Position numbers and translations under genes: made by a program | The notes under the pieces: generated by a model | Database searches by the model: none | What the model was told of the DNA's origin: nothing | What the model saw: the letters and a program-made list of their open reading frames with translations, nothing else | In this document: positions 1 to 64,000 of the stretch, piece after piece | Numbering within the stretch: position 1 is the stretch's first letter | Layout: the number at the start of each line of letters is the position of its first letter | DNA from: Naegleria gruberi | Taxonomy: Eukaryota | DNA: 64,000 bases | NCBI GenBank assembly: GCA_000004985.1 | Contig: GG738904.1 | Strand: one strand, 5' to 3'

Positions 1-301
1 CCCAAACCCAAACCCAAACCCAAACCCAACCCAAACCCAAACCCAAACCCAAACCCAAACCCAAACCCAAACCCAAACCCAAACCCAAACCCAAACCCAA
101 CCCAAACCCAAACCCAAACCCAAACCCAAACCCAAACCCAAACCCAAACCCAAACCCAAACCCAAACCCAAACCCAAACCCAAACCCAAACCCAAACCCA
201 AACCCAAACCCAAACCCAAACCCAAACCCAAACCCAAACCCAAACCCAAACCCAAACCCAAACCCAAACCCAAACCCAAACCCAAACCCAAACCCAAACC
301 C
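1..301 (-). repeat. Terminal telomere array: (CCCAAA)n on the + strand, so the (TTTGGG)n G-strand runs toward the left end; about 50 units
   Basis: Direct reading shows perfect 6-nt periodicity from base 1. Two 5-nt CCCAA variant units lie near 25-29 and 96-100. The array ends abruptly at ...cccaaaccc|acgactaagg. The C-rich strand reading 5'->3' inward is the expected orientation for a left chromosome end. Confidence 0.9.
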
Positions 302-984
302 ACGACTAAGGTCAGACCCAACATTTTTACTTTTATTCATCTTAATTAATTATCTCAATAAATACTCATTATAAATCAATATATTATATATCAATATACT
401 CCAAATTGAATATATAATCATATAATAACATAATATTACATCATTATAATGACTTATATAAGTTAATTTCATATAATAGATTAGACAATTAGAATATCAA
501 TGAAAACATTTCAAATTCAATTCAAATAAATATATCACCTTGTGTATCATGTTAATAACAATATATATCAATTTCAAATACTTTGGTATCATTTCAGGAA
601 ATTAACTATTCAACTTGTCAACTGACCTATTCTAACATTGAAGATAGAATTCTGTTCCACTTCAATTCACTTCCAATACATATATACATGATAATAAAAT
701 ATATTAATATCATTTTGACATTCATCCATATTATACATGGTACATGGCTGATCCACTTGATACATACAGGATTGTGACATTGACATCTACTATACAGATC
801 ATTATGAAATTGATACAGTGCCTTACTAATGGTGAATAAACACTACTGTATCAGTTTCATGACAATTTGAAATCATTCAACATGTCAGGAGTGTAATCAT
901 GAGAATTATAAATGTCAAGATAATCAAATCATATTAAATTTAAAATCTTTCAATTACAATATCATATTTAGATCAATTAATCAT

Positions 985-3900
985 NNNNNNNNNNNNNNNN
1001 NNNNNNNNNNNNNNNNNNNNNNNNNNNNNNNNNNNNNNNNNNNNNNNNNNNNNNNNNNNNNNNNNNNNNNNNNNNNNNNNNNNNNNNNNNNNNNNNNNNN
1101 NNNNNNNNNNNNNNNNNNNNNNNNNNNNNNNNNNNNNNNNNNNNNNNNNNNNNNNNNNNNNNNNNNNNNNNNNNNNNNNNNNNNNNNNNNNNNNNNNNNN
1201 NNNNNNNNNNNNNNNNNNNNNNNNNNNNNNNNNNNNNNNNNNNNNNNNNNNNNNNNNNNNNNNNNNNNNNNNNNNNNNNNNNNNNNNNNNNNNNNNNNNN
1301 NNNNNNNNNNNNNNNNNNNNNNNNNNNNNNNNNNNNNNNNNNNNNNNNNNNNNNNNNNNNNNNNNNNNNNNNNNNNNNNNNNNNNNNNNNNNNNNNNNNN
1401 NNNNNNNNNNNNNNNNNNNNNNNNNNNNNNNNNNNNNNNNNNNNNNNNNNNNNNNNNNNNNNNNNNNNNNNNNNNNNNNNNNNNNNNNNNNNNNNNNNNN
1501 NNNNNNNNNNNNNNNNNNNNNNNNNNNNNNNNNNNNNNNNNNNNNNNNNNNNNNNNNNNNNNNNNNNNNNNNNNNNNNNNNNNNNNNNNNNNNNNNNNNN
1601 NNNNNNNNNNNNNNNNNNNNNNNNNNNNNNNNNNNNNNNNNNNNNNNNNNNNNNNNNNNNNNNNNNNNNNNNNNNNNNNNNNNNNNNNNNNNNNNNNNNN
1701 NNNNNNNNNNNNNNNNNNNNNNNNNNNNNNNNNNNNNNNNNNNNNNNNNNNNNNNNNNNNNNNNNNNNNNNNNNNNNNNNNNNNNNNNNNNNNNNNNNNN
1801 NNNNNNNNNNNNNNNNNNNNNNNNNNNNNNNNNNNNNNNNNNNNNNNNNNNNNNNNNNNNNNNNNNNNNNNNNNNNNNNNNNNNNNNNNNNNNNNNNNNN
1901 NNNNNNNNNNNNNNNNNNNNNNNNNNNNNNNNNNNNNNNNNNNNNNNNNNNNNNNNNNNNNNNNNNNNNNNNNNNNNNNNNNNNNNNNNNNNNNNNNNNN
2001 NNNNNNNNNNNNNNNNNNNNNNNNNNNNNNNNNNNNNNNNNNNNNNNNNNNNNNNNNNNNNNNNNNNNNNNNNNNNNNNNNNNNNNNNNNNNNNNNNNNN
2101 NNNNNNNNNNNNNNNNNNNNNNNNNNNNNNNNNNNNNNNNNNNNNNNNNNNNNNNNNNNNNNNNNNNNNNNNNNNNNNNNNNNNNNNNNNNNNNNNNNNN
2201 NNNNNNNNNNNNNNNNNNNNNNNNNNNNNNNNNNNNNNNNNNNNNNNNNNNNNNNNNNNNNNNNNNNNNNNNNNNNNNNNNNNNNNNNNNNNNNNNNNNN
2301 NNNNNNNNNNNNNNNNNNNNNNNNNNNNNNNNNNNNNNNNNNNNNNNNNNNNNNNNNNNNNNNNNNNNNNNNNNNNNNNNNNNNNNNNNNNNNNNNNNNN
2401 NNNNNNNNNNNNNNNNNNNNNNNNNNNNNNNNNNNNNNNNNNNNNNNNNNNNNNNNNNNNNNNNNNNNNNNNNNNNNNNNNNNNNNNNNNNNNNNNNNNN
2501 NNNNNNNNNNNNNNNNNNNNNNNNNNNNNNNNNNNNNNNNNNNNNNNNNNNNNNNNNNNNNNNNNNNNNNNNNNNNNNNNNNNNNNNNNNNNNNNNNNNN
2601 NNNNNNNNNNNNNNNNNNNNNNNNNNNNNNNNNNNNNNNNNNNNNNNNNNNNNNNNNNNNNNNNNNNNNNNNNNNNNNNNNNNNNNNNNNNNNNNNNNNN
2701 NNNNNNNNNNNNNNNNNNNNNNNNNNNNNNNNNNNNNNNNNNNNNNNNNNNNNNNNNNNNNNNNNNNNNNNNNNNNNNNNNNNNNNNNNNNNNNNNNNNN
2801 NNNNNNNNNNNNNNNNNNNNNNNNNNNNNNNNNNNNNNNNNNNNNNNNNNNNNNNNNNNNNNNNNNNNNNNNNNNNNNNNNNNNNNNNNNNNNNNNNNNN
2901 NNNNNNNNNNNNNNNNNNNNNNNNNNNNNNNNNNNNNNNNNNNNNNNNNNNNNNNNNNNNNNNNNNNNNNNNNNNNNNNNNNNNNNNNNNNNNNNNNNNN
3001 NNNNNNNNNNNNNNNNNNNNNNNNNNNNNNNNNNNNNNNNNNNNNNNNNNNNNNNNNNNNNNNNNNNNNNNNNNNNNNNNNNNNNNNNNNNNNNNNNNNN
3101 NNNNNNNNNNNNNNNNNNNNNNNNNNNNNNNNNNNNNNNNNNNNNNNNNNNNNNNNNNNNNNNNNNNNNNNNNNNNNNNNNNNNNNNNNNNNNNNNNNNN
3201 NNNNNNNNNNNNNNNNNNNNNNNNNNNNNNNNNNNNNNNNNNNNNNNNNNNNNNNNNNNNNNNNNNNNNNNNNNNNNNNNNNNNNNNNNNNNNNNNNNNN
3301 NNNNNNNNNNNNNNNNNNNNNNNNNNNNNNNNNNNNNNNNNNNNNNNNNNNNNNNNNNNNNNNNNNNNNNNNNNNNNNNNNNNNNNNNNNNNNNNNNNNN
3401 NNNNNNNNNNNNNNNNNNNNNNNNNNNNNNNNNNNNNNNNNNNNNNNNNNNNNNNNNNNNNNNNNNNNNNNNNNNNNNNNNNNNNNNNNNNNNNNNNNNN
3501 NNNNNNNNNNNNNNNNNNNNNNNNNNNNNNNNNNNNNNNNNNNNNNNNNNNNNNNNNNNNNNNNNNNNNNNNNNNNNNNNNNNNNNNNNNNNNNNNNNNN
3601 NNNNNNNNNNNNNNNNNNNNNNNNNNNNNNNNNNNNNNNNNNNNNNNNNNNNNNNNNNNNNNNNNNNNNNNNNNNNNNNNNNNNNNNNNNNNNNNNNNNN
3701 NNNNNNNNNNNNNNNNNNNNNNNNNNNNNNNNNNNNNNNNNNNNNNNNNNNNNNNNNNNNNNNNNNNNNNNNNNNNNNNNNNNNNNNNNNNNNNNNNNNN
3801 NNNNNNNNNNNNNNNNNNNNNNNNNNNNNNNNNNNNNNNNNNNNNNNNNNNNNNNNNNNNNNNNNNNNNNNNNNNNNNNNNNNNNNNNNNNNNNNNNNNN

Positions 3901-6105
3901 NNNNNNNNNNNNNNNNNNNNNNNNNNNNNNNNNNNNNNNNNNNNNNNNNNNNNNNNNNNNNNNNNNNNNNNNNNNNNNNNNNNNNNNNNNNNNNNNNNNN
4001 NNNNNNNNNNNNNNNNNNNNNNNNNNNNNNNNNNNNNNNNNNNNNNNNNNNNNNNNNNNNNNNNNNNNNNNNNNNNNNNNNNNNNNNNNNNNNNNNNNNN
4101 NNNNNNNNNNNNNNNNNNNNNNNNNNNNNNNNNNNNNNNNNNNNNNNNNNNNNNNNNNNNNNNNNNNNNNNNNNNNNNNNNNNNNNNNNNNNNNNNNNNN
4201 NNNNNNNNNNNNNNNNNNNNNNNNNNNNNNNNNNNNNNNNNNNNNNNNNNNNNNNNNNNNNNNNNNNNNNNNNNNNNNNNNNNNNNNNNNNNNNNNNNNN
4301 NNNNNNNNNNNNNNNNNNNNNNNNNNNNNNNNNNNNNNNNNNNNNNNNNNNNNNNNNNNNNNNNNNNNNNNNNNNNNNNNNNNNNNNNNNNNNNNNNNNN
4401 NNNNNNNNNNNNNNNNNNNNNNNNNNNNNNNNNNNNNNNNNNNNNNNNNNNNNNNNNNNNNNNNNNNNNNNNNNNNNNNNNNNNNNNNNNNNNNNNNNNN
4501 NNNNNNNNNNNNNNNNNNNNNNNNNNNNNNNNNNNNNNNNNNNNNNNNNNNNNNNNNNNNNNNNNNNNNNNNNNNNNNNNNNNNNNNNNNNNNNNNNNNN
4601 NNNNNNNNNNNNNNNNNNNNNNNNNNNNNNNNNNNNNNNNNNNNNNNNNNNNNNNNNNNNNNNNNNNNNNNNNNNNNNNNNNNNNNNNNNNNNNNNNNNN
4701 NNNNNNNNNNNNNNNNNNNNNNNNNNNNNNNNNNNNNNNNNNNNNNNNNNNNNNNNNNNNNNNNNNNNNNNNNNNNNNNNNNNNNNNNNNNNNNNNNNNN
4801 NNNNNNNNNNNNNNNNNNNNNNNNNNNNNNNNNNNNNNNNNNNNNNNNNNNNNNNNNNNNNNNNNNNNNNNNNNNNNNNNNNNNNNNNNNNNNNNNNNNN
4901 NNNNNNNNNNNNNNNNNNNNNNNNNNNNNNNNNNNNNNNNNNNNNNNNNNNNNNNNNNNNNNNNNNNNNNNNNNNNNNNNNNNNNNNNNNNNNNNNNNNN
5001 NNNNNNNNNNNNNNNNNNNNNNNNNNNNNNNNNNNNNNNNNNNNNNNNNNNNNNNNNNNNNNNNNNNNNNNNNNNNNNNNNNNNNNNNNNNNNNNNNNNN
5101 NNNNNNNNNNNNNNNNNNNNNNNNNNNNNNNNNNNNNNNNNNNNNNNNNNNNNNNNNNNNNNNNNNNNNNNNNNNNNNNNNNNNNNNNNNNNNNNNNNNN
5201 NNNNNNNNNNNNNNNNNNNNNNNNNNNNNNNNNNNNNNNNNNNNNNNNNNNNNNNNNNNNNNNNNNNNNNNNNNNNNNNNNNNNNNNNNNNNNNNNNNNN
5301 NNNNNNNNNNNNNNNNNNNNNNNNNNNNNNNNNNNNNNNNNNNNNNNNNNNNNNNNNNNNNNNNNNNNNNNNNNNNNNNNNNNNNNNNNNNNNNNNNNNN
5401 NNNNNNNNNNNNNNNNNNNNNNNNNNNNNNNNNNNNNNNNNNNNNNNNNNNNNNNNNNNNNNNNNNNNNNNNNNNNNNNNNNNNNNNNNNNNNNNNNNNN
5501 NNNNNNNNNNNNNNNNNNNNNNNNNNNNNNNNNNNNNNNNNNNNNNNNNNNNNNNNNNNNNNNNNNNNNNNNNNNNNNNNNNNNNNNNNNNNNNNNNNNN
5601 NNNNNNNNNNNNNNNNNNNNNNNNNNNNNNNNNNNNNNNNNNNNNNNNNNNNNNNNNNNNNNNNNNNNNNNNNNNNNNNNNNNNNNNNNNNNNNNNNNNN
5701 NNNNNNNNNNNNNNNNNNNNNNNNNNNNNNNNNNNNNNNNNNNNNNNNNNNNNNNNNNNNNNNNNNNNNNNNNNNNNNNNNNNNNNNNNNNNNNNNNNNN
5801 NNNNNNNNNNNNNNNNNNNNNNNNNNNNNNNNNNNNNNNNNNNNNNNNNNNNNNNNNNNNNNNNNNNNNNNNNNNNNNNNNNNNNNNNNNNNNNNNNNNN
5901 NNNNNNNNNNNNNNNNNNNNNNNNNNNNNNNNNNNNNNNNNNNNNNNNNNNNNNNNNNNNNNNNNNNNNNNNNNNNNNNNNNNNNNNNNNNNNNNNNNNN
6001 NNNNNNNNNNNNNNNNNNNNNNNNNNNNNNNNNNNNNNNNNNNNNNNNNNNNNNNNNNNNNNNNNNNNNNNNNNNNNNNNNNNNNNNNNNNNNNNNNNNN
6101 NNNNN
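985..6105. other. Assembly gap (5121 N)
   Basis: Run of n characters. Confidence 1.
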
Positions 6106-6107
6106 AC

Positions 6108-6539
6108 TCAATTTTACTAGGTAACGACAGTATTTGTGACAAATGTAATGTCAAGGAAGATTGGACCCACGTATTCCAAACTTGTCCCAAATGCAATCCT
6201 GAAAAGGATGAACTGTATGCCACATGGGACGCTATCTCCCAGAAATTTAGCCTTAACAAGATTCGTTTCCCTCCTGATATCTCAGAATCCTCTCAACTTA
6301 GGATAGAATTTGATGGTCGTTGCTCCCGTAATGACTGGCTTAACTGGTCTAAGCGCAAAAGAATACCTAAGAATGTGGCCCTAGAAGTCTACAAAGCACT
6401 AGCTATTTATTTGGAAAATTGCTACAAGAACTCAGTGTGGTACAACCGTCCCAATGCAGGCTTCACTATTAACAGGAAATACCTCTCTGCCTACCACAGG
6501 CAGGCTCAGTCTAACCAACCACTTAGCGTCAACCCATAA
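6108..6539 (+). mobile_element. 3' end of a non-LTR (LINE-like) retrotransposon ORF2: C-terminal zinc-binding (zf-RVT type) region; the rest of the element is lost in the gap
   Basis: An open frame runs out of the gap to TAA at 6537-6539. It translates as SILLGNDSICDKCNVKEDWTHVFQTCPKCNPEKDELYATWDAI... The C-x2-C-x3-ED-x2-H-x-F-x2-CP pattern is typical of the Cys/His motif that ends non-LTR RT ORFs. GC content is visibly higher than the flanks. Confidence 0.6.
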
Positions 6540-6610
6540 CACTTAAACGCTGAACCGAAACTTACTGGTTGTAGACCTCGTCTCTCAGGTCTTTACGATA
6601 CAAGAGACGT
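6540..6610 (+). mobile_element. Retroelement 3' UTR with a conserved hairpin core (agacc-N9-ggtct)
   Basis: The sequence cttaaacgctgaaccgaaacttactggttgtagacctcgtctctcaggtct recurs in inverted orientation at 19304-19365. Confidence 0.5.
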
Positions 6611-7305
6611 TAATAAAATCACAATTTACTTTTGCAGGTTCTACCACTTCTTGATTACTAGCAAGCTTCAACTCCATTTCACTTAGTCTTGAAAGAAGTA
6701 CATCCATGTTCGCAATATTCCTTCTTGATTTGACTCTAGCTGTACCATTATTCCTGCAAGACTCAACATCTTCCGACTCAGATGAAGAAGGAGAGGATGA
6801 CGAGGAGTCGGTTCTTCTAGAGTGATTCAGAGGAATACTCTGGCTTGTGCTTCCCGAGTCTGAATGATGATGTCTACCAAATTGTCAACTGACCTATCAG
6901 AAGGTAGTTGAATGCCCATTGATTCAATGAGTTCCTCTAATTGATCAATAGAGCACTCTGATAATTCATTTCTTGATTTAAAATACATCTTTCGGAATTA
7001 ATTTGAGACTTCAAGGTATAAATGGGAAGTAGAATCAACAAGTGTTAAAACCATCTTTTATTACACAAAACAAAAGAAATATCCAATTGTCACAATTGAA
7101 CAATACAATAGATTGAAACTTTTCCAAATTACCATTTGAATCGGGAAGTGATGATGATTTTAGTGAACAATATTAAATTTCACTAAAATATTAATATTAT
7201 CAGATTTCCACAAATATTACTATTATAATGATGATAAATAACAATGATGATGGTTGGTAGTTGTTCCGATGTGATGGAACACGGTAGTATCTGGAATTGA
7301 AAAAA

Positions 7306-7513
7306 ATGACTCAAGTCTCTAAAGGTTTGTGTAATGATCAAAGTTTGCTAATAATTGTAATAGAAATATTTTCTGATGATGTAATTTATGAAATTATTTC
7401 CTATTTATGTGATGATTGGAAATTCGTATTATTAAATTGCGTAATGGTAACAAAACAATGGTTGAACGTCATCCGAGATCGATCCGAGCTTTCAATGATG
7501 GCGAATAATCATT
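7306..7513 (+). CDS. F-box-like protein, N-terminal fragment truncated by the gap
   Basis: ATG at 7306. The peptide ...QSLLIIVIEIFSDDVIYEIISYLCDDWKFVLLNCVMVTKQWLNVI fits the F-box pattern (L..E.L..I..YL......L..V.K.W). The frame runs into N at 7514. Confidence 0.45.
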
Positions 7514-10500
7514 NNNNNNNNNNNNNNNNNNNNNNNNNNNNNNNNNNNNNNNNNNNNNNNNNNNNNNNNNNNNNNNNNNNNNNNNNNNNNNNNNNNNNNN
7601 NNNNNNNNNNNNNNNNNNNNNNNNNNNNNNNNNNNNNNNNNNNNNNNNNNNNNNNNNNNNNNNNNNNNNNNNNNNNNNNNNNNNNNNNNNNNNNNNNNNN
7701 NNNNNNNNNNNNNNNNNNNNNNNNNNNNNNNNNNNNNNNNNNNNNNNNNNNNNNNNNNNNNNNNNNNNNNNNNNNNNNNNNNNNNNNNNNNNNNNNNNNN
7801 NNNNNNNNNNNNNNNNNNNNNNNNNNNNNNNNNNNNNNNNNNNNNNNNNNNNNNNNNNNNNNNNNNNNNNNNNNNNNNNNNNNNNNNNNNNNNNNNNNNN
7901 NNNNNNNNNNNNNNNNNNNNNNNNNNNNNNNNNNNNNNNNNNNNNNNNNNNNNNNNNNNNNNNNNNNNNNNNNNNNNNNNNNNNNNNNNNNNNNNNNNNN
8001 NNNNNNNNNNNNNNNNNNNNNNNNNNNNNNNNNNNNNNNNNNNNNNNNNNNNNNNNNNNNNNNNNNNNNNNNNNNNNNNNNNNNNNNNNNNNNNNNNNNN
8101 NNNNNNNNNNNNNNNNNNNNNNNNNNNNNNNNNNNNNNNNNNNNNNNNNNNNNNNNNNNNNNNNNNNNNNNNNNNNNNNNNNNNNNNNNNNNNNNNNNNN
8201 NNNNNNNNNNNNNNNNNNNNNNNNNNNNNNNNNNNNNNNNNNNNNNNNNNNNNNNNNNNNNNNNNNNNNNNNNNNNNNNNNNNNNNNNNNNNNNNNNNNN
8301 NNNNNNNNNNNNNNNNNNNNNNNNNNNNNNNNNNNNNNNNNNNNNNNNNNNNNNNNNNNNNNNNNNNNNNNNNNNNNNNNNNNNNNNNNNNNNNNNNNNN
8401 NNNNNNNNNNNNNNNNNNNNNNNNNNNNNNNNNNNNNNNNNNNNNNNNNNNNNNNNNNNNNNNNNNNNNNNNNNNNNNNNNNNNNNNNNNNNNNNNNNNN
8501 NNNNNNNNNNNNNNNNNNNNNNNNNNNNNNNNNNNNNNNNNNNNNNNNNNNNNNNNNNNNNNNNNNNNNNNNNNNNNNNNNNNNNNNNNNNNNNNNNNNN
8601 NNNNNNNNNNNNNNNNNNNNNNNNNNNNNNNNNNNNNNNNNNNNNNNNNNNNNNNNNNNNNNNNNNNNNNNNNNNNNNNNNNNNNNNNNNNNNNNNNNNN
8701 NNNNNNNNNNNNNNNNNNNNNNNNNNNNNNNNNNNNNNNNNNNNNNNNNNNNNNNNNNNNNNNNNNNNNNNNNNNNNNNNNNNNNNNNNNNNNNNNNNNN
8801 NNNNNNNNNNNNNNNNNNNNNNNNNNNNNNNNNNNNNNNNNNNNNNNNNNNNNNNNNNNNNNNNNNNNNNNNNNNNNNNNNNNNNNNNNNNNNNNNNNNN
8901 NNNNNNNNNNNNNNNNNNNNNNNNNNNNNNNNNNNNNNNNNNNNNNNNNNNNNNNNNNNNNNNNNNNNNNNNNNNNNNNNNNNNNNNNNNNNNNNNNNNN
9001 NNNNNNNNNNNNNNNNNNNNNNNNNNNNNNNNNNNNNNNNNNNNNNNNNNNNNNNNNNNNNNNNNNNNNNNNNNNNNNNNNNNNNNNNNNNNNNNNNNNN
9101 NNNNNNNNNNNNNNNNNNNNNNNNNNNNNNNNNNNNNNNNNNNNNNNNNNNNNNNNNNNNNNNNNNNNNNNNNNNNNNNNNNNNNNNNNNNNNNNNNNNN
9201 NNNNNNNNNNNNNNNNNNNNNNNNNNNNNNNNNNNNNNNNNNNNNNNNNNNNNNNNNNNNNNNNNNNNNNNNNNNNNNNNNNNNNNNNNNNNNNNNNNNN
9301 NNNNNNNNNNNNNNNNNNNNNNNNNNNNNNNNNNNNNNNNNNNNNNNNNNNNNNNNNNNNNNNNNNNNNNNNNNNNNNNNNNNNNNNNNNNNNNNNNNNN
9401 NNNNNNNNNNNNNNNNNNNNNNNNNNNNNNNNNNNNNNNNNNNNNNNNNNNNNNNNNNNNNNNNNNNNNNNNNNNNNNNNNNNNNNNNNNNNNNNNNNNN
9501 NNNNNNNNNNNNNNNNNNNNNNNNNNNNNNNNNNNNNNNNNNNNNNNNNNNNNNNNNNNNNNNNNNNNNNNNNNNNNNNNNNNNNNNNNNNNNNNNNNNN
9601 NNNNNNNNNNNNNNNNNNNNNNNNNNNNNNNNNNNNNNNNNNNNNNNNNNNNNNNNNNNNNNNNNNNNNNNNNNNNNNNNNNNNNNNNNNNNNNNNNNNN
9701 NNNNNNNNNNNNNNNNNNNNNNNNNNNNNNNNNNNNNNNNNNNNNNNNNNNNNNNNNNNNNNNNNNNNNNNNNNNNNNNNNNNNNNNNNNNNNNNNNNNN
9801 NNNNNNNNNNNNNNNNNNNNNNNNNNNNNNNNNNNNNNNNNNNNNNNNNNNNNNNNNNNNNNNNNNNNNNNNNNNNNNNNNNNNNNNNNNNNNNNNNNNN
9901 NNNNNNNNNNNNNNNNNNNNNNNNNNNNNNNNNNNNNNNNNNNNNNNNNNNNNNNNNNNNNNNNNNNNNNNNNNNNNNNNNNNNNNNNNNNNNNNNNNNN
10001 NNNNNNNNNNNNNNNNNNNNNNNNNNNNNNNNNNNNNNNNNNNNNNNNNNNNNNNNNNNNNNNNNNNNNNNNNNNNNNNNNNNNNNNNNNNNNNNNNNNN
10101 NNNNNNNNNNNNNNNNNNNNNNNNNNNNNNNNNNNNNNNNNNNNNNNNNNNNNNNNNNNNNNNNNNNNNNNNNNNNNNNNNNNNNNNNNNNNNNNNNNNN
10201 NNNNNNNNNNNNNNNNNNNNNNNNNNNNNNNNNNNNNNNNNNNNNNNNNNNNNNNNNNNNNNNNNNNNNNNNNNNNNNNNNNNNNNNNNNNNNNNNNNNN
10301 NNNNNNNNNNNNNNNNNNNNNNNNNNNNNNNNNNNNNNNNNNNNNNNNNNNNNNNNNNNNNNNNNNNNNNNNNNNNNNNNNNNNNNNNNNNNNNNNNNNN
10401 NNNNNNNNNNNNNNNNNNNNNNNNNNNNNNNNNNNNNNNNNNNNNNNNNNNNNNNNNNNNNNNNNNNNNNNNNNNNNNNNNNNNNNNNNNNNNNNNNNNN

Positions 10501-13500
10501 NNNNNNNNNNNNNNNNNNNNNNNNNNNNNNNNNNNNNNNNNNNNNNNNNNNNNNNNNNNNNNNNNNNNNNNNNNNNNNNNNNNNNNNNNNNNNNNNNNNN
10601 NNNNNNNNNNNNNNNNNNNNNNNNNNNNNNNNNNNNNNNNNNNNNNNNNNNNNNNNNNNNNNNNNNNNNNNNNNNNNNNNNNNNNNNNNNNNNNNNNNNN
10701 NNNNNNNNNNNNNNNNNNNNNNNNNNNNNNNNNNNNNNNNNNNNNNNNNNNNNNNNNNNNNNNNNNNNNNNNNNNNNNNNNNNNNNNNNNNNNNNNNNNN
10801 NNNNNNNNNNNNNNNNNNNNNNNNNNNNNNNNNNNNNNNNNNNNNNNNNNNNNNNNNNNNNNNNNNNNNNNNNNNNNNNNNNNNNNNNNNNNNNNNNNNN
10901 NNNNNNNNNNNNNNNNNNNNNNNNNNNNNNNNNNNNNNNNNNNNNNNNNNNNNNNNNNNNNNNNNNNNNNNNNNNNNNNNNNNNNNNNNNNNNNNNNNNN
11001 NNNNNNNNNNNNNNNNNNNNNNNNNNNNNNNNNNNNNNNNNNNNNNNNNNNNNNNNNNNNNNNNNNNNNNNNNNNNNNNNNNNNNNNNNNNNNNNNNNNN
11101 NNNNNNNNNNNNNNNNNNNNNNNNNNNNNNNNNNNNNNNNNNNNNNNNNNNNNNNNNNNNNNNNNNNNNNNNNNNNNNNNNNNNNNNNNNNNNNNNNNNN
11201 NNNNNNNNNNNNNNNNNNNNNNNNNNNNNNNNNNNNNNNNNNNNNNNNNNNNNNNNNNNNNNNNNNNNNNNNNNNNNNNNNNNNNNNNNNNNNNNNNNNN
11301 NNNNNNNNNNNNNNNNNNNNNNNNNNNNNNNNNNNNNNNNNNNNNNNNNNNNNNNNNNNNNNNNNNNNNNNNNNNNNNNNNNNNNNNNNNNNNNNNNNNN
11401 NNNNNNNNNNNNNNNNNNNNNNNNNNNNNNNNNNNNNNNNNNNNNNNNNNNNNNNNNNNNNNNNNNNNNNNNNNNNNNNNNNNNNNNNNNNNNNNNNNNN
11501 NNNNNNNNNNNNNNNNNNNNNNNNNNNNNNNNNNNNNNNNNNNNNNNNNNNNNNNNNNNNNNNNNNNNNNNNNNNNNNNNNNNNNNNNNNNNNNNNNNNN
11601 NNNNNNNNNNNNNNNNNNNNNNNNNNNNNNNNNNNNNNNNNNNNNNNNNNNNNNNNNNNNNNNNNNNNNNNNNNNNNNNNNNNNNNNNNNNNNNNNNNNN
11701 NNNNNNNNNNNNNNNNNNNNNNNNNNNNNNNNNNNNNNNNNNNNNNNNNNNNNNNNNNNNNNNNNNNNNNNNNNNNNNNNNNNNNNNNNNNNNNNNNNNN
11801 NNNNNNNNNNNNNNNNNNNNNNNNNNNNNNNNNNNNNNNNNNNNNNNNNNNNNNNNNNNNNNNNNNNNNNNNNNNNNNNNNNNNNNNNNNNNNNNNNNNN
11901 NNNNNNNNNNNNNNNNNNNNNNNNNNNNNNNNNNNNNNNNNNNNNNNNNNNNNNNNNNNNNNNNNNNNNNNNNNNNNNNNNNNNNNNNNNNNNNNNNNNN
12001 NNNNNNNNNNNNNNNNNNNNNNNNNNNNNNNNNNNNNNNNNNNNNNNNNNNNNNNNNNNNNNNNNNNNNNNNNNNNNNNNNNNNNNNNNNNNNNNNNNNN
12101 NNNNNNNNNNNNNNNNNNNNNNNNNNNNNNNNNNNNNNNNNNNNNNNNNNNNNNNNNNNNNNNNNNNNNNNNNNNNNNNNNNNNNNNNNNNNNNNNNNNN
12201 NNNNNNNNNNNNNNNNNNNNNNNNNNNNNNNNNNNNNNNNNNNNNNNNNNNNNNNNNNNNNNNNNNNNNNNNNNNNNNNNNNNNNNNNNNNNNNNNNNNN
12301 NNNNNNNNNNNNNNNNNNNNNNNNNNNNNNNNNNNNNNNNNNNNNNNNNNNNNNNNNNNNNNNNNNNNNNNNNNNNNNNNNNNNNNNNNNNNNNNNNNNN
12401 NNNNNNNNNNNNNNNNNNNNNNNNNNNNNNNNNNNNNNNNNNNNNNNNNNNNNNNNNNNNNNNNNNNNNNNNNNNNNNNNNNNNNNNNNNNNNNNNNNNN
12501 NNNNNNNNNNNNNNNNNNNNNNNNNNNNNNNNNNNNNNNNNNNNNNNNNNNNNNNNNNNNNNNNNNNNNNNNNNNNNNNNNNNNNNNNNNNNNNNNNNNN
12601 NNNNNNNNNNNNNNNNNNNNNNNNNNNNNNNNNNNNNNNNNNNNNNNNNNNNNNNNNNNNNNNNNNNNNNNNNNNNNNNNNNNNNNNNNNNNNNNNNNNN
12701 NNNNNNNNNNNNNNNNNNNNNNNNNNNNNNNNNNNNNNNNNNNNNNNNNNNNNNNNNNNNNNNNNNNNNNNNNNNNNNNNNNNNNNNNNNNNNNNNNNNN
12801 NNNNNNNNNNNNNNNNNNNNNNNNNNNNNNNNNNNNNNNNNNNNNNNNNNNNNNNNNNNNNNNNNNNNNNNNNNNNNNNNNNNNNNNNNNNNNNNNNNNN
12901 NNNNNNNNNNNNNNNNNNNNNNNNNNNNNNNNNNNNNNNNNNNNNNNNNNNNNNNNNNNNNNNNNNNNNNNNNNNNNNNNNNNNNNNNNNNNNNNNNNNN
13001 NNNNNNNNNNNNNNNNNNNNNNNNNNNNNNNNNNNNNNNNNNNNNNNNNNNNNNNNNNNNNNNNNNNNNNNNNNNNNNNNNNNNNNNNNNNNNNNNNNNN
13101 NNNNNNNNNNNNNNNNNNNNNNNNNNNNNNNNNNNNNNNNNNNNNNNNNNNNNNNNNNNNNNNNNNNNNNNNNNNNNNNNNNNNNNNNNNNNNNNNNNNN
13201 NNNNNNNNNNNNNNNNNNNNNNNNNNNNNNNNNNNNNNNNNNNNNNNNNNNNNNNNNNNNNNNNNNNNNNNNNNNNNNNNNNNNNNNNNNNNNNNNNNNN
13301 NNNNNNNNNNNNNNNNNNNNNNNNNNNNNNNNNNNNNNNNNNNNNNNNNNNNNNNNNNNNNNNNNNNNNNNNNNNNNNNNNNNNNNNNNNNNNNNNNNNN
13401 NNNNNNNNNNNNNNNNNNNNNNNNNNNNNNNNNNNNNNNNNNNNNNNNNNNNNNNNNNNNNNNNNNNNNNNNNNNNNNNNNNNNNNNNNNNNNNNNNNNN

Positions 13501-13723
13501 NNNNNNNNNNNNNNNNNNNNNNNNNNNNNNNNNNNNNNNNNNNNNNNNNNNNNNNNNNNNNNNNNNNNNNNNNNNNNNNNNNNNNNNNNNNNNNNNNNNN
13601 NNNNNNNNNNNNNNNNNNNNNNNNNNNNNNNNNNNNNNNNNNNNNNNNNNNNNNNNNNNNNNNNNNNNNNNNNNNNNNNNNNNNNNNNNNNNNNNNNNNN
13701 NNNNNNNNNNNNNNNNNNNNNNN
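7514..13723. other. Assembly gap (6210 N)
   Basis: Run of n characters. Confidence 1.
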
Positions 13724-14154
13724 CCCTAACCCAAACCCAAACCCAAAGCCAAACCCAAACCCAAACCCAAACCCAAACCCAAGCCCAAACCCAAACCCAA
13801 ACCCAAACCCAAACCCAAACCCAAACCCAAACCCAAACCCAAACCCAAACCCAAACCCAAACCCAAACCCAAACCCAAACCCAAACCCAAACCCAAACCC
13901 AAACCCAAACCCAACCCAAACCCAAACCCAAACCCAAACCCAAACCCAAACCCAAACCCAAACCCAAACCCAAACCCAAACCCAAACCCAAACCCAAACC
14001 CAAACCCAAACCCAAACCCAAACCCAAACCCAAACCCAAACCCAAACCCAAACCCAAACCCAAACCCAAACCCAAACCCAAACCCAAACCCAAACCCAAA
14101 CCCAAACCCAAACCCAAACCCAAACCCAAACCCAAACCCAAACCCAAACCCAAA
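13724..14154 (-). repeat. Second, internal telomere-type array, (CCCAAA)n of about 72 units, in the same orientation as the terminal array
   Basis: It starts immediately after the gap. Variant units (ccctaa, caaagc, caagcc, one cccaa) sit in the left part. It is perfect up to the junction ...cccaaac|taaaaatag. Degenerate telomere-like remnants (aaacccaacgttcaaaccctagccc) follow to about 14200. Confidence 0.9.
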
Positions 14155-15022
14155 CTAAAAATAGAATTCTTCTAAACCCAACGTTCAAACCCTAGCCCAA
14201 AATTATAAACTTATTCAAATATCATTAAATTTTATATCATTCGATTGGAAATTATGAGTAGAACAACGTGGTATATTTAGTTTTTCAATTTATAAAATAT
14301 TAAATTTGTTAATAATGTCAGATTAAAATTTCATAAATGAAACTATAGGAAGAATGATAATTTCAAAATCGTTTAATGAGATTATATAGTCAATATCATC
14401 ATTAACAACATTCATAATCACTTTCATATGAAATTTCAAAGGTTCATGTCTGTAGATATAAAAGTATCAAGTGAAAAGGGAAGATGTGAGGTAAAAGAGG
14501 TCAACAATAACTTTTGAGTTTCTCATCAAAACATATTGAATCCTAATATGAAAATGTTCCATTTGATGATTAAACATCGAATATCAAATTTATTTTGACT
14601 TTCATATTTACAGATTTCTTCCCTCAATCACACATGGTCAACTTGTATGAAAAGGAGGAAATCTTGAAAAAGGACCACCTATTGAAACTTTACCATCATG
14701 ATGTAGATGATATATAATGATGTAGAATTCAATTTCATATCATAAGAATTAGAAATGGTACCATGGGAATGTAAATGTTGATTTTCCAAAGTTGACTGAN
14801 AGGAAAGACAAGTCAGACCAAGTCTATCAAATATATCACTTCAATCAACAAATTATACATGAAAATGCTCCATTCGATGNNNNNNNNNNNNNNNNNNNNN
14901 NNNNNNNNNNNNNNNNNNNNNNNNNNNNNCATGAGTGCAGAACTGAGTTATTCAAAATTTGTGAATGTTCGGTCCAGTCAAATCAAAGATGGGTTCTTAA
15001 CTACCCATAGGTTTGCATTCTT

Positions 15023-16101
15023 CTAGATATTATTGAGCACATTCTCCATCTCTATTCTTTCAATTTCCTCCGTTGTAAAGTTTCCTTTCATTGGAATAAA
15101 CACATGATCGTAAAAGGCCTTGAACCAATAACTCACTGGACAACATCTATTAAAATTCTCTTCAGAGCCTGTATGTACTCCTATTACTGATCGATCAAGA
15201 ATTACATTCTCCTTAAAGTCTCTCCAATTGCTATAATTTTCACAACAAGGAAGAACAGCACCGCCTGAAGAGCCTGGAAATGAGCTGGCGTTATAGTGTT
15301 TACAACATGTTTTTTCGTTAGTATCAACAAATTTTCCAAAGCTAATATTTTTACACTCCAACTCAAACATACTCTTTAAGGCAATAAGATTTGTGTGATA
15401 ATCTAAATGTTGTTCTAAAGTTGTTACATCTTTCTCAGTTGGCATGCCTTGAAAGGAAAGAATAGACATGTTATAATCATGTTCTGATTGAGGGTTGAGC
15501 TTTGAAGGACTTGGAATAAGGTATGATTCTGGAAAATGTTGTTCATCTAATACTATATCGATTGGTACTTCCATTTTCATCAAAACCCAATCTTTGTTTG
15601 GATGTTCCTTTACATTTTCATCCTCTTTCAGATCTGATTTTGCAAGAATGGTGCAATTCATGGATCTGGCACTTAACGGCTCAAACCTATGATTCTTCCC
15701 TAAAATTCCTTTAATCATTCTTAAAGAAAGTTGCACTACTTCATTATTGTATTCATATTCAAAAGGAAGAGTGTTATGCAAGCATGTCACAAAGTAATAT
15801 TCCCAAATAGTGTCGAGTTTGTTTGGAGGAGCAACAAGGAAGCCAGAACCCCGAATTGGAACTCTAACATCAATTTGTTTAGAATTAACACCTTGATAAA
15901 AACAAACTACATCAACAACAGCATTAAAAACATCCAGATTATCCTTTGCAGATTTTAAATCATAACAACTACAAATTCTGGGATAGGTTGTTAATCGGAA
16001 GGGATTGAGGCAACCTGTTAAATCCTCAAAACAATTCCTTGATTTTTCATCAACAATTAACATCTCCTCCGACACAGTGGTAGAGTACTTATTCATCGAT
16101 G
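15023..16101 (-). CDS. Trypsin-fold (S1/PA clan) serine peptidase-like protein, paralog A; its 5' end abuts a 50-N gap
   Basis: Candidate catalytic triad: YYFVTCLHN (His), KDWVLMKM (Asp, compare DIALLKL) and FPGSSGGAV (GxSGG Ser). It is about 95% identical to paralog B. No signal peptide is evident. Confidence 0.65.
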
Positions 16102-16810
16102 NNNNNNNNNNNNNNNNNNNNNNNNNNNNNNNNNNNNNNNNNNNNNNNNNNTTCTGTATACATTATTATAATCGTAATACCTTGCAATACCAATAAAACT
16201 CAATAGAAGAATTAATTCTTCTCATTTTCAAATAGATTATTCAATATAGAACAGATCTAGATAGTTTCCAGATCATAAAAGTCAAGCTACTATATATGGT
16301 CTTTGATTAAATTTAAAAATAGACTGCCGTTGATTACTGGAATCTTGATTCAAAGCTTGTTGATCAACCTATTGATTGAAATCAAACCGATTATTGAATA
16401 TTGAATTGGTGAATAATCACTCTTGATACTGCTACATATTTCAGATTGCATGCAAATCAACCTGATTCAATCTTCAAAGGTTGGTAGTTGCACCACTACG
16501 TGGCGAAACTACCCATCCACGATCAATCAACATTAGATTCACTTCCATTCAACTCAATTTGACCGTTATAATCAATAAATCAATGAAATGTTCCTTTATT
16601 AGCAATACATATTCAATCTAACGAGTAGATTCACGTCCCAAACATTTGACTTCTCAAAGTCCATAATTCAAAAGTTAGTTCTGACCTGACCTTTAAATAT
16701 CTATCAATACAAGAAATGAAACCATCAAATTTACATCATTAATAGATGATAAGAAATATAATCAATGATATGAATCTTCACTAAGTAATCTCTTAAATAA
16801 CCCAAATAAA

Positions 16811-17851
16811 TCAACTCTGAATCCTAACCAAACCCTCTATTCTTTCAATTTCCTCCGTTGTAAAGTTTCCTTTCATTGAAACAAACACATGATCGTAAAA
16901 GGCCTTGAACCAATAACTCACTGGACAACATCTATTAAAATTCTCTTCAGAGCCTATATGTATTCCTATTACTGATCTATCAAGAATAACATTCTCCTTA
17001 AAGTCTCTCCAATTGCTATAATTTTCACAACAAGGCACCACAGCACCGCCTGAAGAGCCTGGAAATGAGCTGGCGTTATAGTTACATGTTTTTTCGTTAG
17101 TATCAACAAATTTTCCAAAGCTAATATTTTTACACTCCAACTCAAACATACTCTTTAAGGCAATAAGATTTGTGTGATGTTCTGATTGAGGGTTGAGCTT
17201 TGAAGGACTTGGAATAAGGTATGATTCTGGAAAATATTGTTCATCCAATACTACATCAATTGGCACTTCCATTTTCATCAAAACCCAATCATTGTTTGGA
17301 TGTTTCTTTACATTTTCATCTTCTTTCAGACCTGATTTTGCAAGAATGGTGCAATTCATAGATCTGGTACTTAATGGCTCAAACCTATGATTCTTCCCTA
17401 AAATTCCTTTCATCATTCTTAAAGAAAGTTGCACTACTTCATTATTGTATTCATATTCAAAAGGAAGAGTGTTATGCAAGCATGTCACAAAGTAATATTC
17501 CCAAATAGTGTCGAGTTTGTTTGGAGGAGCAACAAGGAAGCCAGAACCACGAATTGGAACTCTAACATCAATTTGTTTAGAATTAATACCTTGATAAAAA
17601 CAAACTACATCAACAACAGCATTAAAAACATCCAGATTATCCTTTGCAGATTTTAAATCATAATAACTACAAATTCTGGGATAGGTTGTTAATCGGAAGG
17701 GATTGAGGCAACCTGTTAAATCCTCAAAACAATTCCTTGATTTTTCATCAACAATTAACATCTCCTCCGACACAGTGGTAGAGTACTTATTCATCGATGG
17801 TTTCATAATTTCAATGTCATTGATTGGAATAGATTCTGCTGGTGAGAACAT
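16811..17851 (-). CDS. Trypsin-fold serine peptidase-like protein, paralog B (tandem duplicate of A)
   Basis: ATG at 17851, 346 aa, with the same H/D/S motifs as A. Relative to A it has an in-frame 81-nt deletion (27 aa, DYNMSILSFQGMPTEKDVTTLEQHLDY), a 6-nt indel, and a different last 7-8 codons. Confidence 0.7.
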   Translation of the reverse strand: MFSPAESIPINDIEIMKPSMNKYSTTVSEEMLIVDEKSRNCFEDLTGCLNPFRLTTYPRICSYYDLKSAKDNLDVFNAVVDVVCFYQGINSKQIDVRVPIRGSGFLVAPPNKLDTIWEYYFVTCLHNTLPFEYEYNNEVVQLSLRMMKGILGKNHRFEPLSTRSMNCTILAKSGLKEDENVKKHPNNDWVLMKMEVPIDVVLDEQYFPESYLIPSPSKLNPQSEHHTNLIALKSMFELECKNISFGKFVDTNEKTCNYNASSFPGSSGGAVVPCCENYSNWRDFKENVILDRSVIGIHIGSEENFNRCCPVSYWFKAFYDHVFVSMKGNFTTEEIERIEGLVRIQS

Positions 17852-17998
17852 TCTGCTAATTTTTTTTAAGCTCTCTTGTTGGTATTAAGGTATTAAGAAT
17901 AAGCACTTCTGCATCAACGTTCATCACAACAGCCATTAAATCACAATATTTATCACTGCAATATTTCAGGTGGAACAAAAAAATACCGTTGCGCAGTC

Positions 17999-19303
17999 AT
18001 GAGATTTGTTCGACAAATGTTAGAGGTTATAGTGCCTCAATCCGAAACTGATGATTCGGTCGATGTGTATTCAAAGGATAACTTTAGTGAAGTTTGTTTT
18101 AATGTGTTTAGAGTAGCTGATAATGGTGATTTAATTCCTCCATCCACCAAATTTTCTCTTAGAAAATTATATTTGCTATCAACCATTAAGGATTATTTGA
18201 TGAAGGCTAAATGTGGGATGGCTCGAATAGGTCAGCCAAGTTCAACAGGTTTAGGTGGAAACGGTACTTGCTTTTATTTGCTTCCCAATGTTGTTATCAC
18301 AAACTCTCACGTGGCAAATACAGATGAAATCCCATTGATCTACACAGGCACATATTCCGAAGCAGTTGAAGGCTATTTTCAAAAACTCAATCCTGTTGAA
18401 AGCAAGTTGCTTTTCTCTGGATCATCTATGCAGCATCAAATGCGGAAATATAATCATTCCTTAACAAGAACACATTTCCCTCAAGTTGACGAAACATATT
18501 TAGATCCTATTATTTCTTTACGTGGTGATTTTGGTTATATGGATATTTCCTTGCACAAAATTGCATTTCCAAATAATATGCAAAGTTCTAAAGTATTAAT
18601 GATCCCCTGTCCAGAAATCTTACAAGTTTCAGATCCCATATTTACAATGCATTATCCTGGAGTTGAAGGAACACAATTTTCAAGTCTCCACAGCAACCAA
18701 TTTTCAAATTATTTACATTGGGCACCAAATGACAATGTTGTTTCCGATTTATTTCATGGTTATGGAAAACTATGCATCAGTACTGGTAAAGTTCTGGCTC
18801 CATATGTTGAAGAGAAGCAAGAAAATGGGAACATTGATTGGGTTCCAAATACTTCACATCAATATAACTCTCAAAACTCTAATTTTCTTATAACTAATGA
18901 GAGCGTAACGATAGGTTCATCTGGAGGATGTGTTCAATCTCCAACATGTAGGGTTATTGAAATTAATGGAATTACCTTAGTAGAGTTTCATGCCATCCAT
19001 TTTGGAGGACAATTTGTCAAGTGTAAGAATTGCTTAAAGCACATCAAACAACAAATGAATGAAAATGATGAAGATGAATATCCATCCTTATTCCAAGGTT
19101 TACCTCAAGAATGGAACTTTTGCGAAGCATGTCAAAATGGAAAAGAATCCTCCAAAATGGTGTACAATTACTCTGTTTCAGTTCATCATCCATTGTTGAA
19201 ACAAGTTTACAAGAAATTAATTGCACCAGATTTGTTAACAGTATTGAATGTGAATTTGTCTGATGAGAGATTAGAAAGGCTGAAACAATATTTAGACATG
19301 TAA
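17999..19303 (+). CDS. Trypsin-fold serine peptidase-like protein, divergent paralog C, with a C-terminal CxxC...CxxC zinc-ribbon-like tail
   Basis: Motifs: GNGTCFYLLPNVVITNSHVANTD (His), GDFGYMDISLHKI (Asp) and TIGSSGGCV (Ser). The C-terminus reads KCKNCLKH...NFCEACQNG. It is transcribed divergently from paralog B across a 147-bp spacer. Confidence 0.65.
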   Translation: MRFVRQMLEVIVPQSETDDSVDVYSKDNFSEVCFNVFRVADNGDLIPPSTKFSLRKLYLLSTIKDYLMKAKCGMARIGQPSSTGLGGNGTCFYLLPNVVITNSHVANTDEIPLIYTGTYSEAVEGYFQKLNPVESKLLFSGSSMQHQMRKYNHSLTRTHFPQVDETYLDPIISLRGDFGYMDISLHKIAFPNNMQSSKVLMIPCPEILQVSDPIFTMHYPGVEGTQFSSLHSNQFSNYLHWAPNDNVVSDLFHGYGKLCISTGKVLAPYVEEKQENGNIDWVPNTSHQYNSQNSNFLITNESVTIGSSGGCVQSPTCRVIEINGITLVEFHAIHFGGQFVKCKNCLKHIKQQMNENDEDEYPSLFQGLPQEWNFCEACQNGKESSKMVYNYSVSVHHPLLKQVYKKLIAPDLLTVLNVNLSDERLERLKQYLDM

Positions 19304-19365
19304 CGGAGACCTTTTAATTAAGACGAGGTCTACAACCATTAGGTTTTCGTTTAAGCGTTCTTCAA
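19304..19365 (-). mobile_element. 5'-truncated copy of the retroelement 3' UTR, inverted relative to 6540-6610
   Basis: The reverse complement reads acgcttaaacgaaaacctaatggttgtagacctcgtcttaattaaaaggtctccgtta. It shares the 17-mer ggttgtagacctcgtct and the agacc/ggtct hairpin with 6543-6600. It starts directly after the stop codon of protease C. Confidence 0.55.
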
Positions 19366-19443
19366 TACAACAACACATGAACAGCATAACTACATCCATT
19401 ATTACTCACTAAAAATATTGTTTACTATTAACAATTCATTAAC

Positions 19444-19990
19444 TAATTACAAATATCTATGAAAATGAACACAAGAAGTTTGCTGTGGTGTTGAATATCC
19501 AAGAAATGGTCTTACTGGTGCTCGACAACATCCACAACATTGAGGTACAACTGGAACAGCCAAAGGATAACTGGTTTGGTGATATGGAACAGCCAACAGA
19601 CTTGTTTGGTGATAACAAAGTTGACGATAAGGAAAACAAGTTTGGGGATAACCAAAATTTTCAGAGAACAATTGCAAAGTAACACTTCCATAGTTGGAAC
19701 AAAGAACAATACTTCCGTATGGTTAAACAATAAACTTCTTAAACAAATTGTTTCTGTGGCAAGCATTTGGGTTTCGAGATAATCTTTGAATATTTTAATT
19801 TCAACCATTTCATTTAAACATGGGTTGAAATCCAAAGCGGTGCTGTATGGTGGGAAGAATTGTGCAGAAAAAGTTCCAATATTAACTTTAATATATGGAG
19901 ATACTTGAAAACGTAGAATGAATACTTAAATTTTGACTACCTACCTTTAACCGAACTATTGCACGACACGTTAAGATAGAGTTTTGCCAT
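19444..19990 (-). CDS. Hypothetical small spliced gene; the 3' structure is unresolved
   Basis: ATG at 19990, a 46-nt exon, then a 41-nt GT..AG intron that joins in frame to ...VSPYIKVNIGTFSAQFFPPYSTALDFNPCLNEMVEIKIFKDYLETQ... The downstream frame changes and I recognised no family. Confidence 0.25.
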
Positions 19991-20197
19991 TTGTTGTTTA
20001 TTTTTTGTTTGAAAGAAATTATCGTTACATATTCTCAGGTTTTATAACTTCTCCAGTGTGTCTATTTTCGAAGTTGTGAATTCTCAACCTTCACAAAAGG
20101 TGAGTTACCAAATTTTACAAAGCACTAATATGAACAGACGTTTGCAATACATCGACTTTGGCAATTCCTTGAGAAAGGTTTTTCGGCGACCATTTAT

Positions 20198-22164
20198 TTA
20201 CATGAAATTTATTTCGTCTGCATCAAAATATAAATTTGAAATAGTTCTTCTTTCTGGACTGGCTGCTCTGCTCATTCTTCTATCGTAGAGCTTGATAGTG
20301 TCTGCAATTCTGTTGGTATTTGTTGGAACCACAAAGCTTTCAGTTGTCATATTGATGAGGTTGACTACCCTCTTCTTGGCAGCTTCTCTTGACATTTCAA
20401 TTGCTTTTTTCAATCCCAAAAAGCTTTGATTTCCTCTCATGGATGTGAGCTTGTTCCACAATGAGAGAGGAACAATTCCTCCCAAATCAATAAATGCCAT
20501 TGCTGTATATCTTGTGTGAATATCACTCAATTTCTCAATTAAAATACCTCCAATATATCTTCCTCGAACACAACCTTTAGTGATTGGCACTTTGCTGTTT
20601 TCAATACCTCTCCTCAATATCAAAAAATCACTCTCCGTTGAGTCAATGCCAATTTCTCTCCTGACAGAGGAGCCGAGAATGAATTCTCTGTTACTCAATG
20701 GCCAAGGCATTTTCACAACACTTCTCGAATAGGATACTCCCAATCCATCCTCTTCCTCGTCATCTTCAATAAATTCCAAAAAATCAGTGGAAATTATTTG
20801 ATTCTCCACCATTGAATAATATCGTGAATCGATGAGAGCTGTCAATACCTCTTCAGGTGTTGCATTCAAAATACCAGTTTCCTTAAATAATTGAATTGTT
20901 CTTTTCTTTTTGTCAAGTTTCAGCTTTCCCAAATCTGACTTGTAAGAAGCAAAACAAGTAGAGTCCTTATCCTTTGAAGAGGTGATGCATTTCCACAAAT
21001 TTTCATCATTAGATTGAATGATTACTTTCAACATTTCAAAATCTTCCTCCTTTACAATCTTTCGTGTTGTATCTGCAAACAGCAGTGCACGAGCAAATCT
21101 CTCGACAATAGCTGAGCCTGATGAAGAACTCTTCACATCACTAGATGTTGCTGAGGCAGAATCTGAATTCTGACTTGATGTATCACTTGTGGTGGCAAGT
21201 GGAGGTGAACTTGGTTGATTTTCCTCATCAACAATGAAATTCCTAGCTGACGAATCTTGCATTCTTGCATTCTTCTTTTCTCCAATCATTGACAAGTAAA
21301 TATCCAAATAATGATAAAAACCTTCCAAATCCTTAGCTGATTCCAAACATTCAGTAACTACACTAATAATATGATCTGTAAACTGTTTACTCTGTGTAAA
21401 TCTCAAAAAGTTGTCAGATTTCAATTGAATTGAAACATCTACTTTAGCATTATCGAATAGATTTGGATCTACAAATTCCTCCGATGCATAATTGTAAAAC
21501 TTGGCAATGACAATCTCTCTAATATTATTATTCAAATTAATCTGTGAGTCACTTTCTTCTCTAAAGAAGGCATCAATAATCATTTGTGATTGTTGAAACC
21601 TTGTCAGTGGATCTTTCATCTTGTTAAATTCGGCAATTCTTATTAGAAACTCCAAAGATGACAAATTCAATTCTCTCTTTAAAAACTCTTTGAACAAATC
21701 CAACAGAATAAATTCACCATTTCTATATATTAATTCTTCTCTCAATTTGGAATCTTTTACCAGTTGACCAGAGCACTATTTCCGTTGGCCATCATTAAAT
21801 TACTTGTACTACTACCATTAGATGTTGTTGTTGTATTGTTGGTACTACAACTCTTCAAATCATATCCTCCCAATAACATTATCTTCTCCAAGTCAATTGA
21901 AAATGTTTTCAATCTATCCAGTACGATATTGACCAACATTTCATATGGTCCTCCACACATAACTGGTTTATAAGTAACAACAATTGAATTGATGGAATTA
22001 TTGGGTGAAGATGACATTAAAGGTGCGGAAGAGGAAACTGATTTGTTCTCTTGATGATCTTCATGTGATGATGATGATGATGATGATGGTTGAATAATTC
22101 GCATGGATGATGATTGTGTTGTTTTCAAACTCGTTTTCGAGTGGTTGGATGACGAGGCCGACAT
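20198..22164 (-). CDS. RGS domain + START (lipid-binding) domain protein
   Basis: Two exons, 22164..21804 and 21738..20198, joined by a 65-nt GTAATT..AG intron that is in frame. RGS signature: LFKEFLKRELNLSSLEFLIRIAEFNK...INLNNNIREIV...LFDNAKVDV...FLRFTQS. START signature: VVKMPWPLSNREFILGSSVRRE...VRGRYIGGILIEKL...FIDLGGIVPLSLWN. The N-terminus is Ser-rich. Confidence 0.7.
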
Positions 22165-22876
22165 TGTTTCAATTTTTCTTGAGTGTGTGTTTCGTGTTTT
22201 GTTACCTTTTGCCCAATTATAACTATCCAAATACAATAATCATCAACAATAGGAAATTAGATGATGAATCAAGAAAATATTAAATATTCACAATTATCAT
22301 ATTATTATTATTCCTACTAGTATGCAAAACAAGAAAATAAGAAAATTCGGGGGAAAGCAAAAGGAAGAGAGGTATTAGAGACTTTGTTTTTTGAATATAT
22401 ATTAATAAATTCCAAGTGAATTGCATCAACAATTTTCTCTTCTTTGGTTTGACATGACCCGAGAAGCAGAATACAAATTCATCTCCACCACACATCATGA
22501 ATCGTTAATGAATGGAGAGAATATCGTAATTGGTAACAACAATGCTAATTATCGGTATCGTATTGTCATGTAGCTATGAAGTTTGTTGACCATGCATGTT
22601 CAAGTGCGATTTAGCAACTAGGCTTTGGATTTGGTAGTTTCAAATCGAGCTGTCGAAATTTTAAGAGGAACAATTTAATGATTCGCGATTAAAAACCAAA
22701 TCACGTAATTTTTTTGGCGCCAATGTTGAATTAAGCATCTTGTGTTTGATATTGTTGTTGGAAAGATTTCGAATAGTATTGGGAAAGATGCTCAACAAAA
22801 ATTGAAAGAATCTTTCAGATTTGGAATATTACTAGAAAAATGGAAAGGAAAGTTTCGTTTTTTTCAAAAGATAAAA

Positions 22877-25119
22877 ATGTTTCCATCATCTGAAGAGGTT
22901 TCGAATGAGGAAAAAAACAATCCAGCATTGAGTACTTCTCAACAACCTGCAAGTATAACTCCAAAAGTTTCAGATAATTTACAAAAAGCACCTTCATTGA
23001 CTTTTGTTGAAGAGGTAATTGAGGAAGAAACTCAAACGAATCAAACTAATCAACCTGTGCATCATCTCCACACACTTCCTTCGGACGATACTTTACTGTT
23101 ACACTCTCACAACCTTTCTAGATTGTTGGGATTTAACAAATCTAAAAAACTAAGACTAATTGGCAACCAACCCGCTATTCGATTCGACAGTTACTTTGAT
23201 TTGAATAAGAAAGCAGAGGAAAAAATGTTAAAACCAAAGAAGGCATCCAAAATGAGAATATTTCTCGCCACTGCTTGCTTTAGTGGTTTGCAATTTGGTT
23301 GGGCACTTCGTAAGTTTCCACAAGTTTCGTCTCATTTCCAATACTAACAAAAACATGCAAAATTCATAGAAATTGCTCTCTTAACACCATACATTCTCGA
23401 ACTGGGTCTCTCCAAAAATCTAATCACTCTCATTTGGCTCTGTGGCCCAGTCTCTGGTCTCATCATTCAACCTTTAGTTGGTGTTCTAAGTGATCGTTGT
23501 AAAAGTCCACTAGGAAAACGACGTCCCTTTCTAATAGTTGGTACAATCATGATTGTCATGTCCCTTCTCCTCATTCCATTCAGTCTCGATCTGGGTCATG
23601 CCATGGGAGATCCAACTAATGATCATCCAGCGGCAATTGCTTTGGCAATTATTGGATTTTGGATTCTTGATGTGAGTAATAATACATTACAAGGGCCGAC
23701 GAGAGCATTGGTTGCTGATATGGCATCTCATAAGAATCAGGCATTTGGAAATGCTGCATTGACGTTTTGGAGTGGATTGGGAAATATTTTGGGATATTTG
23801 GCTGGTTTTATAAGGGTAAGTAGTTATTCGAAATTGGATTATTCGAAAGTTGGAATGATTTTGTAAAGTGGTCTGAATATATTCCATTTTTCAAAACTGA
23901 AGTGTGTTCAGAAGGTTGCCAGAATTTGAAGATTTGCTTCCTACAGAGTATCATGTTTCTTCTCTTTACTTTCGTTGTGACCTTGTTAGCAGCTCGTGAG
24001 GAGCCAACTCATAAGAAACATACCCAAAGAAGGGATGAAGAGAATCGACTAATTGGTGAAGAAACCAAAACTGAAAATCCAGAAAATCAATCAGAAAGTG
24101 GAATGGAAACTAATCTTTTCAAATCAAAAAGTGAACCAATGCTCCACACAACCTCTTCCCAAATTGATGAAGAAGAAGAAAGTGAAGCCCAACCTCAGTT
24201 GACTTCTCCAAACTTTAACAATTCAAATCAGAATGCTGCACTTCTGGAACCTTTCATTGATGAAGAAGAATCAGAAATTACTCAATCAGATCGTCCTCAA
24301 CAAGTGGAAGTTTCTGGAGAGCTGGTACTCGAACACAATATTGAAAAGGAAAAGGAAGAACACACAATCTTTCCTCCAGATACTCGTGCTGTCTCTCTCC
24401 ACATTGTCCGAGTCAATCAATTATGGAACTATGTCAGGAGTTGCTTCTCCCTACCTCAAGCCATGTGGAGAGTTTGCATTGTAAACTTTTTCTCATATCT
24501 GGGATGGTTTACATTCCTTGTGTATATTACTACTTGGGTTGGTGAGAATGTTTTCCATGGAAAGAGTGATGAGAAGGAACCTTCGTATAATCTCTATGTG
24601 AAAGGAGTTCAATTCGGCTCGTTTGGATTGGCTGGATTTGCTGGATCATCCATCATCTTTTCCTTTATGATTCCTTCCCTGTGCCACAAAATTGGCTTTA
24701 AGGCAACATTTTTCTTTAGTCAATTGGTCCTTGCCGGTTGTCTTGGAGCTACCTTATTTGTCAAGAACAAAATCCTGGCCTTACTATTAATCTCAACCTT
24801 TGGATTTCCATGGGCAGTGAGCAATACCATTCCATTTGCTCTAGTTGCAACCATTGCTAATAAGGATCAAAAGGGAACTTTTATGGGATTGCTGAATATT
24901 TTCATTGTTGTTCCACAGTTGGTGATGAGCTCATTTGGACCTGTGATTTCGATACTTTCGAATGGAAATGTTGCTTGGACTTTGATGTGTGGAGCTATTA
25001 GTGTGTTGATTAGTGCAGTGATGGTGTGGTTTCTGATAATTCCTCCATCAATTCTGATAACAAAGAAACGAAAGAAGAAGAAACACAACAGGCTCTATCT
25101 TTCTCACTCTATTCATTAG
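22877..25119 (+). CDS. Sucrose/H+ symporter-like transporter (GPH/SUT-SLC45 family MFS)
   Basis: Three exons: 22877..23309, 23370..23815, 23869..25119. The 60-nt and 53-nt introns keep frame, and the first contains TACTAAC. The spliced sequence reads QFGWALQIALLTPYILELGL...IWLCGPVSGLIIQPLVGVLSDRCKSPLGKRRPFL, the canonical SUT signature. Multiple TM segments follow. Confidence 0.8.
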
Positions 25120-26365
25120 GAAATAATTATTCTTTCATGTGATACTAACACGAATCATGGCCAACCGAAAAATAGCACTTGAATGCATGTAGATAAACTA
25201 TTCTAAACCTTTCATAACCTTTCGCACACTTTGAATGTTTTCAATAAAACTTCACAATTCTTTGCAGTGATGATTGAACACCTTCTTAAACCAACCTCAT
25301 CCTATTTCGTGCATGTTTCTATTCGAAAGATTTAAAACGAGGCTAAATATGTGAACTTTACAACACAATTTTCCAAACATTGAAAGTGCCTTCCTTGTTA
25401 TCCTCAAACAAAGTCCTGAGGAGAATAGGTGTGCTATTGAGAAGTATCTAATAATCCCCAAATAGATTGGTCCATTCGATGGGCTCTCCTTCTAATATTG
25501 TAATCGAATGCTAAATTATTCGAATGTGCACACATGTGTGAGGCTTTTTCAATCCAATAAACGTGTCAAAAAAACAAGTTCATTCAGACCTTGCTAATCT
25601 CGCTCTCATAGTGGCCCAAAAGAATCTAGGAATTACTGCAGAGGACACTTTTACTACTATTCGCTTCTTGCCGAAACTCCACACAATTGTTTTTCTTGCA
25701 TTTTCAGAATTGAGTGTTGCAAGCTTGTTTCGACTTTTCTAGAGAACACACCAAGAACTTCACAAAAGCTCATCTTGGTTCTCCTAAATTCTTCAGTTCG
25801 AACAATTTCTGAACCGGTTACAATTCTACAATTTCCAATACCAACTTTTGATTGAATTTTCAAAGGAAATTGGATGGACAATCGTGCAAAAAAAGTATCC
25901 ACCACACAATACAGTAACTTTATACGAAACTCAACACACTCACGTTGAAGGTTTCGTTATCGTTCAATTTAATATTGAATATATTTTTTGATTAGCACTT
26001 ACCATTGCCGAATTGGACAAAACTATACTAGTATCAGCAACAACCAAATTTGCACTGTCATCAGCTTATTCACAGTCAAAAAAAACATCTATAGACCCTT
26101 CTCTCTAAATTATTCGAAAGTAGAGTGGATTATTCTTCACATCATCAACAGGCGGCACAACAACAATTGTTGTTGATCAACATCCATTGACAATATTTAA
26201 ACACAAAATCGGAGAATACGAAAAAATCTCTGTGAGCAGTAAAACTAATAACCGAACAAAAAATTTGCCGCCAAAAAAGAAAATTGCTGAATTCAAACCT
26301 GAACTTGCGTAAACATTTAAAAACTTGTTAAATTCACACACACAAATTATCAATTGGATTTCAAC

Positions 26366-29300
26366 ATGCAAGTTTCAGAACAACAAGTATCTGTAGTACT
26401 AACTCATCAACCACAATCATCATCAATATCTGAAGCGGATAATAATAATAATAATAATACCATTAACAATATAGATAATAATAATAATAGCAATAATAAT
26501 AATAATAATATAGAGGAAGATAATGATAATAATAATAATATTTACATGCTTTCATTCAATAATAGTGGATTAACACCTGCATTACCTGATCCGAGTCCTT
26601 CACCTCCACTTAAATCAACTGTTGCAGTAGTTGGTACATCATCACAACAACAAAACATGTCGAAATTATATTCCTCTCCTCCGAATAACATTAACAATCA
26701 ATTAGATTATTCACCAGTGAGGATTAGAACCATCAATTCGGCGACATTACCAACCAATAATAATATTAACAATAATAATGAAGACCGATCACTGATGATG
26801 ACAACAACAACATCTTCATCAACTGCACCTCCTCCACCTAGTTCTTATCAATATCCAATTCCAACAAGACCTACTACTACTAAATCTTCATCCGTGAATG
26901 AGAGTAATAATATGATGGAGGACAATTTCCCCAACACCATAGAAAGTAATGTGCGAACACAAGAACATTCCCAACAACAAACACACTACAAATCCTATCA
27001 TCACAATAATGAAAGAGAAGGAGAACGAGCTTCTTACTATCATCACTCCTATCCATCACAAAATTCCATAATGATGACAAATAATCATAATATCGAAAAT
27101 TGGAAAGGCTTGAAGGAAAACAGCAACAATCTATCATCCGCAGAAATTCAAAAAGAACAAGCGAACTTGGTTTACGGCACTCAATACCGCCAAAAGAATA
27201 GAAGTACACAACCACCTAGCAGCGCTTCTTACTTAGGATCAGTTGTTGAACGAGAAGAAAGAGGAGACGAAGAAGAAGAAGATTATCGTGTCTATCATCA
27301 TCAGCAACAACCACAGCAACAACAATATTTGAGAGAGAACTATTATCCTTCTCATCAGGGTAGTAGTACTACGTTGCCAAGCACTACTTCAATCTTGTTG
27401 CCAAGCCACGAAGCAAGGAATATCCAAAATTATAACAACCCTTCGCTACAAATAATTAATCAAAAGAATACCTCCACAAGTTCAACTTCACCTTCTTTAA
27501 ATTTTGCTACAGGTTCGTCTTCACAACAACCATTGCACGGAAGAAGAAATAGCAATTATCATCTGTACGATAATAATAACTATCACCAACAACACCAATA
27601 CGTGGAGAGAAATAATAACAATTTTCCAACAACTTCTCTCCATCAACGAACAACACCAACAACAATAGCAGAATATCAAGTTGGAGCTCCTAGTTATTCT
27701 AAACAAAGTTCAATGCAACAACAACCCTTTGTCATTCAGCCAAGTATGCAGCCCTCATCTGGAATACCGTCCTTTCACCAAGTTCACTCATCCTCCTCTG
27801 CCACCAATTCCTTCCATGTACCTTCCAATTATCAACAACATCATCATCATCAACCTCCACCACCACAACACTATCAACCACTTCCTCCGTCATCATCATC
27901 CTCATCAAATTATTTGAATCCTCCACACCAACAACAACAACAATCATCCTACTCTTCACCAAACAGTAACCAAACTAACTCATCCGAACCAAAATTACGT
28001 GTCTATAATTCAACATTAAAAGTTCCAGAAGGAATTTTTTCATACGATAACACAACACTAACTTGTGAACCTCATGGATTTAAGCCAAATGATAGAAGAG
28101 GAGCTCCACAAACAACTCACAGTGTCTACGTGAGTGATGTATTAGTAGTTACTTGTGATTTGGTTAACATGTCGAATCAACCAGGTGTTTTTCAAAATTG
28201 TACTGCGAGATTGGTTCATTTGATGGGAAAGAATGCTAAAAAGAAGAGAAAGGAAGGAGTCAGTGATCAAGATGATGGTTTAGACTCGGAGGATGATGAT
28301 TTGGATGATGGAAAGAAGAAGAAAAAGAAGAATAAGAAGAAGGATCAAGAAGATTCACTTGATGGTGATTTTGTTACTGATTTTTCACAGGCAGGAATGT
28401 TAGAGTCTTTTGAATTATTATCGGAACAACCTTGTCAAGAAAATGTTCAGAAAGGAAAGATTGTTTCCTCCCTCAAGGTTCCTCGTGTTAGGGGAAGAGA
28501 TTGTAAAACAAAGACTGGACAAATTCAAGTTATTAGATTTAAAGGAACAGAGAGAGAACATATTATTGCTGTGAGTGACTTGTTCTGGATAAGATCTAGA
28601 ACAAGAACAGAGATGGAAGTGAGAAAGTTCAAGAAACAACAGCAACAAACTCCACAACAATCATTGCCATCTCATCAACCACCTCAACAACAACCAATTT
28701 CTGTTCAATCACATGAAACTTCCAATCTTTCTTTGCATCATCATGCACAACAACTTTCTCATCCACCAACAATTCCATCTTCAAGTTTAAATCCTCCTCG
28801 TGAAAATTATCATAATCCACAATGGCCAAATATGCCAAATATTGTACAACCAAATTCACCAAGTACAAATGAGCATGCTGGTCTTCCTCCTAAAAAGAGA
28901 AGGAATAATAGTCCAGGAGGTGGTAATACACCAAACACTTATAGAGTTCCTTCAAATCCAGCTGCTTCAATTGTTCACTCATCAACAGGATATTTCCCCT
29001 CAAACAATATTCAACATCAAGAGAATGGTAAAGTACCAAATCTACACGATTCTCCTTCTCTTAGTCATCATCATCATCACGTGCCTTATCAACCATCGAG
29101 GAATGAACCAACTTATCATGAATTACTACAACGAGTTCACACATTAGAAGAAAAGTTGAATAGACTTGAAAGTAAATTGACTAGAGCTGGACATTTGTCA
29201 CCTGAGTTCCCAATGCCACCTGATAGTCAAACATTTTCTCCATTCCTCCCTAGTTCTGCAATTCAGCCACGTCCTGTTGAACCACCTAAAACTTTTGCAC

Positions 29301-29539
29301 CTTTCCCAATTGATGTTTTCATTAAAGACGATAAGAGAGGAGAAAACCCAACATTGCCTTCAGTGGTTTCGTCAGATTCCCAACCAGCAATTTTTAATCC
29401 AAAATCACCACTTCCAAGTTTCCCTTTTGATCCATCTGATTCATTCTTGAAGAATAGTTTCTCATCACCACCAGCTTTTACAAATCCAACATCGAGCAGT
29501 TCATCCGAGAGTGGAGGTGGCATGAAGAGAGAACGTTAA
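26366..29539 (+). CDS. Large low-complexity (N/Q/S/P/H-rich) protein of unknown function
   Basis: Single ORF of about 1057 aa from ATG 26366. It has poly-N, poly-Q and poly-H runs, a central non-repetitive segment (KLRVYNSTLKVPEGIFSYDNTTLTCEPHGF...QIQVIRFKGTEREHIIAVSDLFWI), an acidic/KKKKKKNKKK NLS-like insert and a short heptad segment (YHELLQRVHTLEEKLNRLESKL). Confidence 0.6.
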   Translation: MQVSEQQVSVVLTHQPQSSSISEADNNNNNNTINNIDNNNNSNNNNNNIEEDNDNNNNIYMLSFNNSGLTPALPDPSPSPPLKSTVAVVGTSSQQQNMSKLYSSPPNNINNQLDYSPVRIRTINSATLPTNNNINNNNEDRSLMMTTTTSSSTAPPPPSSYQYPIPTRPTTTKSSSVNESNNMMEDNFPNTIESNVRTQEHSQQQTHYKSYHHNNEREGERASYYHHSYPSQNSIMMTNNHNIENWKGLKENSNNLSSAEIQKEQANLVYGTQYRQKNRSTQPPSSASYLGSVVEREERGDEEEEDYRVYHHQQQPQQQQYLRENYYPSHQGSSTTLPSTTSILLPSHEARNIQNYNNPSLQIINQKNTSTSSTSPSLNFATGSSSQQPLHGRRNSNYHLYDNNNYHQQHQYVERNNNNFPTTSLHQRTTPTTIAEYQVGAPSYSKQSSMQQQPFVIQPSMQPSSGIPSFHQVHSSSSATNSFHVPSNYQQHHHHQPPPPQHYQPLPPSSSSSSNYLNPPHQQQQQSSYSSPNSNQTNSSEPKLRVYNSTLKVPEGIFSYDNTTLTCEPHGFKPNDRRGAPQTTHSVYVSDVLVVTCDLVNMSNQPGVFQNCTARLVHLMGKNAKKKRKEGVSDQDDGLDSEDDDLDDGKKKKKKNKKKDQEDSLDGDFVTDFSQAGMLESFELLSEQPCQENVQKGKIVSSLKVPRVRGRDCKTKTGQIQVIRFKGTEREHIIAVSDLFWIRSRTRTEMEVRKFKKQQQQTPQQSLPSHQPPQQQPISVQSHETSNLSLHHHAQQLSHPPTIPSSSLNPPRENYHNPQWPNMPNIVQPNSPSTNEHAGLPPKKRRNNSPGGGNTPNTYRVPSNPAASIVHSSTGYFPSNNIQHQENGKVPNLHDSPSLSHHHHHVPYQPSRNEPTYHELLQRVHTLEEKLNRLESKLTRAGHLSPEFPMPPDSQTFSPFLPSSAIQPRPVEPPKTFAPFPIDVFIKDDKRGENPTLPSVVSSDSQPAIFNPKSPLPSFPFDPSDSFLKNSFSSPPAFTNPTSSSSSESGGGMKRER

Positions 29540-30851
29540 ATGAAGTGAAATAAAAAATTAATTGTAAATTCAAATATGAAAATTGAAGTTTAGTTTGTAA
29601 TATGTTTGAGAATCCAACAAGTTCAAAGATATTAATGGTCCTTCCACCTTGTGTGTCATGTACTCTAGTGTAAAAAAATCAAAAAGGCTGTGTGAAAAGT
29701 GAGCTTAACTTTACAACATGTGATCGTTCAATGCGTGCGTACGATCTCCGATCTATTGAGAAGAAACCAGTTGTTGAAAATTGCAAACTTGAAGATTTAA
29801 CGTTTCGAAAAAAAATTCATGAGTAGTAACAAGTAGGCCGCTAATTTGCTTGCTAGAAAAGACTCTGATCACACACTATGTAAGTCATCATTCTTAAATA
29901 TCTTGGCAAGATATTAATTTCTACATTTCACCAATTTGCTTGTAAAAATTTACAAATTGCAATTTTAATGATCCAATGATAATAATAATGATCATCATCC
30001 GATACCTAATTAACTTGATCATATTAATACTACCATGATCATCAATGATGATATTGTACACTTTGTATGCAAATTGTCGTGATGAAAAATCTTGTCAAAC
30101 ACTTTTGGATTAATTTCCAAATATGGACTCTTTAATATTGGTCCTTTTTCTTGCATTACTCTCTGTGTTGATCGTCACCAAAACACTCAATTGGTTCTTT
30201 CTCTATCAACATTCCATTCAATATTGCATTTCCTCTCCTTTCTTAACCCAATTGACCAAAATCTTGAAAAAATCGATGAAATTTCTTATTGGGCTCTTGT
30301 TGTTCTTTGTTTGTTATTCGTGGTATTCTTCTTTCAAAATACTTGCCATTGCTCCGAATGAAAACTTTGAAAAATCCTTGCAATATCGGAATGCTTCCTC
30401 TTTCCAATTTCATATCAAATCTTCCATCCTTGCTGCTTGTCTAAATTCCCACCACTCTAACAATGCAAATACTTGCAAATCTTCCTCCACTCATAACCAT
30501 CGTGCTGATGTTAATGATGCTGAACCAATTTTTGAACTTTCCTGTCGTTGCACAACTTTAAATCCGATGAATAATGATCCTTCTCTCACCACCAAAAACA
30601 ACCTCGACCAAATATTGCAACAATACCAAAATTCATTGACTTTGGACTCCCCGAATCAATCGACCACCCCCAACTACTACGGCTCTTGTTCTGTTACTGA
30701 CAATCGTGATGATGATGCTTCTGGTGCTTCTTCCTCTGCTTCTTCCTCTGCAACTGCTACCTTGATTAATACCAACCAAAATAGTACTAAAAACTCTCTC
30801 AAAGAAGTAGAAGAAAAAACAACAACTCCCTCCAAACAACTCTTAGAAATA

Positions 30852-32723
30852 ATGAATAAGAACGACTTGTATGCACTTGCTCCAAATCACTTCCTCTACA
30901 ATCCAATGTTGAATAAGGATACCGCATTCACAGTGGAGGATCGTGAAAAATTGGGTCTTCGTGGATTGTTGCCACCACACGTTGAGACCATTACTCATCA
31001 ATTGGTGAGATGCTTGAGACAATTCCGTAACTTTAAAAATCCATTGGACAAGTATGTTTACTTGATGAGTTTGCAAGGTAGAAATCAAACCTTGTTCTTT
31101 AAATTGTTGATTGATAACATGGTTGAAATGTTGCCAATTGGTAAGTTGATGATAATAATTTTGCATTCCAAAGTTTTTAACACATTCTCTCTCATCTGTG
31201 TGAAATTTACTTGTTATTTTGCTTAATACAAATAATAATGCTTCGGAACCACCACAACAAAACACAACATTCATTTACCACTCTTTTTAACATTATAAAC
31301 AGTCTACACACCAACTGTTGGTGATGCTTGTCTTCAATTCGACCAAATTTGGAGAGTTGCTCAAGGCATGTACATCTCATTGGAAGATAAGGGATCAATT
31401 TCTGCAATTTTGAAGAATTGGGAACCAAAGCAACCAGATATTATTGTCGTTTCCGATGGTTCACGTATTTTGGGTCTTGGTGATTTGGGTGCTAATGGTA
31501 TGGGTATTCCAATTGGTAAATTGAATCTCTATGTTGCTGCTGCTGGTTTCCATCCAGATAAGACTTTGCCAATTTGCATTGATGTTGGTACTAACAATCC
31601 AGGATTGTTGGAAGATGATTTATATTTGGGATTGAAGAGAAAGCGTGTTCGTGGACAAGAATTCTTTGATTTCATGAAGGAATTTATGATTGCTGTCAAG
31701 ACTACATGGCCAAATTGTTTAGTCCAATTCGAAGATTTCTCAAATGATGTCTGTTTCGATTTATTGGATCAATATCGTAATGAACAATTGTGTTTCAATG
31801 ATGATATCCAAGGTACTGGTGCTGTCATTGTTGCTGGTTTCATCAATGCTGCCAAGATTACTGGTAAGAGAACTTATCAACACAAATTATTATTTATGGG
31901 AGCTGGTTCTGCTGCCACTGGTGTCGCTGATCAATGTGTTGGTGTCATGAAATTGCAAGCTGAAGAAGATGGATTGAGCAAGGAAGAAATTGATGCCATG
32001 TCTGAACATTGGGTTTATTTGGTCGATTCTAAGGGATTAGTTACACAAACTCGTTCTGATTACGAAGAAATGCCACATCACAAGAAGAAGTATGCCAAGA
32101 AGGGTGATGAAACTTTGGGTAACTTCCAATCCAAATCTCTTTTGGAAATTGTTCAAAAGACTCAACCAACTGCTCTCATTGGTCTCTGTGGTCAATCTGG
32201 TGTTTTCACTCAAGATATCATTGAAGAAATGGCCAAGATTAACCAAAAGCCAATCGTTTTTGCCTTGTCCAACCCAACTAAGAATTCTGAATGTACTGCC
32301 AAGGAAGCTATTGAATATTCAAGTGGAAGAGCTATCTTTGCTTCTGGTTCTCCATTCGAAGATGTTACTTACAATGGAAAGACTTATCAATTGAGTCAAG
32401 GTAACAATTTGTACATTTTCCCAGCTTTGGGTCTTGGTGCTGTCGTTACCAGATCAAAGCACGTTTCTGATGTTATGATTTTGAGAGCTGCTCAAACTTT
32501 GGCCGATCTCACAAGCCAAGATAGATTGGACAATGGATTGTTGTATCCAAGTTTGACAAATATCAGAGAAATTGCTCAAAAGATTGCTGTCCAAGTTGGT
32601 AAACAAAGTGTTAAGGAAGGTCTTTCTCAATTGACTGAAGAACAATTACCAAAATCTGAAGAAGAATGGGTTAAAATTGTTAAGGATTATGTATATACTC
32701 CAGATTATGAGTCCAAATTGTAA
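30852..32723 (+). CDS. Malic enzyme (NAD(P)-dependent malate dehydrogenase, decarboxylating)
   Basis: Exons 30852..31140 and 31303..32723, with a 162-nt GT-AG intron. The splice recreates LPI|VYTPTVGDACLQF. Other motifs: GLLPP, GIPIGKLNLYVAAAGF, FNDDIQGTGAV, FMGAGSAATG. The same frame stays open upstream to ATG 30123, a possible 243-aa extension. Confidence 0.9.
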
Positions 32724-33081
32724 ATATTTCAACAATTAATTTAAACCAACTATTATAAACATTTAATATTTCACTGATATTATTTCACACACTTTCAATA
32801 TATTCTCCATTCCAATCGCAACAGCGTCCAACCATACTCAATTCTGTCCAATTCTATCTAAATGCAACCTGAGGATCTCCTTCACAACCAAGCGCATCAA
32901 CCAAACACTAGTCCGACCAGCACTACGATCCTAGTGCACTTCAATTAATATCATGTCATGAAATCTCTCCACCGTATTACTTTTAAACAAAAAGAAAAAA
33001 AATCTCCAATTGTTAACTGTACAAATCTTTCATCTTTTTCCGAAAGTTAGAGAATAATTTGAAAGAGAAGGTGAACACAAA

Positions 33082-34089
33082 ATGACTAGTCAAGAGAGTA
33101 ATGATGGATCAATTTCCTATGGATGGTGGATTGCCACTCTTTTAATAGGAATTGTCCTGATGAGAATATTGCAATTAATTATGAAATTGAAAAGACAAAT
33201 AAGCAAGGCTGGTGGAACTCCTGGTTATTGGCAATTATTGGCTGAAGGCTTGTTTATCATGCCAATTCTTTCGCCCTATATTGCTCATGGTAATTTCCCA
33301 GTGATTCAAGGATTGATTGCTAAGGAGGAAGAGAGAGCTAAGGGAAGTGATGAAAAGCAATTGATTATTCGTGTCAGTACTCCCTATAGAAATAATTATG
33401 TAATTTGGGATAAGGATTCAGTGAAGGAAGTTTTAGTTACAAAATCATCATCCTTTCCAAAACCTTTGGATTTTTATGAACCTTTCAATATTTTCGATAA
33501 GGATGCTACTTCAATTTTGACAGCTGCCGATGGTCCAGTTTGGAAGAATCATAGACATGTGGTGGCTCCTTCATTCTCAACTGGTAATTTGGTTTTTATG
33601 AGTCAAGTGACTGTAAAGACAGTTGATGCATTGTTTAGAACAAAGTGGAATAAGTTATTGGACCAGGATAGTAAGGGATTCATTATGGATATGGAAGATA
33701 CTACAGCTGTCACTCTTCAAATTATTGGTGAAAGTGGATTTGGTATGGATTTTGGTGTTTTCGATGAAACTAGCTCTGATTCTAAAAAGTTTAGAGAAGC
33801 ATTGAATATTGTCGTGAGAGTTGACTATTATGCCAGATTCTTCCTTGCTAAAATCCCATTCCTTTACAATGCAGTTTCTGATTATACTGGAAATACAGAA
33901 GCTCTCAAGGTGATGAGTGAAAAGCTTGAACAATGCATTTCTCAAAGAGTAGCCGAATTCAAACAAGATCCAGAAAAACCAATGAATGATTTATTGTCGC
34001 TCCTTGTTAAGGCAAACATGATGGATGAAAAACTCACACTCAATGAATTGAAGAGTAACAGTTACATCTTCGTAGTTGCAGGTCATGAG
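33082..34089 (+). CDS. Cytochrome P450 (copy 1), 5' portion, ending inside the I-helix motif ...FVVAGHE; interrupted by a 5.09-kb insertion
   Basis: N-terminal TM anchor (WWIATLLIGIVLMRIL) and an alignable paralog at 55239. The frame reads gca ggt cat gag then tat tga. The missing continuation TTATTMQW... is found at 39234. Confidence 0.8.
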
Positions 34090-34618
34090 TATTGAAAATC
34101 AGAAGGTGTTCTTAAAGATGGTCACTGGTGCCATCAATGGTTTGATTCGTGGATTTTGGTTAAAGATATTATTCCACTTGAAGAACATTCTTCAATTATT
34201 AGGAGATGTTACAGCATGCTATGTGGAAAGTACCGTTAATATTTCCAAAGATATTTTGGAAATGTACAGTTTCATAATGAAGGAATCATTTTTGGAAAGA
34301 TTAAATTCAAGAATTGAGGAGAGAAATCTTTTATGTATTGATTTTGAAATTGTTAACAATGGATTGGTAGATAGGAATGCAGAGTGTTTTAACTCATGGT
34401 ATGAAAATGTATCTAAACATCTTATTGATTGGTCAAGTAAGGCTGTAAGTAATCGATTTGCAGAGTTTACAGAGTTAGTGGATGAAATTTTTGGTCAAGT
34501 TAAGAATGATTATGCAATGATTGCTGATAAAACTATTGAAAAGAGAACAATGGAGTATAATTTTATTACTGAAAAGAAGAGAAGATTGACAGAATTGATC
34601 AAAGAGTTAAAAAAGTAG
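34085..34618 (+). CDS. Hypothetical helical protein (177 aa), first ORF of the insertion
   Basis: Its ATG is the ATG inside the left CATGAG junction repeat. The peptide is MSIENQKVFLKMVTGAINGL...KKRRLTELIKELKK. No family recognised. Confidence 0.35.
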   Translation: MSIENQKVFLKMVTGAINGLIRGFWLKILFHLKNILQLLGDVTACYVESTVNISKDILEMYSFIMKESFLERLNSRIEERNLLCIDFEIVNNGLVDRNAECFNSWYENVSKHLIDWSSKAVSNRFAEFTELVDEIFGQVKNDYAMIADKTIEKRTMEYNFITEKKRRLTELIKELKK

Positions 34619-34675
34619 ATTGGTAATGAGTAAATTGAATTGTGTCTGTGCAATTCTGATTGTATTCTTGTAAAG

Positions 34676-35070
34676 TGGTGATGGTACCTGTCAGGTACCG
34701 TCACAGGTACTTGGCAGGTACGATTTTTACCATCACAGGTACCGTCACAGGTACTTGGCAGGTATCACAGGTACCATCAGGTACCATCAGGTACCATCAC
34801 AGGTACCGTCACAGGTGCAAATGGTACCTGACAAGTACAATCACAGGTACCGTCACAGGTATCTGAATTTCCTCACAGGTACCATCACAGGTACTTGGCA
34901 GGTATCACAGGTACCATCACAGGTACCATCACAGGTACCGTCACAAGTACTTGGACCATCACAAGTACCCTTACAAGGACTTGTAAGGTGCTCAACACGT
35001 ACCTACAGTGTCTGACAAGTATGGTACCTCACAATAACCATCACAGCTACAACAAACACCATAACAAATA
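34676..35070. repeat. Degenerate minisatellite, about 12-bp unit CACAGGTACC(R)T with a palindromic GGTACC core, about 28-30 units
   Basis: Direct reading: ...ggtaccgtcacaggtacttggcaggta...ggtaccatcacaggtaccatcacaggtaccgtcaca... It lies between the convergent 3' ends of ORF 34085-34618 and gene 35100-36299. Confidence 0.85.
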
Positions 35071-35099
35071 CTTTTTATATCTCCTCCAATCAACTATAT

Positions 35100-36299
35100 T
35101 TATTTGAAATATTTGGATTTCTTAATAGGTCTATGGACATTATGATCATTTTCTGAATCAGAACTAATACCACCTCTATCTGAAGAATCTTCTTCAACAT
35201 CTTCTTCTTCATCATCCTCTTCAACTTCACAATGATCAGCATTTCCAAAGCAAATATTGTACCAAATTGGAGGACCTTCATCAGACTTGTTACAATCATC
35301 TTTATCCATTTGCTTTTCAAAGAATAACTCCATTTCAAAGGCATCAAGTTCTTCATTCAATTGAATAACATCCTTAACAGGTGGTTCTATGATGGCTTCC
35401 TCTTCAATATAACCATTCTCATTGTAACGATTGATGAGAAGAACTGTTTCCTTTGAGGTGTCAAATATCTCTTCTTCCTCCTTCTCATTAAAATCAATAC
35501 TTTCATCATCTGCTATAGTTGCAGATTCCTTCTTTTCATACTCCACAATTAAATTCAAACCACTAACATCTGGTTTGATTACAAGACTGGAAAGCGTGTC
35601 TTCATTTAGAGATGGCAAATCATCATATGGGAAAACAATACTTTGAGTTTCACTAACGGATGAGTATCCATCTTGATCTGCTCTAGCCATTTCGACAGAA
35701 TCATCATCAGTGAGTGCATCATCTTCTGTTAGAATCAATGGTTCATTAAATACATCAACTTGTTCTTCCATCTGAGTTTCTGCACTTGATATAATCAATA
35801 AAGGTTGAACCAATTCATATCTCTCATTGGTGTAAGAGTAAAGGTCAATGTCATCATTGTTTAATAACAAGTTTAACAATGTTGAATTACTAGTCTGTGA
35901 AAGCACTTTTCCCTTCTTACTAAACTCTCCAACAAATGCTTGGAAATTGAATTCACTATTACATTGTTCCAACTCTTTGAAATAAATCAAAGAAGGGTTC
36001 ATTTCAAGTAAATCTGCCAAATCTTCTAATTTACTATCCATGGATAAAAAGTCATCATGCTTCTTCTCCTTAAAAATCAAAAGTAAGAGACAAAGTGCAA
36101 AATAATCACAAGAGTAATCTGCTGATAATCCATTAATATCATCTTGATTGATAGGATCGTTACCAAGCCAAAAAGATGTCAATTCCTTCCTTAGCTTGAT
36201 ATCCAAATAACAGAAATCACTGACAACTTCACTATAAAATTTCTTCTTTACTAATTCTTCTACTAAACACCACTTGTTGAAATATGTATTGTACAACAT
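35100..36299 (-). CDS. Acidic hypothetical protein (399 aa) inside the insertion
   Basis: Uninterrupted ORF from ATG 36299 with a D/E-rich C-terminal half (EVEEDDEEEDVEEDSSD). It is divergent from the Myb-endonuclease gene across a 345-bp spacer containing a (TA)n tract. Confidence 0.5.
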   Translation of the reverse strand: MLYNTYFNKWCLVEELVKKKFYSEVVSDFCYLDIKLRKELTSFWLGNDPINQDDINGLSADYSCDYFALCLLLLIFKEKKHDDFLSMDSKLEDLADLLEMNPSLIYFKELEQCNSEFNFQAFVGEFSKKGKVLSQTSNSTLLNLLLNNDDIDLYSYTNERYELVQPLLIISSAETQMEEQVDVFNEPLILTEDDALTDDDSVEMARADQDGYSSVSETQSIVFPYDDLPSLNEDTLSSLVIKPDVSGLNLIVEYEKKESATIADDESIDFNEKEEEEIFDTSKETVLLINRYNENGYIEEEAIIEPPVKDVIQLNEELDAFEMELFFEKQMDKDDCNKSDEGPPIWYNICFGNADHCEVEEDDEEEDVEEDSSDRGGISSDSENDHNVHRPIKKSKYFK

Positions 36300-36644
36300 G
36301 ATGGATTATTCCTTTTTTTTCAAAAACAAAAGCTTTCACACAACCTCGAGTCGTGTGAAATGTCTCACACTCTAATATTTTAATATTTTTATAAGGCTTG
36401 AATATATATATATATATATTGAAAAGGGATTGACCGAAACTGGAAGACACATTAATTGGATATCTAAAGAGACCAAACAAATTTTCCTCAGAATTGAAGA
36501 GTCACGTCGCTACGTCCCTCAAGACATCCACACAACTTTGCAAATTAATACAATTGAGAAAAAAAAACTACTTTTATTTTCGACTCAACTTTGTTACAAG
36601 TAACAACACACATCAAATTCCAACACAGAACTCAATATAGCAGA

Positions 36645-38966
36645 ATGATAAGAAAAAACTGGTTAAAAGAAGAAGAAGATCTTTTGGTCAAATTGGTAAA
36701 GGAAAAAGGCCACAATTGGACTGAAATTGCTCCCAACTTCGATGTTACTCCAAATGCCTGCCACAAAAAGTATAAGGATTTGTTAAAGAATCTTGGCAGG
36801 AAAAGATCGTTCTGGACTGATGAAATGAAAGCTAATCTCCTTAAATTAGCAAAAGAATATGCCGATAAAGGAATAGAGAAATGGAAGATTATTGAGGAAA
36901 AATTAGGAAAAGAAGCTAAAGCTTGCCAACAGCATTTTTATTATTTAGTCAAACAGCACGGGTTGGATTCTAATGATTTCAACAGCGTCAGACCATTTTG
37001 GACCATGGAAGAGAAGCGCGAATTGACTGAGTTAGTCAATTTGCATGGAAGGAAGTGGAAGAAAATTGAGAAACTAATTAGCTGCAACAGAGATGCTCAT
37101 TCTTGTCAGAGCCAGTTTATGCTATTAGAAAGTAGACAGAATGATCCAATTGAAAAGAAGTTGAACGATATCTTTCAAGCAACGACTTCAGAGACAGATT
37201 TGAATGAAATCTCTCTTTACGAATTCTTCAATATCCCAACAAGTAGATACAATGGGGTTCCAGCATCGACTTTGTTGGTGGATCAAGCAGATGAAGTTGA
37301 TGAAGAAACATTTCATCGTTCTTACATGGCTGGAGATACTGAATTTAGTGTACGTGAGGTTGCAACTGGTAGATTGGTCAGAAAAACCATTGAGGAGATT
37401 TATCTTTCCAGTGGAACATATGAAACATATAGTATTGAATCTGGATTTAATGTGGAAGAAATTGGTAAGTTTCGTTTCAATTACTATTTTCAAAGAATAA
37501 TAATAATGAAAGAATGTAAATTGTTTCCAGCAAATGAAGTATTAGAGTTGAGTGCTACTTGTTTCAAAGCAAAATTATATTTCAATGAATGTGCTCGAAT
37601 TGTTGAAGAGAAACGTTTCATATTTTCCGAACAAGTTCAAGTCCGTCCAGATGAGTGCAGTAGTGTGAGATTACCTGTATCAGATCTTCAAGACAATATG
37701 TTCATCATTAATAACTATCAATTGAAATCCAAGGAAAAGCTTGTAAGAACATCATTACCATGTGGTCAACTTACTGACACCACCCAAACAAAAGAATGTA
37801 AGTATTTTATGAATTATTCTCATAATATTTTAAAGATTTTGACATTTTGTTCAGAACTTTCCCAACTCTAGTTGACTCCAAAGACAAACAGGGAGTCATG
37901 GTTCAACTATTGGGAGCCTATTTAGCAGATGGTGATGGAGGATACTTTAAATTGTATTTTAATGCCAAAAATGAGCAAGAACTTACCTATTATTTTACAG
38001 ATTTCTTAAAAGAAATTTGTGAATTGAATTCAGAGACAATAAGAGAGGATCTTAAATTCAAGAAAGAGGAAGAGTATGTCACCATTAAGCTCAATGATAA
38101 GAATGCTGACAAGGATATTGAACGAGTCTTACAAAATGGTTATCAAATATCCGGGTCCATACTTGTTGCACCTGCATGGTATGTTTTTCACTTTCAATAC
38201 ATTTTTACTAGTAACAAATAGTACTGGCTTACACAGATTTTTAAAAGAAATAGAATTGTTATGTAATAAGTATAATGGCAGTTACCAAACTAGAAAGAAT
38301 TTCTCTTCCATCTTCAACATTACAAATTTTGGTATGTTTAGCTTGTACAAATTTTTCGAAGGTTCTGTACAAGGAGATGGCACATTAGAGAGTAATCGTG
38401 TAACGTTTGGTCAGAATTGTTCAATTTCAGATACTCACCAACAGTACTTTAATCAGGTCCACCATTGTGCAACCATGCTTGGGTTAAAGACTGGCGTGGG
38501 TAAAGTGTGTGAAGAAACTACAGGTTTGAAAATGACTGGTAAGAACATGACCATTTTTGAAAGTGAAGGACTTGAGAAAAAGAAAGTAAATGCAGATGTT
38601 GTGTTTAGACCATTTAATCTTACAGTTCAAAGATTAATAGGTGAATCAATGAAGAAGATGTACTGTTTCAAGAAGAGTAATCACTCCTTCCCAATGTTTA
38701 ATGGAATGATAGTGCAAAATGTTGATACTGATCTAGTTTCTGCTAAAATATGTTATGGGAATAGATGGGAAATTCGTGAAATGGACAACTATGAATCTGC
38801 TGCCACTTTCTGCTTGAAGAAATATATTGCTTCCTTAGGGTTTCCAAGTGACCGTATGACAAGAAATGCTGTAAGAAGATTAATACTAAAAATAGAAGGA
38901 ATAGTATCTGTTAAAAGAAAGCAAAAATCAAACAAGGAATCAAACAAGAAAGTTAAAACACAATAA
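36645..38966 (+). CDS. 3x Myb/SANT repeats fused to an intein-derived Hint domain with an embedded double-LAGLIDADG homing-endonuclease domain (HO-like architecture), 746 aa
   Basis: Exons 36645..37797, 37836..38178, 38222..38966; the 38-nt and 43-nt introns keep frame. Myb repeats: KNWLKEEEDLLVKLVKEKGHNWTEIA, SFWTDEMKANLL...KWKIIEEKL, PFWTMEEKRELTELVNLHGRKWKKIE. Intein block A YMAGDTEFSVREVATGRLVRKTIEEI; LAGLIDADG-1 QLLGAYLADGDGGY; LAGLIDADG-2 LYKFFEGSVQGDGT; blocks F/G KSNHSFPMFNGMIVQNV. Confidence 0.75.
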
Positions 38967-39060
38967 CATTTCAATTAAAGAATATATTTACTGAACTTTA
39001 TTAAATGACTTTTTATTTCTGAATAAACAAAAGTATATTGAGCACTTTTGCATCCATTTG

Positions 39061-39178
39061 AAAATTGACAATCATTTCTGCTGAAATGGTCATGTAAGAA
39101 GTATGAATTATGTCATTCTGGAAACTCTTCGTATTCATCCACCTGTAACATGTGTTTAGAGTTGCTAAGAAGACAACC
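39061..39178 (+). pseudogene. Orphan, frame-broken cytochrome P450 fragment (K-helix ExxR region) at the right edge of the insertion
   Basis: It reads ...MNYVILETLRIHPPVTCV*, then after a frame shift RVAKKTTT. At nucleotide level it is closer to P450 copy 2 (atgaactatgtc...attatggaaact) than to copy 1. It is out of order relative to the host gene. Confidence 0.55.
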
Positions 39179-39233
39179 ACATGAGGTTCGTGTTTTATAA
39201 TTAATTTTACAAGTGTTTAACAAAATATTTAAG

Positions 39234-39842
39234 ACGACTGCCACAACCATGCAATGGTTAATGTACGAATTGTCCAAGCGTCCAGAAGCTCAACAAAAGG
39301 CCAGAGAAGAAGCAATCAGAATTGGAGGAGGTGACAATGTTTTGAGAGCTCCAGATTTTGATGATTACAACAATATGGACTATATTCATGGTTGTGTAAT
39401 GGAATGCTTACGTCTCCATCCACCAGTCGTTTCCATGGTAAAAACCTGTGCCAAATCTACCAAAATTGGAAAAACAAGCATTCCAAAGGGATCTTGCATC
39501 TATGTAAATGCCAAGGCCTGTCACTTGTACGGTGAAGATTTTAACACCACTGAATTTACTGGTGCTCAATTCGCTCCAGAAAGATTTTTGGATAAGGATT
39601 TCAAACAAAAGGTTCAAACAAGTGGAGCATGGTTCCCATTCAATATGAGTAATAGAAAATGCATTGGTTACATGTTTGCCCAAATTGAATTGTGTATCAT
39701 GTTGTGTAGAATGTTGCAATTTTATGAATTCAAATTGTTGAATGATGAAAGTAAACCAGCTGAGAAGGTTGAAGATCTTCCTGGTATTACCTTTAGACCA
39801 TCTTCTAATTTGAAGGTTTTGGTAACAAGAAGAACAAAATAA
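39234..39842 (+). CDS. Cytochrome P450 (copy 1), 3' portion
   Basis: It begins TTATTMQWLMYEL, the continuation of AGHE|TT. It carries ECLRLHPP (ExxR), FAPERF and the heme loop FPFNMSNRKCIGYMFA. It is preceded by catgag (39180-39185) and a 48-nt GT-AG intron (39186-39233). Confidence 0.8.
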   Translation, partial: TTATTMQWLMYELSKRPEAQQKAREEAIRIGGGDNVLRAPDFDDYNNMDYIHGCVMECLRLHPPVVSMVKTCAKSTKIGKTSIPKGSCIYVNAKACHLYGEDFNTTEFTGAQFAPERFLDKDFKQKVQTSGAWFPFNMSNRKCIGYMFAQIELCIMLCRMLQFYEFKLLNDESKPAEKVEDLPGITFRPSSNLKVLVTRRTK

Positions 39843-39964
39843 ATATGAATGTGTAAATATTTATTATACTTAATATATTTAAATTATTGAAATATTGAAA
39901 TATTGAAATTGTAAAGTTTTTAAATAGTTTAAAAATAGAGTTTACAATTTTAAAAAAATAAAAA

Positions 39965-41035
39965 ATGTCTGATGACCAAAAACAAGAAGAAATTGCTTCG
40001 GAAGAAACCATGGAACATATCGCCCAACTGATCAACAAGGCAAGAAGAGTCGTTGTATTTTCTGGTGCTGGTATGAGTGCAGAGTCTGGAATTGATACTT
40101 TCAGAGGAGGAGGTGGTTTATGGACCGGATTGATGGGAAAATTGTTTTTGGCTTATGGAGGTGAGTGGATTTGTCTTTAAATTCGTGTTTATATATATTG
40201 GATATATTGGATTGTATTTAAAATTATTAAAATTATTTAAATATTATTTGATGGTAATTGATTGGAATAATTTATAAATTAATTATTCGTGTGATGATTA
40301 TATGAATGAATGAATTGATGGAATATGATAATATTAGGAACACCATTTGGATGGAATATAACACCACAGATTTGTTGGGGACAATATATTAAACGATTTT
40401 ATGGACCGATTGCTAAAGCTGATCCAAATAATGGACATTTTGCATTGGCCAAGTTGGAACAAGAAGTGTTTGGAGATTATATGGAAGTTATTACACAAAA
40501 TGTTGATGGATTGCATCAAAGAGCTGGATCAACTCATGTCTATGAAGTGCATGGTACAGTAATGAGACATTGCTGTATTGCTGAACGTCACATTTTCGAT
40601 TTTGATGAATATTGGGGAGAAGAGAATGATGAAAAGAAAATGGACTTGCCAGACAAGTCACCAAAATGCAAACATCCAGGGTGTAATAGTACACTTCGTC
40701 CTGATTGTGTCCTATTTACAGAAGCCCTGCCAATGGACCAATGGGAACCTTCTTTCCATGCAGTTGACAGAATGAGAAAGGGAGATGTCATGATTTGTGT
40801 TGGAACAAGTGCCAAGGTCTATCCAGCTGCTTCACTTCCTGGAAGAGCTGCCAGAAGAGGAGCTCATTTAATTGAATTCAATTTGGAAGAAACAGATTAC
40901 AATCAATTACCGAATTATATATTCGTTAAGGGTCCAAGTGGTCAAACACTTCCAACCATTGTAGATAGAGTAATTGAATTGAGAAATGCAAATCAATCAA
41001 TACCATCGGAAAATATTTCTCAAATTGTAGAATAA
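39965..41035 (+). CDS. Sir2-family NAD-dependent protein deacylase (CobB/SIRT5-like)
   Basis: Exons 39965..40160 and 40338..41035, with a 177-nt intron. Motifs: GAGMSAESGIDTFRGGGGLW, ITQNVDGLHQRAG, EVHG, CKHPGC...RPDCVLFTE, CVGTSAKVYPAASL. Confidence 0.85.
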
Positions 41036-41208
41036 TATATTGTAAATATTTTAACACAAAATGTAAAAACCAAATTATTAATAGTATTTAATATTGCTAT
41101 AAATTCAAAGTAGATTTCCTAATATTTCCAATTTTGAACATTCAACTGAACCGCCAAAACAAAATTTGAATCAAAAAAAACAAACAAATTACCACGTGTC
41201 AGACAAAG

Positions 41209-43332
41209 ATGACAGCAGCAACAGCAACGAGTAGTGGAAAGGATTTGCTTGTGCAATGCCTGGGACTTGTTGTCTTTTGTGTGGTGGGTGGTCTTTTCGT
41301 CTACTTTATTCCATCGGAACAATATGGAAAAGAGATGATGAACAAGATGACGAATCACGCAAAGATAAAAGATTTGATGAGTAGATTTACTTCTTTGGAA
41401 AGTAAAATAGTAAAGAAAGATAGAGAAACTATTCGAAATCTTTCACCTTCGTGTAAATTAGCACTTGTCGAGAATAGTTTAAAGACCAAACACGTTTCAC
41501 AATTCTTTTCAAGTATTCTACCAAGTGAAAAGTATGAGAAAATTGCCAACCAACTCTCGGAACAAGTTACAGATCAAACTTTTAACAAGTGTGAAAAACA
41601 AATTGATTTTACCAATTTAAAAATCAATTTGAATTTAGAAAAGTTGAAATCAAATCAAGAAATAGTTATTGATTTGAATTTTATGAAAAAGATGGAAGAA
41701 TTAAGTTTCCTTCAATCTTCATTACAACAAGAGCAACACAGTGGATCATGTTCTCAACGAGTGATTGAATCAATTTTAATTCAGAAAGAGTTGCACGATA
41801 TTTCAACACTTCATAATATTACAACACTCGATAAGGCAGTTAATTTTTATGGTCAATTGTGGCTTAGACAAGATTGTTCTGAATCTATTAGTACTATCAG
41901 CAAGTCGTCAGATTTGTTAAAGGAATATTCTCATTTGGTCAACCAACAGGATGTGGATAAGCTTTACCAATTATTGGATGTTGAACCATCTGATCATTTG
42001 AAACCTTTAGAACCAAGAGTGTTAAAATCAATTTTCCAAGAGCAAGAAAAGAAAATTGTAAATGCACAAATTGACAAGTTGGAAAAGCAAATTACTGAGC
42101 TGAAGAATACCATTGGTGAATTTGAAAATCAATCCAAAATCTTGTCTAGAACCATTTCAGAAAAGGAGAAGGAATACAAGATGTCCCTTGAAAAATCTCA
42201 AGCAGAAAATGACAAACTGCAAGTTTTAATAAGAGAAAAGCAAGTTTCCATCTCATCACTTGAATCCAAGCAAAAATCATTGACAGAAGAAGTGGTGAAT
42301 TATCAACGATCTGTATCTAATCTCAAAAGTGATTTGGAAAAGGAATTTGAGAAATATAAGGCTATCAATTTGAAGAATATTCAATTAGAAGATTCCAATA
42401 ACAAGCTCACTCAAAAATCAAAGGATTTTGAGAATGAAATCAAGAAGAAAATTCCTTCCCTTGAAGAAAATATTCAACTCTTGAATAAGGAAAAGACAAC
42501 AATGGAAAAACAAATTCAAGAACTCAAGAATTCAACCTACACCGATTTGATTTCTGGACGTGAAAAGCTTTTCAAGCAAGCTGAAGTATTACAACAAACT
42601 GGAAAGAATATTGACACTATTGGTGGCTTATTGAATCAATTCAATGAAACTCTTAAAGGAGACGAATCCCTTCGTGAAAGAATTGGACAACTCTTGGATA
42701 AATTAGAAAAACAACAAAAATCTCAAAAGGAATTGGAAGAAATAATGTCAAAATCCAAACATTTGGAAGTGGAAGGAAAGGAATGTTTCAGTGCTCTCAG
42801 CGTTTGTCGTGAAGAAAAGTCCAAACTCCTCAATGATAAGCAAGTTGAAAAGCTAGTTCTCAAAGTTTCTTCATTGGAAAAGAAAATTGAAGCCCTCAAT
42901 CAAGAAAAACAAGAATTAGTTTCCAAAGTTGGAGATTATTCGAATACCATCTCAGAAATTGAGCAGAAAAAGAATGAATCTATCGAAAGATCAGAAAACT
43001 TGTCGACCATTCTTGTGGATTTGAAATTAGAACATGTTGAAGAACAAAAACGAAACAAACTCACCATTGAAACTTTAGAACAAGAATTGAACGAAACAAG
43101 GCAATTACTCAATCAAACATCGACCCAACATTCAACAGAACATACTCAAAATGAACAATTACAAAACGAATTGACCAAAATTAAGGACCAATTTACCACT
43201 TGCCAAACCAGCAGTGAAACCATTCTCGAGGAAAATAGAAAACTTTTATTGGAATTGGAAGAAATTAAGAAGGACTTGGTTATTGCTCAATCTGCAAAGA
43301 TTGTTTCTGATTTGAAAGAGGAAGATAATTAA
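41209..43332 (+). CDS. Long coiled-coil protein with an N-terminal TM anchor
   Basis: 707-aa ORF. N-terminus LLVQCLGLVVFCVVGGLFVYFI, followed by more than 450 aa of heptad-like K/E/Q/L-rich sequence. Confidence 0.6.
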   Translation: MTAATATSSGKDLLVQCLGLVVFCVVGGLFVYFIPSEQYGKEMMNKMTNHAKIKDLMSRFTSLESKIVKKDRETIRNLSPSCKLALVENSLKTKHVSQFFSSILPSEKYEKIANQLSEQVTDQTFNKCEKQIDFTNLKINLNLEKLKSNQEIVIDLNFMKKMEELSFLQSSLQQEQHSGSCSQRVIESILIQKELHDISTLHNITTLDKAVNFYGQLWLRQDCSESISTISKSSDLLKEYSHLVNQQDVDKLYQLLDVEPSDHLKPLEPRVLKSIFQEQEKKIVNAQIDKLEKQITELKNTIGEFENQSKILSRTISEKEKEYKMSLEKSQAENDKLQVLIREKQVSISSLESKQKSLTEEVVNYQRSVSNLKSDLEKEFEKYKAINLKNIQLEDSNNKLTQKSKDFENEIKKKIPSLEENIQLLNKEKTTMEKQIQELKNSTYTDLISGREKLFKQAEVLQQTGKNIDTIGGLLNQFNETLKGDESLRERIGQLLDKLEKQQKSQKELEEIMSKSKHLEVEGKECFSALSVCREEKSKLLNDKQVEKLVLKVSSLEKKIEALNQEKQELVSKVGDYSNTISEIEQKKNESIERSENLSTILVDLKLEHVEEQKRNKLTIETLEQELNETRQLLNQTSTQHSTEHTQNEQLQNELTKIKDQFTTCQTSSETILEENRKLLLELEEIKKDLVIAQSAKIVSDLKEEDN

Positions 43333-43404
43333 ACCTTTCAAATCAGCATCCTTAATACAATTTACATATTTACAAATTGAATATTTATTATCAAGAAATT
43401 ATTA

Positions 43405-43896
43405 TTAGTAGTAGAATGGTTGATTGTATCCATAACAAGATTGAGATGGTTGTTGATATATTGGATTGAACATTTGATTTTGTGGATACCACATTGGATT
43501 TGGTAATTGACCTTGTTGAGAATACATTGGTTGTTGCTGTTGTAGTGGTGGTGGTGGTGGATATATGACAAGTTGTTGAGCATTACTACTTGGTTGACAA
43601 TAACCATATCCATTCACAGGTTGTGGAAATGGACACATTGGAGGTGGTGGAGGAATGAAACATTGATATGAATATTCATTTATCAACTTGACTTTCAAAG
43701 TACCCATCTGCCAACCCTCACATTTCAAATCAAGATACTTTGATTCACCATCCAATAAATCTCGTAAACGAACTGAGGCTTCATAAAACTTGCCATTGTT
43801 AAAAACTTTAAAGTAGATTCGATCCGTTCCAATGGAAGGAGGATCGAATAGAGTGCTGGTTTCCCAAGGATAAACAGTTGCCTTTAGTTTGACCAT
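43405..43896 (-). CDS. Small protein with a beta-rich N-terminal domain and a P/Q/Y-rich tail
   Basis: ATG at 43896 (the track start at 43929 is TTG). The peptide is MVKLKATVYPWETS...GTLKVKLINEY, then PPPPPMCPFPQP...YPPPPPLQQQQP. Confidence 0.45.
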   Translation of the reverse strand: MVKLKATVYPWETSTLFDPPSIGTDRIYFKVFNNGKFYEASVRLRDLLDGESKYLDLKCEGWQMGTLKVKLINEYSYQCFIPPPPPMCPFPQPVNGYGYCQPSSNAQQLVIYPPPPPLQQQQPMYSQQGQLPNPMWYPQNQMFNPIYQQPSQSCYGYNQPFYY

Positions 43897-44252
43897 TAGT
43901 TTTTTGTTGAGTGTTTCGAATAGTTTCAATTTCTTTGTGTTCTACCAATGGCAGAATTTCAAATTAAAAAAGAAAATTACTATAACAGTAAAGTGAATAT
44001 TACCAATCCAAAACTGAAAGTTTTCCTTAGTTGGAATTCATCTACGCTATGATTATTTTCTTCAGATACATTTCATAACATTTTTATGGTCAATTCTGCC
44101 TTTGAGTACAACTTATATATATTAAGGGAATTTTCTCAGAAAATTAAATCCAATCAAAAATCCTTGTCAGAAGAAAAGTGAAGTCTTATCAACACAGTTT
44201 CAAATCAATATATCAAACGTGATAGCAATCTAAGCAAACAAAAGTATTTTTC

Positions 44253-44266
44253 CGAAACGTGATTTC
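44253..44266 (+). promoter_or_regulatory. CGAAACGTGATTTC promoter motif, 21 nt upstream of the RING-H2 gene ATG
   Basis: The same motif recurs three more times at 45001-45043, and a shorter AAACGTGA lies at 44215-44222. Confidence 0.4.
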
Positions 44267-44286
44267 ATAAATTCTTCATAAAAAAA

Positions 44287-44877
44287 ATGTCGAACACTCT
44301 CACCATTACTGAACCTGTTGTCTATAATTCGAAACAATTGAATGTTTTGAGAGAAATAGTATTAAAATTGAAGAAGGAAGATCCCTCTCAAACAAATATT
44401 GATTTTGGAGACAAGGAACAAGTTTCGAAAATGTTGAAAAACTATTCGAAAGAATGCCACTGTCCTATCTGTTTAGAAGGAGTATTAGAGGAAGGAGGAA
44501 ATCGAATCCTTGCCTGTAAACACTTCATACACGACAATTGCCTTGATCAACTAACAGAAATTCATGGAAAAAACACAAAATGTCCAATTTGTGTTCAACC
44601 TGTATTTCCAAAAAAGGAGAATAACAAGAAACAAGAACAGAAACTAGGTACTGTCTTTTTTACATCATCTTTTTTCTTAATTACTGGCACATGTATTGCG
44701 TATATTGTAAACACACTCAACCAACCAAATTTGGTTACTGAAATTGTCAATTCGTCCACTAGTTCACAAATTGTTGAATCTTGTGCAAACCTATCTTTGG
44801 ATATTGACTATAAATCGTTTACCGATTGTATTAAGCTTGATGGTTTTTCTGGTAATTGCTATTCAACTTTTTTGTAA
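44287..44877 (+). CDS. RING-H2 finger protein with a C-terminal TM segment
   Basis: RING-H2 spacing in CPICLEGVLEEGGNRILACKHFIHDNCLDQLTEIHGKNTKCPICVQPV, plus the TM segment VFFTSSFFLITGTCIAYIV. Confidence 0.8.
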   Translation: MSNTLTITEPVVYNSKQLNVLREIVLKLKKEDPSQTNIDFGDKEQVSKMLKNYSKECHCPICLEGVLEEGGNRILACKHFIHDNCLDQLTEIHGKNTKCPICVQPVFPKKENNKKQEQKLGTVFFTSSFFLITGTCIAYIVNTLNQPNLVTEIVNSSTSSQIVESCANLSLDIDYKSFTDCIKLDGFSGNCYSTFL

Positions 44878-45000
44878 AGTTACAAATAAAGAAAACGAAA
44901 GAAATTAAAAAAAACAAAAAATAAACTTTTTAAAAAATTGTTAACAAAATTGCGAATTTTATACAAATTTATTTTAATACAAACAACTACAGACAAGTTA

Positions 45001-45043
45001 GTCACGTTTCGCACTAAGATCACGTTTGCGAAACGTGATTTCC
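45001..45043. promoter_or_regulatory. Cluster of ACGTGA-core motifs including the near-palindrome TCACGTTTGCGAAACGTGA
   Basis: The sequence is gtcacgtttcgcactaagatcacgtttgcgaaacgtgatttcc, 56-98 nt upstream of ATG 45099. Confidence 0.4.
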
Positions 45044-45098
45044 AGTCACCAGTCAATAAATTAACTTGATTGCCTATTTATTTGGCAAGCAAAAAAAA

Positions 45099-46181
45099 AT
45101 GGCAAAAGTAAGGTACTACTACAATGACCAATTCGAATCAGATGATTTACTTTCTACAACCTTCTCTTGTCAAGAATCTCCATTCCTTAATCAAGTCAAC
45201 CCTCAATTCAGAGATAACATTAATGTTCAATTGGTATTTAACAAGAAAATAATGCCACCACTTGAAAACCAATCTCTTGCTCAAATTGAATTGGAAAAAA
45301 CTTTTGATGGCTGTCAAGATGTCACAATTATTTATACTGATCTATCAAGTGATGGAAAATTTTGTGGTTACATGAAAACGTATTTGGTTTCTGGTGATGA
45401 TGAAATATTTACAAGGAATTCATTGGTTAGAAACTTGTTGGATTTGGTCAACCAGTTCGATATTCCATACGAAACAGTCTTTGAGAATTTCAGAAACCTT
45501 ATTTCTCAACGTGTTTTACATGTCAATTCCAAAAGTTCTGGTTTTTCAAAGTATTTCAATGGTAATGAAAGAAGATATATTAATGGTTTAGGTATTTTTG
45601 GTGCTTTGAAGAAACTATTCGAAACGGACAATAAGCTTTCGAATAGTTTGAGTCATTATTATGAAAAGAAGAAATTAGTTGACCGACTTTACAAACACGG
45701 AATTTATCATTATTCTTCTTTTTGTAGACTCAGTCTTATTCCACTAATTGGATTTGAAGGAAAAGAAGGTGAGAGAATTAATGTTTCGTCTCTGATACAA
45801 GCAAGAGATATCTATTCGAAACATGAACAATTGTATTTATGTGCTGATGTCGATTCAGAACTAACTATGGGTTTTCATGACATGTTGATTTCAGAATTAG
45901 CTACACAAGTTTGTGATCAGGGAGGCGAAATTCCTGAAACTGGATGCAGAATTCCAGGTTTTTTGGAAGCTTTTGGAAGATTAGGCAAGTTTCTAATAGA
46001 AAGTTGGAAGATTGGAGTAGGACTTGTTTGTTGTTTGGTAATTCCAGAGTTAATTCCTTTGGCAGCAATAGTTGTTGGAGTTTTTTGTTATTATTCTGTT
46101 TCATCATTAAAAAGAAAAGAAGTGAGAATTCTTCTAGCAAAGAAAGTCAAATCAGACGAAACTGGATCAATTTGTTTTTAA
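45099..46181 (+). CDS. Hypothetical protein with a C-terminal TM segment
   Basis: ATG at 45099 (the track start at 45066 is TTG), 360 aa. TM segment VGLVCCLVIPELIPLAAIVVGVFCYYSV. No family recognised. Confidence 0.5.
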   Translation: MAKVRYYYNDQFESDDLLSTTFSCQESPFLNQVNPQFRDNINVQLVFNKKIMPPLENQSLAQIELEKTFDGCQDVTIIYTDLSSDGKFCGYMKTYLVSGDDEIFTRNSLVRNLLDLVNQFDIPYETVFENFRNLISQRVLHVNSKSSGFSKYFNGNERRYINGLGIFGALKKLFETDNKLSNSLSHYYEKKKLVDRLYKHGIYHYSSFCRLSLIPLIGFEGKEGERINVSSLIQARDIYSKHEQLYLCADVDSELTMGFHDMLISELATQVCDQGGEIPETGCRIPGFLEAFGRLGKFLIESWKIGVGLVCCLVIPELIPLAAIVVGVFCYYSVSSLKRKEVRILLAKKVKSDETGSICF

Positions 46182-46822
46182 ACATCATGATTTAGAATAA
46201 ATGTTTCCTGCCAAGACTTTTACCAGAATTTCTATCTGGGCTACATTTCACCATCTAGTAATTAAATAGGTAGATGGTTCTGTTCAAGTAGTTTTTCAAT
46301 CATCATAAGATTTTCAAAATTCCAAACATTATCATCAGAAATATGGATAGGAGAGAACACTCTATGAGAAACTCTAGTTGAAGAATTGATTTGGAAATAG
46401 TCCACTATTTTTCAAACATTCGAATATATCTAATCCTGATTGGAGAGAATGAAACTCCAAATTGATGAAATTTATAAGAGAGGAAGATTTGGAATATTTT
46501 AGAAAGGAATCACTTGAATTATTGGAAGAAAATCAAGACGAAAGTGAAGAACCTGAGTAAGGAATATCAATTGAGGAGAATGTTAAGGGGATGATTCTTT
46601 CGAGTGTATCTACAATTATTTAAATGATGAGTAACCCATCTCATTGTATCAATCATTTTCATAATTAATAAATTAATAATTTAACTTAAACTCCGTAAGA
46701 TACTTTGTAATGTTTTTGAACACACAACTCCGTTCCGTTCCACTCGGCGATGGGGCTTTCCTTTTTCGTCTTCCGAAAAATCTAAACTCAATTATCTATA
46801 AATATCATCCTCATTCATCACT

Positions 46823-48010
46823 ATGACAAGATATTATCAAAAAAAAATGCAACAATCTATTCGTTTCGTATTGTGTTTCCTCTTAATTGCCACAACTTTC
46901 GTCTGTGGTCAATTCTCAGCTTTGGACAAGCCAGTTCATGAATTATCCTTGATTCAAAAGATTAATTCTGATTCCTCTATCAGATGGAAAGCAACCACTT
47001 ACAAGAAGTTTGAAGGAATGACCCTTCGTGAAGCTAGAAAGTATTTGGGAACTGTCATTATTTCACCAATCAATAATTTGCCAAAGAAAAAGATGCCAAA
47101 GAATTTGAAAGCTGCTTCTCATTTCGATGCTAGAGAAAAGTGGGAGGATTGTATTCATGAAATTCGTAATCAAGAAGTATGTTTTTTACAAATTTTACAA
47201 ATCAAATTTTACAAATAATTCAAAAAAAAGGAATGTGGTTCATGTTGGGCTTGTAAGTAATTTTTGTGTGAAATTTTGTGTGTGATATATATATCATGAT
47301 AGTCTCTGCATCTGAAGCCTTCTCTGATAGATTGTGTATTGCCACCAATGGAAGTGTCAATATTGTCTTGTCTCCTCAATATATGGTCTCTTGTGATGCA
47401 ACTGATTATGGTTGTGATGGTGGTTACTTGAATAATGCTTGGAATTTCTTGGCAAATACTGGTATTCCATCTGATGAATGTGTTCCATATCAATCTGGTA
47501 GTGGTCATGTCCCATCATGCTCCAAGCTTAATAAGAAGTGTCAAGATGGATCTGACATTAAATTGTACAAGGTCAGCAAAAAGTCAATTGCCAATTTGGA
47601 CAGTATTGAAGATATCCAAAAGGATATTCAAGAGAATGGATCAATACAATCAGGCTTCTCCGTATACAAGGACTTCTTCTCCTATAAGTCAGGTGTCTAT
47701 CATCATGTCACCGGTTCTTTGGCAGGTGGACATGCCATTAAGGTAATTGGTAAGTAATTTTTGAAAAAAATTAGCACTTTTTAACACTTTTCAGGATGGG
47801 GAACTACAAGTGATGGTCATGATACTCCATATTGGATTGTTGCTAACTCATGGGGAAATTCTTGGGGATTGGTAAGTTTTCAAAAAAAAAAATTTTTTTT
47901 TTTTTTTAACACATTTCCTATTATAGAAAGGATACTTCTGGATCTTGAAGGGTTCTGATGAATGTGGTATTGAATCCAATGCTTGGTCTGGTTTGCCTGA
48001 TTTGCAATAA
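46823..48010 (+). CDS. Cathepsin B-like cysteine peptidase (papain family C1A)
   Basis: Five exons: 46823..47176, 47231..47252, 47303..47749, 47795..47871, 47927..48010, all junctions in frame. It has a signal peptide (FVLCFLLIATTFVCG). The spliced active-site Cys reads ECGSCWAFSASEAFSDRLC; also GGHAIKVIGWG, YWIVANSWGNSWG and ECGIES. Confidence 0.9.
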
Positions 48011-48041
48011 TCAAATGGCCAAGACCTAAAAAATTTGTAAA

Positions 48042-49589
48042 TTACAAATCCAATGACTTTCTGAGAGCAATAAATTCTTCTCTAAAGCATTCAGCATACA
48101 TGTGAATATCTTGAATGATTCCCTTATCGCAAACTATTGATAAACCAACTCGATCGTTAAATGTCATGAGTGTGCAATTGACAGCTACTGCAGATACTAA
48201 TGGAATGAAACCAGCTCCCTGTACAATGTTTCTTCCCAACATGGTATATTTCAACTTGTCGTCTGCTTCAAAACCTTGAACGTTGGAACAGGTGAAGGTT
48301 GTTGAGGCAGCTCCCCAATTCATCAATGAAACTGCCATCTTCTTTGGAAGAAGTGCAGTTCCCAACCACAACAAGTATCTGTTAAAATAGGGCTGTGGAA
48401 GGAACTTGGCAAAATTCATGTTATTCCTCACAGTTTCAAATCTCTTCTGTGGCTCTTCAATGAGTTGAATATTGAGTGGAATGCTACCGAAAATAACGCC
48501 AACAATATTGCCACTCTGTGACTTGCTCTCAGTAGATCTGATATTCACTCCCATTCCCATTCGAGCATTTGTTGTGCTCAATAGTTTTTCCCTCTCTTGC
48601 ATGTTGGATGATTCTTTGGCACTGAGTTTCAATCTGTAACGATCGGAAGCTCCACTCAGCAAGCTCAAGAATAGGTCATTCAATTTTCCATCTAACTTTT
48701 TGGCCACCTTTTTAAATTCTGGCACTGTAAAGTACTTGTCTGTTTCATTTCTCAAATCATTCTCATCATCTCTCAATTGCTCTGTATCATTGAACCAAAT
48801 GAATGAACAAGTGACTTGACCACATTTTGGATGTTTCTTGGAAGCTCTAAACATGGTATCTGGCTCTCCCTTAACGCCAATTCCCAAAATCAAAAAGAAT
48901 GTTGCAACAAAGGCCAAAATCTTCAAAAAGAATCCAATGCAATAGCTCACCAAAGAACCCAACAATGGAATCCTGTTCAATTTTCCTGTCAAATTATTAA
49001 TAATGGTCAATGCTGAATTCCAATTGCTGTGACTACCTTTCATAATCTTGTCAAATTTACTCTGAACATATTCACTTGCCTCCTTCTCATTATCCAACAG
49101 GTCAGTTCCAACAATTTTCTGCAACAAGGTTCCATCTCCAATCCAATGATGAATTCTAAAGAATAGAATCAATCCTCTCGAATAATTTTCAATAACAATA
49201 CATTCCCATAATGGAATAACTCCCTTCACTTGTGAATTTTCCACAGGTTTGAAGGGAGAAAACAATCTTGAACCAATCAATTCACTCAAAATCTCATCCT
49301 CACTCTTTTCCTTGCTCAAATTCAACATTTCATACTTGACATGATTCTCCAAACATACTTCATCAACTCCAATATCAATATACTCTGATTCACTCACTAG
49401 AATACTTCTGAATCGAACATATCTTTGTAAAAGTCTTTCCTTTAATCGTTCTTCAAATGCTTTCCTATCAATCCGATGAATTTTCTCCTCAATATTGTTG
49501 TTGTTGTCATCTTTGGCTGATAATAAAACCAATCCTCCTACAACACATGGTGTTGTCTCGGATTCTTGCATGACCATCAATTGGGACAT
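48042..49589 (-). CDS. WS/DGAT-type O-acyltransferase (wax ester synthase/diacylglycerol acyltransferase family)
   Basis: 515-aa ORF with the HHxxxDG catalytic motif in FFRIHHWIGDGTLL, an N-terminal PCVVGGLVLL and a long C-terminal DUF1298-like region. Confidence 0.7.
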   Translation of the reverse strand: MSQLMVMQESETTPCVVGGLVLLSAKDDNNNNIEEKIHRIDRKAFEERLKERLLQRYVRFRSILVSESEYIDIGVDEVCLENHVKYEMLNLSKEKSEDEILSELIGSRLFSPFKPVENSQVKGVIPLWECIVIENYSRGLILFFRIHHWIGDGTLLQKIVGTDLLDNEKEASEYVQSKFDKIMKGSHSNWNSALTIINNLTGKLNRIPLLGSLVSYCIGFFLKILAFVATFFLILGIGVKGEPDTMFRASKKHPKCGQVTCSFIWFNDTEQLRDDENDLRNETDKYFTVPEFKKVAKKLDGKLNDLFLSLLSGASDRYRLKLSAKESSNMQEREKLLSTTNARMGMGVNIRSTESKSQSGNIVGVIFGSIPLNIQLIEEPQKRFETVRNNMNFAKFLPQPYFNRYLLWLGTALLPKKMAVSLMNWGAASTTFTCSNVQGFEADDKLKYTMLGRNIVQGAGFIPLVSAVAVNCTLMTFNDRVGLSIVCDKGIIQDIHMYAECFREEFIALRKSLDL

Positions 49590-49772
49590 TCTTTATCATT
49601 CCGAAAAATATCATATTTGTAAAAACATTTAATAATTAATAATCATCATCATCTTCTTGATACAAACCTCGTAAGTTTTCTTCTTGGTAAAACTTGGAAC
49701 GAGGTAGGGACATGAAATTTTGACATTTTTTTATTCTTTCCTTTTGTAAATGTTTGTGTTGAAATTTACTTG

Positions 49773-51695
49773 TTACATGGTTAAACATTTGGATGTTAGA
49801 CTTGATTTTTCCGGTAAACGAAAGAGAAATCTTGTTATTCCTGTATAGTGTGTTCTATCTGGTTGGATGTAATTTCTAAATTTTTTGAAAGAGTTAAAGG
49901 CCACAACATTATACGGAGCTTTGTTTTCTATCAGTAAGGTTGCATAATTTCCTGGATCCATAACTAGAACGCAATAGATATAGTCTCCATTACATATAAA
50001 GTATCTTAATTCCATGCAATCTCTCTTAAAGGTAGAAAGGATTATCTCAGATAGTTCATCACGAGTTGGTTGCAAGAAATGTAAAGGAGTTAGAGCAAGG
50101 ACAATTTGAGGTGGAAGTATAATGAGGGCCTGTTTGAGTATTTCAAGGTTTGCAAAACAATTTACAGGAGAACCTGTTAATTTGATTGTCATAGGATAGC
50201 TAACATTGAATACTTTCAAATTGATCATCCTTTCAATTGTAAAAGTATTAATCATTTCCGCATCAGCCATATAAATATTTAGATATTCCAATGAAGACAT
50301 ATTCTCCAAGTATTGTAACTCTTCTGCTTTGTACACAAAGCTATCAAGATGAAGAGCGGTCAAATTCAAATCTTGTAATGTTGACAAGTAAAATTGTTGT
50401 ACTAAATGCCTTGTGTTTTTAAGAATAAGCTCTGTCAAACGAGTTCTCTTTGGGCACTTAATTGAAGGTCCGCTGAACTCGCAACTAATAAAGTGTACCA
50501 TTTCCAATGTCTCCGACATTTCAATTATTGCCTCTGCTGACGGTACTGTGCATTCTTTAAGGATTACAACTTCTAGATTCTTCAAGCATTGATTGGTAAC
50601 TATTTTAGCATTCGAAAGTTCAAGTCTTCTCAAATGGGCAAACCTCGAAGGATACATTGTAAAGACATTGTTACGAAATTTTGTTGAAGGATTGAAAATG
50701 ATACTTTTAGAATCTACTGGGAAAATGTTTTCGTTTGCTGTTAGGGCTGCATGATCAACCCTAAAAGAAAGCACCTTATGTAGAGACAATACTTCATCGC
50801 CAGAATTGTGCATTTCAACTATTGATATGTGCATTTCCCTACAAAATTTTGAAACATCATTGAACTTGTTTAAGAATGAAATAGAAGGTACATTGAAGAA
50901 GTGGAAAGAAATCCTTCCCTTTCCTTGCAGAAAGCATGATGTGAAGAGTTCCAATAAGGCACTATTATCTGTAAATACCTCACAATTGAGAGCTATTGAA
51001 ATATTTCTCAAAGGTCGAATAAATTTACAATACTTTTCCACGTGTTCCTTGCTATACAAATACAGTGTTGTTTCAAATGTTTCCATCGATTGCATTGTTA
51101 CACACGAGTCGAGTACAACATTTGCATCCACAGATTTACCAATAAAAAGCCGTAACACTTTCAACTTTTTGAAACGATGCAAACCAGAGCACAAATACTT
51201 GGCAAATTCAGAATCCAACAAGACACTAATAGAAAGCTCACTCAGCCACTCTCCACAAGCAGAAGCAATACTATCAAACAAAGAAGGTTGAGCCTTGTTG
51301 AAGACAATTTCAACTCCCTTGAGTGTTTCCTGATGTTCTCCAATGAATGTAACCAATTCTAATAGTCTAGACTCATCAATAGGTTCGTTTGTGAGCCTGT
51401 CCGAATCACTTGCTTCAATATACTTGACAGCACTATAATACGACTTGATTCTATCCAACCTTTCATAGTTGGTAAAGGAAAACTTCCATAACAATCTACT
51501 ATAATGATAGGGTTTGTGTGCAAGTTGATGGAATTGTTGTGAACACGTAGAGAGTGTATCTAGGACAAAGAATCGATCTAGAAATTCGAAAATATTCAGA
51601 ATGACATCTTCATTGAGTTGTTGTATGAATGTTGTTGGTTTTTCCGCTTCTTGAAGAGTTTCATCGTCTAGCTGAGGATCTGTTTCTATTATCAT
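49773..51695 (-). CDS. F-box / leucine-rich-repeat protein
   Basis: F-box LNEDVILNIFEFLDRFFVLDTLSTCSQQFHQLA, followed by irregular LRR-like L..L..L units. Confidence 0.65.
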   Translation of the reverse strand: MIIETDPQLDDETLQEAEKPTTFIQQLNEDVILNIFEFLDRFFVLDTLSTCSQQFHQLAHKPYHYSRLLWKFSFTNYERLDRIKSYYSAVKYIEASDSDRLTNEPIDESRLLELVTFIGEHQETLKGVEIVFNKAQPSLFDSIASACGEWLSELSISVLLDSEFAKYLCSGLHRFKKLKVLRLFIGKSVDANVVLDSCVTMQSMETFETTLYLYSKEHVEKYCKFIRPLRNISIALNCEVFTDNSALLELFTSCFLQGKGRISFHFFNVPSISFLNKFNDVSKFCREMHISIVEMHNSGDEVLSLHKVLSFRVDHAALTANENIFPVDSKSIIFNPSTKFRNNVFTMYPSRFAHLRRLELSNAKIVTNQCLKNLEVVILKECTVPSAEAIIEMSETLEMVHFISCEFSGPSIKCPKRTRLTELILKNTRHLVQQFYLSTLQDLNLTALHLDSFVYKAEELQYLENMSSLEYLNIYMADAEMINTFTIERMINLKVFNVSYPMTIKLTGSPVNCFANLEILKQALIILPPQIVLALTPLHFLQPTRDELSEIILSTFKRDCMELRYFICNGDYIYCVLVMDPGNYATLLIENKAPYNVVAFNSFKKFRNYIQPDRTHYTGITRFLFRLPEKSSLTSKCLTM

Positions 51696-52190
51696 GATGA
51701 CGCTAATTTTTTGTTATTGTCCTTTTGTTGGAAGGATGAACAAGATAGAACAAGATTATTGGGTGTTGTTGATGTTTTTAATCCAACACTTCAGGACGTT
51801 CAACAGAATGTGATGATGAAATCACTCATAGTAATGACGTGGTTTTTTTAAAAAAAAAAATAAAAAGAATAAAAATATTTTTGATGCACAAAACTTGTAT
51901 TTTCTAAAGAACAACACATCACACTAGTATTTCCATCACAATAATTATCAGGATATAACACGATGAATATCAAGGCTATTTTTCAACACTAGTTACACTA
52001 ACCAAGGAAAATTGGACTACTTTGATTATTATTAATATCATGAAATTATTGATGATGACGATTAATTCTAATTCCTTACAGCACACATTTGATCATCACA
52101 TCATCATACATTTCCATCCTACATTGTGAGTACTCTTATATAGTAAAATAATATAACAATAATAACAACAAGTTCTCTGGCCTCCATTTC

Positions 52191-54920
52191 ATGTTTTCAT
52201 CACTGAAAGAGTTCGAAAGTTCTCCTTTCTTCTCCTTTCCCTGCAACAGCCGTTTGAATTTCATCAAAATGATCTACTCTCTGCAAACTCATGTCAAAGT
52301 GTCAGAACCCAACAGAAAAAAATACATCAACATCATGACATTTTCATCATCTCCACAACAGCAGCTGATAAGAACACTTACAACAACAATATTCATACTA
52401 TTATTCATCACATCTTTCATCCATGCCAATGTCTATGACTTTTTACATAATGCCACTATCAAGACACAATCAACAATAACAAATTATAATTCCCTGAATG
52501 CGACTATTGTAAATATACCGATTGCTTATCAAGTTTATGTAAACAAATTGGCAAAACTTCAAACAGGATCATCAACATTTGAAGATGTCTCTGATTTTAT
52601 TGGTAGTTCATTGGATTTTCTGACATCTTCAACGAATCCTAGATGTGTCATTTCACAAGATTATGACACCTTTCCAAGTATTAACAAGTATAAGGAAACG
52701 TATAATACTATTGTGAAAAGCATGTCAAATGCCTCGGATGTTTGTAATAATCCTACTGTGATTAATACGGGATCGATACCTATTGAAACGGCTCACTATT
52801 CGTATATTATTAATCAAGTTTCTCCTAGTGTGGTTATTTCTACATTAGATTCGTATGAAAAATGGTTGAATATTTTGAGAAATTCTATGGTTTCGAAGAA
52901 TACGAGACTTTCACTTTGGAATGCAACATTTAGTGATGCATTCAAGACACAACCAGTGCATAATGCACCATTTTCTTTTGATTTTGTTCCTTATTCAAAT
53001 TGGAGTAAACTCTACACAGATAGTACAATGAGAAAGGAGCTGATATCATATCTTCAGGAGGATATAGTGACGGATATGGCCTTGTTTAAGTTATTCTATT
53101 CTACACATTTGAAAAATAATGGAACTGGACTTGCTTATTCACCAATTAGTAGTAAGAGTGTAAATTGTGGCTCAATATTTACCAATTCTACACTCAGATA
53201 TCAATATCATGCAGCCATTATGAGGATTAATGCTCGATTGGCCTATTTTCTTACCAAAGCACCAACTGGATCGAGTAGAAATGTTTCTACAGTATTTAAC
53301 TTGGCACTATTCAATGCCAAAACATATTTTGATGATTCAGTTGTTTCCATTGATTATAGTTTCAATTTTGAAGCAACTAGAAGAATGTTATTCAATGGAA
53401 TATTTGATGACTTTCTTTCTCTATTCATCAAAAATCCTTCCAGCAAATATTTGACATTTACCTCATCTGATTTGCAAGATGTCTATGCTTACTTTGTTCA
53501 TCCAGCATGTTTCACTTACTATTATACCTACAGCCAATTGTATCTCAGCACAACAGACTCTACTTCACCAATAATAGCCAATGATGCCATTTACATTACA
53601 ATTGCGAGTGTTGGATTTTTAATTTTCATGACTAATTTATTTGCCTACTTTTTAGGATTTAAAATCATGACCAAGAAGAGACTCTTCTTACCATTGTCTG
53701 CTCCTCCATTCCTATTTACATTGTGCATTTTCTTTGTGTATGGAGTCAAGTCGAATATTCCAACTGAATCTTATTGGGTTCAAATGGCTTTGGCATTCTT
53801 CCCTGCTCCATTATTTATTGCCTCATATTTAGTTTCAGTTTCCAGATTTACCTATTTGAAGAATATTGAAAAGTGCACCAAGTATTGTTGCAAATCTTTG
53901 AGATTTCACAGATGCATGACCTCTAGAGGAATTTCCATATTTGCTGCATTATTTTTGACTATATTCCTCTTCATTGTTTGTGGCATTCCAATCCTGATTG
54001 TTTTAGTTGCTCTTGTCTTTTCATTTGTCAATTTCCCAACTGAAATTGTTATTTTAATGATTGCTATCCAGACAATTTTATTGCTTTTCATAGCAACTTT
54101 ATTCTTTATATTTGATTTGGCCTCCTCTGGTATCAATACAATCAAAAAGAAGGGTCTCTCCTATTATTTGGCTTTTGACGATCCATTCATGTATAGAACA
54201 GATCTCTTCTTGATGTTTATCATGTTTCTCTCGGCCATTCCTTTCATAACAGGTGCCATTCAGGATTCTTTCGATTTCTTTGTTTTGAGAAAGATTGCCT
54301 CCATCATTTATTTCCTTTGTTTCTATCTAGTTTTGGGAGGAAGTGTTTCTTTGAAATTCTGGTTTGATACCCTTTCAAAACTTGTAAGAAAGAAAACAGA
54401 TATTACTCATGACTTGCAAAAGTACATGAATGTGGAATCATTCAGAGAAATGTTCAAATCATATTGTGAAAATGAATTTTCAAGTGAAAATTATCTTTTA
54501 TATGAGGAATTGGAAAAATTACAACAGAAAGGAAAAGTCTATGAGGATGATCTTGTCAGAATTAATACATTGTACTTGGCCAATCGTGCTCAATATGAAG
54601 TCAATTTGCCATCTGTCACCAAGAGAAAGTTTAGAGAGTTATTGGAAGATTTTGACATTACTGCTTTTGAAGGAGGAAGTATTGAATCAGATTCTTCCAT
54701 TCCACTCTCAGATACATCAGGTTCCTCCTCTCAAGCACTAGTTTCCAGTCAACCAAAAAAGAAGAAATGCATCACTGTTCAACAATTGAAAGATGTTTTA
54801 GCATTTGAAGTTGTCAAAAACATGGTCGACACTTACAGTAGATTGGAATTGACTTCTGAATTTAACAAATGGAAAGAATTGAATGATTTTAAAGCAGAAC
54901 AAATGGGAGTCGATGTTTAA
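52191..54920 (+). CDS. Seven-transmembrane protein with a C-terminal RGS domain (7TM-RGS) and a large N-terminal ectodomain
   Basis: About 7 hydrophobic helices between aa 470 and 740. C-terminal RGS: FREMFKSYCENEFSSENYLLYEELEKL...YEVNLPSVTKRKFRELL. An alternative ATG at 52335 gives a signal-peptide-like start (TTIFILLFITSFIHA). Confidence 0.7.
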   Translation: MFSSLKEFESSPFFSFPCNSRLNFIKMIYSLQTHVKVSEPNRKKYINIMTFSSSPQQQLIRTLTTTIFILLFITSFIHANVYDFLHNATIKTQSTITNYNSLNATIVNIPIAYQVYVNKLAKLQTGSSTFEDVSDFIGSSLDFLTSSTNPRCVISQDYDTFPSINKYKETYNTIVKSMSNASDVCNNPTVINTGSIPIETAHYSYIINQVSPSVVISTLDSYEKWLNILRNSMVSKNTRLSLWNATFSDAFKTQPVHNAPFSFDFVPYSNWSKLYTDSTMRKELISYLQEDIVTDMALFKLFYSTHLKNNGTGLAYSPISSKSVNCGSIFTNSTLRYQYHAAIMRINARLAYFLTKAPTGSSRNVSTVFNLALFNAKTYFDDSVVSIDYSFNFEATRRMLFNGIFDDFLSLFIKNPSSKYLTFTSSDLQDVYAYFVHPACFTYYYTYSQLYLSTTDSTSPIIANDAIYITIASVGFLIFMTNLFAYFLGFKIMTKKRLFLPLSAPPFLFTLCIFFVYGVKSNIPTESYWVQMALAFFPAPLFIASYLVSVSRFTYLKNIEKCTKYCCKSLRFHRCMTSRGISIFAALFLTIFLFIVCGIPILIVLVALVFSFVNFPTEIVILMIAIQTILLLFIATLFFIFDLASSGINTIKKKGLSYYLAFDDPFMYRTDLFLMFIMFLSAIPFITGAIQDSFDFFVLRKIASIIYFLCFYLVLGGSVSLKFWFDTLSKLVRKKTDITHDLQKYMNVESFREMFKSYCENEFSSENYLLYEELEKLQQKGKVYEDDLVRINTLYLANRAQYEVNLPSVTKRKFRELLEDFDITAFEGGSIESDSSIPLSDTSGSSSQALVSSQPKKKKCITVQQLKDVLAFEVVKNMVDTYSRLELTSEFNKWKELNDFKAEQMGVDV

Positions 54921-55238
54921 TCCTCAATCTTTCAATAAAAAGTTTGACAAATTTCAAAATATTTAAATATTTGAATAAGTTCATAGATTCGAATTTCGGC
55001 AACATCATCTCGTACACAAAATCTCTCACTATTGCAAAGCACGATCGCTCAAAAAACCAAATAACCACAGCGCCAAAGCATCCTTATTTGGAAAAACTAA
55101 TATCCGTCATCGCACGCTCACCATTTCGGGGAATATATTACAGAGAAAGAATCGACCAACAAATAATTGAAATAAATTCCTCACCTTCTCCAAGGAGAAA
55201 TTCCCAACAATTTGAAAAAAAACAAAGAAAACATCGTC

Positions 55239-64000: not shown

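What the first reader, a model, noticed from the sequence alone, without database searches (positions are those of the whole stretch)
1..14200. Two telomere arrays in the same orientation, 13.4 kb apart
A terminal (CCCAAA)n array at 1-301 and a second array of more than 430 bp at 13724-14154 have the same polarity, as if two left chromosome ends were stacked. The second array starts exactly at a contig edge after a 6.2-kb gap. Its variant units (ccctaa, caaagc, caagcc) are on the distal side, and degenerate telomere-like remnants follow at 14160-14200. One explanation is a scaffolding mis-join of two telomeric contigs through repeat-containing mate pairs. The other is a real interstitial telomere left when an old chromosome end was extended by about 13 kb of retroelement-bearing DNA and re-capped.
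Basis: partly seen in the sequence, partly recalled or inferred. Interest (0 to 1): 0.55.

Follow-up and report, generated by a model that had tools for sequence, protein, structure and literature searches.

The report
Two chromosome-end versions threaded into one scaffold
Both telomere arrays are real Naegleria gruberi (TTTGGG)n telomeres, but their stacking 13.4 kb apart is most likely an artefact of a draft assembly that threaded two versions of one chromosome end into a single scaffold, not an internal telomere.

Summary
(CCCAAA)n runs at 1-301 (50.7 units) and at 13724-14154 (72.2 units), both C-rich on the + strand, and the second starts right after a 6,210-N gap.

The window is the left end of a 297,120-bp Naegleria gruberi NEG-M draft scaffold. 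TTTGGG is that species' published candidate telomere repeat.

No sequence shows array 2 to be internal:
- 11,331 of the first 13,723 bases are N.
- The only sequence left of it is two read-sized contigs (984 and 1,408 bp).
- Its three substitution variants all lie in the first 60 bases of its contig, so they look like read-edge errors.
- Its inner 371 bp are perfect apart from one CCCAA unit.

The 'tandem twin' gene contig 14930-16101, bounded by 50-N gaps, behaves as the other allele (or a collapsed paralogous copy) of 16835-17799. A 98%-identical wild relative has one gene with this contig's left flank and the other copy's upstream flank, and the tree is ((Y,relative),X).

Best reading: a short version (array 2 - 14155-14879 - 16152...) and a long version (array 1 - LINE - F-box fragment - ... 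- 14930-16101) were interleaved.

A real interstitial telomere is not excluded (about 0.2). Existing nanopore reads would settle it.

The parts
1..301 (+). Telomere array 1, (CCCAAA)n, C-strand reading inward; the end of the scaffold and proposed end of the long version (X)
   Evidence: 50.7 copies, two CCCAA units at 25 and 96, abrupt junction CCCAAACCCA|CGACTAAGG
302..984 (.). AT-rich non-coding subtelomere of contig 1 (GC 23.9%); the whole contig is read-sized (984 bp)
   Evidence: no similarity to anything else in the window; longest stop-free run is 72 codons
985..6105 (.). Gap of 5,121 N, presumably holding the body of the LINE
   Evidence: The LINE tail starts at the first base after the gap. 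The size fits a 5-6 kb LINE (inference)
6106..6583 (+). 3' end of a young multi-copy LINE: ORF2 C-terminus with CCHC motif (6108-6539) plus 3' UTR to 6583
   Evidence: 99-100% identical to C-termini of four other N. gruberi proteins on other scaffolds; the 3' boundary is set by the copy at 19321-19359; weak endonuclease/RRM hits in P0130
6585..7000 (-). Small orphan ORF with an apparent frameshift near 6880 (possible low-coverage sequence)
   Evidence: no homologue found
7306..7513 (+). Start of an F-box-like ORF cut by the gap
   Evidence: no homologue and no Pfam hit. 'F-box-like' is my reading of the sequence only
7514..13723 (.). Gap of 6,210 N; no sequence joins contig 2 to array 2
13724..14154 (+). 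Telomere array 2, (CCCAAA)n; proposed true terminus of the short version (Y)
   Evidence: 72.2 copies; the three substitutions all lie in 13724-13783; 13784-14154 is perfect apart from one CCCAA
14155..14879 (.). Subtelomere of Y: degenerate telomere remnants at 14173-14201, then AT-rich non-coding DNA (GC 26.5% over 14155-14799); single N at 14800
14930..16101 (-). Contig X between two 50-N gaps: gene copy A (ORF 15023-16096) with the ancestral 3' flank 14930-15049; proposed other allele of 16835-17799
16152..16834 (.). Y-specific flank, unrelated to X's flank and to the relative; left edge of the 43.6-kb contig
16835..17970 (-). Gene copy B (ORF 16811-17851) and its upstream region, which the relative also has; B carries a private 81-bp deletion and a changed C-terminus
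19321..19359 (-). 39-nt fragment of the same LINE 3' end, at an internal, non-telomeric position

Best explanation
Both arrays are ordinary telomerase-made (TTTGGG)n telomeres of Naegleria gruberi. Each caps a different version of the same chromosome end.

Version Y (short) runs: array 2 - 14155-14879 - 16152-16834 - gene B - shared chromosome.

Version X (long, ancestral layout) runs: array 1 - 0.7 kb AT-rich DNA - a full-length LINE (gap 1) - small ORF - F-box-like gene - roughly 7 kb unsequenced - 14930-15049 - gene A - shared chromosome.

X and Y are alleles in a heterozygous diploid, or a collapsed near-identical duplicate. They are too different left of about 17.8 kb to be merged and alike enough to the right to be collapsed.

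The mate-pair scaffolder therefore laid the contigs of both versions along one line. That puts Y's telomere 'inside' X's distal sequence.

What is shown:
- the arrays and the gaps;
- the homology between X and Y and where it stops;
- the relative's single-gene layout;
- the tree.

What is inferred:
- that contigs 1 and 2 belong to X;
- that the 50-N gaps are placeholders;
- that Y arose by a break in the 3' end of the gene followed by acquisition of a new subtelomere and telomere.
For: Source of the window:
- Exact ORF products equal N. gruberi NEG-M proteins EFC38788, EFC38868 and EFC38869 on a 297,120-bp scaffold.
- TTTGGG is the published candidate telomere repeat of this species (PMC3622300).

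Nothing shows array 2 to be internal:
- It starts at a contig edge after 6,210 N, and 83% of the 13.7 kb to its left is N.
- Its only substitutions lie in its first 60 bases.
- The inner 371 bp are as clean as terminal array 1, although a relative differs from this genome by 1.8%.
- Degenerate repeats sit on its proximal side, followed by AT-rich non-coding DNA, the same layout as at array 1.

Contig X (14930-16101):
- It sits between two 50-N gaps.
- It matches 16835-17799 at 95-97% identity, right up to its own right edge.

Comparison with the ENA relative:
- Contig L002 carries one gene.
- It is flanked on one side by Y's upstream region (160/164 matches).
- It is flanked on the other side by X's left flank (109/113 matches).
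- It keeps the 81 bp that Y lacks.

Divergence over 965 sites:
- X-Y is 2.69%, X-relative 3.21% and Y-relative 1.35%.
- So X and Y are not recent tandem twins.
- X-Y divergence falls from 9/150 to 1/150 towards the point where the X contig stops. That fits collapse of the two versions further right.

Other support:
- The relative's next 164 bp beyond X's flank match nothing in the window, including 14801-14879.
- Naegleria is described as a heterozygous diploid, with heterozygosity reported for N. gruberi (PMC9928731).
- Large internal telomere blocks are common in draft assemblies.
Against: - No read or mate-pair data were reachable, so the assignment of contigs 1 and 2 to version X is inferred.
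- 2.7% is high for allelic divergence.
- The relative's contig comes from a metagenome assembly and could be a collapsed or chimeric copy.
- A tandem pair plus an unequal crossover in the relative, within the last 45 bp or so of the homology, would also fit the site pattern.
- Both large gap sizes (5.1 and 6.2 kb) fit clones of about 6-8 kb. If such clones have unique reads on both sides of array 2, they would mean real linkage.
Confidence: 0.5

Rival explanations
1. Real interstitial telomere. The scaffold order is physically true: an old chromosome end at 14155 was extended by about 13.7 kb (break-induced replication or capture of another end, with a LINE insertion) and re-capped. This left a long internal (CCCAAA)n tract.
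For: - Same polarity of the two arrays, with old-looking degenerate repeats proximal to array 2.
- Both gap estimates fit one clone library, as real linkage would (inference).
- A false join in this orientation is not easily produced by telomere-only reads (my reasoning).
- Internal telomere blocks exist in many genomes.
Against: - No read crosses the left edge of array 2, and no contig ends in the array from the left.
- There are no substitutions in the inner 371 bp, which would be unusual for an internalised tract.
- Gene A would lack the upstream region that the relative's gene has, because 16152+ is unrelated to it.
- The relative's sequence beyond X's flank does not match 14801-14879.
- The tree ((Y,relative),X) with a single gene in the relative needs extra events.
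- The LINE is a dispersed type that does not abut telomere repeats.
Confidence: 0.22
2. Plain mis-join of two unrelated chromosome ends. Contigs 1 and 2 come from another chromosome and were attached by chimeric clones or misplaced repeat reads. The gene pair A/B is a true local duplication.
For: - Contigs 1 and 2 are read-sized and share nothing with the rest of the window.
- A third of contig 2 is a LINE with at least 5 copies at 99% identity, which invites read misplacement.
- Array 2 looks terminal.
Against: - For a link to place contig 2 to the left of array 2, a misplaced read would have to come from a LINE copy or paralogue lying distal to a telomere. None is evident.
- The first gene right of array 2 has no dispersed paralogues.
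- This model does not explain the X contig or the relative's layout.
Confidence: 0.18
3. Terminal truncation healed exactly at 14155. One homologue was broken at 14155 and telomerase added a new telomere there. The other homologue continues into the gap, and the assembler kept the telomere reads.
For: - Telomere-like seed sequences lie just inside 14155.
- Naegleria is described as a heterozygous diploid.
Against: - The X/Y homology boundary is at 15050/16835, not at 14155.
- The 14155-14879 and 16152-16834 segments have no counterpart in X or in the relative.
- The degenerate repeats look like an established junction.
Confidence: 0.05

Closest known systems
Uncollapsed or interleaved haplotype contigs in draft assemblies of heterozygous genomes
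   Same: - A short contig, near-identical to adjacent sequence, is bounded by small fixed-size gaps.
- Its homology runs to the contig edge.
- An outgroup comparison shows one locus, not two.
   Different: Here the two versions differ in their whole terminal segment and each brings its own telomere. The artefact therefore mimics stacked chromosome ends.
Interstitial telomeric sequences in subtelomeres (for example TG1-3 tracts between yeast Y' elements, or human subtelomeric TTAGGG islands)
   Same: Same-polarity telomere repeats lie a few kb inside a terminal array, with subtelomeric and mobile DNA between them.
   Different: - Known examples are flanked by sequenced DNA on both sides.
- They are usually short or degenerate.
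- Here the left flank is an N gap and the tract is long and clean.
Telomere-targeted retrotransposon arrays (Drosophila HeT-A/TART, Bombyx SART/TRAS, Magnaporthe MoTeR, rotifer Athena)
   Same: A non-LTR element lies next to a telomere, with its 3' end pointing towards the centromere.
   Different: - The 3' end abuts ordinary sequence, not telomere repeats.
- Copies occur on at least five scaffolds and as an internal fragment.
- A related copy carries an endonuclease-like domain.

Membership tests
Terminal telomere array of N. gruberi | Tandem array of the species' repeat unit (TTTGGG/CCCAAA) | tested here: met
   repeat unit from PMC3622300
Terminal telomere array of N. gruberi | C-rich strand reads 5'->3' from the end inward | tested here: met
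   Both arrays are CCCAAA on the + strand, with unique DNA to their right
Terminal telomere array of N. gruberi | Clean distal repeats, with degenerate variants only at the proximal junction | tested here: met
   Array 2: 13784-14154 is clean and remnants lie at 14173-14201. Array 1: clean, with an abrupt junction
Terminal telomere array of N. gruberi | Lies at the physical end of the DNA molecule (Bal31-sensitive; reads end in the repeat) | not testable with these tools
   Array 1 is at the scaffold end and array 2 at a contig edge. No read or wet-lab data were available
Interstitial telomeric sequence | Non-telomeric sequence read contiguously on both sides of the tract | tested here: not met
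   The left side is 6,210 N, and no contig enters the array from the left
Interstitial telomeric sequence | Resistance to Bal31, or long reads spanning the tract | not testable with these tools
   Nanopore data exist (PMC12695648) but could not be reached
Telomere-specific retrotransposon array | Element termini directly joined to telomere repeats | tested here: not met
   The 3' end at 6583 is followed by an unrelated ORF, and the second copy at 19321-19359 is also flanked by ordinary DNA. The 5' end lies in the gap and is untestable
Telomere-specific retrotransposon array | Copies confined to chromosome ends | tested here: inconclusive
   There are copies on scaffolds of 196,593, 712,659, 3,081, 351,708 and 418,085 bp, and one is fused to an EGF-repeat gene model. 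Their positions within those scaffolds are unknown. One fragment lies about 5 kb inside array 2
Interleaved haplotype contigs (assembly artefact) | Gap-bounded short contig, near-identical to neighbouring sequence, with homology reaching the contig edge | tested here: met
   14930-16101 against 16835-17799 at 95-97% identity, up to 16101/17799
Interleaved haplotype contigs (assembly artefact) | Outgroup shows a single locus whose flanks combine those of the two copies; the copies are not each other's closest relatives | tested here: met
   L002 carries U flank + gene + X flank. X-Y 2.69%, Y-relative 1.35%. Caveat: L002 is a single metagenome contig
Interleaved haplotype contigs (assembly artefact) | About half read depth on each version; mates of X reads fall in the shared contig | not testable with these tools
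   No reads available

The most novel reading that the evidence does not exclude
The scaffold order is real. N. gruberi would then carry a long, still-perfect interstitial (TTTGGG)n tract, created when an established chromosome end was recently extended by about 13.7 kb of captured subtelomeric DNA with a young LINE and then re-capped. That would be a snapshot of chromosome-end growth by stacking in a heterolobosean.
Probability: 0.2. Interest if true: 0.45.

Novelty: not a real feature. Interest (0 to 1): 0.2.

Why it matters
As an artefact, it matters mainly for anyone using the 2010 N. gruberi reference.

- The first 16 kb or so of this scaffold should not be read as one molecule.
- The 'tandem' gene pair at 15-18 kb is probably one locus with two alleles.
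- Counts of internal telomere blocks in this assembly are inflated.

The biology underneath is modest but real if confirmed. The two homologues of one chromosome would end differently. One would be broken inside a gene's 3' end and re-capped with a different subtelomere. The other would carry a young LINE 0.7 kb from its telomere. That gives a concrete locus for studying chromosome-end turnover in Naegleria, whose telomeres have never been examined experimentally.

Tried and rejected
Routes that led nowhere:
- Looked for the N. gruberi assembly or an independent one by exact protein look-up. The ORFs at 17999-19303, 15023-16096 and 16811-17851, and LINE proteins P0126 and P0127, are not in the contig index.
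- Scanned JGI metagenome contigs for the array-2 junction 23-mer and for a degenerate F-box motif. No hits.
- Searched for homologues of the F-box fragment and the small minus-strand ORF, to recover what lies in gap 2. None anywhere.
- Looked for an overlap between 14879 and 16152. None.
- The Cell 2010 genome paper and the supplement of PMC3622300 were not held.

Ideas tested and dropped:
- Shared subtelomeric repeats could have misled the scaffolder. Contig 1 (302-984) and 14155-14799 share no alignable sequence, and k-mer sharing is within control range.
- The retroelement is telomere-specific. Rejected: it is dispersed, its 3' end is not on telomere repeats, and a copy has an endonuclease-like domain.
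- It is a tRNA-targeted element. No tRNA genes occur in the window.
- Contig 1 holds the LINE N-terminus. tblastn with P0130 found only the tail.
- A weak match of the P0129 N-terminus to 14655-14699 (E = 0.56) was judged to be chance.
Full report
**1. What is in the sequence**

Direct reading and a gap map show the contig layout of the first 16 kb:

| Coordinates | Content |
|---|---|
| 1-984 | contig 1 (984 bp) |
| 985-6105 | 5,121 N |
| 6106-7513 | contig 2 (1,408 bp) |
| 7514-13723 | 6,210 N |
| 13724-14799 | contig 3 (1,076 bp) |
| 14800 | single N |
| 14801-14879 | 79-bp contig |
| 14880-14929 | 50 N |
| 14930-16101 | contig X (1,172 bp) |
| 16102-16151 | 50 N |
| 16152-59749 | 43.6-kb contig |

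Tandem Repeats Finder gives (CCCAAA)50.7 at 1-302 and (CCCAAA)72.2 at 13724-14155. An 18-mer search finds 120 matches, all on the + strand and all inside these two arrays, against 0.04 expected by chance.

Unit-by-unit parsing shows:
- Array 1 has 49 perfect units plus CCCAA at 25 and 96.
- Array 2 has CCCTAA at 13724, GCCAAA at 13748, CCCAAG at 13778, CCCAA at 13910 and 68 perfect units.
- Telomere-like remnants follow at 14173-14201.

The one caveat is that the 13.4-kb spacing is 83% N.

**2. Where the window comes from**

A malic-enzyme ORF is 81% identical to the N. fowleri protein. Three ORF products are exact matches to N. gruberi NEG-M proteins EFC38788, EFC38868 and EFC38869, all on one 297,120-bp scaffold. 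The window is therefore the left 64 kb of a scaffold of the 2010 draft assembly.

Fulneckova et al. 2013 (PMC3622300) named TTTGGG as the candidate N. gruberi telomere from scaffold ends. They also noted that most assemblies with terminal repeats contain internal blocks too.

**3. Content of the distal 13.7 kb**

Contig 1, after the array, is 683 bp of AT-rich (23.9% GC) non-coding DNA.

Contig 2 opens inside the C-terminal 143 codons of a non-LTR retrotransposon ORF2 with a CCHC motif.
- This tail is 99-100% identical to the C-termini of four other annotated N. gruberi proteins, on scaffolds of 196,593, 712,659, 3,081 and 351,708 bp.
- It is about 60% identical to a fifth, on a 418,085-bp scaffold.
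- One of these proteins, P0130, is a chimeric gene model. It also carries an RRM-like ORF1 and an Exo_endo_phos_2 hit, both below Pfam's cut-offs.
- The 3' end of the element is at 6583, defined by a 39-nt copy at 19321-19359 on the other strand. It abuts an unrelated small ORF, not telomere repeats.

The retroelement is therefore a young, dispersed LINE with an endonuclease-like domain. The 5.1-kb gap is about the right size for its body.

The small minus-strand ORF and the F-box-like ORF start at 7306 have no homologue anywhere.

**4. Is array 2 internal?**

No sequence says so. The array begins at a contig edge, and no contig enters it from the left.

Its three substitutions all lie within the first 60 bases of the contig. 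Low-quality read ends would put them there. In a real telomere, variants accumulate on the proximal side.

The inner 371 bp contain no substitution. By comparison, a wild relative differs from this genome by 1.8%.

On its proximal side the array has degenerate remnants and then roughly 650-870 bp of AT-rich non-coding DNA before the first gene. Array 1 has the same layout.

These features are those of a maintained terminal array.

**5. The key to the scaffold structure is contig X (14930-16101)**

Three observations argue against that.
- X is bounded by two 50-N gaps.
- Its homology to 16835-17799 (95-97% identity) runs to its very last base on the right.
- The homology stops sharply on the left at 15050/16835, eight codons before the stop.

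An ENA metagenome sample (ERZ929261) contains a Naegleria about 98% identical to NEG-M. Its 1,486-bp contig L002 carries one copy of this gene. L002 contains:
- the upstream region that in the window precedes copy B (17970-17800, 160/164 matches);
- the 81 bp that copy B lacks;
- the left flank of X (15049-14932, 109/113 matches);
- 164 bp more that match nothing in the window.

Over 965 shared sites the divergences are:

| Pair | Divergence |
|---|---|
| X-Y | 2.69% |
| X-relative | 3.21% |
| Y-relative | 1.35% |

X has 25 private substitutions and a private 6-bp indel. Y has about four private substitutions (read from the site pattern), a private 81-bp deletion and a private replacement of its flank.

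A recent tandem duplication would give ((X,Y),relative). The data give ((Y,relative),X). X-Y divergence also falls from 9/150 to 1/150 towards the point where the X contig ends. That is what one expects if the two versions were merged from there on.

The simplest reading is that X and Y are two versions of one locus. They could be alleles in a heterozygous diploid, which is how Naegleria is described (PMC9928731), or a collapsed near-identical duplicate.

**6. Resulting model**

- Version Y: array 2 - 14155-14879 - (small gap) - 16152-16834 - gene B - shared sequence.
- Version X: array 1 - contig 1 - LINE - contig 2 - about 7 kb unsequenced - 14930-15049 - gene A - shared sequence.

The scaffolder places contigs by mate distance. 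It would lay both sets along one line, with placeholder gaps around X. This would produce two left ends 'stacked' in the same polarity.

The model accounts for:
- the stacking itself;
- the missing left flank of array 2;
- the odd 'tandem' pair whose spacer is unrelated to the gene's real upstream region;
- the fragmentation of 13.7-16.2 kb.

On this reading, Y is the derived end. It would have been broken within the 3' end of the gene and joined to a different subtelomere and telomere.

The assignment of contigs 1 and 2 to X, and the meaning of the 50-N gaps, are inferences.

**7. Rivals**

*Real interstitial telomere (about 0.22).* This remains possible. A false join in this orientation is not trivially produced by telomere-only reads, and both large gap sizes would fit a single clone library of about 6-8 kb. 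It would, however, need all of the following:
- a long internal tract with no substitutions;
- gene A without its upstream region;
- an extra event in the relative, either an unequal crossover within the last 45 bp or so of homology or an old duplication followed by loss;
- a 14880-14929 gap larger than 164 bp.

*Plain mis-join of unrelated ends (about 0.18).* This lacks a repeat that could mediate it. The first gene inside array 2 has no dispersed paralogues. It also leaves the X contig unexplained.

*Healing exactly at 14155 (about 0.05).* This does not fit the homology boundary at 15050/16835.

**8. Comparison with known systems**

The arrays themselves are ordinary members of the published N. 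gruberi telomere type. The interstitial-telomere definition fails on the one feature testable here, which is sequence on both sides. The telomere-specific retrotransposon idea fails at the element's 3' junction. The structure meets all the testable features of uncollapsed-haplotype interleaving.

**9. Verdict**

The feature as an architectural element of the genome is probably not real.

A nanopore re-assembly and its reads already exist for N. gruberi (PMC12695648) and would decide the matter in minutes. They could not be reached with these tools.

Interest is low (0.2). The residual novel reading, a recent chromosome-end extension leaving a pristine internal telomere, has a probability of about 0.2 and moderate interest.

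Noticed in passing
window 34090-39233: This 5,144-bp segment is absent from the 98%-identical ENA relative (L001). It splits a cytochrome P450 gene between codons (N-half ORF 33082-34095, C-half ORF 39213-39842). It has 2-bp AG microhomology at both edges and is not a GT-AG intron. It holds three ORFs, one with three Myb repeats (36591-37871), and a 12-bp-period tandem repeat at 34683-34950. No terminal inverted repeats were found. It looks like a mobile-element or gene-cassette insertion.
   Followed up: partly
window 19321-19359 (- strand): A 39-nt fragment (87% identical) of the LINE 3' terminus sits directly downstream of ORF 17999-19303. It defines the LINE 3' end as ...TGGTTGTAGACCTCGTCT, with no poly(A) tail.
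   Followed up: partly
window 25-29, 96-100, 13910-13914: The same 5-base variant unit CCCAA (TTGGG) occurs in both arrays: 2 of 51 units in array 1 and 1 of 72 in array 2. It could be telomerase slippage or a Sanger compression artefact.
   Followed up: no
window 16811-17851 versus 15023-16096: Gene copy B has a private in-frame 81-bp deletion (27 codons, at 17176/17177) and a replaced C-terminus (...IEGLVRIQS instead of ...IEMENVLNNI). The relative keeps the A-type structure. The protein family has no Pfam hit and no homologue outside Naegleria.
   Followed up: partly
loci L001 and L002 (ENA ERZ929261, run ERR1078381, PRJEB11402): An environmental metagenome assembly contains a Naegleria 96-98% identical to N. 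gruberi NEG-M at the DNA level. It is useful as an outgroup for structural checks of the reference.
   Followed up: partly
protein P0130 (EFC41040, on a 351,708-bp N. gruberi scaffold): This annotated 1,920-aa 'predicted protein' is a chimeric gene model. It fuses an EGF-repeat host protein to LINE ORF1, endonuclease and C-terminal parts.
   Followed up: no
window 6585-7000 (- strand): A small serine-rich ORF is split by an apparent frameshift near 6880. It may be a sequencing error in a low-coverage contig.
   Followed up: no
window 57575-57687 and 59035-59197: Short tandem repeats with periods of 27 and 12/24/48 bp (AAGAACACTGTG..., ACACCAACAAAA...) lie near ORFs on either side of the 1,170-N gap region.
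   Followed up: no

What the first reader, a model, noticed from the sequence alone, without database searches (positions are those of the whole stretch)
6108..6610. Telomere-proximal non-LTR retroelement whose 3' UTR hairpin recurs as a truncated inverted copy against a protease gene stop codon
The only visible part of the element is the last 143 codons of ORF2 plus the 3' UTR. Its 5' end points toward the telomere, the orientation seen for telomere-associated retrotransposons in other organisms. A 55-60 bp copy of the UTR, sharing the 17-mer ggttgtagacctcgtct and the agacc/ggtct stem, lies inverted at 19304-19365, beginning one nt after the TAA of protease paralog C. A 3'-end-only copy is what 5'-truncated target-primed reverse transcription produces. 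This indicates the family has been active in this subtelomere and may supply the 3' end of a host gene.
Basis: partly seen in the sequence, partly recalled or inferred. Interest (0 to 1): 0.5.

Follow-up and report, generated by a model that had tools for sequence, protein, structure and literature searches.

The report
Naegleria LINE tail plus stray UTR fragment
The sequence is the 3' end of an ordinary, recently active jumping gene (an APE-type LINE) near a chromosome end of the amoeba Naegleria gruberi.

Summary
The window is the end of a Naegleria gruberi NEG-M scaffold. Positions 6108-6536 are the last 143 codons of ORF2 of a multi-copy LINE; the stop codon is 6537-6539. At least five other near-identical copies lie on other scaffolds. 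Relatives show the architecture: ORF1 with an RRM and a coiled coil, then ORF2 with an APE endonuclease, a reverse transcriptase and a CCHC tail.

The 3' UTR runs to about 6629, not 6610, and has no poly(A) tail. Its last 57 nt, including a stem-loop at 6579-6609, are more conserved between diverged family members than the ORF is.

The inverted match at the protease gene is real. The core is 6546-6583 against 19359-19321, 34 of 39 identical, far above shuffled controls. It covers the lineage-specific upstream UTR and only the 5' half of the conserved stem-loop. It lacks the terminal 37 nt and has no ORF2 remnant beside it. It is therefore not a canonical 5'-truncated TPRT copy. An eroded relic or a short repair patch is more likely.

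The protease stop codon position is ancestral. "Telomere-proximal" is unproven: two assembly gaps and a second telomere array at 13724-14165 separate this piece from the rest of the scaffold.

Verdict: an ordinary LINE of low interest.

The parts
1..301 (+). Terminal telomere array (CCCAAA)n. It joins unique DNA abruptly at 301/302.
   Evidence: TTTGGG is reported as the N. gruberi candidate telomere repeat (PMC3622300).
985..6105 (.). Assembly gap of 5121 N. It probably holds the body of the LINE: 5' UTR, ORF1, and the APE-RT part of ORF2.
   Evidence: The related 5.5-kb contig L007 implies a full length of at least about 5.2 kb. The gap plus the 524 visible nt gives 5.6 kb. This is inference; the sequence is not visible.
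6108..6539 (+). Last 143 codons of LINE ORF2, with a CCHC (CX2CX7HX4C) C-terminal domain and the TAA stop at 6537-6539.
   Evidence: tblastn gives 98.6-99.3% identity to N. gruberi P0024 and P0006. Family members carry RVT_1 and APE domains.
6540..6572 (+). Upstream, lineage-specific part of the 3' UTR. It is not conserved in related elements, and it is the part that recurs at 19332-19359.
   Evidence: 14-42% identity between family members over this part, with lengths of 8-59 nt..
6573..6629 (+). Conserved 57-nt 3' terminal module: the AGACCU/AGGUCU stem, the stem-loop at 6579-6609, AAUAAA, and the end ...ACAAUUUAC. There is no poly(A) tail.
   Evidence: 77-86% identity across members whose last 300 nt of ORF are 65-68% identical. 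(the same hairpin is predicted in all three). (93% of cells paired, no covariation).
6585..6998 (-). Convergent host gene remnant. Its reading frame crosses the LINE 3' junction (6629/6630) and stops inside the LINE UTR.
   Evidence: ORFs 6827-6988 and 6585-6707 on the minus strand.
7514..13723 (.). Second assembly gap of 6210 N, separating the LINE-bearing contig from the rest of the scaffold.
13724..14165 (+). Second telomere-repeat array, in the same orientation as the terminal one. Degenerate repeats follow at its inner edge (14166-14205).
17999..19303 (+). Trypsin-like serine protease gene (XP_002671532, NAEGRDRAFT_73298). The stop is TAA at 19301-19303, at the ancestral position.
19307..19359 (-). 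Inverted 53-nt fragment homologous to LINE UTR 6546-6592. The core is 19321-19359, 34/39 identical. It retains AGACC/GGTCT but lacks the 3' arm of the stem-loop and the terminal 37 nt.
   Evidence: (I1). No ORF2 remnant nearby.

Best explanation
Positions 6108-6629 are the 3' end of a young, multi-copy APE-type LINE of Naegleria gruberi. The family architecture is ORF1 with an RRM and a coiled coil, then ORF2 with APE, RT and a CCHC tail. The element's body most likely fills the 5.1-kb assembly gap, because near-identical copies elsewhere would have broken the Sanger assembly at that point (inferred).

The family carries no poly(A) tail. Instead it keeps a 57-nt 3' terminal module: a stem-loop at 6579-6609, AAUAAA, and a fixed end. 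I infer that this module is the cis-element its reverse transcriptase recognises to start target-primed reverse transcription, as in 'stringent' LINEs.

The 53-nt inverted stretch behind the protease stop codon (19307-19359) is true homology to the N. gruberi-specific upstream part of that UTR. It is truncated on both sides and lacks the recognition module. It is therefore not a canonical 5'-truncated insertion. Two origins are most likely:
- An old insertion (about 13% diverged) whose 3' end was later deleted.
- A short piece of LINE cDNA captured at a DNA break or internally primed. A 4-nt TTAC microhomology sits next to the junction, but that is weak evidence.

The fragment did not create the gene's stop codon. 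Telomere proximity of the element is a property of the scaffold, not a demonstrated property of the family.
For: Organism:
- Three window ORFs are exact N. gruberi RefSeq proteins on a 297,120-bp scaffold.

LINE identity:
- An exhaustive HMMER search with the tail finds N. gruberi P0006, P0022, P0023 and P0024, plus RT-bearing relatives.
- RVT_1 scores E 4e-39, 2e-37 and 1e-33 in P0011, P0012 and P0037.
- The RT domain matches R2 (1e-24) and L1 ORF2p (2e-15) among solved structures.
- Exo_endo_phos_2 scores E 1.9e-5, with GDLN and RPDH motifs. RRM_1 scores E 4e-4, next to a coiled coil.
- P0039 shows the ORF2 N-terminus '...VINIQESHW' and is 99% identical to P0024.
- Contig L007 shows ORF1 of 524 aa followed by an APE-RT ORF2.

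3' module:
- The terminal 57 nt are 77-86% identical between members. The last 300 nt of the ORF are 65-68% identical and the upstream UTR 14-42%.
- The same hairpin is predicted in all three members, and 93% of cells pair.
- The flanks diverge right after ...AATTTAY, with no A-run.

Fragment:
- The match is significant.
- There is no adjacent ORF2 remnant.
- The stop codon column is conserved in 4 orthologues and paralogues.
- The motif is absent after the N. lovaniensis stop.
Against: - The RT and most of the APE domain of this particular copy are hidden in the gap. The domain evidence comes from other copies and relatives.
- The APE and RRM Pfam scores are just below the curated cut-offs.
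- The stem-loop has no covariation support (3 sequences, all stems invariant). Its folding z-scores are weak, -0.1 to -1.25.
- The proposed origin of the fragment is inference from its anatomy alone. No second copy of the fragment, no target-site duplication and no polymorphism data were available, because N. gruberi genomic DNA outside the window could not be reached.
Confidence: 0.7

Rival explanations
1. The fragment is a 5'-truncated TPRT insertion of a telomere-associated retrotransposon family, and it now supplies the 3' end or polyadenylation region of the protease gene.
For: - The homology is real and inverted, and it starts 3 nt after the TAA.
- The family has near-identical copies, so it has been active recently.
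- The one visible copy lies 6 kb from a telomere array with its 5' end facing outward.
Against: - A TPRT product keeps the RNA's 3' terminus. This fragment lacks the terminal 37 nt and the 3' arm of the conserved stem-loop.
- The element's 3' junction is with gene sequence, not telomere repeats.
- Relatives on contigs L001, L002, L004, L005 and L007 show no telomere repeats.
- The stop codon position pre-dates the fragment.
- Orientation from one copy is a coin toss.
Confidence: 0.1
2. Reverse direction of transfer. The N. gruberi LINE lineage picked up the segment 6546-6592 from host DNA, for example by template switching onto an antisense transcript of the protease 3' region. On this reading the protease-side copy is the original.
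For: - The shared segment lies in the UTR part that is not conserved between family members and varies from 8 to 59 nt in length.
- LINE UTRs are known to turn over rapidly (general knowledge).
Against: - The shared stretch runs into the conserved module. AGACCTCGTCT...GGTCT is also present in L001 and L002 elements from other sources. At least that part is therefore element-derived.
- The N. lovaniensis orthologue lacks the sequence.
Confidence: 0.08
3. Chance resemblance or convergent low-complexity sequence, with no common origin.
For: - The match is short (39-nt core).
- The repeat finder lists seven other inverted pairs of 30 nt or more in this AT-rich window.
Against: - The pair has the highest complementarity of all listed inverted pairs, 87% against 71-81%.
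- The alignment score lies about 10 sd above shuffled queries.
- blastn gives E 3.4e-6.
- The exact 17-mer is expected 0.03 times.
Confidence: 0.04
4. A scaffolding artefact creates the apparent telomere proximity. The true chromosome end would be the array at 13724-14165, and contigs 1-984 and 6106-7513 belong elsewhere, joined through ambiguous mate pairs in telomere or LINE repeats.
For: - Two telomere arrays in the same orientation lie 13.4 kb apart, separated by two large gaps.
- The inner array has the degenerate inner-edge repeats typical of a native subtelomere junction.
- The LINE is a multi-copy, near-identical repeat.
Against: - Both small contigs contain unique sequence that could anchor mate pairs correctly.
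- A LINE body and a long repeat array are exactly what would cause genuine gaps at these positions.
- Interstitial telomere arrays do exist in other genomes (general knowledge).
Confidence: 0.4

Closest known systems
APE-type non-LTR retrotransposons (LINEs) with an RRM-containing ORF1 and a C-terminal CCHC in ORF2, such as L1/Tx1-like elements
   Same: - Two ORFs.
- An RRM plus a coiled coil in ORF1.
- An N-terminal APE endonuclease, an RT domain and a CX2CX7HX4C tail in ORF2.
- Multiple copies, some 5'-truncated (P0023, L001).
   Different: - No poly(A) tail.
- In ORF1 the RRM precedes the coiled coil.
- By sequence the RT scores better against R2 than against L1 among solved structures.
- The clade was not determined because no reference RT set was available.
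'Stringent' LINEs that need a conserved 3' stem-loop (eel UnaL2 and the L2/CR1/RTE types; from general knowledge)
   Same: - The 3' terminal module with a short stem-loop is conserved above the level of the coding sequence.
- There is no poly(A) tail and the 3' end is fixed.
   Different: - Function was not tested.
- No covariation.
- No terminal microsatellite-type repeat is visible.
Endonuclease-independent or repair-associated LINE insertions, and filler-DNA capture at double-strand breaks (described for human L1; from general knowledge)
   Same: - The fragment is short and truncated at both 5' and 3' ends.
- It lacks the element's terminus.
- It shows no clear target-site duplication.
- Only 4 nt of junction microhomology are present.
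   Different: - There is no experimental or population evidence here.
- Simple erosion of an old insertion explains the anatomy equally well.
Telomere-associated retrotransposons (Drosophila HeT-A/TART/TAHRE, Bombyx TRAS/SART, Giardia GilT/GilM, Chlorella Zepp; from general knowledge)
   Same: - One copy lies near a telomere array with its 5' end facing the chromosome end.
- A second telomere array lies further inside.
   Different: - The 3' junction is with a host gene, not telomere repeats or another element.
- Other copies sit on large scaffolds at unknown positions.
- Relatives' contigs contain no telomere repeats.
- The host has ordinary telomerase-type repeats.

Membership tests
Non-LTR retrotransposon (LINE), APE type | Reverse transcriptase domain of the non-LTR type | tested here: met
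   - This copy's RT is not visible because it lies in the gap.
- Relatives with the same C-terminal tail carry RVT_1 at E 4e-39, 2e-37, 1e-33 and 6e-28.
- These relatives match R2 and L1 ORF2p structures.
Non-LTR retrotransposon (LINE), APE type | N-terminal apurinic/apyrimidinic-like endonuclease in ORF2 | tested here: met
   - N. gruberi copies P0024 and P0039 hit Exo_endo_phos_2 at E 1.9e-5 and 1.3e-4.
- P0039 (E 2.7e-4) and the relative P0037 (E 1.7e-3) also hit Exo_endo_phos.
- All scores are just below Pfam's cut-offs, but the QE, GDLN and RPDH motifs are present.
- More distant relatives carry PF03372 and PF14529.
Non-LTR retrotransposon (LINE), APE type | C-terminal cysteine-histidine motif after the RT | tested here: met
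   CDKCNVKEDWTHVFQTC lies at window 6135-6185. C10, C13, H21 and C26 are invariant in 10 family members.
Non-LTR retrotransposon (LINE), APE type | Target-site duplication flanking the insertion | not testable with these tools
   The 5' end of the window copy lies in the gap 985-6105. Other N. gruberi copies could not be fetched.
Non-LTR retrotransposon (LINE), APE type | Dispersed multiple copies, including 5'-truncated ones | tested here: met
   - Six loci lie on six scaffolds in NEG-M.
- P0023 and L001 look 5'-truncated.
Canonical 5'-truncated TPRT insertion (applied to fragment 19307-19359) | Retains the element's 3' terminus, co-linear up to the last base or tail | tested here: not met
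   The fragment stops at the position equivalent to 6592. It lacks 6593-6629, including the 3' arm of the stem-loop, AATAAA and the end.
Canonical 5'-truncated TPRT insertion (applied to fragment 19307-19359) | Target-site duplication | tested here: inconclusive
   Only a weak ACATG(T)AAC against ACATGAAC resemblance is seen in the flanks by eye. It is not distinguishable from chance.
Telomere-specific or telomere-associated retrotransposons | 3' end joined to telomere repeats or to another element in a terminal array | tested here: not met
   - The 3' junction at 6629/6630 is with a convergent host ORF.
- No telomere repeats occur in the relatives' contigs.
Telomere-specific or telomere-associated retrotransposons | Enrichment of copies at chromosome ends | not testable with these tools
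   - Positions of the other five copies are unknown.
- N. gruberi DNA is not in the position index.
Stringent-type LINE 3' end | Conserved 3' terminal stem-loop and absence of poly(A) | tested here: inconclusive
   - Sequence conservation is met: 77-86% against 65-68% in the ORF.
- The hairpin is predicted in 3 of 3 members.
- There is no poly(A) tail.
- There is no covariation, the z-scores are weak, and no functional test was possible.

The most novel reading that the evidence does not exclude
The scaffold is correct and the layout is real: telomere, 0.7 kb, a full-length LINE with its 5' end outward, two genes, an interstitial telomere array, then the old subtelomere. That layout would record a Naegleria chromosome end that was extended beyond its former telomere, with this LINE family preferentially colonising or helping to rebuild chromosome ends. 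The abrupt junction at 301/302 would then mark de novo telomere addition.
Probability: 0.07. Interest if true: 0.6.

Novelty: new member of a known kind. Interest (0 to 1): 0.22.

Why it matters
The finding gives a first anatomical description of a young LINE family in N. gruberi. It defines the 3' end and a candidate cis-acting 3' module, which is useful for repeat annotation. Several RefSeq 'predicted proteins' are chimeric or partial models of this element: P0024 fuses an EGF-repeat host protein to ORF1/ORF2, and P0038, from the second subfamily, fuses a PB1 domain to an ORF2 tail.

It also flags that this scaffold end carries two telomere arrays separated by gaps, so any subtelomere analysis based on it needs long-read confirmation. 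The inverted UTR scrap itself has no demonstrated consequence for the protease gene.

Tried and rejected
- Pfam on the 143-aa tail alone gave nothing.
- The word-indexed protein search with the tail returned only two environmental fragments and missed the N. gruberi copies. The exhaustive HMMER search was needed.
- Fetching N. gruberi DNA around other LINE copies, around the protease paralogue P0031, or around the window's own gene failed. N. gruberi is not in the gene-position index. Genome-wide copy mapping and the 'common UTR motif' test could therefore only be done inside the window.
- The metagenome scan gave one distant locus without a usable 3' end.
- L004, L005 and L008 contigs end before, or are too diverged at, the 3' UTR.
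- L007 is broken before the tail.
- Scans of viral and prokaryotic genome collections for the conserved stem-loop found nothing.
- Rfam found nothing anywhere in the window.
- I considered whether the tail is a degenerate R2-type restriction-like endonuclease (CCHC followed by PD...D...K). I rejected this because PD and the acidic residue are not conserved in relatives, the PDB profile search matches R2 only over the RT, thumb and CCHC regions, and the family has an APE domain.
- I considered a SINE or MITE sharing the LINE tail. There is no tRNA-like or repeated sequence next to the fragment, and the terminal module that a partner SINE would share is missing.
- The literature search found no description of this family or of Naegleria subtelomeric retroelements.
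- RT clade phylogeny was not done because no reference set was available offline.

Full report
**Source and layout.** Three ORFs of the window are exact matches to RefSeq proteins of Naegleria gruberi NEG-M on a 297,120-bp scaffold. One of them is the 'protease' gene 17999-19303, which is XP_002671532. The window starts with about 50 copies of CCCAAA at 1-301. TTTGGG is the published candidate telomere repeat of N. gruberi (PMC3622300).

The window contains six N runs:
- 985-6105 (5121 N)
- 7514-13723 (6210 N)
- a single N at 14800
- two 50-N runs
- 59750-60919

Only 1408 bases (6106-7513) are therefore visible between the two large gaps. That small contig carries the finding.

**Checking the observation.**
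- Frame 6108-6536 is open for 143 codons and ends in TAA at 6537-6539. It contains CDKCNVKEDWTHVFQTC, a CX2CX7HX4C motif.
- The 17-mer GGTTGTAGACCTCGTCT occurs only at 6567-6583 (+) and 19321-19337 (-). Shuffles give 0.03 expected hits, even allowing 3 mismatches.
- The repeat finder lists the pair as I1, the most complementary inverted repeat in the window at 87%.
- A local alignment of the UTR against the rest of the window scores 51. Two hundred shuffled queries gave 26.8 +/- 2.5, with a maximum of 36.
- The gapped core is 6546-6583 against 19359-19321, 34/39 identical. blastn gives E 3.4e-6.
- After a 5-nt length difference, AGGTCT matches again, which carries the homology to 19307, 3 nt after the protease TAA (19301-19303).

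The sequence facts are real and not due to chance.

**What the ORF tail belongs to.** Pfam sees nothing in the 143 residues alone. The word-indexed search found only two environmental fragments. An exhaustive profile search found 17 proteins.

Cluster look-up shows N. gruberi proteins P0006, P0022, P0023 and P0024 on four other scaffolds. tblastn puts P0006 and P0024 at 98.6-99.3% identity to the window tail, and P0022 and P0023 carry the same tail. P0039 lies on a fifth scaffold; its ORF2 N-terminal region is 99% identical to P0024 and its tail is close to P0024's.

The domain evidence comes from these copies and from relatives:
- P0024 is a chimeric gene model. After a host EGF-repeat protein it contains an RRM (E 4e-4), a long coiled coil and an endonuclease segment with GDLN and RPDH motifs. 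That segment hits Exo_endo_phos_2 at E 1.9e-5 and 24.9 bits, just under the 27.4-bit cut-off.
- P0039 begins with '...LDVINIQESHW', the N-terminal APE motif.
- More distant relatives with the same tail carry RVT_1 at E 4e-39, 2e-37, 6e-28 and 1e-33.
- The RT of relative P0011 matches R2 (1e-24) and human L1 ORF2p (2e-15) among solved structures.
- A 5.5-kb environmental contig, L007, shows a 524-aa ORF1 followed by an APE-RT ORF2. It implies a full length of at least about 5.2 kb.

That length fits the 5121-N gap plus the 524 visible bases. I infer that the gap is the LINE body, which could not be assembled because of its near-identical copies. A second subfamily, P0038, is 60% identical in the tail.

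I considered an R2-like restriction-type endonuclease in the tail and rejected it. The PD and acidic positions are not conserved, and the family has an APE domain.

**The 3' end.** Three family members with complete 3' ends were available: the window, L001 and L002. Their ORF2 tails are 61-66% identical in protein. They align up to ...ACAATTTAY and diverge immediately afterwards, without an A-run. The element therefore ends at about 6629, not 6610.

The last 57 nt are 77-86% identical between the three. This compares with 65-68% for the last 300 nt of the ORF and 14-42% for the upstream UTR, whose length varies from 8 to 59 nt.

RNA folding predicts the same hairpin in all three. It is CGUCUCU-CAG-GUC-UUUAC-GAU-ACA-AGAGACG, at 6579-6609. 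On the alignment, 93% of cells pair, but every stem column is invariant apart from the outermost pair, which forms only in the window copy. Covariation therefore neither supports nor refutes the hairpin. The z-scores are weak, -0.1 to -1.25.

It is incompatible with the inner GUC/GAU pairs. It could only coexist with the main stem as an H-type pseudoknot, which is my reading of the sequences and was not tested.

By analogy with stringent LINEs, I infer that this module is the RT's recognition site.

**The inverted fragment.**
- It overlaps the non-conserved, N. gruberi-specific part of the UTR (6546-6572) plus the first 20 nt of the conserved module.
- It lacks 6593-6629, which is the 3' arm of the stem-loop, AATAAA and the terminus.
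- No ORF2-like coding remnant lies next to it or anywhere else in the window (tblastn).

A TPRT product starts at the RNA's 3' end, so a copy missing that end is not a canonical 5'-truncated insertion.

The protease C-terminus ends at the same alignment column in a 73%-identical N. gruberi paralogue, in N. lovaniensis and in Willaertia magna. The N. lovaniensis gene has an unrelated sequence after its stop. The stop codon is therefore ancestral, and the fragment was added, or is what remains, immediately downstream.

The fragment has about 13% divergence from the present UTR. The dispersed copies are near-identical in protein (98.6-99.3% for P0006 and P0024 against the window tail). This suggests the fragment is older than the current burst.

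Two origins fit the anatomy:
- Erosion of an old insertion.
- Capture of a short LINE cDNA at a break, or internal priming. The plus strand ends ...ATGTAA, and the RNA has UUAC directly after GGUCU. That is a 4-nt microhomology separated from the copied part by 3 extra bases, and it is weak evidence.

Capture of host sequence by the LINE is less likely. The shared stretch includes bases that are also present in elements from other sources.

Whether the fragment matters for the protease mRNA 3' end cannot be judged here. In mRNA sense the region folds somewhat better than shuffles (z -2.5, 4 of 200 shuffles), which is not compelling.

**Telomere context.** Its inner edge has degenerate repeats, whereas the terminal array joins unique DNA abruptly at 301/302.

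Two readings are possible:
- The scaffold mis-joins two small contigs outside the real chromosome end.
- The inner array is genuinely interstitial.

Both remain open. In either case the LINE's 3' end abuts a convergent host ORF that reads into the LINE UTR, not telomere repeats. Contigs of relatives contain no telomere repeats. One copy in one orientation is no evidence for a telomere-directed family. The positions of the other five copies could not be obtained.

**Comparison and novelty.** This is an APE-type LINE with an RRM/coiled-coil ORF1, a CCHC tail, no poly(A) and a conserved 3' module. It is a new member of a known kind. The papers I could search report only bulk LINE content for Naegleria (0.25% in N. 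lovaniensis, PMC6125883). None describes this family or subtelomeric retroelements. The clade was not determined.

**Verdict.** The mechanism proposed for the inverted copy is not supported, and the telomere link is unproven. Interest is low.

Noticed in passing
window 13724-14165: A second telomere-repeat array: CCCTAA followed by about 73 CCCAAA repeats, in the same orientation as the terminal array. It sits directly after the 6210-N gap, and degenerate repeats follow at 14166-14205. This is either a scaffold mis-join or a true interstitial telomere array.
   Followed up: partly
window 301/302: The terminal telomere array joins unique AT-rich DNA abruptly (...cccaaaccca|cgactaagg), without degenerate repeats. 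This is the pattern expected after de novo telomere addition. The 683 bp that follow resemble nothing else in the window beyond short matches of up to 35 nt with E of 0.01 or higher.
   Followed up: partly
window 6585-6998 (- strand): A convergent host gene remnant (ORFs 6827-6988 and 6585-6707) reads across the LINE 3' junction and stops inside the LINE UTR. The LINE may have replaced the original 3' end of that gene.
   Followed up: no
window 611-630 and 6878-6897: A 20-mer caaNttgtcaactgacctat (19/20 identical, same strand) lies on both sides of gap 1 plus the LINE. blastn gives E about 0.01. It could be chance or a trace of duplicated flank.
   Followed up: no
window 15023-16096 and 16811-17851 (- strand): Two tandem genes that are 96% identical at the DNA level (repeat families D3, D6 and D11). 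They encode distant (24%) relatives of the protease with a PGSSGGAV motif. One of them carries an internal deletion relative to the other.
   Followed up: partly
window 58972-59529 (+), 58890-58974 and 62545-62629: A histone-fold protein (Pfam Histone, E 4e-37) with a long N-terminal tail built of 12-nt KTPS-type repeats. Its 85-nt upstream block recurs 3.65 kb downstream at 89% identity, where no ORF follows.
   Followed up: partly
window 34684-34984: A dense array of imperfect CACAGGTACC(A/G)T-type repeats with 12/32/44-nt spacing (repeat families D5 and D7), directly downstream of ORF 34076-34618. Its nature was not examined.
   Followed up: no
RefSeq models P0024 (XP_002673784), P0038, P0039, P0006, P0022, P0023: Several N. 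gruberi 'predicted proteins' are partial or chimeric gene models of this LINE family and a sister subfamily. P0024 fuses an EGF-repeat host protein to ORF1/ORF2. P0038 fuses a PB1 domain to an ORF2 tail. In P0024 and P0039 the RT core is spliced out or deleted.
   Followed up: partly

What the first reader, a model, noticed from the sequence alone, without database searches (positions are those of the whole stretch)
15023..19303. Subtelomeric cluster of three signal-peptide-less trypsin-fold proteases undergoing indel diversification
Paralogs A and B are a tandem duplication of about 95% identity. The homology breakpoint falls inside the last 8 codons, giving different C-termini (...IERIEMENVLNNI versus ...IERIEGLVRIQS). 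They also differ by an in-frame 81-nt indel placed between the putative Asp and Ser regions, and by a 6-nt indel. Paralog C is highly diverged, is transcribed divergently from B, and adds a CxxC...CxxC tail. All three keep plausible H/D/S triad contexts, yet none has an N-terminal signal peptide, which is unusual for S1-type enzymes and suggests intracellular roles. The location 1-5 kb from a telomere array fits the pattern of rapidly evolving subtelomeric families.
Basis: partly seen in the sequence, partly recalled or inferred. Interest (0 to 1): 0.5.

Follow-up and report, generated by a model that had tools for sequence, protein, structure and literature searches.

The report
Naegleria telomere-side trypsin-fold protease genes
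Next to a chromosome end of the amoeba Naegleria gruberi lie three intact genes for signal-peptide-less trypsin-fold serine proteases from two lineage-restricted families; this is an ordinary, unannotated branch of a very well-known enzyme fold, and the near-identical gene pair may be an assembly artefact.

Summary
The sequence features are real. ORF A (15023-16096, -) and ORF B (16811-17851, -) are 96-97% identical in DNA. They differ by an 81-nt indel, a 6-nt indel and the last 8 codons. ORF C (17999-19303, +) diverges from B across 147 bp. A (CCCAAA)n array, the candidate N. gruberi telomere repeat, ends 0.9 kb from A.

Several interpretations fail or weaken.
- C is not a demonstrable paralog of A/B. 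It belongs to a separate family with orthologs in N. lovaniensis and Willaertia at positions that are not contig ends.
- A metagenomic relative shows that B's 81-nt deletion and altered C-terminus are derived. The deletion removes a segment conserved in all other A-family members, which looks like decay rather than diversification.
- dN/dS is about 0.34.
- A sits on a 1.17-kb contig between two 50-N gaps, so the tandem duplication may be a haplotype misplaced by scaffolding.
- Intracellular PA-clan proteases are common.

Interest is low to moderate.

The parts
13724..14155 (.). (CCCAAA)n telomere-type array, about 72 copies, in the orientation expected for a left chromosome end. It is internal to the scaffold because of upstream gaps and a second array at 1-302.
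   Evidence: TRF result; sequence; TTTGGG is the candidate N. gruberi telomere repeat (PMC3622300).
14930..16101 (.). The 1,172-nt contig that carries gene A. It is bounded by 50-N gaps at 14880-14929 and 16102-16151.
   Evidence: List of N runs.
15023..16096 (-). Gene A, 357 aa as readable; the start may be hidden in the gap. It is a PA-clan serine protease. Candidate triad: H107 (15776-15778), D169 (15590-15592), S277 (15266-15268).
15398..15478 (-). 81-nt segment (A residues 207-233, DYNMSILSFQGMPTEKDVTTLEQHLDY). It is present in A and in the metagenomic relative and deleted in B. It is conserved in all other family members and contains the predicted strand 210-213.
15299..15304 (-). 6-nt insertion (codons C265-K266) specific to A. 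It is absent from B and from the metagenomic relative.
15050..16101 (.). Copy 1 of the repeated segment, homologous to 16835-17799. Its upstream end is lost in the gap.
16152..16834 (.). Unique sequence downstream of B with no ORF of 60 aa or more. It is not homologous to A's downstream flank, to B's upstream flank, or to anything else in the window.
16811..17851 (-). Gene B, 346 aa. It is 96-97% identical to A in DNA, lacks the 81-nt segment and has a derived C-terminus. Candidate triad retained: H126, D188, S267.
17852..17998 (.). 147-bp divergent intergenic region between B (-) and C (+). Its B-proximal 119 bp (17852-17970) are also the upstream flank of the single copy in the metagenomic relative.
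17999..19303 (+). Gene C (NAEGRDRAFT_73298), 434 aa, a member of a second family of PA-clan serine proteases restricted to Heterolobosea. Invariant residues include H104, D182 and S308.
19022..19132 (+). Cys4 insertion in C (C342-x2-C345 ... C375-x2-C378). It lies between the GIHxGG strand and the C-terminal helical segment and is a possible zinc-binding module (inferred).
20198..21745 (-). Neighbouring RGS + START domain gene, convergent with C. An RGS gene occupies the same position and orientation next to the Willaertia ortholog of C.

Best explanation
The locus, in Naegleria gruberi, encodes members of two distinct, lineage-restricted families of cytosolic trypsin-fold (clan PA, Trypsin_2-like) serine endopeptidases.

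Shown:
- Both families keep the canonical motif order: GSGF...T(C/N)xH, then D(W/I)(A/V/S)L, then GSSGG, then GIHxG.
- A model of A adopts the double beta-barrel fold of HtrA and glutamyl-endopeptidase type enzymes.
- No signal peptide, TM segment or PDZ domain is detectable.
- C is the conserved resident gene. It has orthologs in N. lovaniensis and Willaertia and a similarly placed RGS neighbour in Willaertia.
- A and B belong to a family found only in N. gruberi-type amoebae: about 4 further loci in the reference genome, plus copies on contigs from one metagenome.
- B is the derived copy. It lost 27 conserved residues from the start of the second barrel, and its last 8 codons and downstream flank were replaced.

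Inferred:
- The enzymes act as ordinary charge-relay serine proteases on intracellular substrates.
- An N-terminal extension of about 80 residues and extra C-terminal helices (plus a Cys4, probably zinc-binding, insertion in C) probably mediate regulation or partner binding.
- A is the functional copy and B is probably crippled.

Open: whether A and B are true tandem paralogs or two haplotypes of one gene placed side by side by the scaffolder. I put this at roughly even odds.
For: Organism and annotation: the best hits are N. gruberi predicted proteins NAEGRDRAFT_52757 and NAEGRDRAFT_73298.

Fold and family:
- Trypsin_2 (PF13365) is the only Pfam family hit that recurs across either family. 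A-family member P0009, which matches A at E 3.6e-29, scores 24.5 bits at E 5e-5 over profile positions 1-136 of 144. C-family member P0008 scores E 2e-4.
- The C-family profile and the combined profile hit only PA-clan proteases at the top of the PDB list: SplE 6.7e-4, HtrA1 7e-4, MarP 5e-3, 3C-like proteases. The family His and Ser motifs align on the catalytic TNxH and GNSG motifs of those structures.
- In 5.8e9 proteins, the next non-family hits to the combined profile all carry PF13365.
- AlphaFold model of A: pTM 0.68, pLDDT 80-96 in the core strands.
- Foldseek gives HtrA1 at E 3.8e-7, probability 1.0, TM 0.60-0.65.

Catalytic residues: D169 and S277 are invariant and H107 is nearly invariant in the A family. 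H104, D182 and S308 are invariant in the C family.

Localisation: no hydrophobic N-terminus.

Polarity of the A/B differences: the metagenomic relative L001 has B's upstream flank, the 81-nt segment, no 6-nt insertion, and A's C-terminus and downstream flank. The deleted segment is conserved across paralogs that are 24-34% identical.

Constraint: 15 nonsynonymous and 11 synonymous changes between A and B give dN/dS of about 0.34.

C orthologs and context.
Against: - A and B themselves get no Pfam hit, and C gets only 13 bits. No member reaches the Trypsin_2 gathering score of 27.6 bits.
- The structure model of C failed (pLDDT 35).
- The model of A is only moderately confident (mean pLDDT 61). 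Its alignment included four genuine Trypsin_2 proteins, which may bias the fold.
- The MAFFT alignment of the Asp region across families is unreliable.
- No expression, localisation or activity data were found.
- The absence of a signal peptide rests on a hydrophobicity scan only.
Confidence: 0.75

Rival explanations
1. A and B are a genuine tandem duplication at the chromosome end. The two copies are now diverging by indels and substitutions in a subtelomeric birth-and-death process.
For: - The scaffold places the two copies head-to-tail in the same orientation, 715 bp apart, with different 3' flanks.
- Divergence of 2.6-4% with two indels exceeds what I would expect between alleles. That expectation comes from my own memory of sub-1% heterozygosity in NEG-M and was not checked.
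- Repeats that are 96-97% identical would also cause contig breaks.
Against: - The A contig is 1,172 nt and has a 50-N placeholder gap on each side. Homology to B runs right up to its upstream edge.
- The related strain has a single-copy-like contig with B's upstream flank and A's downstream flank.
- B's truncated 3' end, the supposed duplication breakpoint, is derived relative to that strain. Yet A, not the other strain, is the outlier in substitutions: A has 22 lineage-specific changes (9 synonymous), B has 4 and L001 has 9. A recent local duplication predicts that A and B are sisters.
Confidence: 0.45
2. A and B are two haplotypes (alleles) of one gene in a heterozygous diploid. The divergent allele assembled as a separate small contig, and the scaffolder dropped it into the nearest gap, creating a false tandem duplication.
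For: - The small contig sits between two minimal gaps.
- The first roughly 130 nt of the coding sequence are 100% identical up to the contig edge.
- The single-copy structure in L001 combines the flanks of B and A.
- The substitution tree fits two old allele lineages, with L001 close to the B lineage.
- Naegleria is described as mainly a heterozygous diploid (PMC9928731).
- Other family members also occur as near-identical pairs, one member of each pair on a small or different scaffold: P0004/P0017 and P0007/P0020.
- The deposited gene model fuses B and A into one chimera.
Against: - This requires structural heterozygosity downstream of the gene, because the 3' flanks are unrelated.
- No reads or coverage data are available here.
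- L001 comes from a short-read metagenome assembly and could itself be a collapsed chimera.
Confidence: 0.45
3. The genes are of viral or other foreign origin, for example an endogenised giant-virus or RNA-virus protease, inserted near the telomere.
For: - The A family is restricted to N. gruberi-type amoebae.
- The PA-clan fold is common in viruses, and BFVD contains trypsin-like matches including giant-virus proteins.
Against: - No relatives of either family in IMG/VR.
- Viral structural matches (best E 8e-6, generic) are weaker than cellular HtrA1.
- GC content of the region (32-34%) matches the rest of the window.
- C has orthologs in three heterolobosean genera, with a conserved neighbour in Willaertia.
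Confidence: 0.03
4. The proteins are catalytically dead pseudoproteases or scaffolds, or the ORFs are not expressed at all.
For: - No expression or proteomic data were found.
- B lacks a conserved core segment.
Against: - His, Asp and Ser are kept in all full-length members of both families across 24-50% sequence identity.
- dN/dS is about 0.34.
- Intact ORFs of 346-434 aa in a 33% GC genome are unlikely to be chance.
Confidence: 0.1

Closest known systems
Pfam Trypsin_2 (PF13365) / MEROPS clan PA, S1B-S1C-like bacterial-type serine peptidases (glutamyl endopeptidase, Spl, MarP)
   Same: - Same motif order: GxGF..TNxHV, then DxAllK, then GxSGG, then vGiHxgg.
- It is the only Pfam family hit.
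   Different: - All scores are below the Pfam gathering threshold.
- There is no signal peptide.
- There is an N-terminal extension of about 80 aa.
- There are long insertions between the Asp and Ser regions.
- There is an extra C-terminal helix, and a Cys4 insertion in C.
HtrA/Deg proteases (MEROPS S1C)
   Same: - Best Foldseek hits: HtrA1 catalytic domain at E 3.8e-7, TM about 0.6.
- Some members are intracellular.
   Different: - No PDZ domain is detected by Pfam.
- There is no sequence-level membership.
- The oligomeric state is unknown.
Eukaryotic intracellular PA-clan proteases without secretion signals (FAM111A, plant Nal1)
   Different: There is no detectable sequence relationship. The flanking domains differ, and nothing indicates a shared function.
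Classical S1A trypsin/chymotrypsin (PF00089)
   Same: Same double beta-barrel fold and the same His-Asp-Ser order.
   Different: - No PF00089 hit.
- No signal peptide.
- No zymogen activation N-terminus.
- The S1A disulfide pattern was not checked.

Membership tests
Pfam Trypsin_2 (PF13365) | Whole-protein score at or above the curated gathering score (27.6 bits) | tested here: not met
   A and B get no hit. C scores 13.1 bits (E 0.16). The best family members are P0009 at 24.5 bits (E 5e-5) and P0008 at 22.5 bits. These hits are sub-threshold but consistent, and no competing family appears.
Clan PA (chymotrypsin fold) serine peptidases | Two six-stranded beta-barrels of the chymotrypsin fold | tested here: met
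Clan PA (chymotrypsin fold) serine peptidases | Catalytic His, Asp and Ser in that order within canonical motifs | tested here: met
   A has H107, D169 and S277. C has H104, D182 and S308. These are invariant or nearly invariant in each family. The His and Ser motifs align with the catalytic residues of SplE and HtrA1. The Asp assignment rests on the canonical motif plus invariance only.
Clan PA (chymotrypsin fold) serine peptidases | Triad residues juxtaposed in three dimensions, with an oxyanion hole formed | not testable with these tools
   Model coordinates are not exposed. Only fold-level matches are available.
Clan PA (chymotrypsin fold) serine peptidases | Serine-dependent peptidase activity | not testable with these tools
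   This requires an experiment.
HtrA / S1C | One or more C-terminal PDZ domains after the protease domain | tested here: not met
   No PDZ hit in Pfam for A, B, C or their relatives.
S1A trypsin (PF00089) | PF00089 match, a secretory signal and a zymogen N-terminus | tested here: not met
   No PF00089 hit. No hydrophobic N-terminus.
Peptidase_S64 (Ssy5) and other named PA-clan Pfam families | A match to the family profile | tested here: not met
   A full Pfam-A scan at E up to 10 returned only Trypsin_2, apart from one chance AAA_lid hit.
Subtelomeric multigene family | Family members preferentially located at chromosome ends | tested here: inconclusive
   This locus lies 0.9-5 kb from a telomere-type array. 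The C orthologs in N. lovaniensis and Willaertia lie about 45 kb and about 235 kb from contig ends. The other N. gruberi members are on scaffolds of 8 kb to 707 kb at unknown positions. The N. gruberi assembly could not be queried.
A/B and C as one paralogous family | Statistically significant sequence or profile similarity between the two groups | tested here: not met
   BLASTP gives E 0.67. hhalign gives probability about 2%. HMM scores fall within the range of 200 shuffles. What is shared: collinear clan motifs, an IP[SC]P linker motif and adjacency.

The most novel reading that the evidence does not exclude
A/B-type and C-type proteins together form a previously unclassified, Heterolobosea-restricted branch of clan PA. 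Its marks would be an N-terminal extension of about 80 aa, an IP(S/C)P inter-barrel linker, an extra C-terminal helical module, and a Cys4 zinc module in the C type. In this reading the A type arose from the neighbouring C type by ancient local duplication. It then expanded only in N. gruberi, where copies at a chromosome end are being born and lost. Chance adjacency of the two small families is unlikely, roughly 0.004 by my rough estimate from about 5 and about 6 loci among about 15,700 genes. This would merit a new MEROPS family or subfamily of intracellular regulatory proteases.
Probability: 0.35. Interest if true: 0.35.

Novelty: new member of a known kind. Interest (0 to 1): 0.25.

Why it matters
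The practical value is mainly curatorial.
1. Two groups of N. gruberi 'predicted proteins' with no Pfam domain can now be annotated as PA-clan, Trypsin_2-like serine peptidases.
2. The deposited gene model NAEGRDRAFT_52757 is a chimera of two ORFs and should be split, or collapsed if the duplication is an artefact.
3. The locus is a concrete test case for false tandem duplications and internal telomere arrays in the 2010 NEG-M scaffolds.

Biologically it adds another lineage-specific, signal-less trypsin-fold protease group. It does not change how this fold or subtelomeres are understood.

Tried and rejected
- Pfam on A, B and C directly gave no hit for A and B and only E 0.16 for C. It became informative only through the paralogs.
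- phmmer of A, C and P0009 against PDB sequences found nothing useful. The A-family profile alone against the PDB gave one irrelevant hit.
- The structure prediction of C from a 6-sequence alignment failed (pLDDT 35).
- The AFDB50 fold library was unavailable.
- The intron explanation for the 81-nt indel was rejected. There are no GT..AG boundaries, and the segment is coding and conserved in paralogs.
- I first thought a GATTAT microhomology explained the deletion. On re-inspection both GATTAT copies lie inside the deleted segment, and only a 2-nt AT junction ambiguity exists.
- Searches for further copies or relatives found none in JGI metagenome contigs, in IMG/VR or elsewhere in the window.
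- Exact-protein look-ups for A, B, C, P0004, P0007 and P0009 failed, and no N. gruberi gene was found on record in that index. The chromosomal positions of the paralogs could not be obtained.
- The Fritz-Laylin 2010 genome paper is not held, so NEG-M heterozygosity figures could not be checked.
- No paper mentions the locus tags.
- Sequence-level synteny of the RGS neighbour with Willaertia is weak (E 0.036). Only domain, position and orientation agree.


Full report
**What is there.** The window comes from Naegleria gruberi. The best database matches of the ORFs are N. gruberi predicted proteins on a 297-kb scaffold: NAEGRDRAFT_52757 and NAEGRDRAFT_73298. Three uninterrupted ORFs occupy the region:
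- A: 15023-16096 (-), 357 aa.
- B: 16811-17851 (-), 346 aa.
- C: 17999-19303 (+), 434 aa.

A (CCCAAA)72 array lies at 13724-14155. TTTGGG is the published candidate telomere repeat of N. gruberi (PMC3622300). The window has a second array in the same orientation at 1-302, and large N gaps lie between the two. The array next to the genes is therefore internal to the scaffold as assembled.

**Check of the observation.**
- A and B are 95.7% and 97.4% identical in two DNA blocks: 15050-15399 vs 16835-17178, and 15479-16101 vs 17177-17799.
- Homology ends 8 codons before A's stop codon, which gives the two different C-termini.
- The 81-nt indel is 15398-15478 and the 6-nt indel is 15299-15304.
- The 81-nt segment has no GT..AG boundaries and only a 2-nt junction ambiguity, so it is a real coding indel.
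- B and C are divergent across 147 bp.
- C has CKNC at residue 342 and CEAC at residue 375. Family alignments show that this is an insertion before the C-terminal helical segment, not a tail.
- A hydrophobicity scan finds no signal-peptide-like or TM-like stretch in any member.

The description is therefore confirmed.

**Are they trypsin-fold proteases?**

Direct Pfam scans are nearly silent. A and B get no hit, and C gets Trypsin_2 at E 0.16. An exhaustive phmmer search of A against 1.84 billion representative proteins found only five proteins:
- the deposited chimeric model;
- a metagenomic near-identical copy, P0002;
- three further N. gruberi proteins: P0009 (E 3.6e-29), P0010 (E 1e-7) and P0011 (E 1e-4).

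C has a separate family. It includes N. gruberi paralogs at 73% and 31-34% identity, an N. lovaniensis ortholog at 51% (named 'Serine protease' in UniRef) and a Willaertia magna ortholog at 45%.

Scanning all members gives Trypsin_2 as the only recurring Pfam family. P0009 scores 24.5 bits (E 5e-5) over profile positions 1-136 of 144, and P0008 scores 22.5 bits. Both are below the 27.6-bit gathering score.

Profiles of the C family and of both families combined hit only PA-clan proteases at the top of the PDB list: SplE at 6.7e-4, HtrA1 at 7e-4, MarP and the 3C-like proteases. In those alignments the family GSGF..T(N/C)xH and GSSGG..GIHxGG motifs fall on the catalytic His and Ser motifs. Against 5.8 billion proteins, the first non-family hits to the combined profile all carry PF13365.

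The candidate triads are H107, D169 and S277 in A and H104, D182 and S308 in C. They are invariant or nearly invariant within each family.

There are caveats. The alignment used for the model of A contained four genuine Trypsin_2 proteins. Triad geometry could not be measured. The Asp assignment rests on the canonical DWALLK-type motif and its invariance.

**Is C a paralog of A and B?** Not demonstrably.
- BLASTP gives E 0.67.
- hhalign gives a probability of about 2%.
- HMM scores lie within the range of shuffled controls.

The two groups do share collinear clan motifs, an IP(S/C)P motif after the Asp strand, and a similar C-terminal N..(C/S)V..-helix segment. Two small families of about 5-6 loci each are also unlikely to be adjacent by chance; this last point is inference. 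I treat them as two families of the same clan. An ancient local duplication remains possible but is unproven.

**Direction of the A/B differences.**

The metagenomic contig L001 (ENA ERZ929261, 1,486 nt) carries a single copy with these features:
- its upstream flank matches B's upstream flank (17970-17852);
- it has the 81-nt segment;
- it lacks the 6-nt insertion;
- its C-terminus and 3' flank match those of A (15022-14932).

B's deletion and B's C-terminus are therefore derived, and the 6-nt insertion is derived in A.

The 27 residues lost from B align to a block conserved in every other family member, with the pattern Y(S/N)-hydrophobic-x-hydrophobic-xS(F/I)...D(I/V/M)..L. The block includes predicted strand 210-213, at the start of the second barrel. 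B is probably structurally compromised (inference).

Lineage-specific substitutions are as follows.

| Lineage | Synonymous | Nonsynonymous |
|---|---|---|
| A | 9 | 13 |
| B | 2 | 2 |
| L001 | 3 | 6 |

A versus B gives dN/dS of about 0.34. That indicates purifying selection, not diversifying selection.

**Is the tandem duplication real?**

A lies on a 1,172-nt contig with a 50-N gap on each side, whereas other gaps in the window have specific sizes (5121, 6210 and 1170 N). Homology to B runs to the contig's upstream edge, and the first roughly 130 coding nt are identical.

The supposed duplication breakpoint, B's 3' end, is derived relative to L001. A recent local duplication would make A and B sisters. 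Instead A is the outlier, including at synonymous sites.

Other points bear on this question:
- Naegleria is described as mainly a heterozygous diploid (PMC9928731).
- Other family members occur as near-identical pairs on small or separate scaffolds.
- The deposited gene model fuses B's 5' part to A's 3' part.

All of this fits a divergent haplotype dropped into the nearest gap. The different 3' flanks and the 2.6-4% divergence fit a real duplication equally well. I cannot decide without reads, and I give each reading about 45%.

**Subtelomeric family?**

This locus is close to a telomere-type array. The C orthologs in N. lovaniensis and Willaertia, however, lie about 45 kb and about 235 kb from contig ends, and neither has an A-like neighbour.

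In Willaertia the gene after the C ortholog is a convergent RGS gene of 517 aa. In N. gruberi the corresponding neighbour is a convergent RGS+START gene of 515 aa. C therefore looks like an old resident gene. Direct sequence similarity between the two neighbours is weak.

The positions of the other N. gruberi members could not be retrieved.

**Other origins.**
- No relatives were found in IMG/VR or in JGI metagenomes.
- Viral structural matches are generic and weaker than the cellular ones.
- The composition of the region matches the rest of the window.

**Comparison with known families.**

The proteins work like Trypsin_2, S1B and S1C-type serine peptidases, but they fail the formal Pfam membership threshold. 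They lack PDZ domains, so they are not HtrA. They lack a PF00089 match and a signal peptide, so they are not S1A.

Lack of a signal peptide is common in this part of the clan. HtrA2, the Deg proteases, FAM111A and Nal1 are among the structural neighbours.

**Verdict.** This is a correct observation of an ordinary kind of gene. It is a divergent, unannotated branch of a very well-known fold, with an annotation error and a possible assembly artefact attached. Novelty: new member of a known kind. Interest: 0.25.

Noticed in passing
window 15023-17851 (-): The deposited gene model NAEGRDRAFT_52757 (P0001, 503 aa) is a chimera. It joins B residues 20-236 (...LIALKS) directly to A from VNSKQID onward, treating the rest of B, the spacer and the gap as an intron. 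The two separate ORFs, or a single ORF if the duplication is false, are the better reading.
   Followed up: yes
window 1-302 and 13724-14155: Two (CCCAAA)n telomere-type arrays lie in the same orientation, 13.4 kb apart. Between them are small contigs (303-984 and 6106-7513) and gaps of 5.1 and 6.2 kb. This is either a mis-scaffolded join of different chromosome ends or an interstitial telomere array.
   Followed up: partly
window 20198-21745 (-); L003 11358-13094 (-): An RGS+START gene lies convergent to C in N. gruberi. In Willaertia magna an RGS-domain gene of nearly the same length occupies the same position and orientation. This suggests conserved micro-synteny, although direct sequence similarity is weak (E 0.036).
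   Followed up: partly
N. gruberi proteins P0004/P0017 and P0007/P0020 (other scaffolds): Other C-family members also exist as near-identical full-length and truncated pairs. One member of each pair is on a small or separate scaffold (8.5 kb, 20 kb and 236 kb). These could be retained haplotigs or recent segmental duplications in the NEG-M assembly.
   Followed up: no
C family: The search returned homologs from N. gruberi, N. lovaniensis and Willaertia but none from N. fowleri, although I recall N. lovaniensis being the closest known relative of N. fowleri (not checked here). The gene may have been lost in the pathogen, or it may simply be unannotated. This was not tested at the DNA level.
   Followed up: no
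L004 (ENA ERZ929261 contig, 6,964 nt): The metagenome sample that yielded L001 (the A/B-like copy P0002) also yielded L004, which carries P0012, the ortholog of A-family member P0009. ENA copies of P0004 and P0007 also exist; their sample was not checked. A close N. gruberi relative is therefore present in that sample. P0012 sits next to a Peptidase_S9 gene and an RGS gene.
   Followed up: partly
protein cluster of P0004: A 48-aa Streptosporangium hypothetical protein (P0018) is listed in the same 90% cluster as P0004 but shows no visible similarity to it. This is probably a clustering glitch.
   Followed up: partly
window 34683-34950 and 59035-59197: These are imperfect tandem repeats with 12/44/108-nt units (GGTACC-rich) and 12/24/48-nt units (ACACCAACAAAA). 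They were not examined.
   Followed up: no
window 23902-37871: The neighbouring genes are ordinary housekeeping or regulatory genes: MFS transporter, malic enzyme, cytochrome P450 and a Myb protein. The gene-dense, ordinary part of the chromosome therefore begins within about 10 kb of the telomere-type array.
   Followed up: partly

What the first reader, a model, noticed from the sequence alone, without database searches (positions are those of the whole stretch)
34084..39185. A 5.09-kb gene-carrying insertion splits a P450 exactly within the I-helix AGHE|TT motif, flanked by a CATGAG direct repeat
P450 copy 1 reads ...FVVAGHE (gca ggt cat gag, 34078-34089), and its continuation TTATTMQW... 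resumes at 39234. Just upstream of that continuation sit a second catgag (39180-39185) and the native 48-nt intron gttcgt...tttaag. Paralog copy 2 has the same acatgag|gttcgt junction. Deleting 34090-39185 restores a colinear 538-aa P450. The inserted DNA carries the Myb-Hint-LAGLIDADG gene, a 399-aa acidic ORF, a 177-aa ORF, a minisatellite and a stray P450 fragment. I found no canonical GT-AG pair that removes the whole insert while keeping AGHETT in frame. The host gene is therefore either inactivated or rescued by unusual splicing. I saw no terminal inverted repeats. The 6-bp repeat could be a target-site duplication or repair microhomology. The combination looks like a mobile or DSB-repair-captured endonuclease cassette sitting in a conserved coding motif, as homing elements do.
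Basis: partly seen in the sequence, partly recalled or inferred. Interest (0 to 1): 0.88.

Follow-up and report, generated by a model that had tools for sequence, protein, structure and literature searches.

The report
Nuclease-gene cassette inserted in a P450
In the amoeba Naegleria gruberi, a 5.1-kb three-gene cassette is inserted at the most conserved motif of a cytochrome P450 gene; its largest gene looks like a relative of the yeast HO/WHO site-specific nucleases, a closely related strain has the same gene uninterrupted, and the 27 bases around the site are heavily rewritten between the two, which suggests a selfish homing-type element of a kind so far described only in yeasts.

Summary
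The window is Naegleria gruberi nuclear DNA. P450 copy 1 reads ...FVVAGHE (to 34089), stops at 34093-95 and resumes at 39234; the joined 538-aa protein is colinear with intact orthologues in N. lovaniensis and N. fowleri.

An empty-site allele exists. A metagenome contig (L006) is 98% identical to 6 kb of upstream sequence and runs straight from AGHE into TTATT. It lacks 34090-39233, which is the insert and also the 48-nt "native" intron.

The two alleles differ at 10 of the 27 nt spanning the site, against 0.6% elsewhere in the gene. All nine codons differ, mostly at third positions, as in a conversion tract or a diversified nuclease target.

The cassette is repeated. Its 399-aa ORF (99% identical) and its Myb gene (95%) are neighbours on another scaffold, and the other strain holds a truncated 89% relic.

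The Hint-LAGLIDADG call rests on motifs only. Pfam, the PDB, hhalign and two AlphaFold runs gave no support, and the family has three members, all in N. gruberi.

Most likely this is a recent, gene-disrupting insertion of an HO/WHO-like selfish cassette, made by break repair and probably driven by its own nuclease. Passive capture of the segment at an unrelated break is the main rival.

The parts
33082..34089 (+). P450 copy 1, 5' part (336 codons, ends ...FVVAGHE). The NCBI model P0003 / XP_002671536 adds Y and the stop at 34093-95.
34066..34089 (+). Left part of the hyper-divergent patch. With 39234-39236 it has 10 differences in 27 nt against the empty allele L006 (window ATCTTCGTAGTTGCAGGTCATGAG|ACG, L006 GTCATGGTTATTGCCGGCCACGAA|ACT).
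34084..34089 (+). Left CATGAG. Its ATG at 34085 is the start codon of ORF177.
34090..39233 (.). The 5,144 bp that are present in the window and absent from the empty allele L006/L007.
   Evidence: L006 position 6007 matches window 34088 and L006 position 6009 matches window 39234
34085..34618 (+). ORF177. It has no known domain and no database match, but its codon usage looks coding (0.28 in frame against -0.57 and -0.63 out of frame).
34683..34950 (.). Minisatellite with a 12-nt unit, TACCATCACAGG, that contains GGTACC. It is also present next to the relic copy in L008.
35100..36299 (-). ORF399, an acidic protein with no known domain (XP_002671610). A 99%-identical paralogue, P0071, lies on the 573-kb scaffold, and an 89% truncated relic lies in L008.
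36645..38966 (+). Gene for the 724-aa Myb plus intein-like/LAGLIDADG-like protein (P0001 / XP_002671538). Introns at 37465-37530, 37798-37835 and 38179-38221. This splicing translates exactly to P0001.
36645..37139 (+). Three Myb/SANT repeats (aa 1-165).
   Evidence: PF13921 E 3.8e-20; PF00249 E 5.9e-20
37323..37352 (+). YMAGDTEFSV, which resembles intein block A but has no Cys nucleophile.
   Evidence: read by eye against the verified PI-SceI sequence; coordinates; no profile support
37907..37939 (+). LLGAYLADGDG, the first LAGLIDADG-like motif. It is conserved as MVGLYMADG in the 33%-identical paralogue P0075.
38352..38381 (+). FFEGSVQGDG, the second LAGLIDADG-like motif, 135 aa after the first.
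38679..38720 (+). NHSFPMFNGMIVQN, which resembles intein blocks F/G. The penultimate His is Gln and the next residue is Val.
39103..39178 (+). Stray, frameshifted P450 K-helix fragment (MNYVILETLRIHPPV / VFRVAKKTTT) from the copy-2 lineage. The similarity may run on to 39229.
39180..39185 (+). Right CATGAG. ACATGAGGTTCGT at 39179-39191 is identical to the copy 2 microexon plus its donor.
39186..39233 (+). 48-nt GT..AG segment at the HE|TT phase-0 position. Copy 2 and the metagenome relative L005 have an intron at that position, but the segment is absent from the empty allele.
39234..39842 (+). P450 copy 1, 3' part (TTATTMQW... to the stop). It has no separate gene model in the protein database.
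55239..56928 (+). P450 copy 2. It has four introns and a 7-nt microexon, ACATGAG, at 56333-56339. It has a 37-aa deletion after 56569, and the stray fragment in the insert carries the missing segment.

Best explanation
This is a recent insertion, polymorphic between strains, of a roughly 5.1-kb selfish three-gene cassette into the I-helix codons (AGHE|TT) of a dispensable P450 paralogue of Naegleria gruberi.

The cassette carries ORF177, ORF399 and a 724-aa protein. That protein has three N-terminal Myb repeats fused to a degenerate, non-splicing intein-like domain with two LAGLIDADG-like motifs. The architecture is that of yeast HO and WHO nucleases, with Myb repeats in place of their zinc finger.

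Proposed mechanism:
1. The nuclease makes a double-strand break in a 20-30-bp target spanning the I-helix codons.
2. The break is repaired by copying the cassette from another locus.
3. Short stretches of foreign P450 sequence are co-converted at both junctions. This accounts for the 27-nt patch and for the copy-2-derived fragment at the right end.
4. The P450 copy is left split and most probably non-functional.

Shown: the insertion, the empty allele, the repeated cassette, the divergent patch and the Myb repeats.

Inferred: the LAGLIDADG fold and nuclease activity, that this protein made the break, and that the P450 is dead.
For: - The window is N. gruberi (P0001, P0003).
- Empty allele: L006 is 98.1% identical to window 28093-34088 and continues at 39234 (98.8%). 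It carries the same upstream malic-enzyme gene and an open 478-aa P450 reading AGHETTATT. The ENA and Logan assemblies agree.
- Orthologues in N. lovaniensis and N. fowleri are uninterrupted here, so the insertion is the derived state.
- Patch: 10 of 27 nt differ at the junction, against 9 of 1,407 nt elsewhere in the gene (binomial 9e-16; 1e-12 after correcting for position). All nine consecutive codons differ. Seven of the ten changes are at third positions, and the amino-acid changes are conservative.
- A 28-bp target under diversifying selection is what has been described for WHO nucleases (bioRxiv 10.64898/2026.08.13.744650). Asymmetric short conversion tracts are described in PMC7282813.
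- The cassette is repeated. P0071 (99%) and P0002 (95%) have adjacent UniProt accessions on the 573-kb scaffold. L008 carries a truncated 89% relic joined to unrelated DNA.
- Motifs colinear with PI-SceI: block-A-like at aa 227, LAGLIDADG-like at 387 and 521 with both acidic residues, and block F/G-like ending ..IVQN at 643. The best hhalign and Smith-Waterman alignments run from the second motif to the C-terminal Asn of PI-SceI. The first motif is conserved in the 33%-identical paralogue P0075.
- A host-gene fragment lies just downstream of the nuclease gene, as in WHO elements.
Against: - No profile or structure method recognises Hint or LAGLIDADG. Pfam, NCBIfam and PHROGs give nothing at E up to 10. 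The PDB gives nothing. hhalign against PI-SceI gives E 0.14 and probability 0.4%. The Smith-Waterman z-score is 1.6. AlphaFold pLDDT was 33 and 38, and Foldseek returned only noise.
- The insertion appears to destroy its host gene, which true homing elements avoid.
- The second cassette copy is apparently not inside a P450 of this subfamily: no such protein from the 573-kb scaffold appeared. There is therefore no evidence of repeated homing to the same site.
- At the amino-acid level the empty allele's patch (YVMVI) looks more derived than the window's (YIFVV). The patch may therefore have arisen in the empty lineage, by ectopic conversion unrelated to the cassette.
- Only one empty allele is available, of unknown provenance.
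Confidence: 0.45

Rival explanations
1. Passive capture. A random double-strand break in the P450 was repaired by end-joining or microhomology-mediated template switching. That repair stitched in a 5-kb segment duplicated from the 573-kb scaffold plus a short piece of P450 copy 2. The Myb protein is only a passenger gene with some other cellular role.
For: - CATGAG is a 6-bp microhomology at both junctions.
- The right end is a mosaic containing a copy-2-derived fragment, as in multi-template repair.
- There are no terminal repeats and no transposase.
- The nuclease identity of the protein is unproven.
- The host gene is disrupted.
Against: - It does not explain why nine consecutive codons at exactly this site differ between the alleles in a pattern that preserves the protein.
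- It does not explain why the captured segment happens to encode a protein with two LAGLIDADG-like motifs and intein-like end blocks.
- It does not explain why a decayed relic of the same cassette exists elsewhere in another strain.
Confidence: 0.33
2. The whole insert is, or lies inside, a giant spliceosomal intron carrying nested genes, and the P450 is still expressed as a full-length protein.
For: - In-frame GT-AG combinations exist. One uses donor GA|GTATTG at 34089, acceptor 39172, a 13-nt microexon and the 48-nt intron, and gives AGHE-QPHE-TT.
- Copy 2 shows that this lineage can splice a 7-nt microexon at the same place.
- Both halves are still open reading frames.
Against: - No combination restores AGHETT. 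Every one alters the catalytic I-helix motif.
- The introns modelled in this window are 38-66 nt.
- The left boundary GAG|TATTGA has no GT.
- Database gene models stop at AGHEY*, and no full-length transcript-derived protein from this genome was found.
- In-frame combinations are expected by chance in about one case in five.
Confidence: 0.08
3. A conventional DNA transposon with a 6-bp target-site duplication.
For: CATGAG flanks the insert, and the cassette is present in more than one copy.
Against: - There are no terminal inverted repeats, even short ones.
- No transposase, integrase or reverse-transcriptase domain is found in any ORF.
- The empty allele does not contain a single CATGAG.
Confidence: 0.06
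4. An assembly artefact in the reference draft: a chimeric join that placed a segment of another scaffold inside the P450.
For: The window is a draft with three long N gaps, and a near-identical copy of part of the insert exists elsewhere.
Against: - Both junctions lie in gap-free sequence.
- The two cassette copies differ (95% and 99% at protein level), so they are not a collapsed repeat.
- The insert carries unique material, namely ORF177 and the stray fragment.
- The flanks on both sides are the expected ones.
Confidence: 0.03

Closest known systems
WHO elements of Torulaspora and Lachancea yeasts (Coughlan et al. 2020, PMC7282813; Osborne et al. 2026, bioRxiv 10.64898/2026.08.13.744650)
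   Same: - Both are free-standing nuclear genes for an intein-derived, non-splicing LAGLIDADG-type protein fused to an extra DNA-binding domain.
- Both sit at a specific site in a conserved protein-coding host gene.
- In both, a fragment of host-gene sequence lies just downstream of the nuclease gene.
- In both, alleles of the host gene differ sharply in a roughly 27-28-bp stretch at the site.
- In both, copies also occur at other loci and decay into relics.
   Different: - The DNA-binding domain here is three N-terminal Myb repeats, not a C-terminal zinc finger.
- The host is a P450, not FBA1, and it is left split rather than repaired by a replacement 3' half.
- The cassette carries two further ORFs and a minisatellite.
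- The organism is a heterolobosean amoeba.
- There is no detectable sequence homology to WHO, HO or VDE beyond motifs.
HO endonuclease of Saccharomyces
   Same: The proposed domain logic is the same: a degenerate intein without splicing residues, two LAGLIDADG motifs and an appended DNA-binding module, encoded by an ordinary nuclear gene.
   Different: HO is domesticated and cleaves MAT. Here the gene sits in a polymorphic insertion and nothing indicates a host function. Homology is not demonstrable.
VDE / PI-SceI intein in VMA1
   Same: The order and spacing of the blocks are similar. Here block A to the terminal Asn spans 416 aa, against 454 aa in PI-SceI. The LAGLIDADG motifs are 135 aa apart here, against 108 aa. 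The best alignments end on the intein's C-terminal Asn.
   Different: - There is no Cys1, no TxxH, His is replaced by Gln before the terminal Asn, and there is no downstream nucleophile.
- The protein is not in frame with, and not embedded in, a host protein.
- It is therefore not an intein.
Free-standing homing endonuclease genes of phages (intronless homing) (from general knowledge)
   Same: The endonuclease gene moves together with flanking DNA by break repair, without an intron or intein, and flanking markers are co-converted.
   Different: Those genes sit between genes rather than inside a coding motif, and they belong mostly to the GIY-YIG and HNH families.
Introns created by break repair or by transposon insertion (Daphnia parallel gains; Introners) (from general knowledge)
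   Same: Short direct repeats lie at the boundaries. Intron positions crowd around one site in the gene family: HE|TT, GG|A, +8 nt, and the 7-nt and 17-nt microexons.
   Different: The 5.1-kb insert has no splice sites that restore the reading frame.

Membership tests
LAGLIDADG endonuclease | Two LAGLIDADG motifs, each ending in an acidic residue followed by Gly, about 90-130 aa apart | tested here: met
   LLGAYLADG (aa 387) and FFEGSVQGDG (aa 521) are 135 aa apart. The first is conserved in P0075. Patterns written after the fact to fit these motifs each have a chance of about 5e-7 per position. This is evidence at motif level only.
LAGLIDADG endonuclease | Significant match to a family profile (Pfam LAGLIDADG_1/2/3, Hom_end) or to a solved member | tested here: not met
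   No hit in Pfam at E up to 10, NCBIfam, PHROGs or PDB sequences. hhalign against PI-SceI gave E 0.14. Smith-Waterman z-score was 1.6.
LAGLIDADG endonuclease | Alpha-beta-beta-alpha-beta-beta-alpha fold | tested here: inconclusive
   AlphaFold2 gave mean pLDDT 33 and 38. Foldseek on the model returned only designed proteins at E > 0.06.
LAGLIDADG endonuclease | Site-specific cleavage of a 14-40-bp target | not testable with these tools
   This needs a biochemical or in-vivo cleavage assay.
Intein (Hint domain capable of protein splicing) | N-terminal Cys/Ser, TxxH, C-terminal HN followed by Cys/Ser/Thr, all embedded in frame in a host protein | tested here: not met
   The block-A-like stretch starts YMAGDT, with no Cys. 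The C-terminal block reads IVQN followed by V. The protein is free-standing. There is no Pfam Hint or Intein_splicing hit.
WHO-type homing genetic element | The endonuclease gene lies next to a host gene that stays intact, because the element supplies a resistant replacement part | tested here: not met
   The P450 reading frame ends at AGHEY* and no intact copy is supplied.
WHO-type homing genetic element | Host-gene fragment(s) flank the endonuclease gene | tested here: met
   A 76-127-nt P450 fragment lies 137 nt downstream of the stop codon.
WHO-type homing genetic element | Allele-specific sequence divergence concentrated at the target site | tested here: met
   10 of 27 nt differ, against 0.64% in the rest of the gene. 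The direction and cause of the divergence are not established.
WHO-type homing genetic element | Sequence homology to WHO/HO proteins, including the C-terminal zinc finger | tested here: not met
   Only three homologues exist among 1.84 billion representative proteins, all in N. gruberi. The protein has Myb repeats instead of a zinc finger.
Homing genetic element (general) | Presence/absence polymorphism at one precise site in a conserved gene | tested here: met
   The window is filled and L006/L007 is empty.
Homing genetic element (general) | Recurrent occupation of the same site in independent genomes or paralogues | tested here: inconclusive
   The flanks of the second copy could not be read, because N. 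gruberi DNA is not in the searchable collections. There were no hits in JGI metagenomes or IMG/VR.
DNA transposon | Terminal inverted repeats and a transposase | tested here: not met
Spliceosomal intron | GT..AG boundaries whose removal restores the reading frame and the protein | tested here: not met
   No pair restores AGHETT. The in-frame pairs all alter the motif.
Group I / group II intron carrying a homing endonuclease gene | Ribozyme core recognisable by a covariance model | tested here: not met
   An Rfam scan of 33900-39400 at E up to 1 found only sub-threshold snoRNA and miRNA noise.

The most novel reading that the evidence does not exclude
Naegleria gruberi harbours an active nuclear homing-type element that arose independently of, or is only anciently related to, the yeast WHO/HO/VDE lineage. 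It is a Myb-guided LAGLIDADG nuclease that targets the I-helix codons of a P450 subfamily.

Recurrent cleavage would have driven an arms race visible in three ways:
- a rewritten 27-bp target in the empty allele;
- exchange of short tracts between P450 paralogues, including the fragment taken from copy 2;
- the crowding of introns and 7-17-nt microexons that split the target DNA while preserving the protein.

On this reading, introns act as resistance alleles against a homing nuclease.
Probability: 0.25. Interest if true: 0.92.

Novelty: new variant of a known kind. Interest (0 to 1): 0.74.

Why it matters
Outside organelles and rDNA, homing-type elements in eukaryotic nuclear genes are known as inteins (VDE) and, since 2020, as the WHO elements of a few yeast genera. 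HO is their domesticated descendant.

A structurally analogous cassette in a heterolobosean amoeba would show that this lifestyle is not a fungal peculiarity. It differs in three ways: a different DNA-binding module, a different host gene, and insertion that breaks rather than preserves the host gene.

It would provide a new, probably very specific, nuclease-plus-Myb scaffold. It would also be a natural case for asking whether site-specific nucleases promote paralogue conversion, intron gain and microexon formation at their targets.

Even under the passive-capture rival, the locus is a clean, datable example of a multi-template break-repair insertion, with an empty allele in hand.

Tried and rejected
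- Exact-protein look-ups for the N. gruberi proteins (399-aa ORF, P0001, P0002, P0075) found no contig. The second cassette locus and the 2.7-kb scaffold of P0075 therefore could not be read.
- Scans of JGI metagenomes (protein patterns, then a 26-nt exact DNA pattern) and of IMG/VR found nothing.
- Literature searches for the run and project accessions, and for Naegleria nuclear LAGLIDADG or intein genes, found nothing relevant.
- Structure prediction failed twice, once on the C-terminal 538 aa and once on the 239-aa core. The Foldseek search on the poor model was meaningless, as expected.
- The 48-nt intron and the 56-nt intron of copy 2 share only the donor hexamer. The alignment score was reached by 807 of 1,000 shuffles, so recent transfer of that intron from copy 2 is rejected.
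- The insert has no other copy or fragment elsewhere in the window.
- No sequence in the window resembles the patch of the empty allele.
- A group I or group II intron, and tRNA-linked integration, were considered and rejected.
- A Harbinger-type transposon (a Myb protein plus a DDE transposase) was considered and rejected, because ORF399 and ORF177 have no nuclease domain.

Full report
**What the window is.** The largest gene in the insert is 98-100% identical to a Naegleria gruberi predicted protein (P0001, XP_002671538, on a 297,120-bp scaffold). The upstream P450 piece is the 337-aa N. gruberi model P0003, which ends ...AGHEY*. The DNA is about 34% G+C, has short introns, and contains three long runs of N, so it is a draft assembly.

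**Checking the observation.**
- P450 copy 1 reads gca ggt cat gag at 34078-34089, followed by tat TGA.
- A second CATGAG lies at 39180-85. It is followed by a 48-nt GT..AG segment (39186-39233), and then by ACG ACT GCC... = TTATTMQW.
- Joining 33082-34089 to 39234-39842 gives an open 538-aa protein. It matches Pfam p450 over residues 96-522 (E 3.9e-63).
- That protein is colinear with single intact genes in N. lovaniensis (P0004, 61% identity over 98% of the length) and N. fowleri (P0005, 59%). Both read AGHETT without interruption and have an intron 8 nt further 3'.
- The two halves are therefore one gene, and the interruption is the derived state.
- Copy 2 (55239-56928) has the same ACATGAG|GTTCGT junction. 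There, ACATGAG is a 7-nt microexon between two introns.
- The insert has no terminal inverted repeats, no ribozyme-type intron and no tRNA.

**An empty allele.**
- The 90% cluster of P0003 contains a 478-aa protein (P0074) that reads straight through...SYVMVIAGHETTATTMQW....
- Its contigs come from one sequencing run (ERR1078381), assembled independently by ENA and by Logan.
- The 7,990-nt ENA contig (L006) carries the same upstream genes, including the 451-aa malic-enzyme ORF. It is 98.1% identical to window 28093-34088 and then continues at window 39234-39661 (98.8%). It is genomic DNA, because intergenic and intronic sequence is included.
- The contig ends in an Illumina adapter, not at a rearrangement.
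- A very close relative of the reference strain therefore has the site empty. What it lacks is 34090-39233 (5,144 bp): the 5.09-kb insert, the second CATGAG and the 48-nt intron.
- An intron at exactly this phase-0 position (HE|TT) exists in copy 2 and in a more distant metagenome relative (L005). So the 48-mer may be an old intron that the empty allele lost, or it may have arrived with the insert. I cannot decide between these.

**The patch.**
- Within the P450 coding sequence the two alleles differ at 19 positions. Ten of them fall in the 27 nt that span the junction: window ATCTTCGTAGTTGCAGGTCATGAG|ACG against L006 GTCATGGTTATTGCCGGCCACGAA|ACT. The other nine are spread over 1,407 nt.
- At the background rate the probability is 9e-16, or 1e-12 after allowing for every position in the gene.
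- All nine consecutive codons differ. Seven of the ten changes are at third positions. The three amino-acid changes are conservative (V/I, M/F, I/V).
- This is not what error-prone repair would leave. It looks like a short tract copied from a diverged but functional homologue, or like a target that has diversified while keeping its coding function.
- Compared with all relatives (YIFV[IV]AGHETT), the empty allele (YVMVIAGHETT) is the odd one at the protein level. Some or most of the change may therefore lie on the empty lineage.
- A patch of this size at the insertion point is what a LAGLIDADG-type target looks like. WHO nucleases recognise 28 bp of FBA1, and that stretch is under selection to diversify. 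Conversion tracts after WHO cleavage are short and asymmetric.

**What is in the insert.**
- ORF177 (34085-34618) starts at the ATG inside the left CATGAG. It matches nothing, but its codon usage looks coding.
- A minisatellite with a 12-nt unit follows.
- ORF399 (35100-36299, minus strand) is an acidic protein with no known domain.
- The 724-aa gene (36645-38966) has three introns, and the spliced translation equals P0001 exactly.
- At the right end lies a frameshifted P450 fragment (39103-39178, perhaps to 39229).
  - The fragment is closest to the copy-2 lineage: ungapped over 43 aa with N. fowleri P0007, score 103, against 68-81 for copy-1-type proteins.
  - Its first 24 nt match copy 2 at 22 of 24 positions, with one 9-nt gap. 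It then continues with LRIHPPV..., which is the segment copy 2 has lost. Copy 2 lacks 37 aa, including the ExxR arginine, directly after that point.
  - The two damaged P450 genes, 17 kb apart, have therefore exchanged material.

**The cassette is a repeated unit.**
- ORF399 has a 99%-identical paralogue (P0071), and the Myb gene has a 95%-identical one (P0002). Both lie on a 573,072-bp scaffold and have adjacent UniProt accessions (D2V8Z9 and D2V8Z8).
- The P0002 model lacks the second Myb repeat and the first LAGLIDADG-like motif, so that copy may be decaying.
- The other strain holds an 89%-identical relic of the 3' end of ORF399 plus the minisatellite. It is truncated and joined to unrelated DNA.
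- No P450 of this subfamily from the 573-kb scaffold appeared in the P450 search. That copy is probably not in a P450.

**What the 724-aa protein is.**
- Three Myb/SANT repeats are certain.
- The remaining roughly 560 aa match no profile in Pfam, NCBIfam or PHROGs, even at E = 10, and no PDB sequence.
- An exhaustive HMMER scan of 1.84 billion representative proteins found only P0002 and a third N. gruberi protein, P0075 (33% identity).
- AlphaFold failed twice.
- What remains is a motif argument:
  - YMAGDTEFSV...G....I (like intein block A, but without Cys);
  - LLGAYLADGDG, conserved as MVGLYMADG in P0075;
  - FFEGSVQGDG, 135 aa further on;
  - NHSFPMFNGMIVQN (like blocks F/G).
- These occur in the order and at roughly the spacing of PI-SceI, whose sequence I verified against PDB entry 1DFA/1VDE.
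- The best hhalign and Smith-Waterman alignments to PI-SceI run from the second motif to the intein's final Asn, but they are not significant (E 0.14; z 1.6).
- I rate 'LAGLIDADG-type nuclease derived from an intein-like ancestor' at about 0.7. It is certainly not a splicing intein.

**Most likely mechanism (confidence 0.45).**
- The cassette is a selfish element whose own Myb-guided nuclease breaks the I-helix coding sequence.
- Repair copies the cassette in, together with short foreign P450 tracts at the junctions.
- This resembles the WHO elements of yeasts in gene architecture, in the host-gene fragment downstream of the nuclease gene, in the divergent target patch and in the decaying extra copies.
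- It differs in that the host gene is not repaired. No GT-AG pair restores AGHETT, although 34 in-frame pairs exist, for example one giving AGHE-QPHE-TT through a 13-nt microexon.
- The P450 copy is therefore probably a young pseudogene. Both halves are still open only because the event is recent.

**Rivals.**
- Passive capture of a duplicated segment at an unrelated break (0.33). This explains the microhomology and the mosaic right end, but not the patch or the coding content.
- A giant intron with nested genes (0.08).
- A conventional transposon (0.06).
- Misassembly (0.03).

**Limits.**
- N. gruberi scaffolds other than this window could not be read with the tools.
- There is no expression evidence.
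- The provenance of the empty allele is unknown.
- The nuclease fold is unproven.

**Verdict.** The finding is real and more interesting than a simple gene disruption, because an empty allele and a rewritten target-sized patch now accompany it. The homing interpretation is plausible but not demonstrated.

Noticed in passing
window 56287-56395: P450 copy 2 encodes AGHETT across three exons. A 7-nt microexon, ACATGAG (56333-56339), lies between a 46-nt and a 56-nt intron. The N. fowleri orthologue (P0007, L003) has no introns at all.
   Followed up: partly
window 56537-56575 and 39103-39229: Copy 2 lacks 37 aa (LRLHPPV...IYS, including the ExxR arginine) directly after 56569, so it is probably non-functional. 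The stray fragment in the copy-1 insert is 22/24 identical to the 24 nt before that breakpoint and then continues with the missing segment. The deletion and the fragment are therefore probably linked.
   Followed up: partly
L005 1760-1855; L001 11087-11180; L002 7972-8085; window 39186-39233 and 56287-56395: Intron positions crowd within about 30 nt of the I-helix codons across this P450 family.
- HE|TT phase 0: copy 1, copy 2 and L005.
- GG|A: copy 2.
- F.|V: L005, whose only two introns flank a 17-nt exon.
- +8 nt: N. lovaniensis and N. fowleri.
In the window, no P450 has an uninterrupted GCNGGNCAYGARACNAC.
   Followed up: partly
window 34683-34950; L008 835-1097: A minisatellite with a 12-nt unit containing the palindrome GGTACC lies between ORF177 and ORF399. 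It is conserved next to the relic copy in the other strain. Its function is unknown. It does not match the c-Myb site YAACNG by eye.
   Followed up: no
window 15023-16096 and 16811-17851: A tandem pair of genes of about 350 aa on the minus strand shares 96% nucleotide identity over at least 650 nt, which points to a recent local duplication.
   Followed up: no
window ~1000-6000, ~7300-13900, ~59700-60900: Long runs of N (assembly gaps) generate spurious giant ORFs in the ORF list.
   Followed up: no
protein P0002 (N. gruberi 573-kb scaffold): The paralogous gene model lacks the second Myb repeat, the first LAGLIDADG-like motif and 40 aa before the second motif. Either the model is wrong or that copy is degenerating. 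The ORF399 paralogues are 99% identical, while the Myb-gene paralogues are only 95% identical.
   Followed up: partly
L001 4813-5883: In N. lovaniensis, a DDE_3 transposase gene lies about 4 kb upstream of the orthologous P450. The P450 neighbourhood there (WD40, rhomboid, RGS genes) is not syntenic with the N. gruberi window (malic enzyme, sirtuin-like gene).
   Followed up: no

What the first reader, a model, noticed from the sequence alone, without database searches (positions are those of the whole stretch)
34676..35070. GGTACC-core 12-bp minisatellite inside the endonuclease cassette
About 28-30 degenerate units of CACAGGTACC(A/G)T fill the space between two convergent genes. Each unit holds the palindrome GGTACC, and variants include GGTACTTGGCAGGTA. 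No other array of this kind occurs in the window. Three overlapping ORFs read through it (GTITGTVTG, VPSQVPSQ, RYRHRY), which is typical of non-coding periodic DNA. Its position inside a cassette encoding a Myb-domain endonuclease makes it a candidate binding or cleavage array, or a recombination hotspot. This is speculation.
Basis: seen in the sequence. Interest (0 to 1): 0.5.

Follow-up and report, generated by a model that had tools for sequence, protein, structure and literature searches.

The report
Non-coding minisatellite inside a Naegleria insertion
The 12-bp GGTACC repeat is a real but non-coding, length-unstable minisatellite that travels with a 5.1-kb Naegleria gruberi-specific gene cassette inserted into a cytochrome P450 gene; nothing tested here shows that it is a protein-binding or cleavage array.

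Summary
The array at 34676-35070 is real and unique in the window. It holds 14 of the window's 17 GGTACC sites, and the 10-mer occurs 14 times against about 1 expected by chance. It has about 20-24 recognisable units, not 28-30. The basic unit is TGTGAYGGTACC on the minus strand, organised in a 44-nt higher-order repeat (12+12+9+11), with inverted units at the left edge. It is non-coding: no frame spans it, codon scores are negative in all six frames, and 44 is not a multiple of 3.

The window is Naegleria gruberi subtelomeric DNA. The array lies between the stop codons of two convergent orphan genes inside a 5144-bp insertion (34090-39233). That insertion splits a P450 gene exactly at its I-helix (AGHE|TT); the orthologues in N. 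fowleri and N. lovaniensis are uninterrupted.

An independent environmental copy has the same array after the same ORF-B stop codon and differs by exactly one 44-nt block. So the array is linked to the cassette and changes length.

The neighbouring protein has confirmed Myb repeats, but its "endonuclease" identity rests on two GDG motifs only. Every profile, structure and symmetry test failed or was negative. The array resembles neither the insertion site nor known Myb motifs.

Verdict: an ordinary element-borne minisatellite in an unusual, uncharacterised cassette.

The parts
34676..35070 (.). The minisatellite as reported. Unit is CACAGGTACC(A/G)T on the + strand, or TGTGAYGGTACC on the - strand.
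   Evidence: TRF period 12/44/108. Motif enrichment 14 against 1.09 expected. 14 of 17 GGTACC sites in the window.
34694..34963 (-). Well-preserved core of 270 nt with 20 ACY|TG unit junctions at spacings 12,12,12,9,11,12,20,12,12,20,12,12,10,10,9,11,12,21,11. The 44-nt higher-order repeat is TGTGACGGTACC + TGTGATGGTACC + TGTGATACC + TGCCAAGTACC.
   Evidence: Unit dissection. TRF period 44. Internal 79% self-match 34681-34838 against 34821-34968.
34678..34699 (+). Two units in inverted orientation at the left edge. They form 14-22-nt inverted repeats with the other units and with the right edge (35023-35044).
   Evidence: the repeat finder I1-I8, 82-100% complementary. Single-strand DNA fold -74.8 kcal/mol, z = -8.1 against shuffles.
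34964..35099 (-). Degenerate proximal part of the array directly after the ORF-B stop codon. It reads SICYGVCCSCDGYCEVPYLSDTVGTC* in ORF-B's frame after TAA-ATA-TAG. The first ~70 nt are identical in the independent copy L001.
   Evidence: 95.6% identity to L001 over 136 nt.
34085..34618 (+). ORF-A, 177 aa, an orphan with no gene model in the protein database. It has coding-like codon usage. Its ATG lies in the host P450 codons C-ATG-AG, and its stop is ~60 nt before the array.
   Evidence: Codon log-odds +0.28 in frame against -0.41 and -0.38 out of frame. No family or PDB match. No homologue returned.
35100..36299 (-). ORF-B, 399 aa, an acidic orphan protein (NAEGRDRAFT_73306), convergent with ORF-A. 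A 99%-identical paralogue (NAEGRDRAFT_65339) lies on another scaffold.
   Evidence: Codon log-odds +0.37. No family or PDB match.
36645..38966 (+). Gene for a 724-aa protein (NAEGRDRAFT_73307) with three Myb repeats (residues ~4-165) and a near-orphan C-terminal region carrying two GDG motifs at residues 395 and 528. It has 4 exons and 3 canonical GT..AG introns of 66, 41 and 46 nt.
34090..39233 (+). The 5144-bp insertion that contains ORF-A, the array, ORF-B and the Myb gene. It has no terminal inverted repeats, and only the dinucleotide AG is shared at both junctions.
   Evidence: Junction sequences. Pfam P450 profile position 276|276. Orthologues are continuous across the junction. TIR test.
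33082..34089 (+). Host cytochrome P450, N-terminal half, ending ...FVVAGHE.
   Evidence: Pfam PF00067 E = 1.4e-17, profile positions 37-276. Alignment to N. fowleri and N. lovaniensis orthologues.
39234..39842 (+). Host cytochrome P450, C-terminal half, starting TTATTMQW...
   Evidence: Pfam PF00067 E = 4.1e-38, profile positions 276-453..
39100..39156 (+). Probable relic of a different P450's K-helix (SMNYVILETLRIHPPVTCV) in the tail of the insertion.
   Evidence: tblastn E = 0.009-0.05 with three orthologues at the same coordinates and in the same orientation.

Best explanation
The array is a non-coding minisatellite that belongs to a 5.1-kb Naegleria gruberi-specific gene cassette. It fills the ~480-bp spacer between the stop codons of two convergent cassette genes, ORF-A and ORF-B.

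Its 12-nt unit (TGTGAYGGTACC) has been amplified as a 44-nt higher-order block. It gains and loses such blocks by replication slippage or unequal exchange. The palindromic GGTACC cores and the inverted units at one end make the single strands strongly hairpin-prone, which should favour such events.

The array is inherited together with the cassette and evolves at the same point-substitution rate as its flanks. Its most likely role is passive: spacer or 3'-end DNA separating two convergent transcription units. It is probably not a specific binding or cleavage substrate.

Shown here: existence, non-coding nature, higher-order structure, linkage to ORF-B in a second copy, the 44-nt length change, and the cassette's insertion into the P450 gene. 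Inferred: the slippage mechanism and the passive spacer role.
For: - The array is real and unique in the window.
- It is non-coding. No frame spans it. Codon-usage log-odds are negative in all six frames (-0.40 to -0.70), whereas ORF-A, ORF-B and held-out genes score +0.17 to +0.37.
- The amplified block is 44 nt and contains 9, 10 and 11-nt units that were themselves copied two or three times. Expansion therefore happened without any reading-frame constraint.
- By contrast, a coding 12-bp array in the same window keeps an open frame across its whole length.
- An independent copy (ENA metagenome contig L001) has the same array immediately after the same ORF-B stop codon. It is colinear and differs by one 44-nt block.
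- Identity between the copies is 95.6-97.7% in the array and 95.5% in the adjacent ORF-B coding sequence.
- The array is hairpin-prone: DNA fold z = -8.1 and eight inverted-repeat pairs.
- There is no Rfam family anywhere in the window.
- The cassette exists in at least two copies in the N. gruberi reference, as gene pairs 73306/73307 and 65339/47624, plus a divergent third paralogue, 76925.
- The cassette interrupts a P450 that is continuous in two sister species.
Against: - Only one extra copy of the array could be retrieved. It is a truncated fragment at just ~5% divergence, so equal divergence in array and flanks is a weak test of constraint.
- The first ~70 nt after the ORF-B stop are 100% identical between copies while the ORF-B tail has 13 differences. 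This could hint at a conserved 3'-end signal.
- The rest of the N. gruberi genome could not be scanned, so neither array presence in cassette copy 2 nor absence elsewhere is established.
- A passive role is a default position, not a demonstrated one.
Confidence: 0.6

Rival explanations
1. The array is a cis-acting set of binding sites for the cassette's own Myb-repeat protein. It could work like the Reb1/TTF-I terminator arrays, which block read-through transcription or replication forks, here between the two convergent genes. Alternatively it could work like the repeated 12-bp protein-binding motifs of some transposons, which mark the element for its own protein.
For: - The array sits exactly between two convergent coding-like ORFs.
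- It travels with the cassette.
- A sequence-specific DNA-binding domain is encoded 1.6 kb away. Three Myb repeats pass the Pfam thresholds, and the best PDB match is the terminator-binding protein Reb1 (5eyb, E = 5.9e-6).
- The motif appears in both orientations.
- The most conserved segment, GGTACCTGTGA, spans unit junctions and recurs 8 times.
Against: - None of the recalled consensus sites for c-Myb, plant MYB, Reb1 or TTF-I occurs in the array.
- The motif is absent from the rest of the cassette, including the divergent promoter region.
- Unit spacing is irregular (9-21 nt), and point divergence shows no extra constraint.
- The Reb1 match is only marginally better than c-Myb (E = 1.2e-4) and reflects generic Myb repeats.
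- Binding cannot be tested with these tools.
Confidence: 0.18
2. The array is the decayed remnant of a cysteine-rich coding repeat, (C-D-G-T)n, that was once the C-terminal extension of ORF-B or a separate small gene. It has since expanded as junk.
For: - The basic unit is 12 nt, which is 4 codons, and reads C-D-G-T on the minus strand.
- The proximal part reads SICYGVCCSCDGYCEVPYLSDTVGTC in the same frame as ORF-B, separated from it only by TAA-ATA-TAG.
- Runs such as PCKGTCDGPSTCDGTCDGTCDGTCD are open for ~30 codons.
Against: - Both stop codons after ORF-B and the TGA after ...GTC are conserved in the independent copy.
- Both genomic ORF-B proteins end at the same residue.
- Codon usage is worse than background in every frame.
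- The frame-breaking 9, 10 and 11-nt units are part of the amplified block.
- Sharing ORF-B's frame has a 1 in 3 chance expectation.
Confidence: 0.1
3. The array is a generic satellite of the N. gruberi genome, perhaps a subtelomeric one, that happens to lie in this cassette.
For: The locus is ~20 kb from a TTTGGG telomere block. The rest of the N. gruberi genome could not be searched here.
Against: - There is no second occurrence in the other ~45 kb of sequence in the window.
- The only other retrievable occurrence is attached to the same ORF-B 3' end.
- The 24-nt probe found nothing comparable in metagenome, viral or prokaryotic collections.
Confidence: 0.08
4. The array is a tandem set of cleavage sites, or decoy sites, for a LAGLIDADG-type endonuclease encoded by the Myb gene.
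For: Two GDG motifs (LLGAYLADGDG and FFEGSVQGDGT) lie 133 residues apart, each followed by a helix ending in LG-like residues. This resembles double-motif LAGLIDADG enzymes (the pattern is recalled knowledge). Each unit has a palindromic core with a central GTAC.
Against: - No LAGLIDADG or Hint family, PDB or profile hit at E up to 10.
- No internal two-domain similarity (p = 0.71).
- Both structure predictions were unusable.
- The array shows no similarity to the empty P450 site, which a homing enzyme should recognise (p about 0.25).
- An element that cuts itself would be self-destructive.
Confidence: 0.04

Closest known systems
Minisatellites with higher-order repeat structure carried inside mobile or duplicated elements (established knowledge of tandem-repeat biology)
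   Same: Short 12-nt units are grouped in a larger amplified block of 44 nt. The array is non-coding, carries degenerate variants, lies inside a multi-copy insertion, and changes copy number between copies in steps of one block.
   Different: The units carry a 6-bp palindrome, and one end of the array is inverted. The carrier is not a recognised transposon class: it has no TIRs, no transposase and no reverse transcriptase.
Reb1 / TTF-I terminator (Sal-box) arrays bound by Myb-like proteins (recalled knowledge; PDB 5eyb was the top hit)
   Same: Repeated short elements with a palindromic restriction-site core lie downstream of transcription units, and a multi-Myb-repeat protein is present. The best PDB match of the cassette protein's Myb region is S. 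pombe Reb1.
   Different: There is no sequence match to Reb1 or Sal-box consensus sites. This is not an rDNA context. Units are 12 nt and tightly tandem rather than ~18 bp and spaced. Binding is untested.
Repeated 12-bp protein-binding motifs in subterminal regions of En/Spm (CACTA) transposons (recalled knowledge)
   Same: A 12-bp motif is repeated many times in direct and inverted orientation within a mobile element that also encodes a DNA-binding protein.
   Different: Here the array is internal, between two genes, rather than subterminal. No transposase, TIRs or 3-bp target duplication were found.
Homing-endonuclease elements and HO/VDE-type LAGLIDADG proteins (this concerns the cassette, not the array)
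   Same: The insertion sits precisely at a highly conserved coding site of a host gene and is absent from orthologues. The encoded protein has a DNA-binding module and two LAGLIDADG-like GDG motifs. There are several copies in one genome.
   Different: There is no statistical or structural support for a LAGLIDADG fold. The insert is neither an in-frame intein nor, as assembled, a frame-preserving intron. It carries two further genes. The gene itself has spliceosomal introns.

Membership tests
Non-coding minisatellite | Head-to-tail copies of a 10-60-bp unit, well above chance | tested here: met
   TRF period 12, 20-23.5 copies. The 10-mer occurs 14 times against 1.09 expected; 0 of 100 shuffles reached this.
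Non-coding minisatellite | No reading frame maintained and no coding-type codon usage | tested here: met
   No frame spans the array. All six frames score -0.40 to -0.70, against +0.17 to +0.37 for genes. Amplified units of 9, 10, 11, 20 and 44 nt.
Non-coding minisatellite | Copy-number variation between independent copies | tested here: met
   The window and L001 differ by exactly one 44-nt block in an otherwise colinear alignment of 96-98% identity. Only one comparison was available.
Cassette-specific (not dispersed) repeat | Occurs only next to cassette genes | tested here: inconclusive
   Both known occurrences follow the ORF-B stop codon. There are none elsewhere in the window or in the three collections scanned. 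The N. gruberi genome itself, including cassette copies 2 and 3, could not be retrieved.
Coding tandem repeat (Cys-rich CDGT) | Open frame across the repeat, joined to a start codon or exon | tested here: not met
   Stops occur in every frame. The two stops after ORF-B are conserved in L001.
Myb/SANT DNA-binding protein (neighbouring gene) | Myb repeats above the curated Pfam thresholds | tested here: met
   PF13921 72-75 bits and PF00249 71-74 bits against cut-offs of 22.9 and 24.4. PDB hits to Reb1, c-Myb and SNAPC4.
LAGLIDADG homing endonuclease (neighbouring gene) | Two LAGLIDADG motifs with acidic catalytic residues ~100-130 residues apart | tested here: inconclusive
   LLGAYLADGDG at residue ~387 and FFEGSVQGDGT at ~521, read by eye; the GDG triplets are at 395 and 528. 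Short motifs alone are not diagnostic.
LAGLIDADG homing endonuclease (neighbouring gene) | Significant match to a LAGLIDADG or Hint profile, or to a solved LAGLIDADG structure's sequence | tested here: not met
   There is no such hit at E up to 10 in Pfam, NCBIfam, PHROGs or the PDB, using the single sequence, the sub-region or the 3-sequence profile.
LAGLIDADG homing endonuclease (neighbouring gene) | alpha-beta-beta-alpha-beta-beta-alpha pseudo-dimeric fold | tested here: inconclusive
   Two AlphaFold2 runs gave mean pLDDT of 30.8 and 32.2, so no fold search was justified. The internal half-against-half similarity was not above shuffles (p = 0.71).
Homing element (intron- or intein-borne) | Insertion at a conserved site of a host gene that is uninterrupted in relatives | tested here: met
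   The P450 profile reads 276|276 at the junction. Three orthologues or paralogues in N. fowleri and N. lovaniensis read ...AGHE|TTSTT... without a break.
Homing element (intron- or intein-borne) | Removable without damaging the host gene (in-frame intein, or a self-splicing or spliceosomal intron) | tested here: not met
   The insert is 5144 nt, not a multiple of 3, with genes on both strands. The only GT..AG pairing (GA|GTATTG...TTTAAG|ACG) shifts the frame by -1. One additional G would repair it.
Cut-and-paste DNA transposon | Terminal inverted repeats, a target-site duplication and a transposase | tested here: not met
   There is no TIR (best local score 7 over 9 nt). Only the dinucleotide AG is shared at both junctions. 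No transposase domain was found in any cassette ORF.
Protein-binding site array (Reb1/TTF-I-like or transposon subterminal-repeat-like) | Units match the binding consensus of the cognate protein, or binding is demonstrated | not testable with these tools
   The specificity of this Myb protein is unknown. Recalled consensus sites of c-Myb, plant MYB, Reb1 and TTF-I are absent from the array.

The most novel reading that the evidence does not exclude
The 5.1-kb cassette is a new kind of nuclear mobile element. It would be a homing-type element whose Myb-plus-LAGLIDADG-like protein targets the conserved I-helix codons of cytochrome P450 genes. It would have moved between P450 paralogues, which would explain the foreign K-helix relic in its tail. 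It would be, or until a one-base change would have been, removed from the host mRNA as a spliceosomal intron. Within it, the GGTACC array would be the cis-acting binding platform for the element's Myb domain.
Probability: 0.06. Interest if true: 0.85.

Novelty: new member of a known kind. Interest (0 to 1): 0.33.

Why it matters
On its own, the array is an ordinary unstable minisatellite. At most it could serve as a strain-typing marker for Naegleria gruberi isolates that carry the cassette.

The follow-up uncovered something of more value around it. A lineage-restricted, multi-copy, three-gene cassette is inserted with codon precision into the most conserved helix of a P450 gene. It encodes an intact, intron-containing Myb protein whose C-terminal two-thirds has no relatives outside N. 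gruberi among 1.84 billion representative proteins.

If that protein proved to be a site-specific nuclease, this would be a rare case of a homing-like element in a nuclear protein-coding gene of a free-living protist. The array would then become the obvious candidate for its cis element. Nothing tested here establishes that.

Tried and rejected
1. Ciliate origin and genetic code. The CCCAAA repeats first suggested a ciliate. I rejected this because genes end at standard stops, introns are canonical GTAAGT..AG, and the protein hits are Naegleria gruberi. TTTGGG is the reported candidate N. gruberi telomere repeat.

2. Coding Cys-rich repeat on the minus strand. Rejected because of frame breaks, conserved stops and negative codon scores.

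3. Array as a copy or decoy of the P450 insertion site. The local alignment is no better than shuffled or random 60-mers.

4. Terminal inverted repeats or a clear target duplication. None found.

5. Retrieving the other genomic copies. Exact-protein look-ups for P0001, P0002, P0003, P0018, ORF-A, ORF-B and the last-exon ORF all failed. Only the 86-aa fragment P0005 led to a contig.

6. Scans for a 24-nt two-unit probe. None in viral contigs. The one metagenome hit is an unrelated GC-50% contig with ~3 short units, which I inspected. Three prokaryotic genomes each gave a single match; I could not inspect those (L003-L005) because the script stopped when their sequence files were missing.

7. 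Endonuclease verification. Pfam, PHROGs, NCBIfam, three PDB searches, two structure predictions and an internal-symmetry test were all negative or unusable. I did not run a fold search because the models were too poor to be meaningful.

8. Rfam screen of the whole window. No family found.

9. Literature. Nothing on a nuclear Myb-LAGLIDADG gene, this cassette or this repeat in Naegleria. The rDNA-plasmid paper gives no repeat sequences to compare.

10. One of my own coordinate slips (ORF-A start at 34086 instead of 34085) caused a failed call and was corrected.

Full report
**1. What is there**

The stretch 34676-35070 is a genuine degenerate tandem array. Tandem Repeats Finder reports period 12 (20-23.5 copies, 66-70% matches, 13% indels) and higher-order periods of 44 and 108. 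The 10-mer CACAGGTACC, with at most one mismatch, occurs 14 times inside the array and once elsewhere in 64 kb. Chance expectation is 1.09, and none of 100 shuffles reached 15. Fourteen of the window's 17 GGTACC sites lie in these 395 bp, and GGTACCTGTGA occurs eight times, only here.

Read on the minus strand, the unit is TGTGAYGGTACC. In the well-preserved 270-nt core (34694-34963) there are 20 ACY|TG unit junctions, with spacings 12,12,12,9,11,12,20,12,12,20,12,12,10,10,9,11,12,21,11. The block TGTGACGGTACC-TGTGATGGTACC-TGTGATACC-TGCCAAGTACC (12+12+9+11 = 44 nt) recurs and matches the TRF 44-nt period. The two leftmost units (34678-34699) are inverted relative to all the others, giving eight inverted-repeat pairs. 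The single strand folds far better than shuffles (-74.8 kcal/mol, z = -8.1).

**2. It is not coding**

On the minus strand the unit reads C-D-G-T, and runs such as PCKGTCDGPSTCDGTCDGTCDGTCD are open for about 30 codons. I therefore tested a Cys-rich coding repeat seriously, and four results argue against it:
- No frame spans the array.
- The frame-breaking 9, 10 and 11-nt units are themselves part of what was amplified.
- The amplified block is 44 nt, not a multiple of 3.
- A codon-usage log-odds score trained on confident genes of the window is negative in all six frames (-0.40 to -0.70). ORF-A, ORF-B and held-out genes score +0.17 to +0.37 in their true frames.

A different 12-bp array in the same window (59035-59197) serves as a positive control. 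It keeps an open frame across its whole length and encodes TPSK-type repeats leading into a histone-H3-like sequence. No Rfam family matches anywhere in the window.

**3. Where it sits**

The window is nuclear DNA of Naegleria gruberi:
- The Myb ORF equals the predicted protein NAEGRDRAFT_73307 with its introns removed.
- Genes use the standard code and canonical GTAAGT..AG introns.
- The CCCAAA arrays at 1-302 and 13724-14155 are the reported candidate telomere repeat TTTGGG of this species (PMC3622300). The locus is therefore about 20 kb from a chromosome end.

The array lies between the stop codons of two convergent ORFs. ORF-A (34085-34618, +) is unannotated but coding-like. ORF-B (35100-36299, -) is NAEGRDRAFT_73306. 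Both are orphans.

These ORFs, the array and the Myb gene (36645-38966, four exons, three canonical introns) together form a 5144-bp insertion (34090-39233). The insertion splits a cytochrome P450 gene exactly between the codons for ...VVAGHE and TTATTMQW..., which is the I-helix. The Pfam P450 profile ends at position 276 on one side and resumes at 276 on the other. The orthologues in N. lovaniensis and N. fowleri are continuous through ...AGHE|TTSTT....

The insert has no terminal inverted repeats and shares only the dinucleotide AG at its two junctions. As assembled, the only GT..AG pairing (GA|GTATTG...TTTAAG|ACG) would shift the P450 frame by -1. One additional G would make the insert a perfect phase-0 intron. 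This is an observation I cannot resolve.

The tail of the insert carries a probable relic of another P450's K-helix, VILETLRIHPPV. It was hit by three orthologues at the same coordinates with E = 0.009-0.05.

**4. Is the array tied to the cassette?**

The cassette is multi-copy. ORF-B has a 99%-identical paralogue (NAEGRDRAFT_65339) on a 573-kb scaffold next to a second Myb-gene copy (NAEGRDRAFT_47624). A third, divergent paralogue (NAEGRDRAFT_76925) lies on a 2.7-kb scaffold. I could not retrieve the DNA of those loci.

An 86-residue fragment in the same protein cluster did lead to an environmental contig, L001 (1097 bp, ENA ERZ929261). It carries the last ~100 codons of ORF-B followed by the same array, colinear with the window until the contig ends.

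The two copies differ in the array by exactly one 44-nt block. Outside that indel, identity is 95.6% in the degenerate proximal part and 97.7% in the canonical units, against 95.5% in the adjacent ORF-B coding sequence. Upstream of the ORF-B fragment, L001 is unrelated AT-rich DNA, so that copy is truncated.

A 24-nt two-unit probe gave nothing in viral contigs. The single metagenome hit is an unrelated GC-50% contig with about three short units. The probe also matched once in each of three prokaryotic genomes; I did not inspect those loci because the script stopped before reading them.

Both known occurrences of the array are therefore attached to the ORF-B 3' end, and its length changes in units of the higher-order block.

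**5. Is it a binding or cleavage array?**

The Myb part of the neighbouring protein is solid. Three repeats pass the Pfam thresholds, and the best PDB matches are Reb1 (5eyb, E = 5.9e-6), c-Myb and SNAPC4.

The endonuclease part is not. It rests on two motifs I could read by eye, LLGAYLADGDG and FFEGSVQGDGT, with their GDG triplets at residues 395 and 528. The tests gave:
- Pfam, NCBIfam, PHROGs and three PDB searches (whole protein, sub-region and a three-sequence profile) gave no LAGLIDADG or Hint hit at E up to 10.
- Two AlphaFold2 runs were unusable (mean pLDDT 30.8 and 32.2), so I ran no fold search.
- The two putative half-domains are no more similar than shuffled sequence (p = 0.71).
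- An exhaustive HMMER pass over 1.84 billion representative proteins found relatives of the non-Myb region only in N. gruberi itself.

As for the array itself:
- It has no significant similarity to the reconstructed empty P450 site (score 11 against a null of 9.5 +/- 1.8; p about 0.25).
- It contains none of the c-Myb, plant-MYB, Reb1 or TTF-I consensus motifs. Those consensus sequences are recalled from memory, so this is a lead only.
- The motif does not recur elsewhere in the cassette.
- It shows no excess sequence conservation.

None of this excludes binding by a Myb domain of unknown specificity, but there is no positive evidence for it.

**6. Most likely explanation and rivals**

My best-supported reading (about 0.6) is that this is a passenger minisatellite of the cassette. 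It is non-coding spacer DNA between two convergent genes. It was amplified as a 44-nt block and changes length by slippage or unequal exchange, helped by hairpin-prone palindromic cores and an inverted end.

The rivals are:
- Myb-binding array acting as a terminator, roadblock or element mark (about 0.18). Its position and linkage favour this; nothing else does.
- Relic of a Cys-rich coding repeat (about 0.10).
- Generic genomic satellite (about 0.08).
- Cleavage or decoy array (about 0.04).

**7. Novelty and score**

The array is a new member of a known kind and scores low to moderate on its own. The surrounding cassette is the more unusual object. It is N. gruberi-specific and multi-copy, inserted with codon precision in the P450 I-helix, and one base short of being a clean intron.

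The most novel reading not excluded is a nuclear homing-type element that uses the array as its cis element. I give that about 6% probability, and it would deserve high interest if true.

Noticed in passing
window 33082-34089 and 39234-39842 (junctions at 34089/34090 and 39233/39234): A cytochrome P450 gene is split exactly at its I-helix (AGHE|TTATT) by the 5144-bp insertion. Both halves are still open and about 60% identical to the intact orthologues in N. fowleri and N. lovaniensis. No N. gruberi gene model for this P450 came back from the protein search.
   Followed up: yes
window 34087-34095 and 39226-39236: The insertion is one base short of being a perfect phase-0 spliceosomal intron. 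The sequence reads GAG|TATTG...TTTAAG|ACG, and GAG|GTATTG would splice cleanly. As assembled, GT..AG splicing shifts the frame by -1. This could be a real mutation, a sequencing error or coincidence.
   Followed up: partly
window 34085-34087: The first ATG of ORF-A lies inside the host P450 codons (C-ATG-AG), 5 nt before the insertion junction. The cassette's first ORF therefore begins in host sequence.
   Followed up: no
window 39100-39156: A short P450 K-helix-like fragment (SMNYVILETLRIHPPVTCV, followed after a frameshift by RVAKKTTT) sits in the tail of the insertion. It differs from the host gene's own K-helix, which suggests the insert once resided in another P450 paralogue.
   Followed up: partly
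window 1-302 and 13724-14155: Long CCCAAA arrays (50 and 72 copies) match the TTTGGG candidate telomere repeat reported for N. gruberi. The second block follows a 6.2-kb run of N, so the window spans joined scaffold pieces, and the cassette is about 20 kb from a chromosome end.
   Followed up: partly
window 59035-59197 (continuing to ~59260): A second 12-bp-period array is coding. It encodes TPSK/TPRK-type repeats that form a long N-terminal tail on a histone-H3-like protein (...[16 protein letters not shown]).
   Followed up: partly
window 57575-57714: A 27-bp and 12-bp tandem array (AAGAACACTGTG...) about 1.3 kb upstream of the H3-like gene. Some frames span the repeat, but its nature was not determined.
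   Followed up: no
window 55245-56919: A second cytochrome P450 paralogue (about 30% identical) that is uninterrupted at the I-helix.
   Followed up: partly
L001 501-786 against window 35387-35103: Between the two copies, the ORF-B C-terminal tail has 12 codon differences, all non-synonymous and none synonymous. This is unusual even for neutral decay. The region is acidic and low-complexity.
   Followed up: no
P0002 (NAEGRDRAFT_47624, not in the window): The gene model of the second cassette copy lacks the second Myb repeat, the first GDG-motif region and one further segment, but is otherwise about 95% identical. Copy 2 may be decayed or mis-modelled.
   Followed up: no
window 36645-38966: The non-Myb two-thirds of the 724-aa protein has relatives only within N. 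gruberi (three paralogues) among 1.84 billion representative proteins. It is absent from the N. fowleri and N. lovaniensis proteomes.
   Followed up: yes
window 35095-35104 and 34628-34636: AATAAA overlaps the ORF-B stop codon, and AGTAAA lies 12 nt after the ORF-A stop. If these act as poly(A) signals, both mRNAs would end before the canonical units of the array. This is inference only.
   Followed up: no
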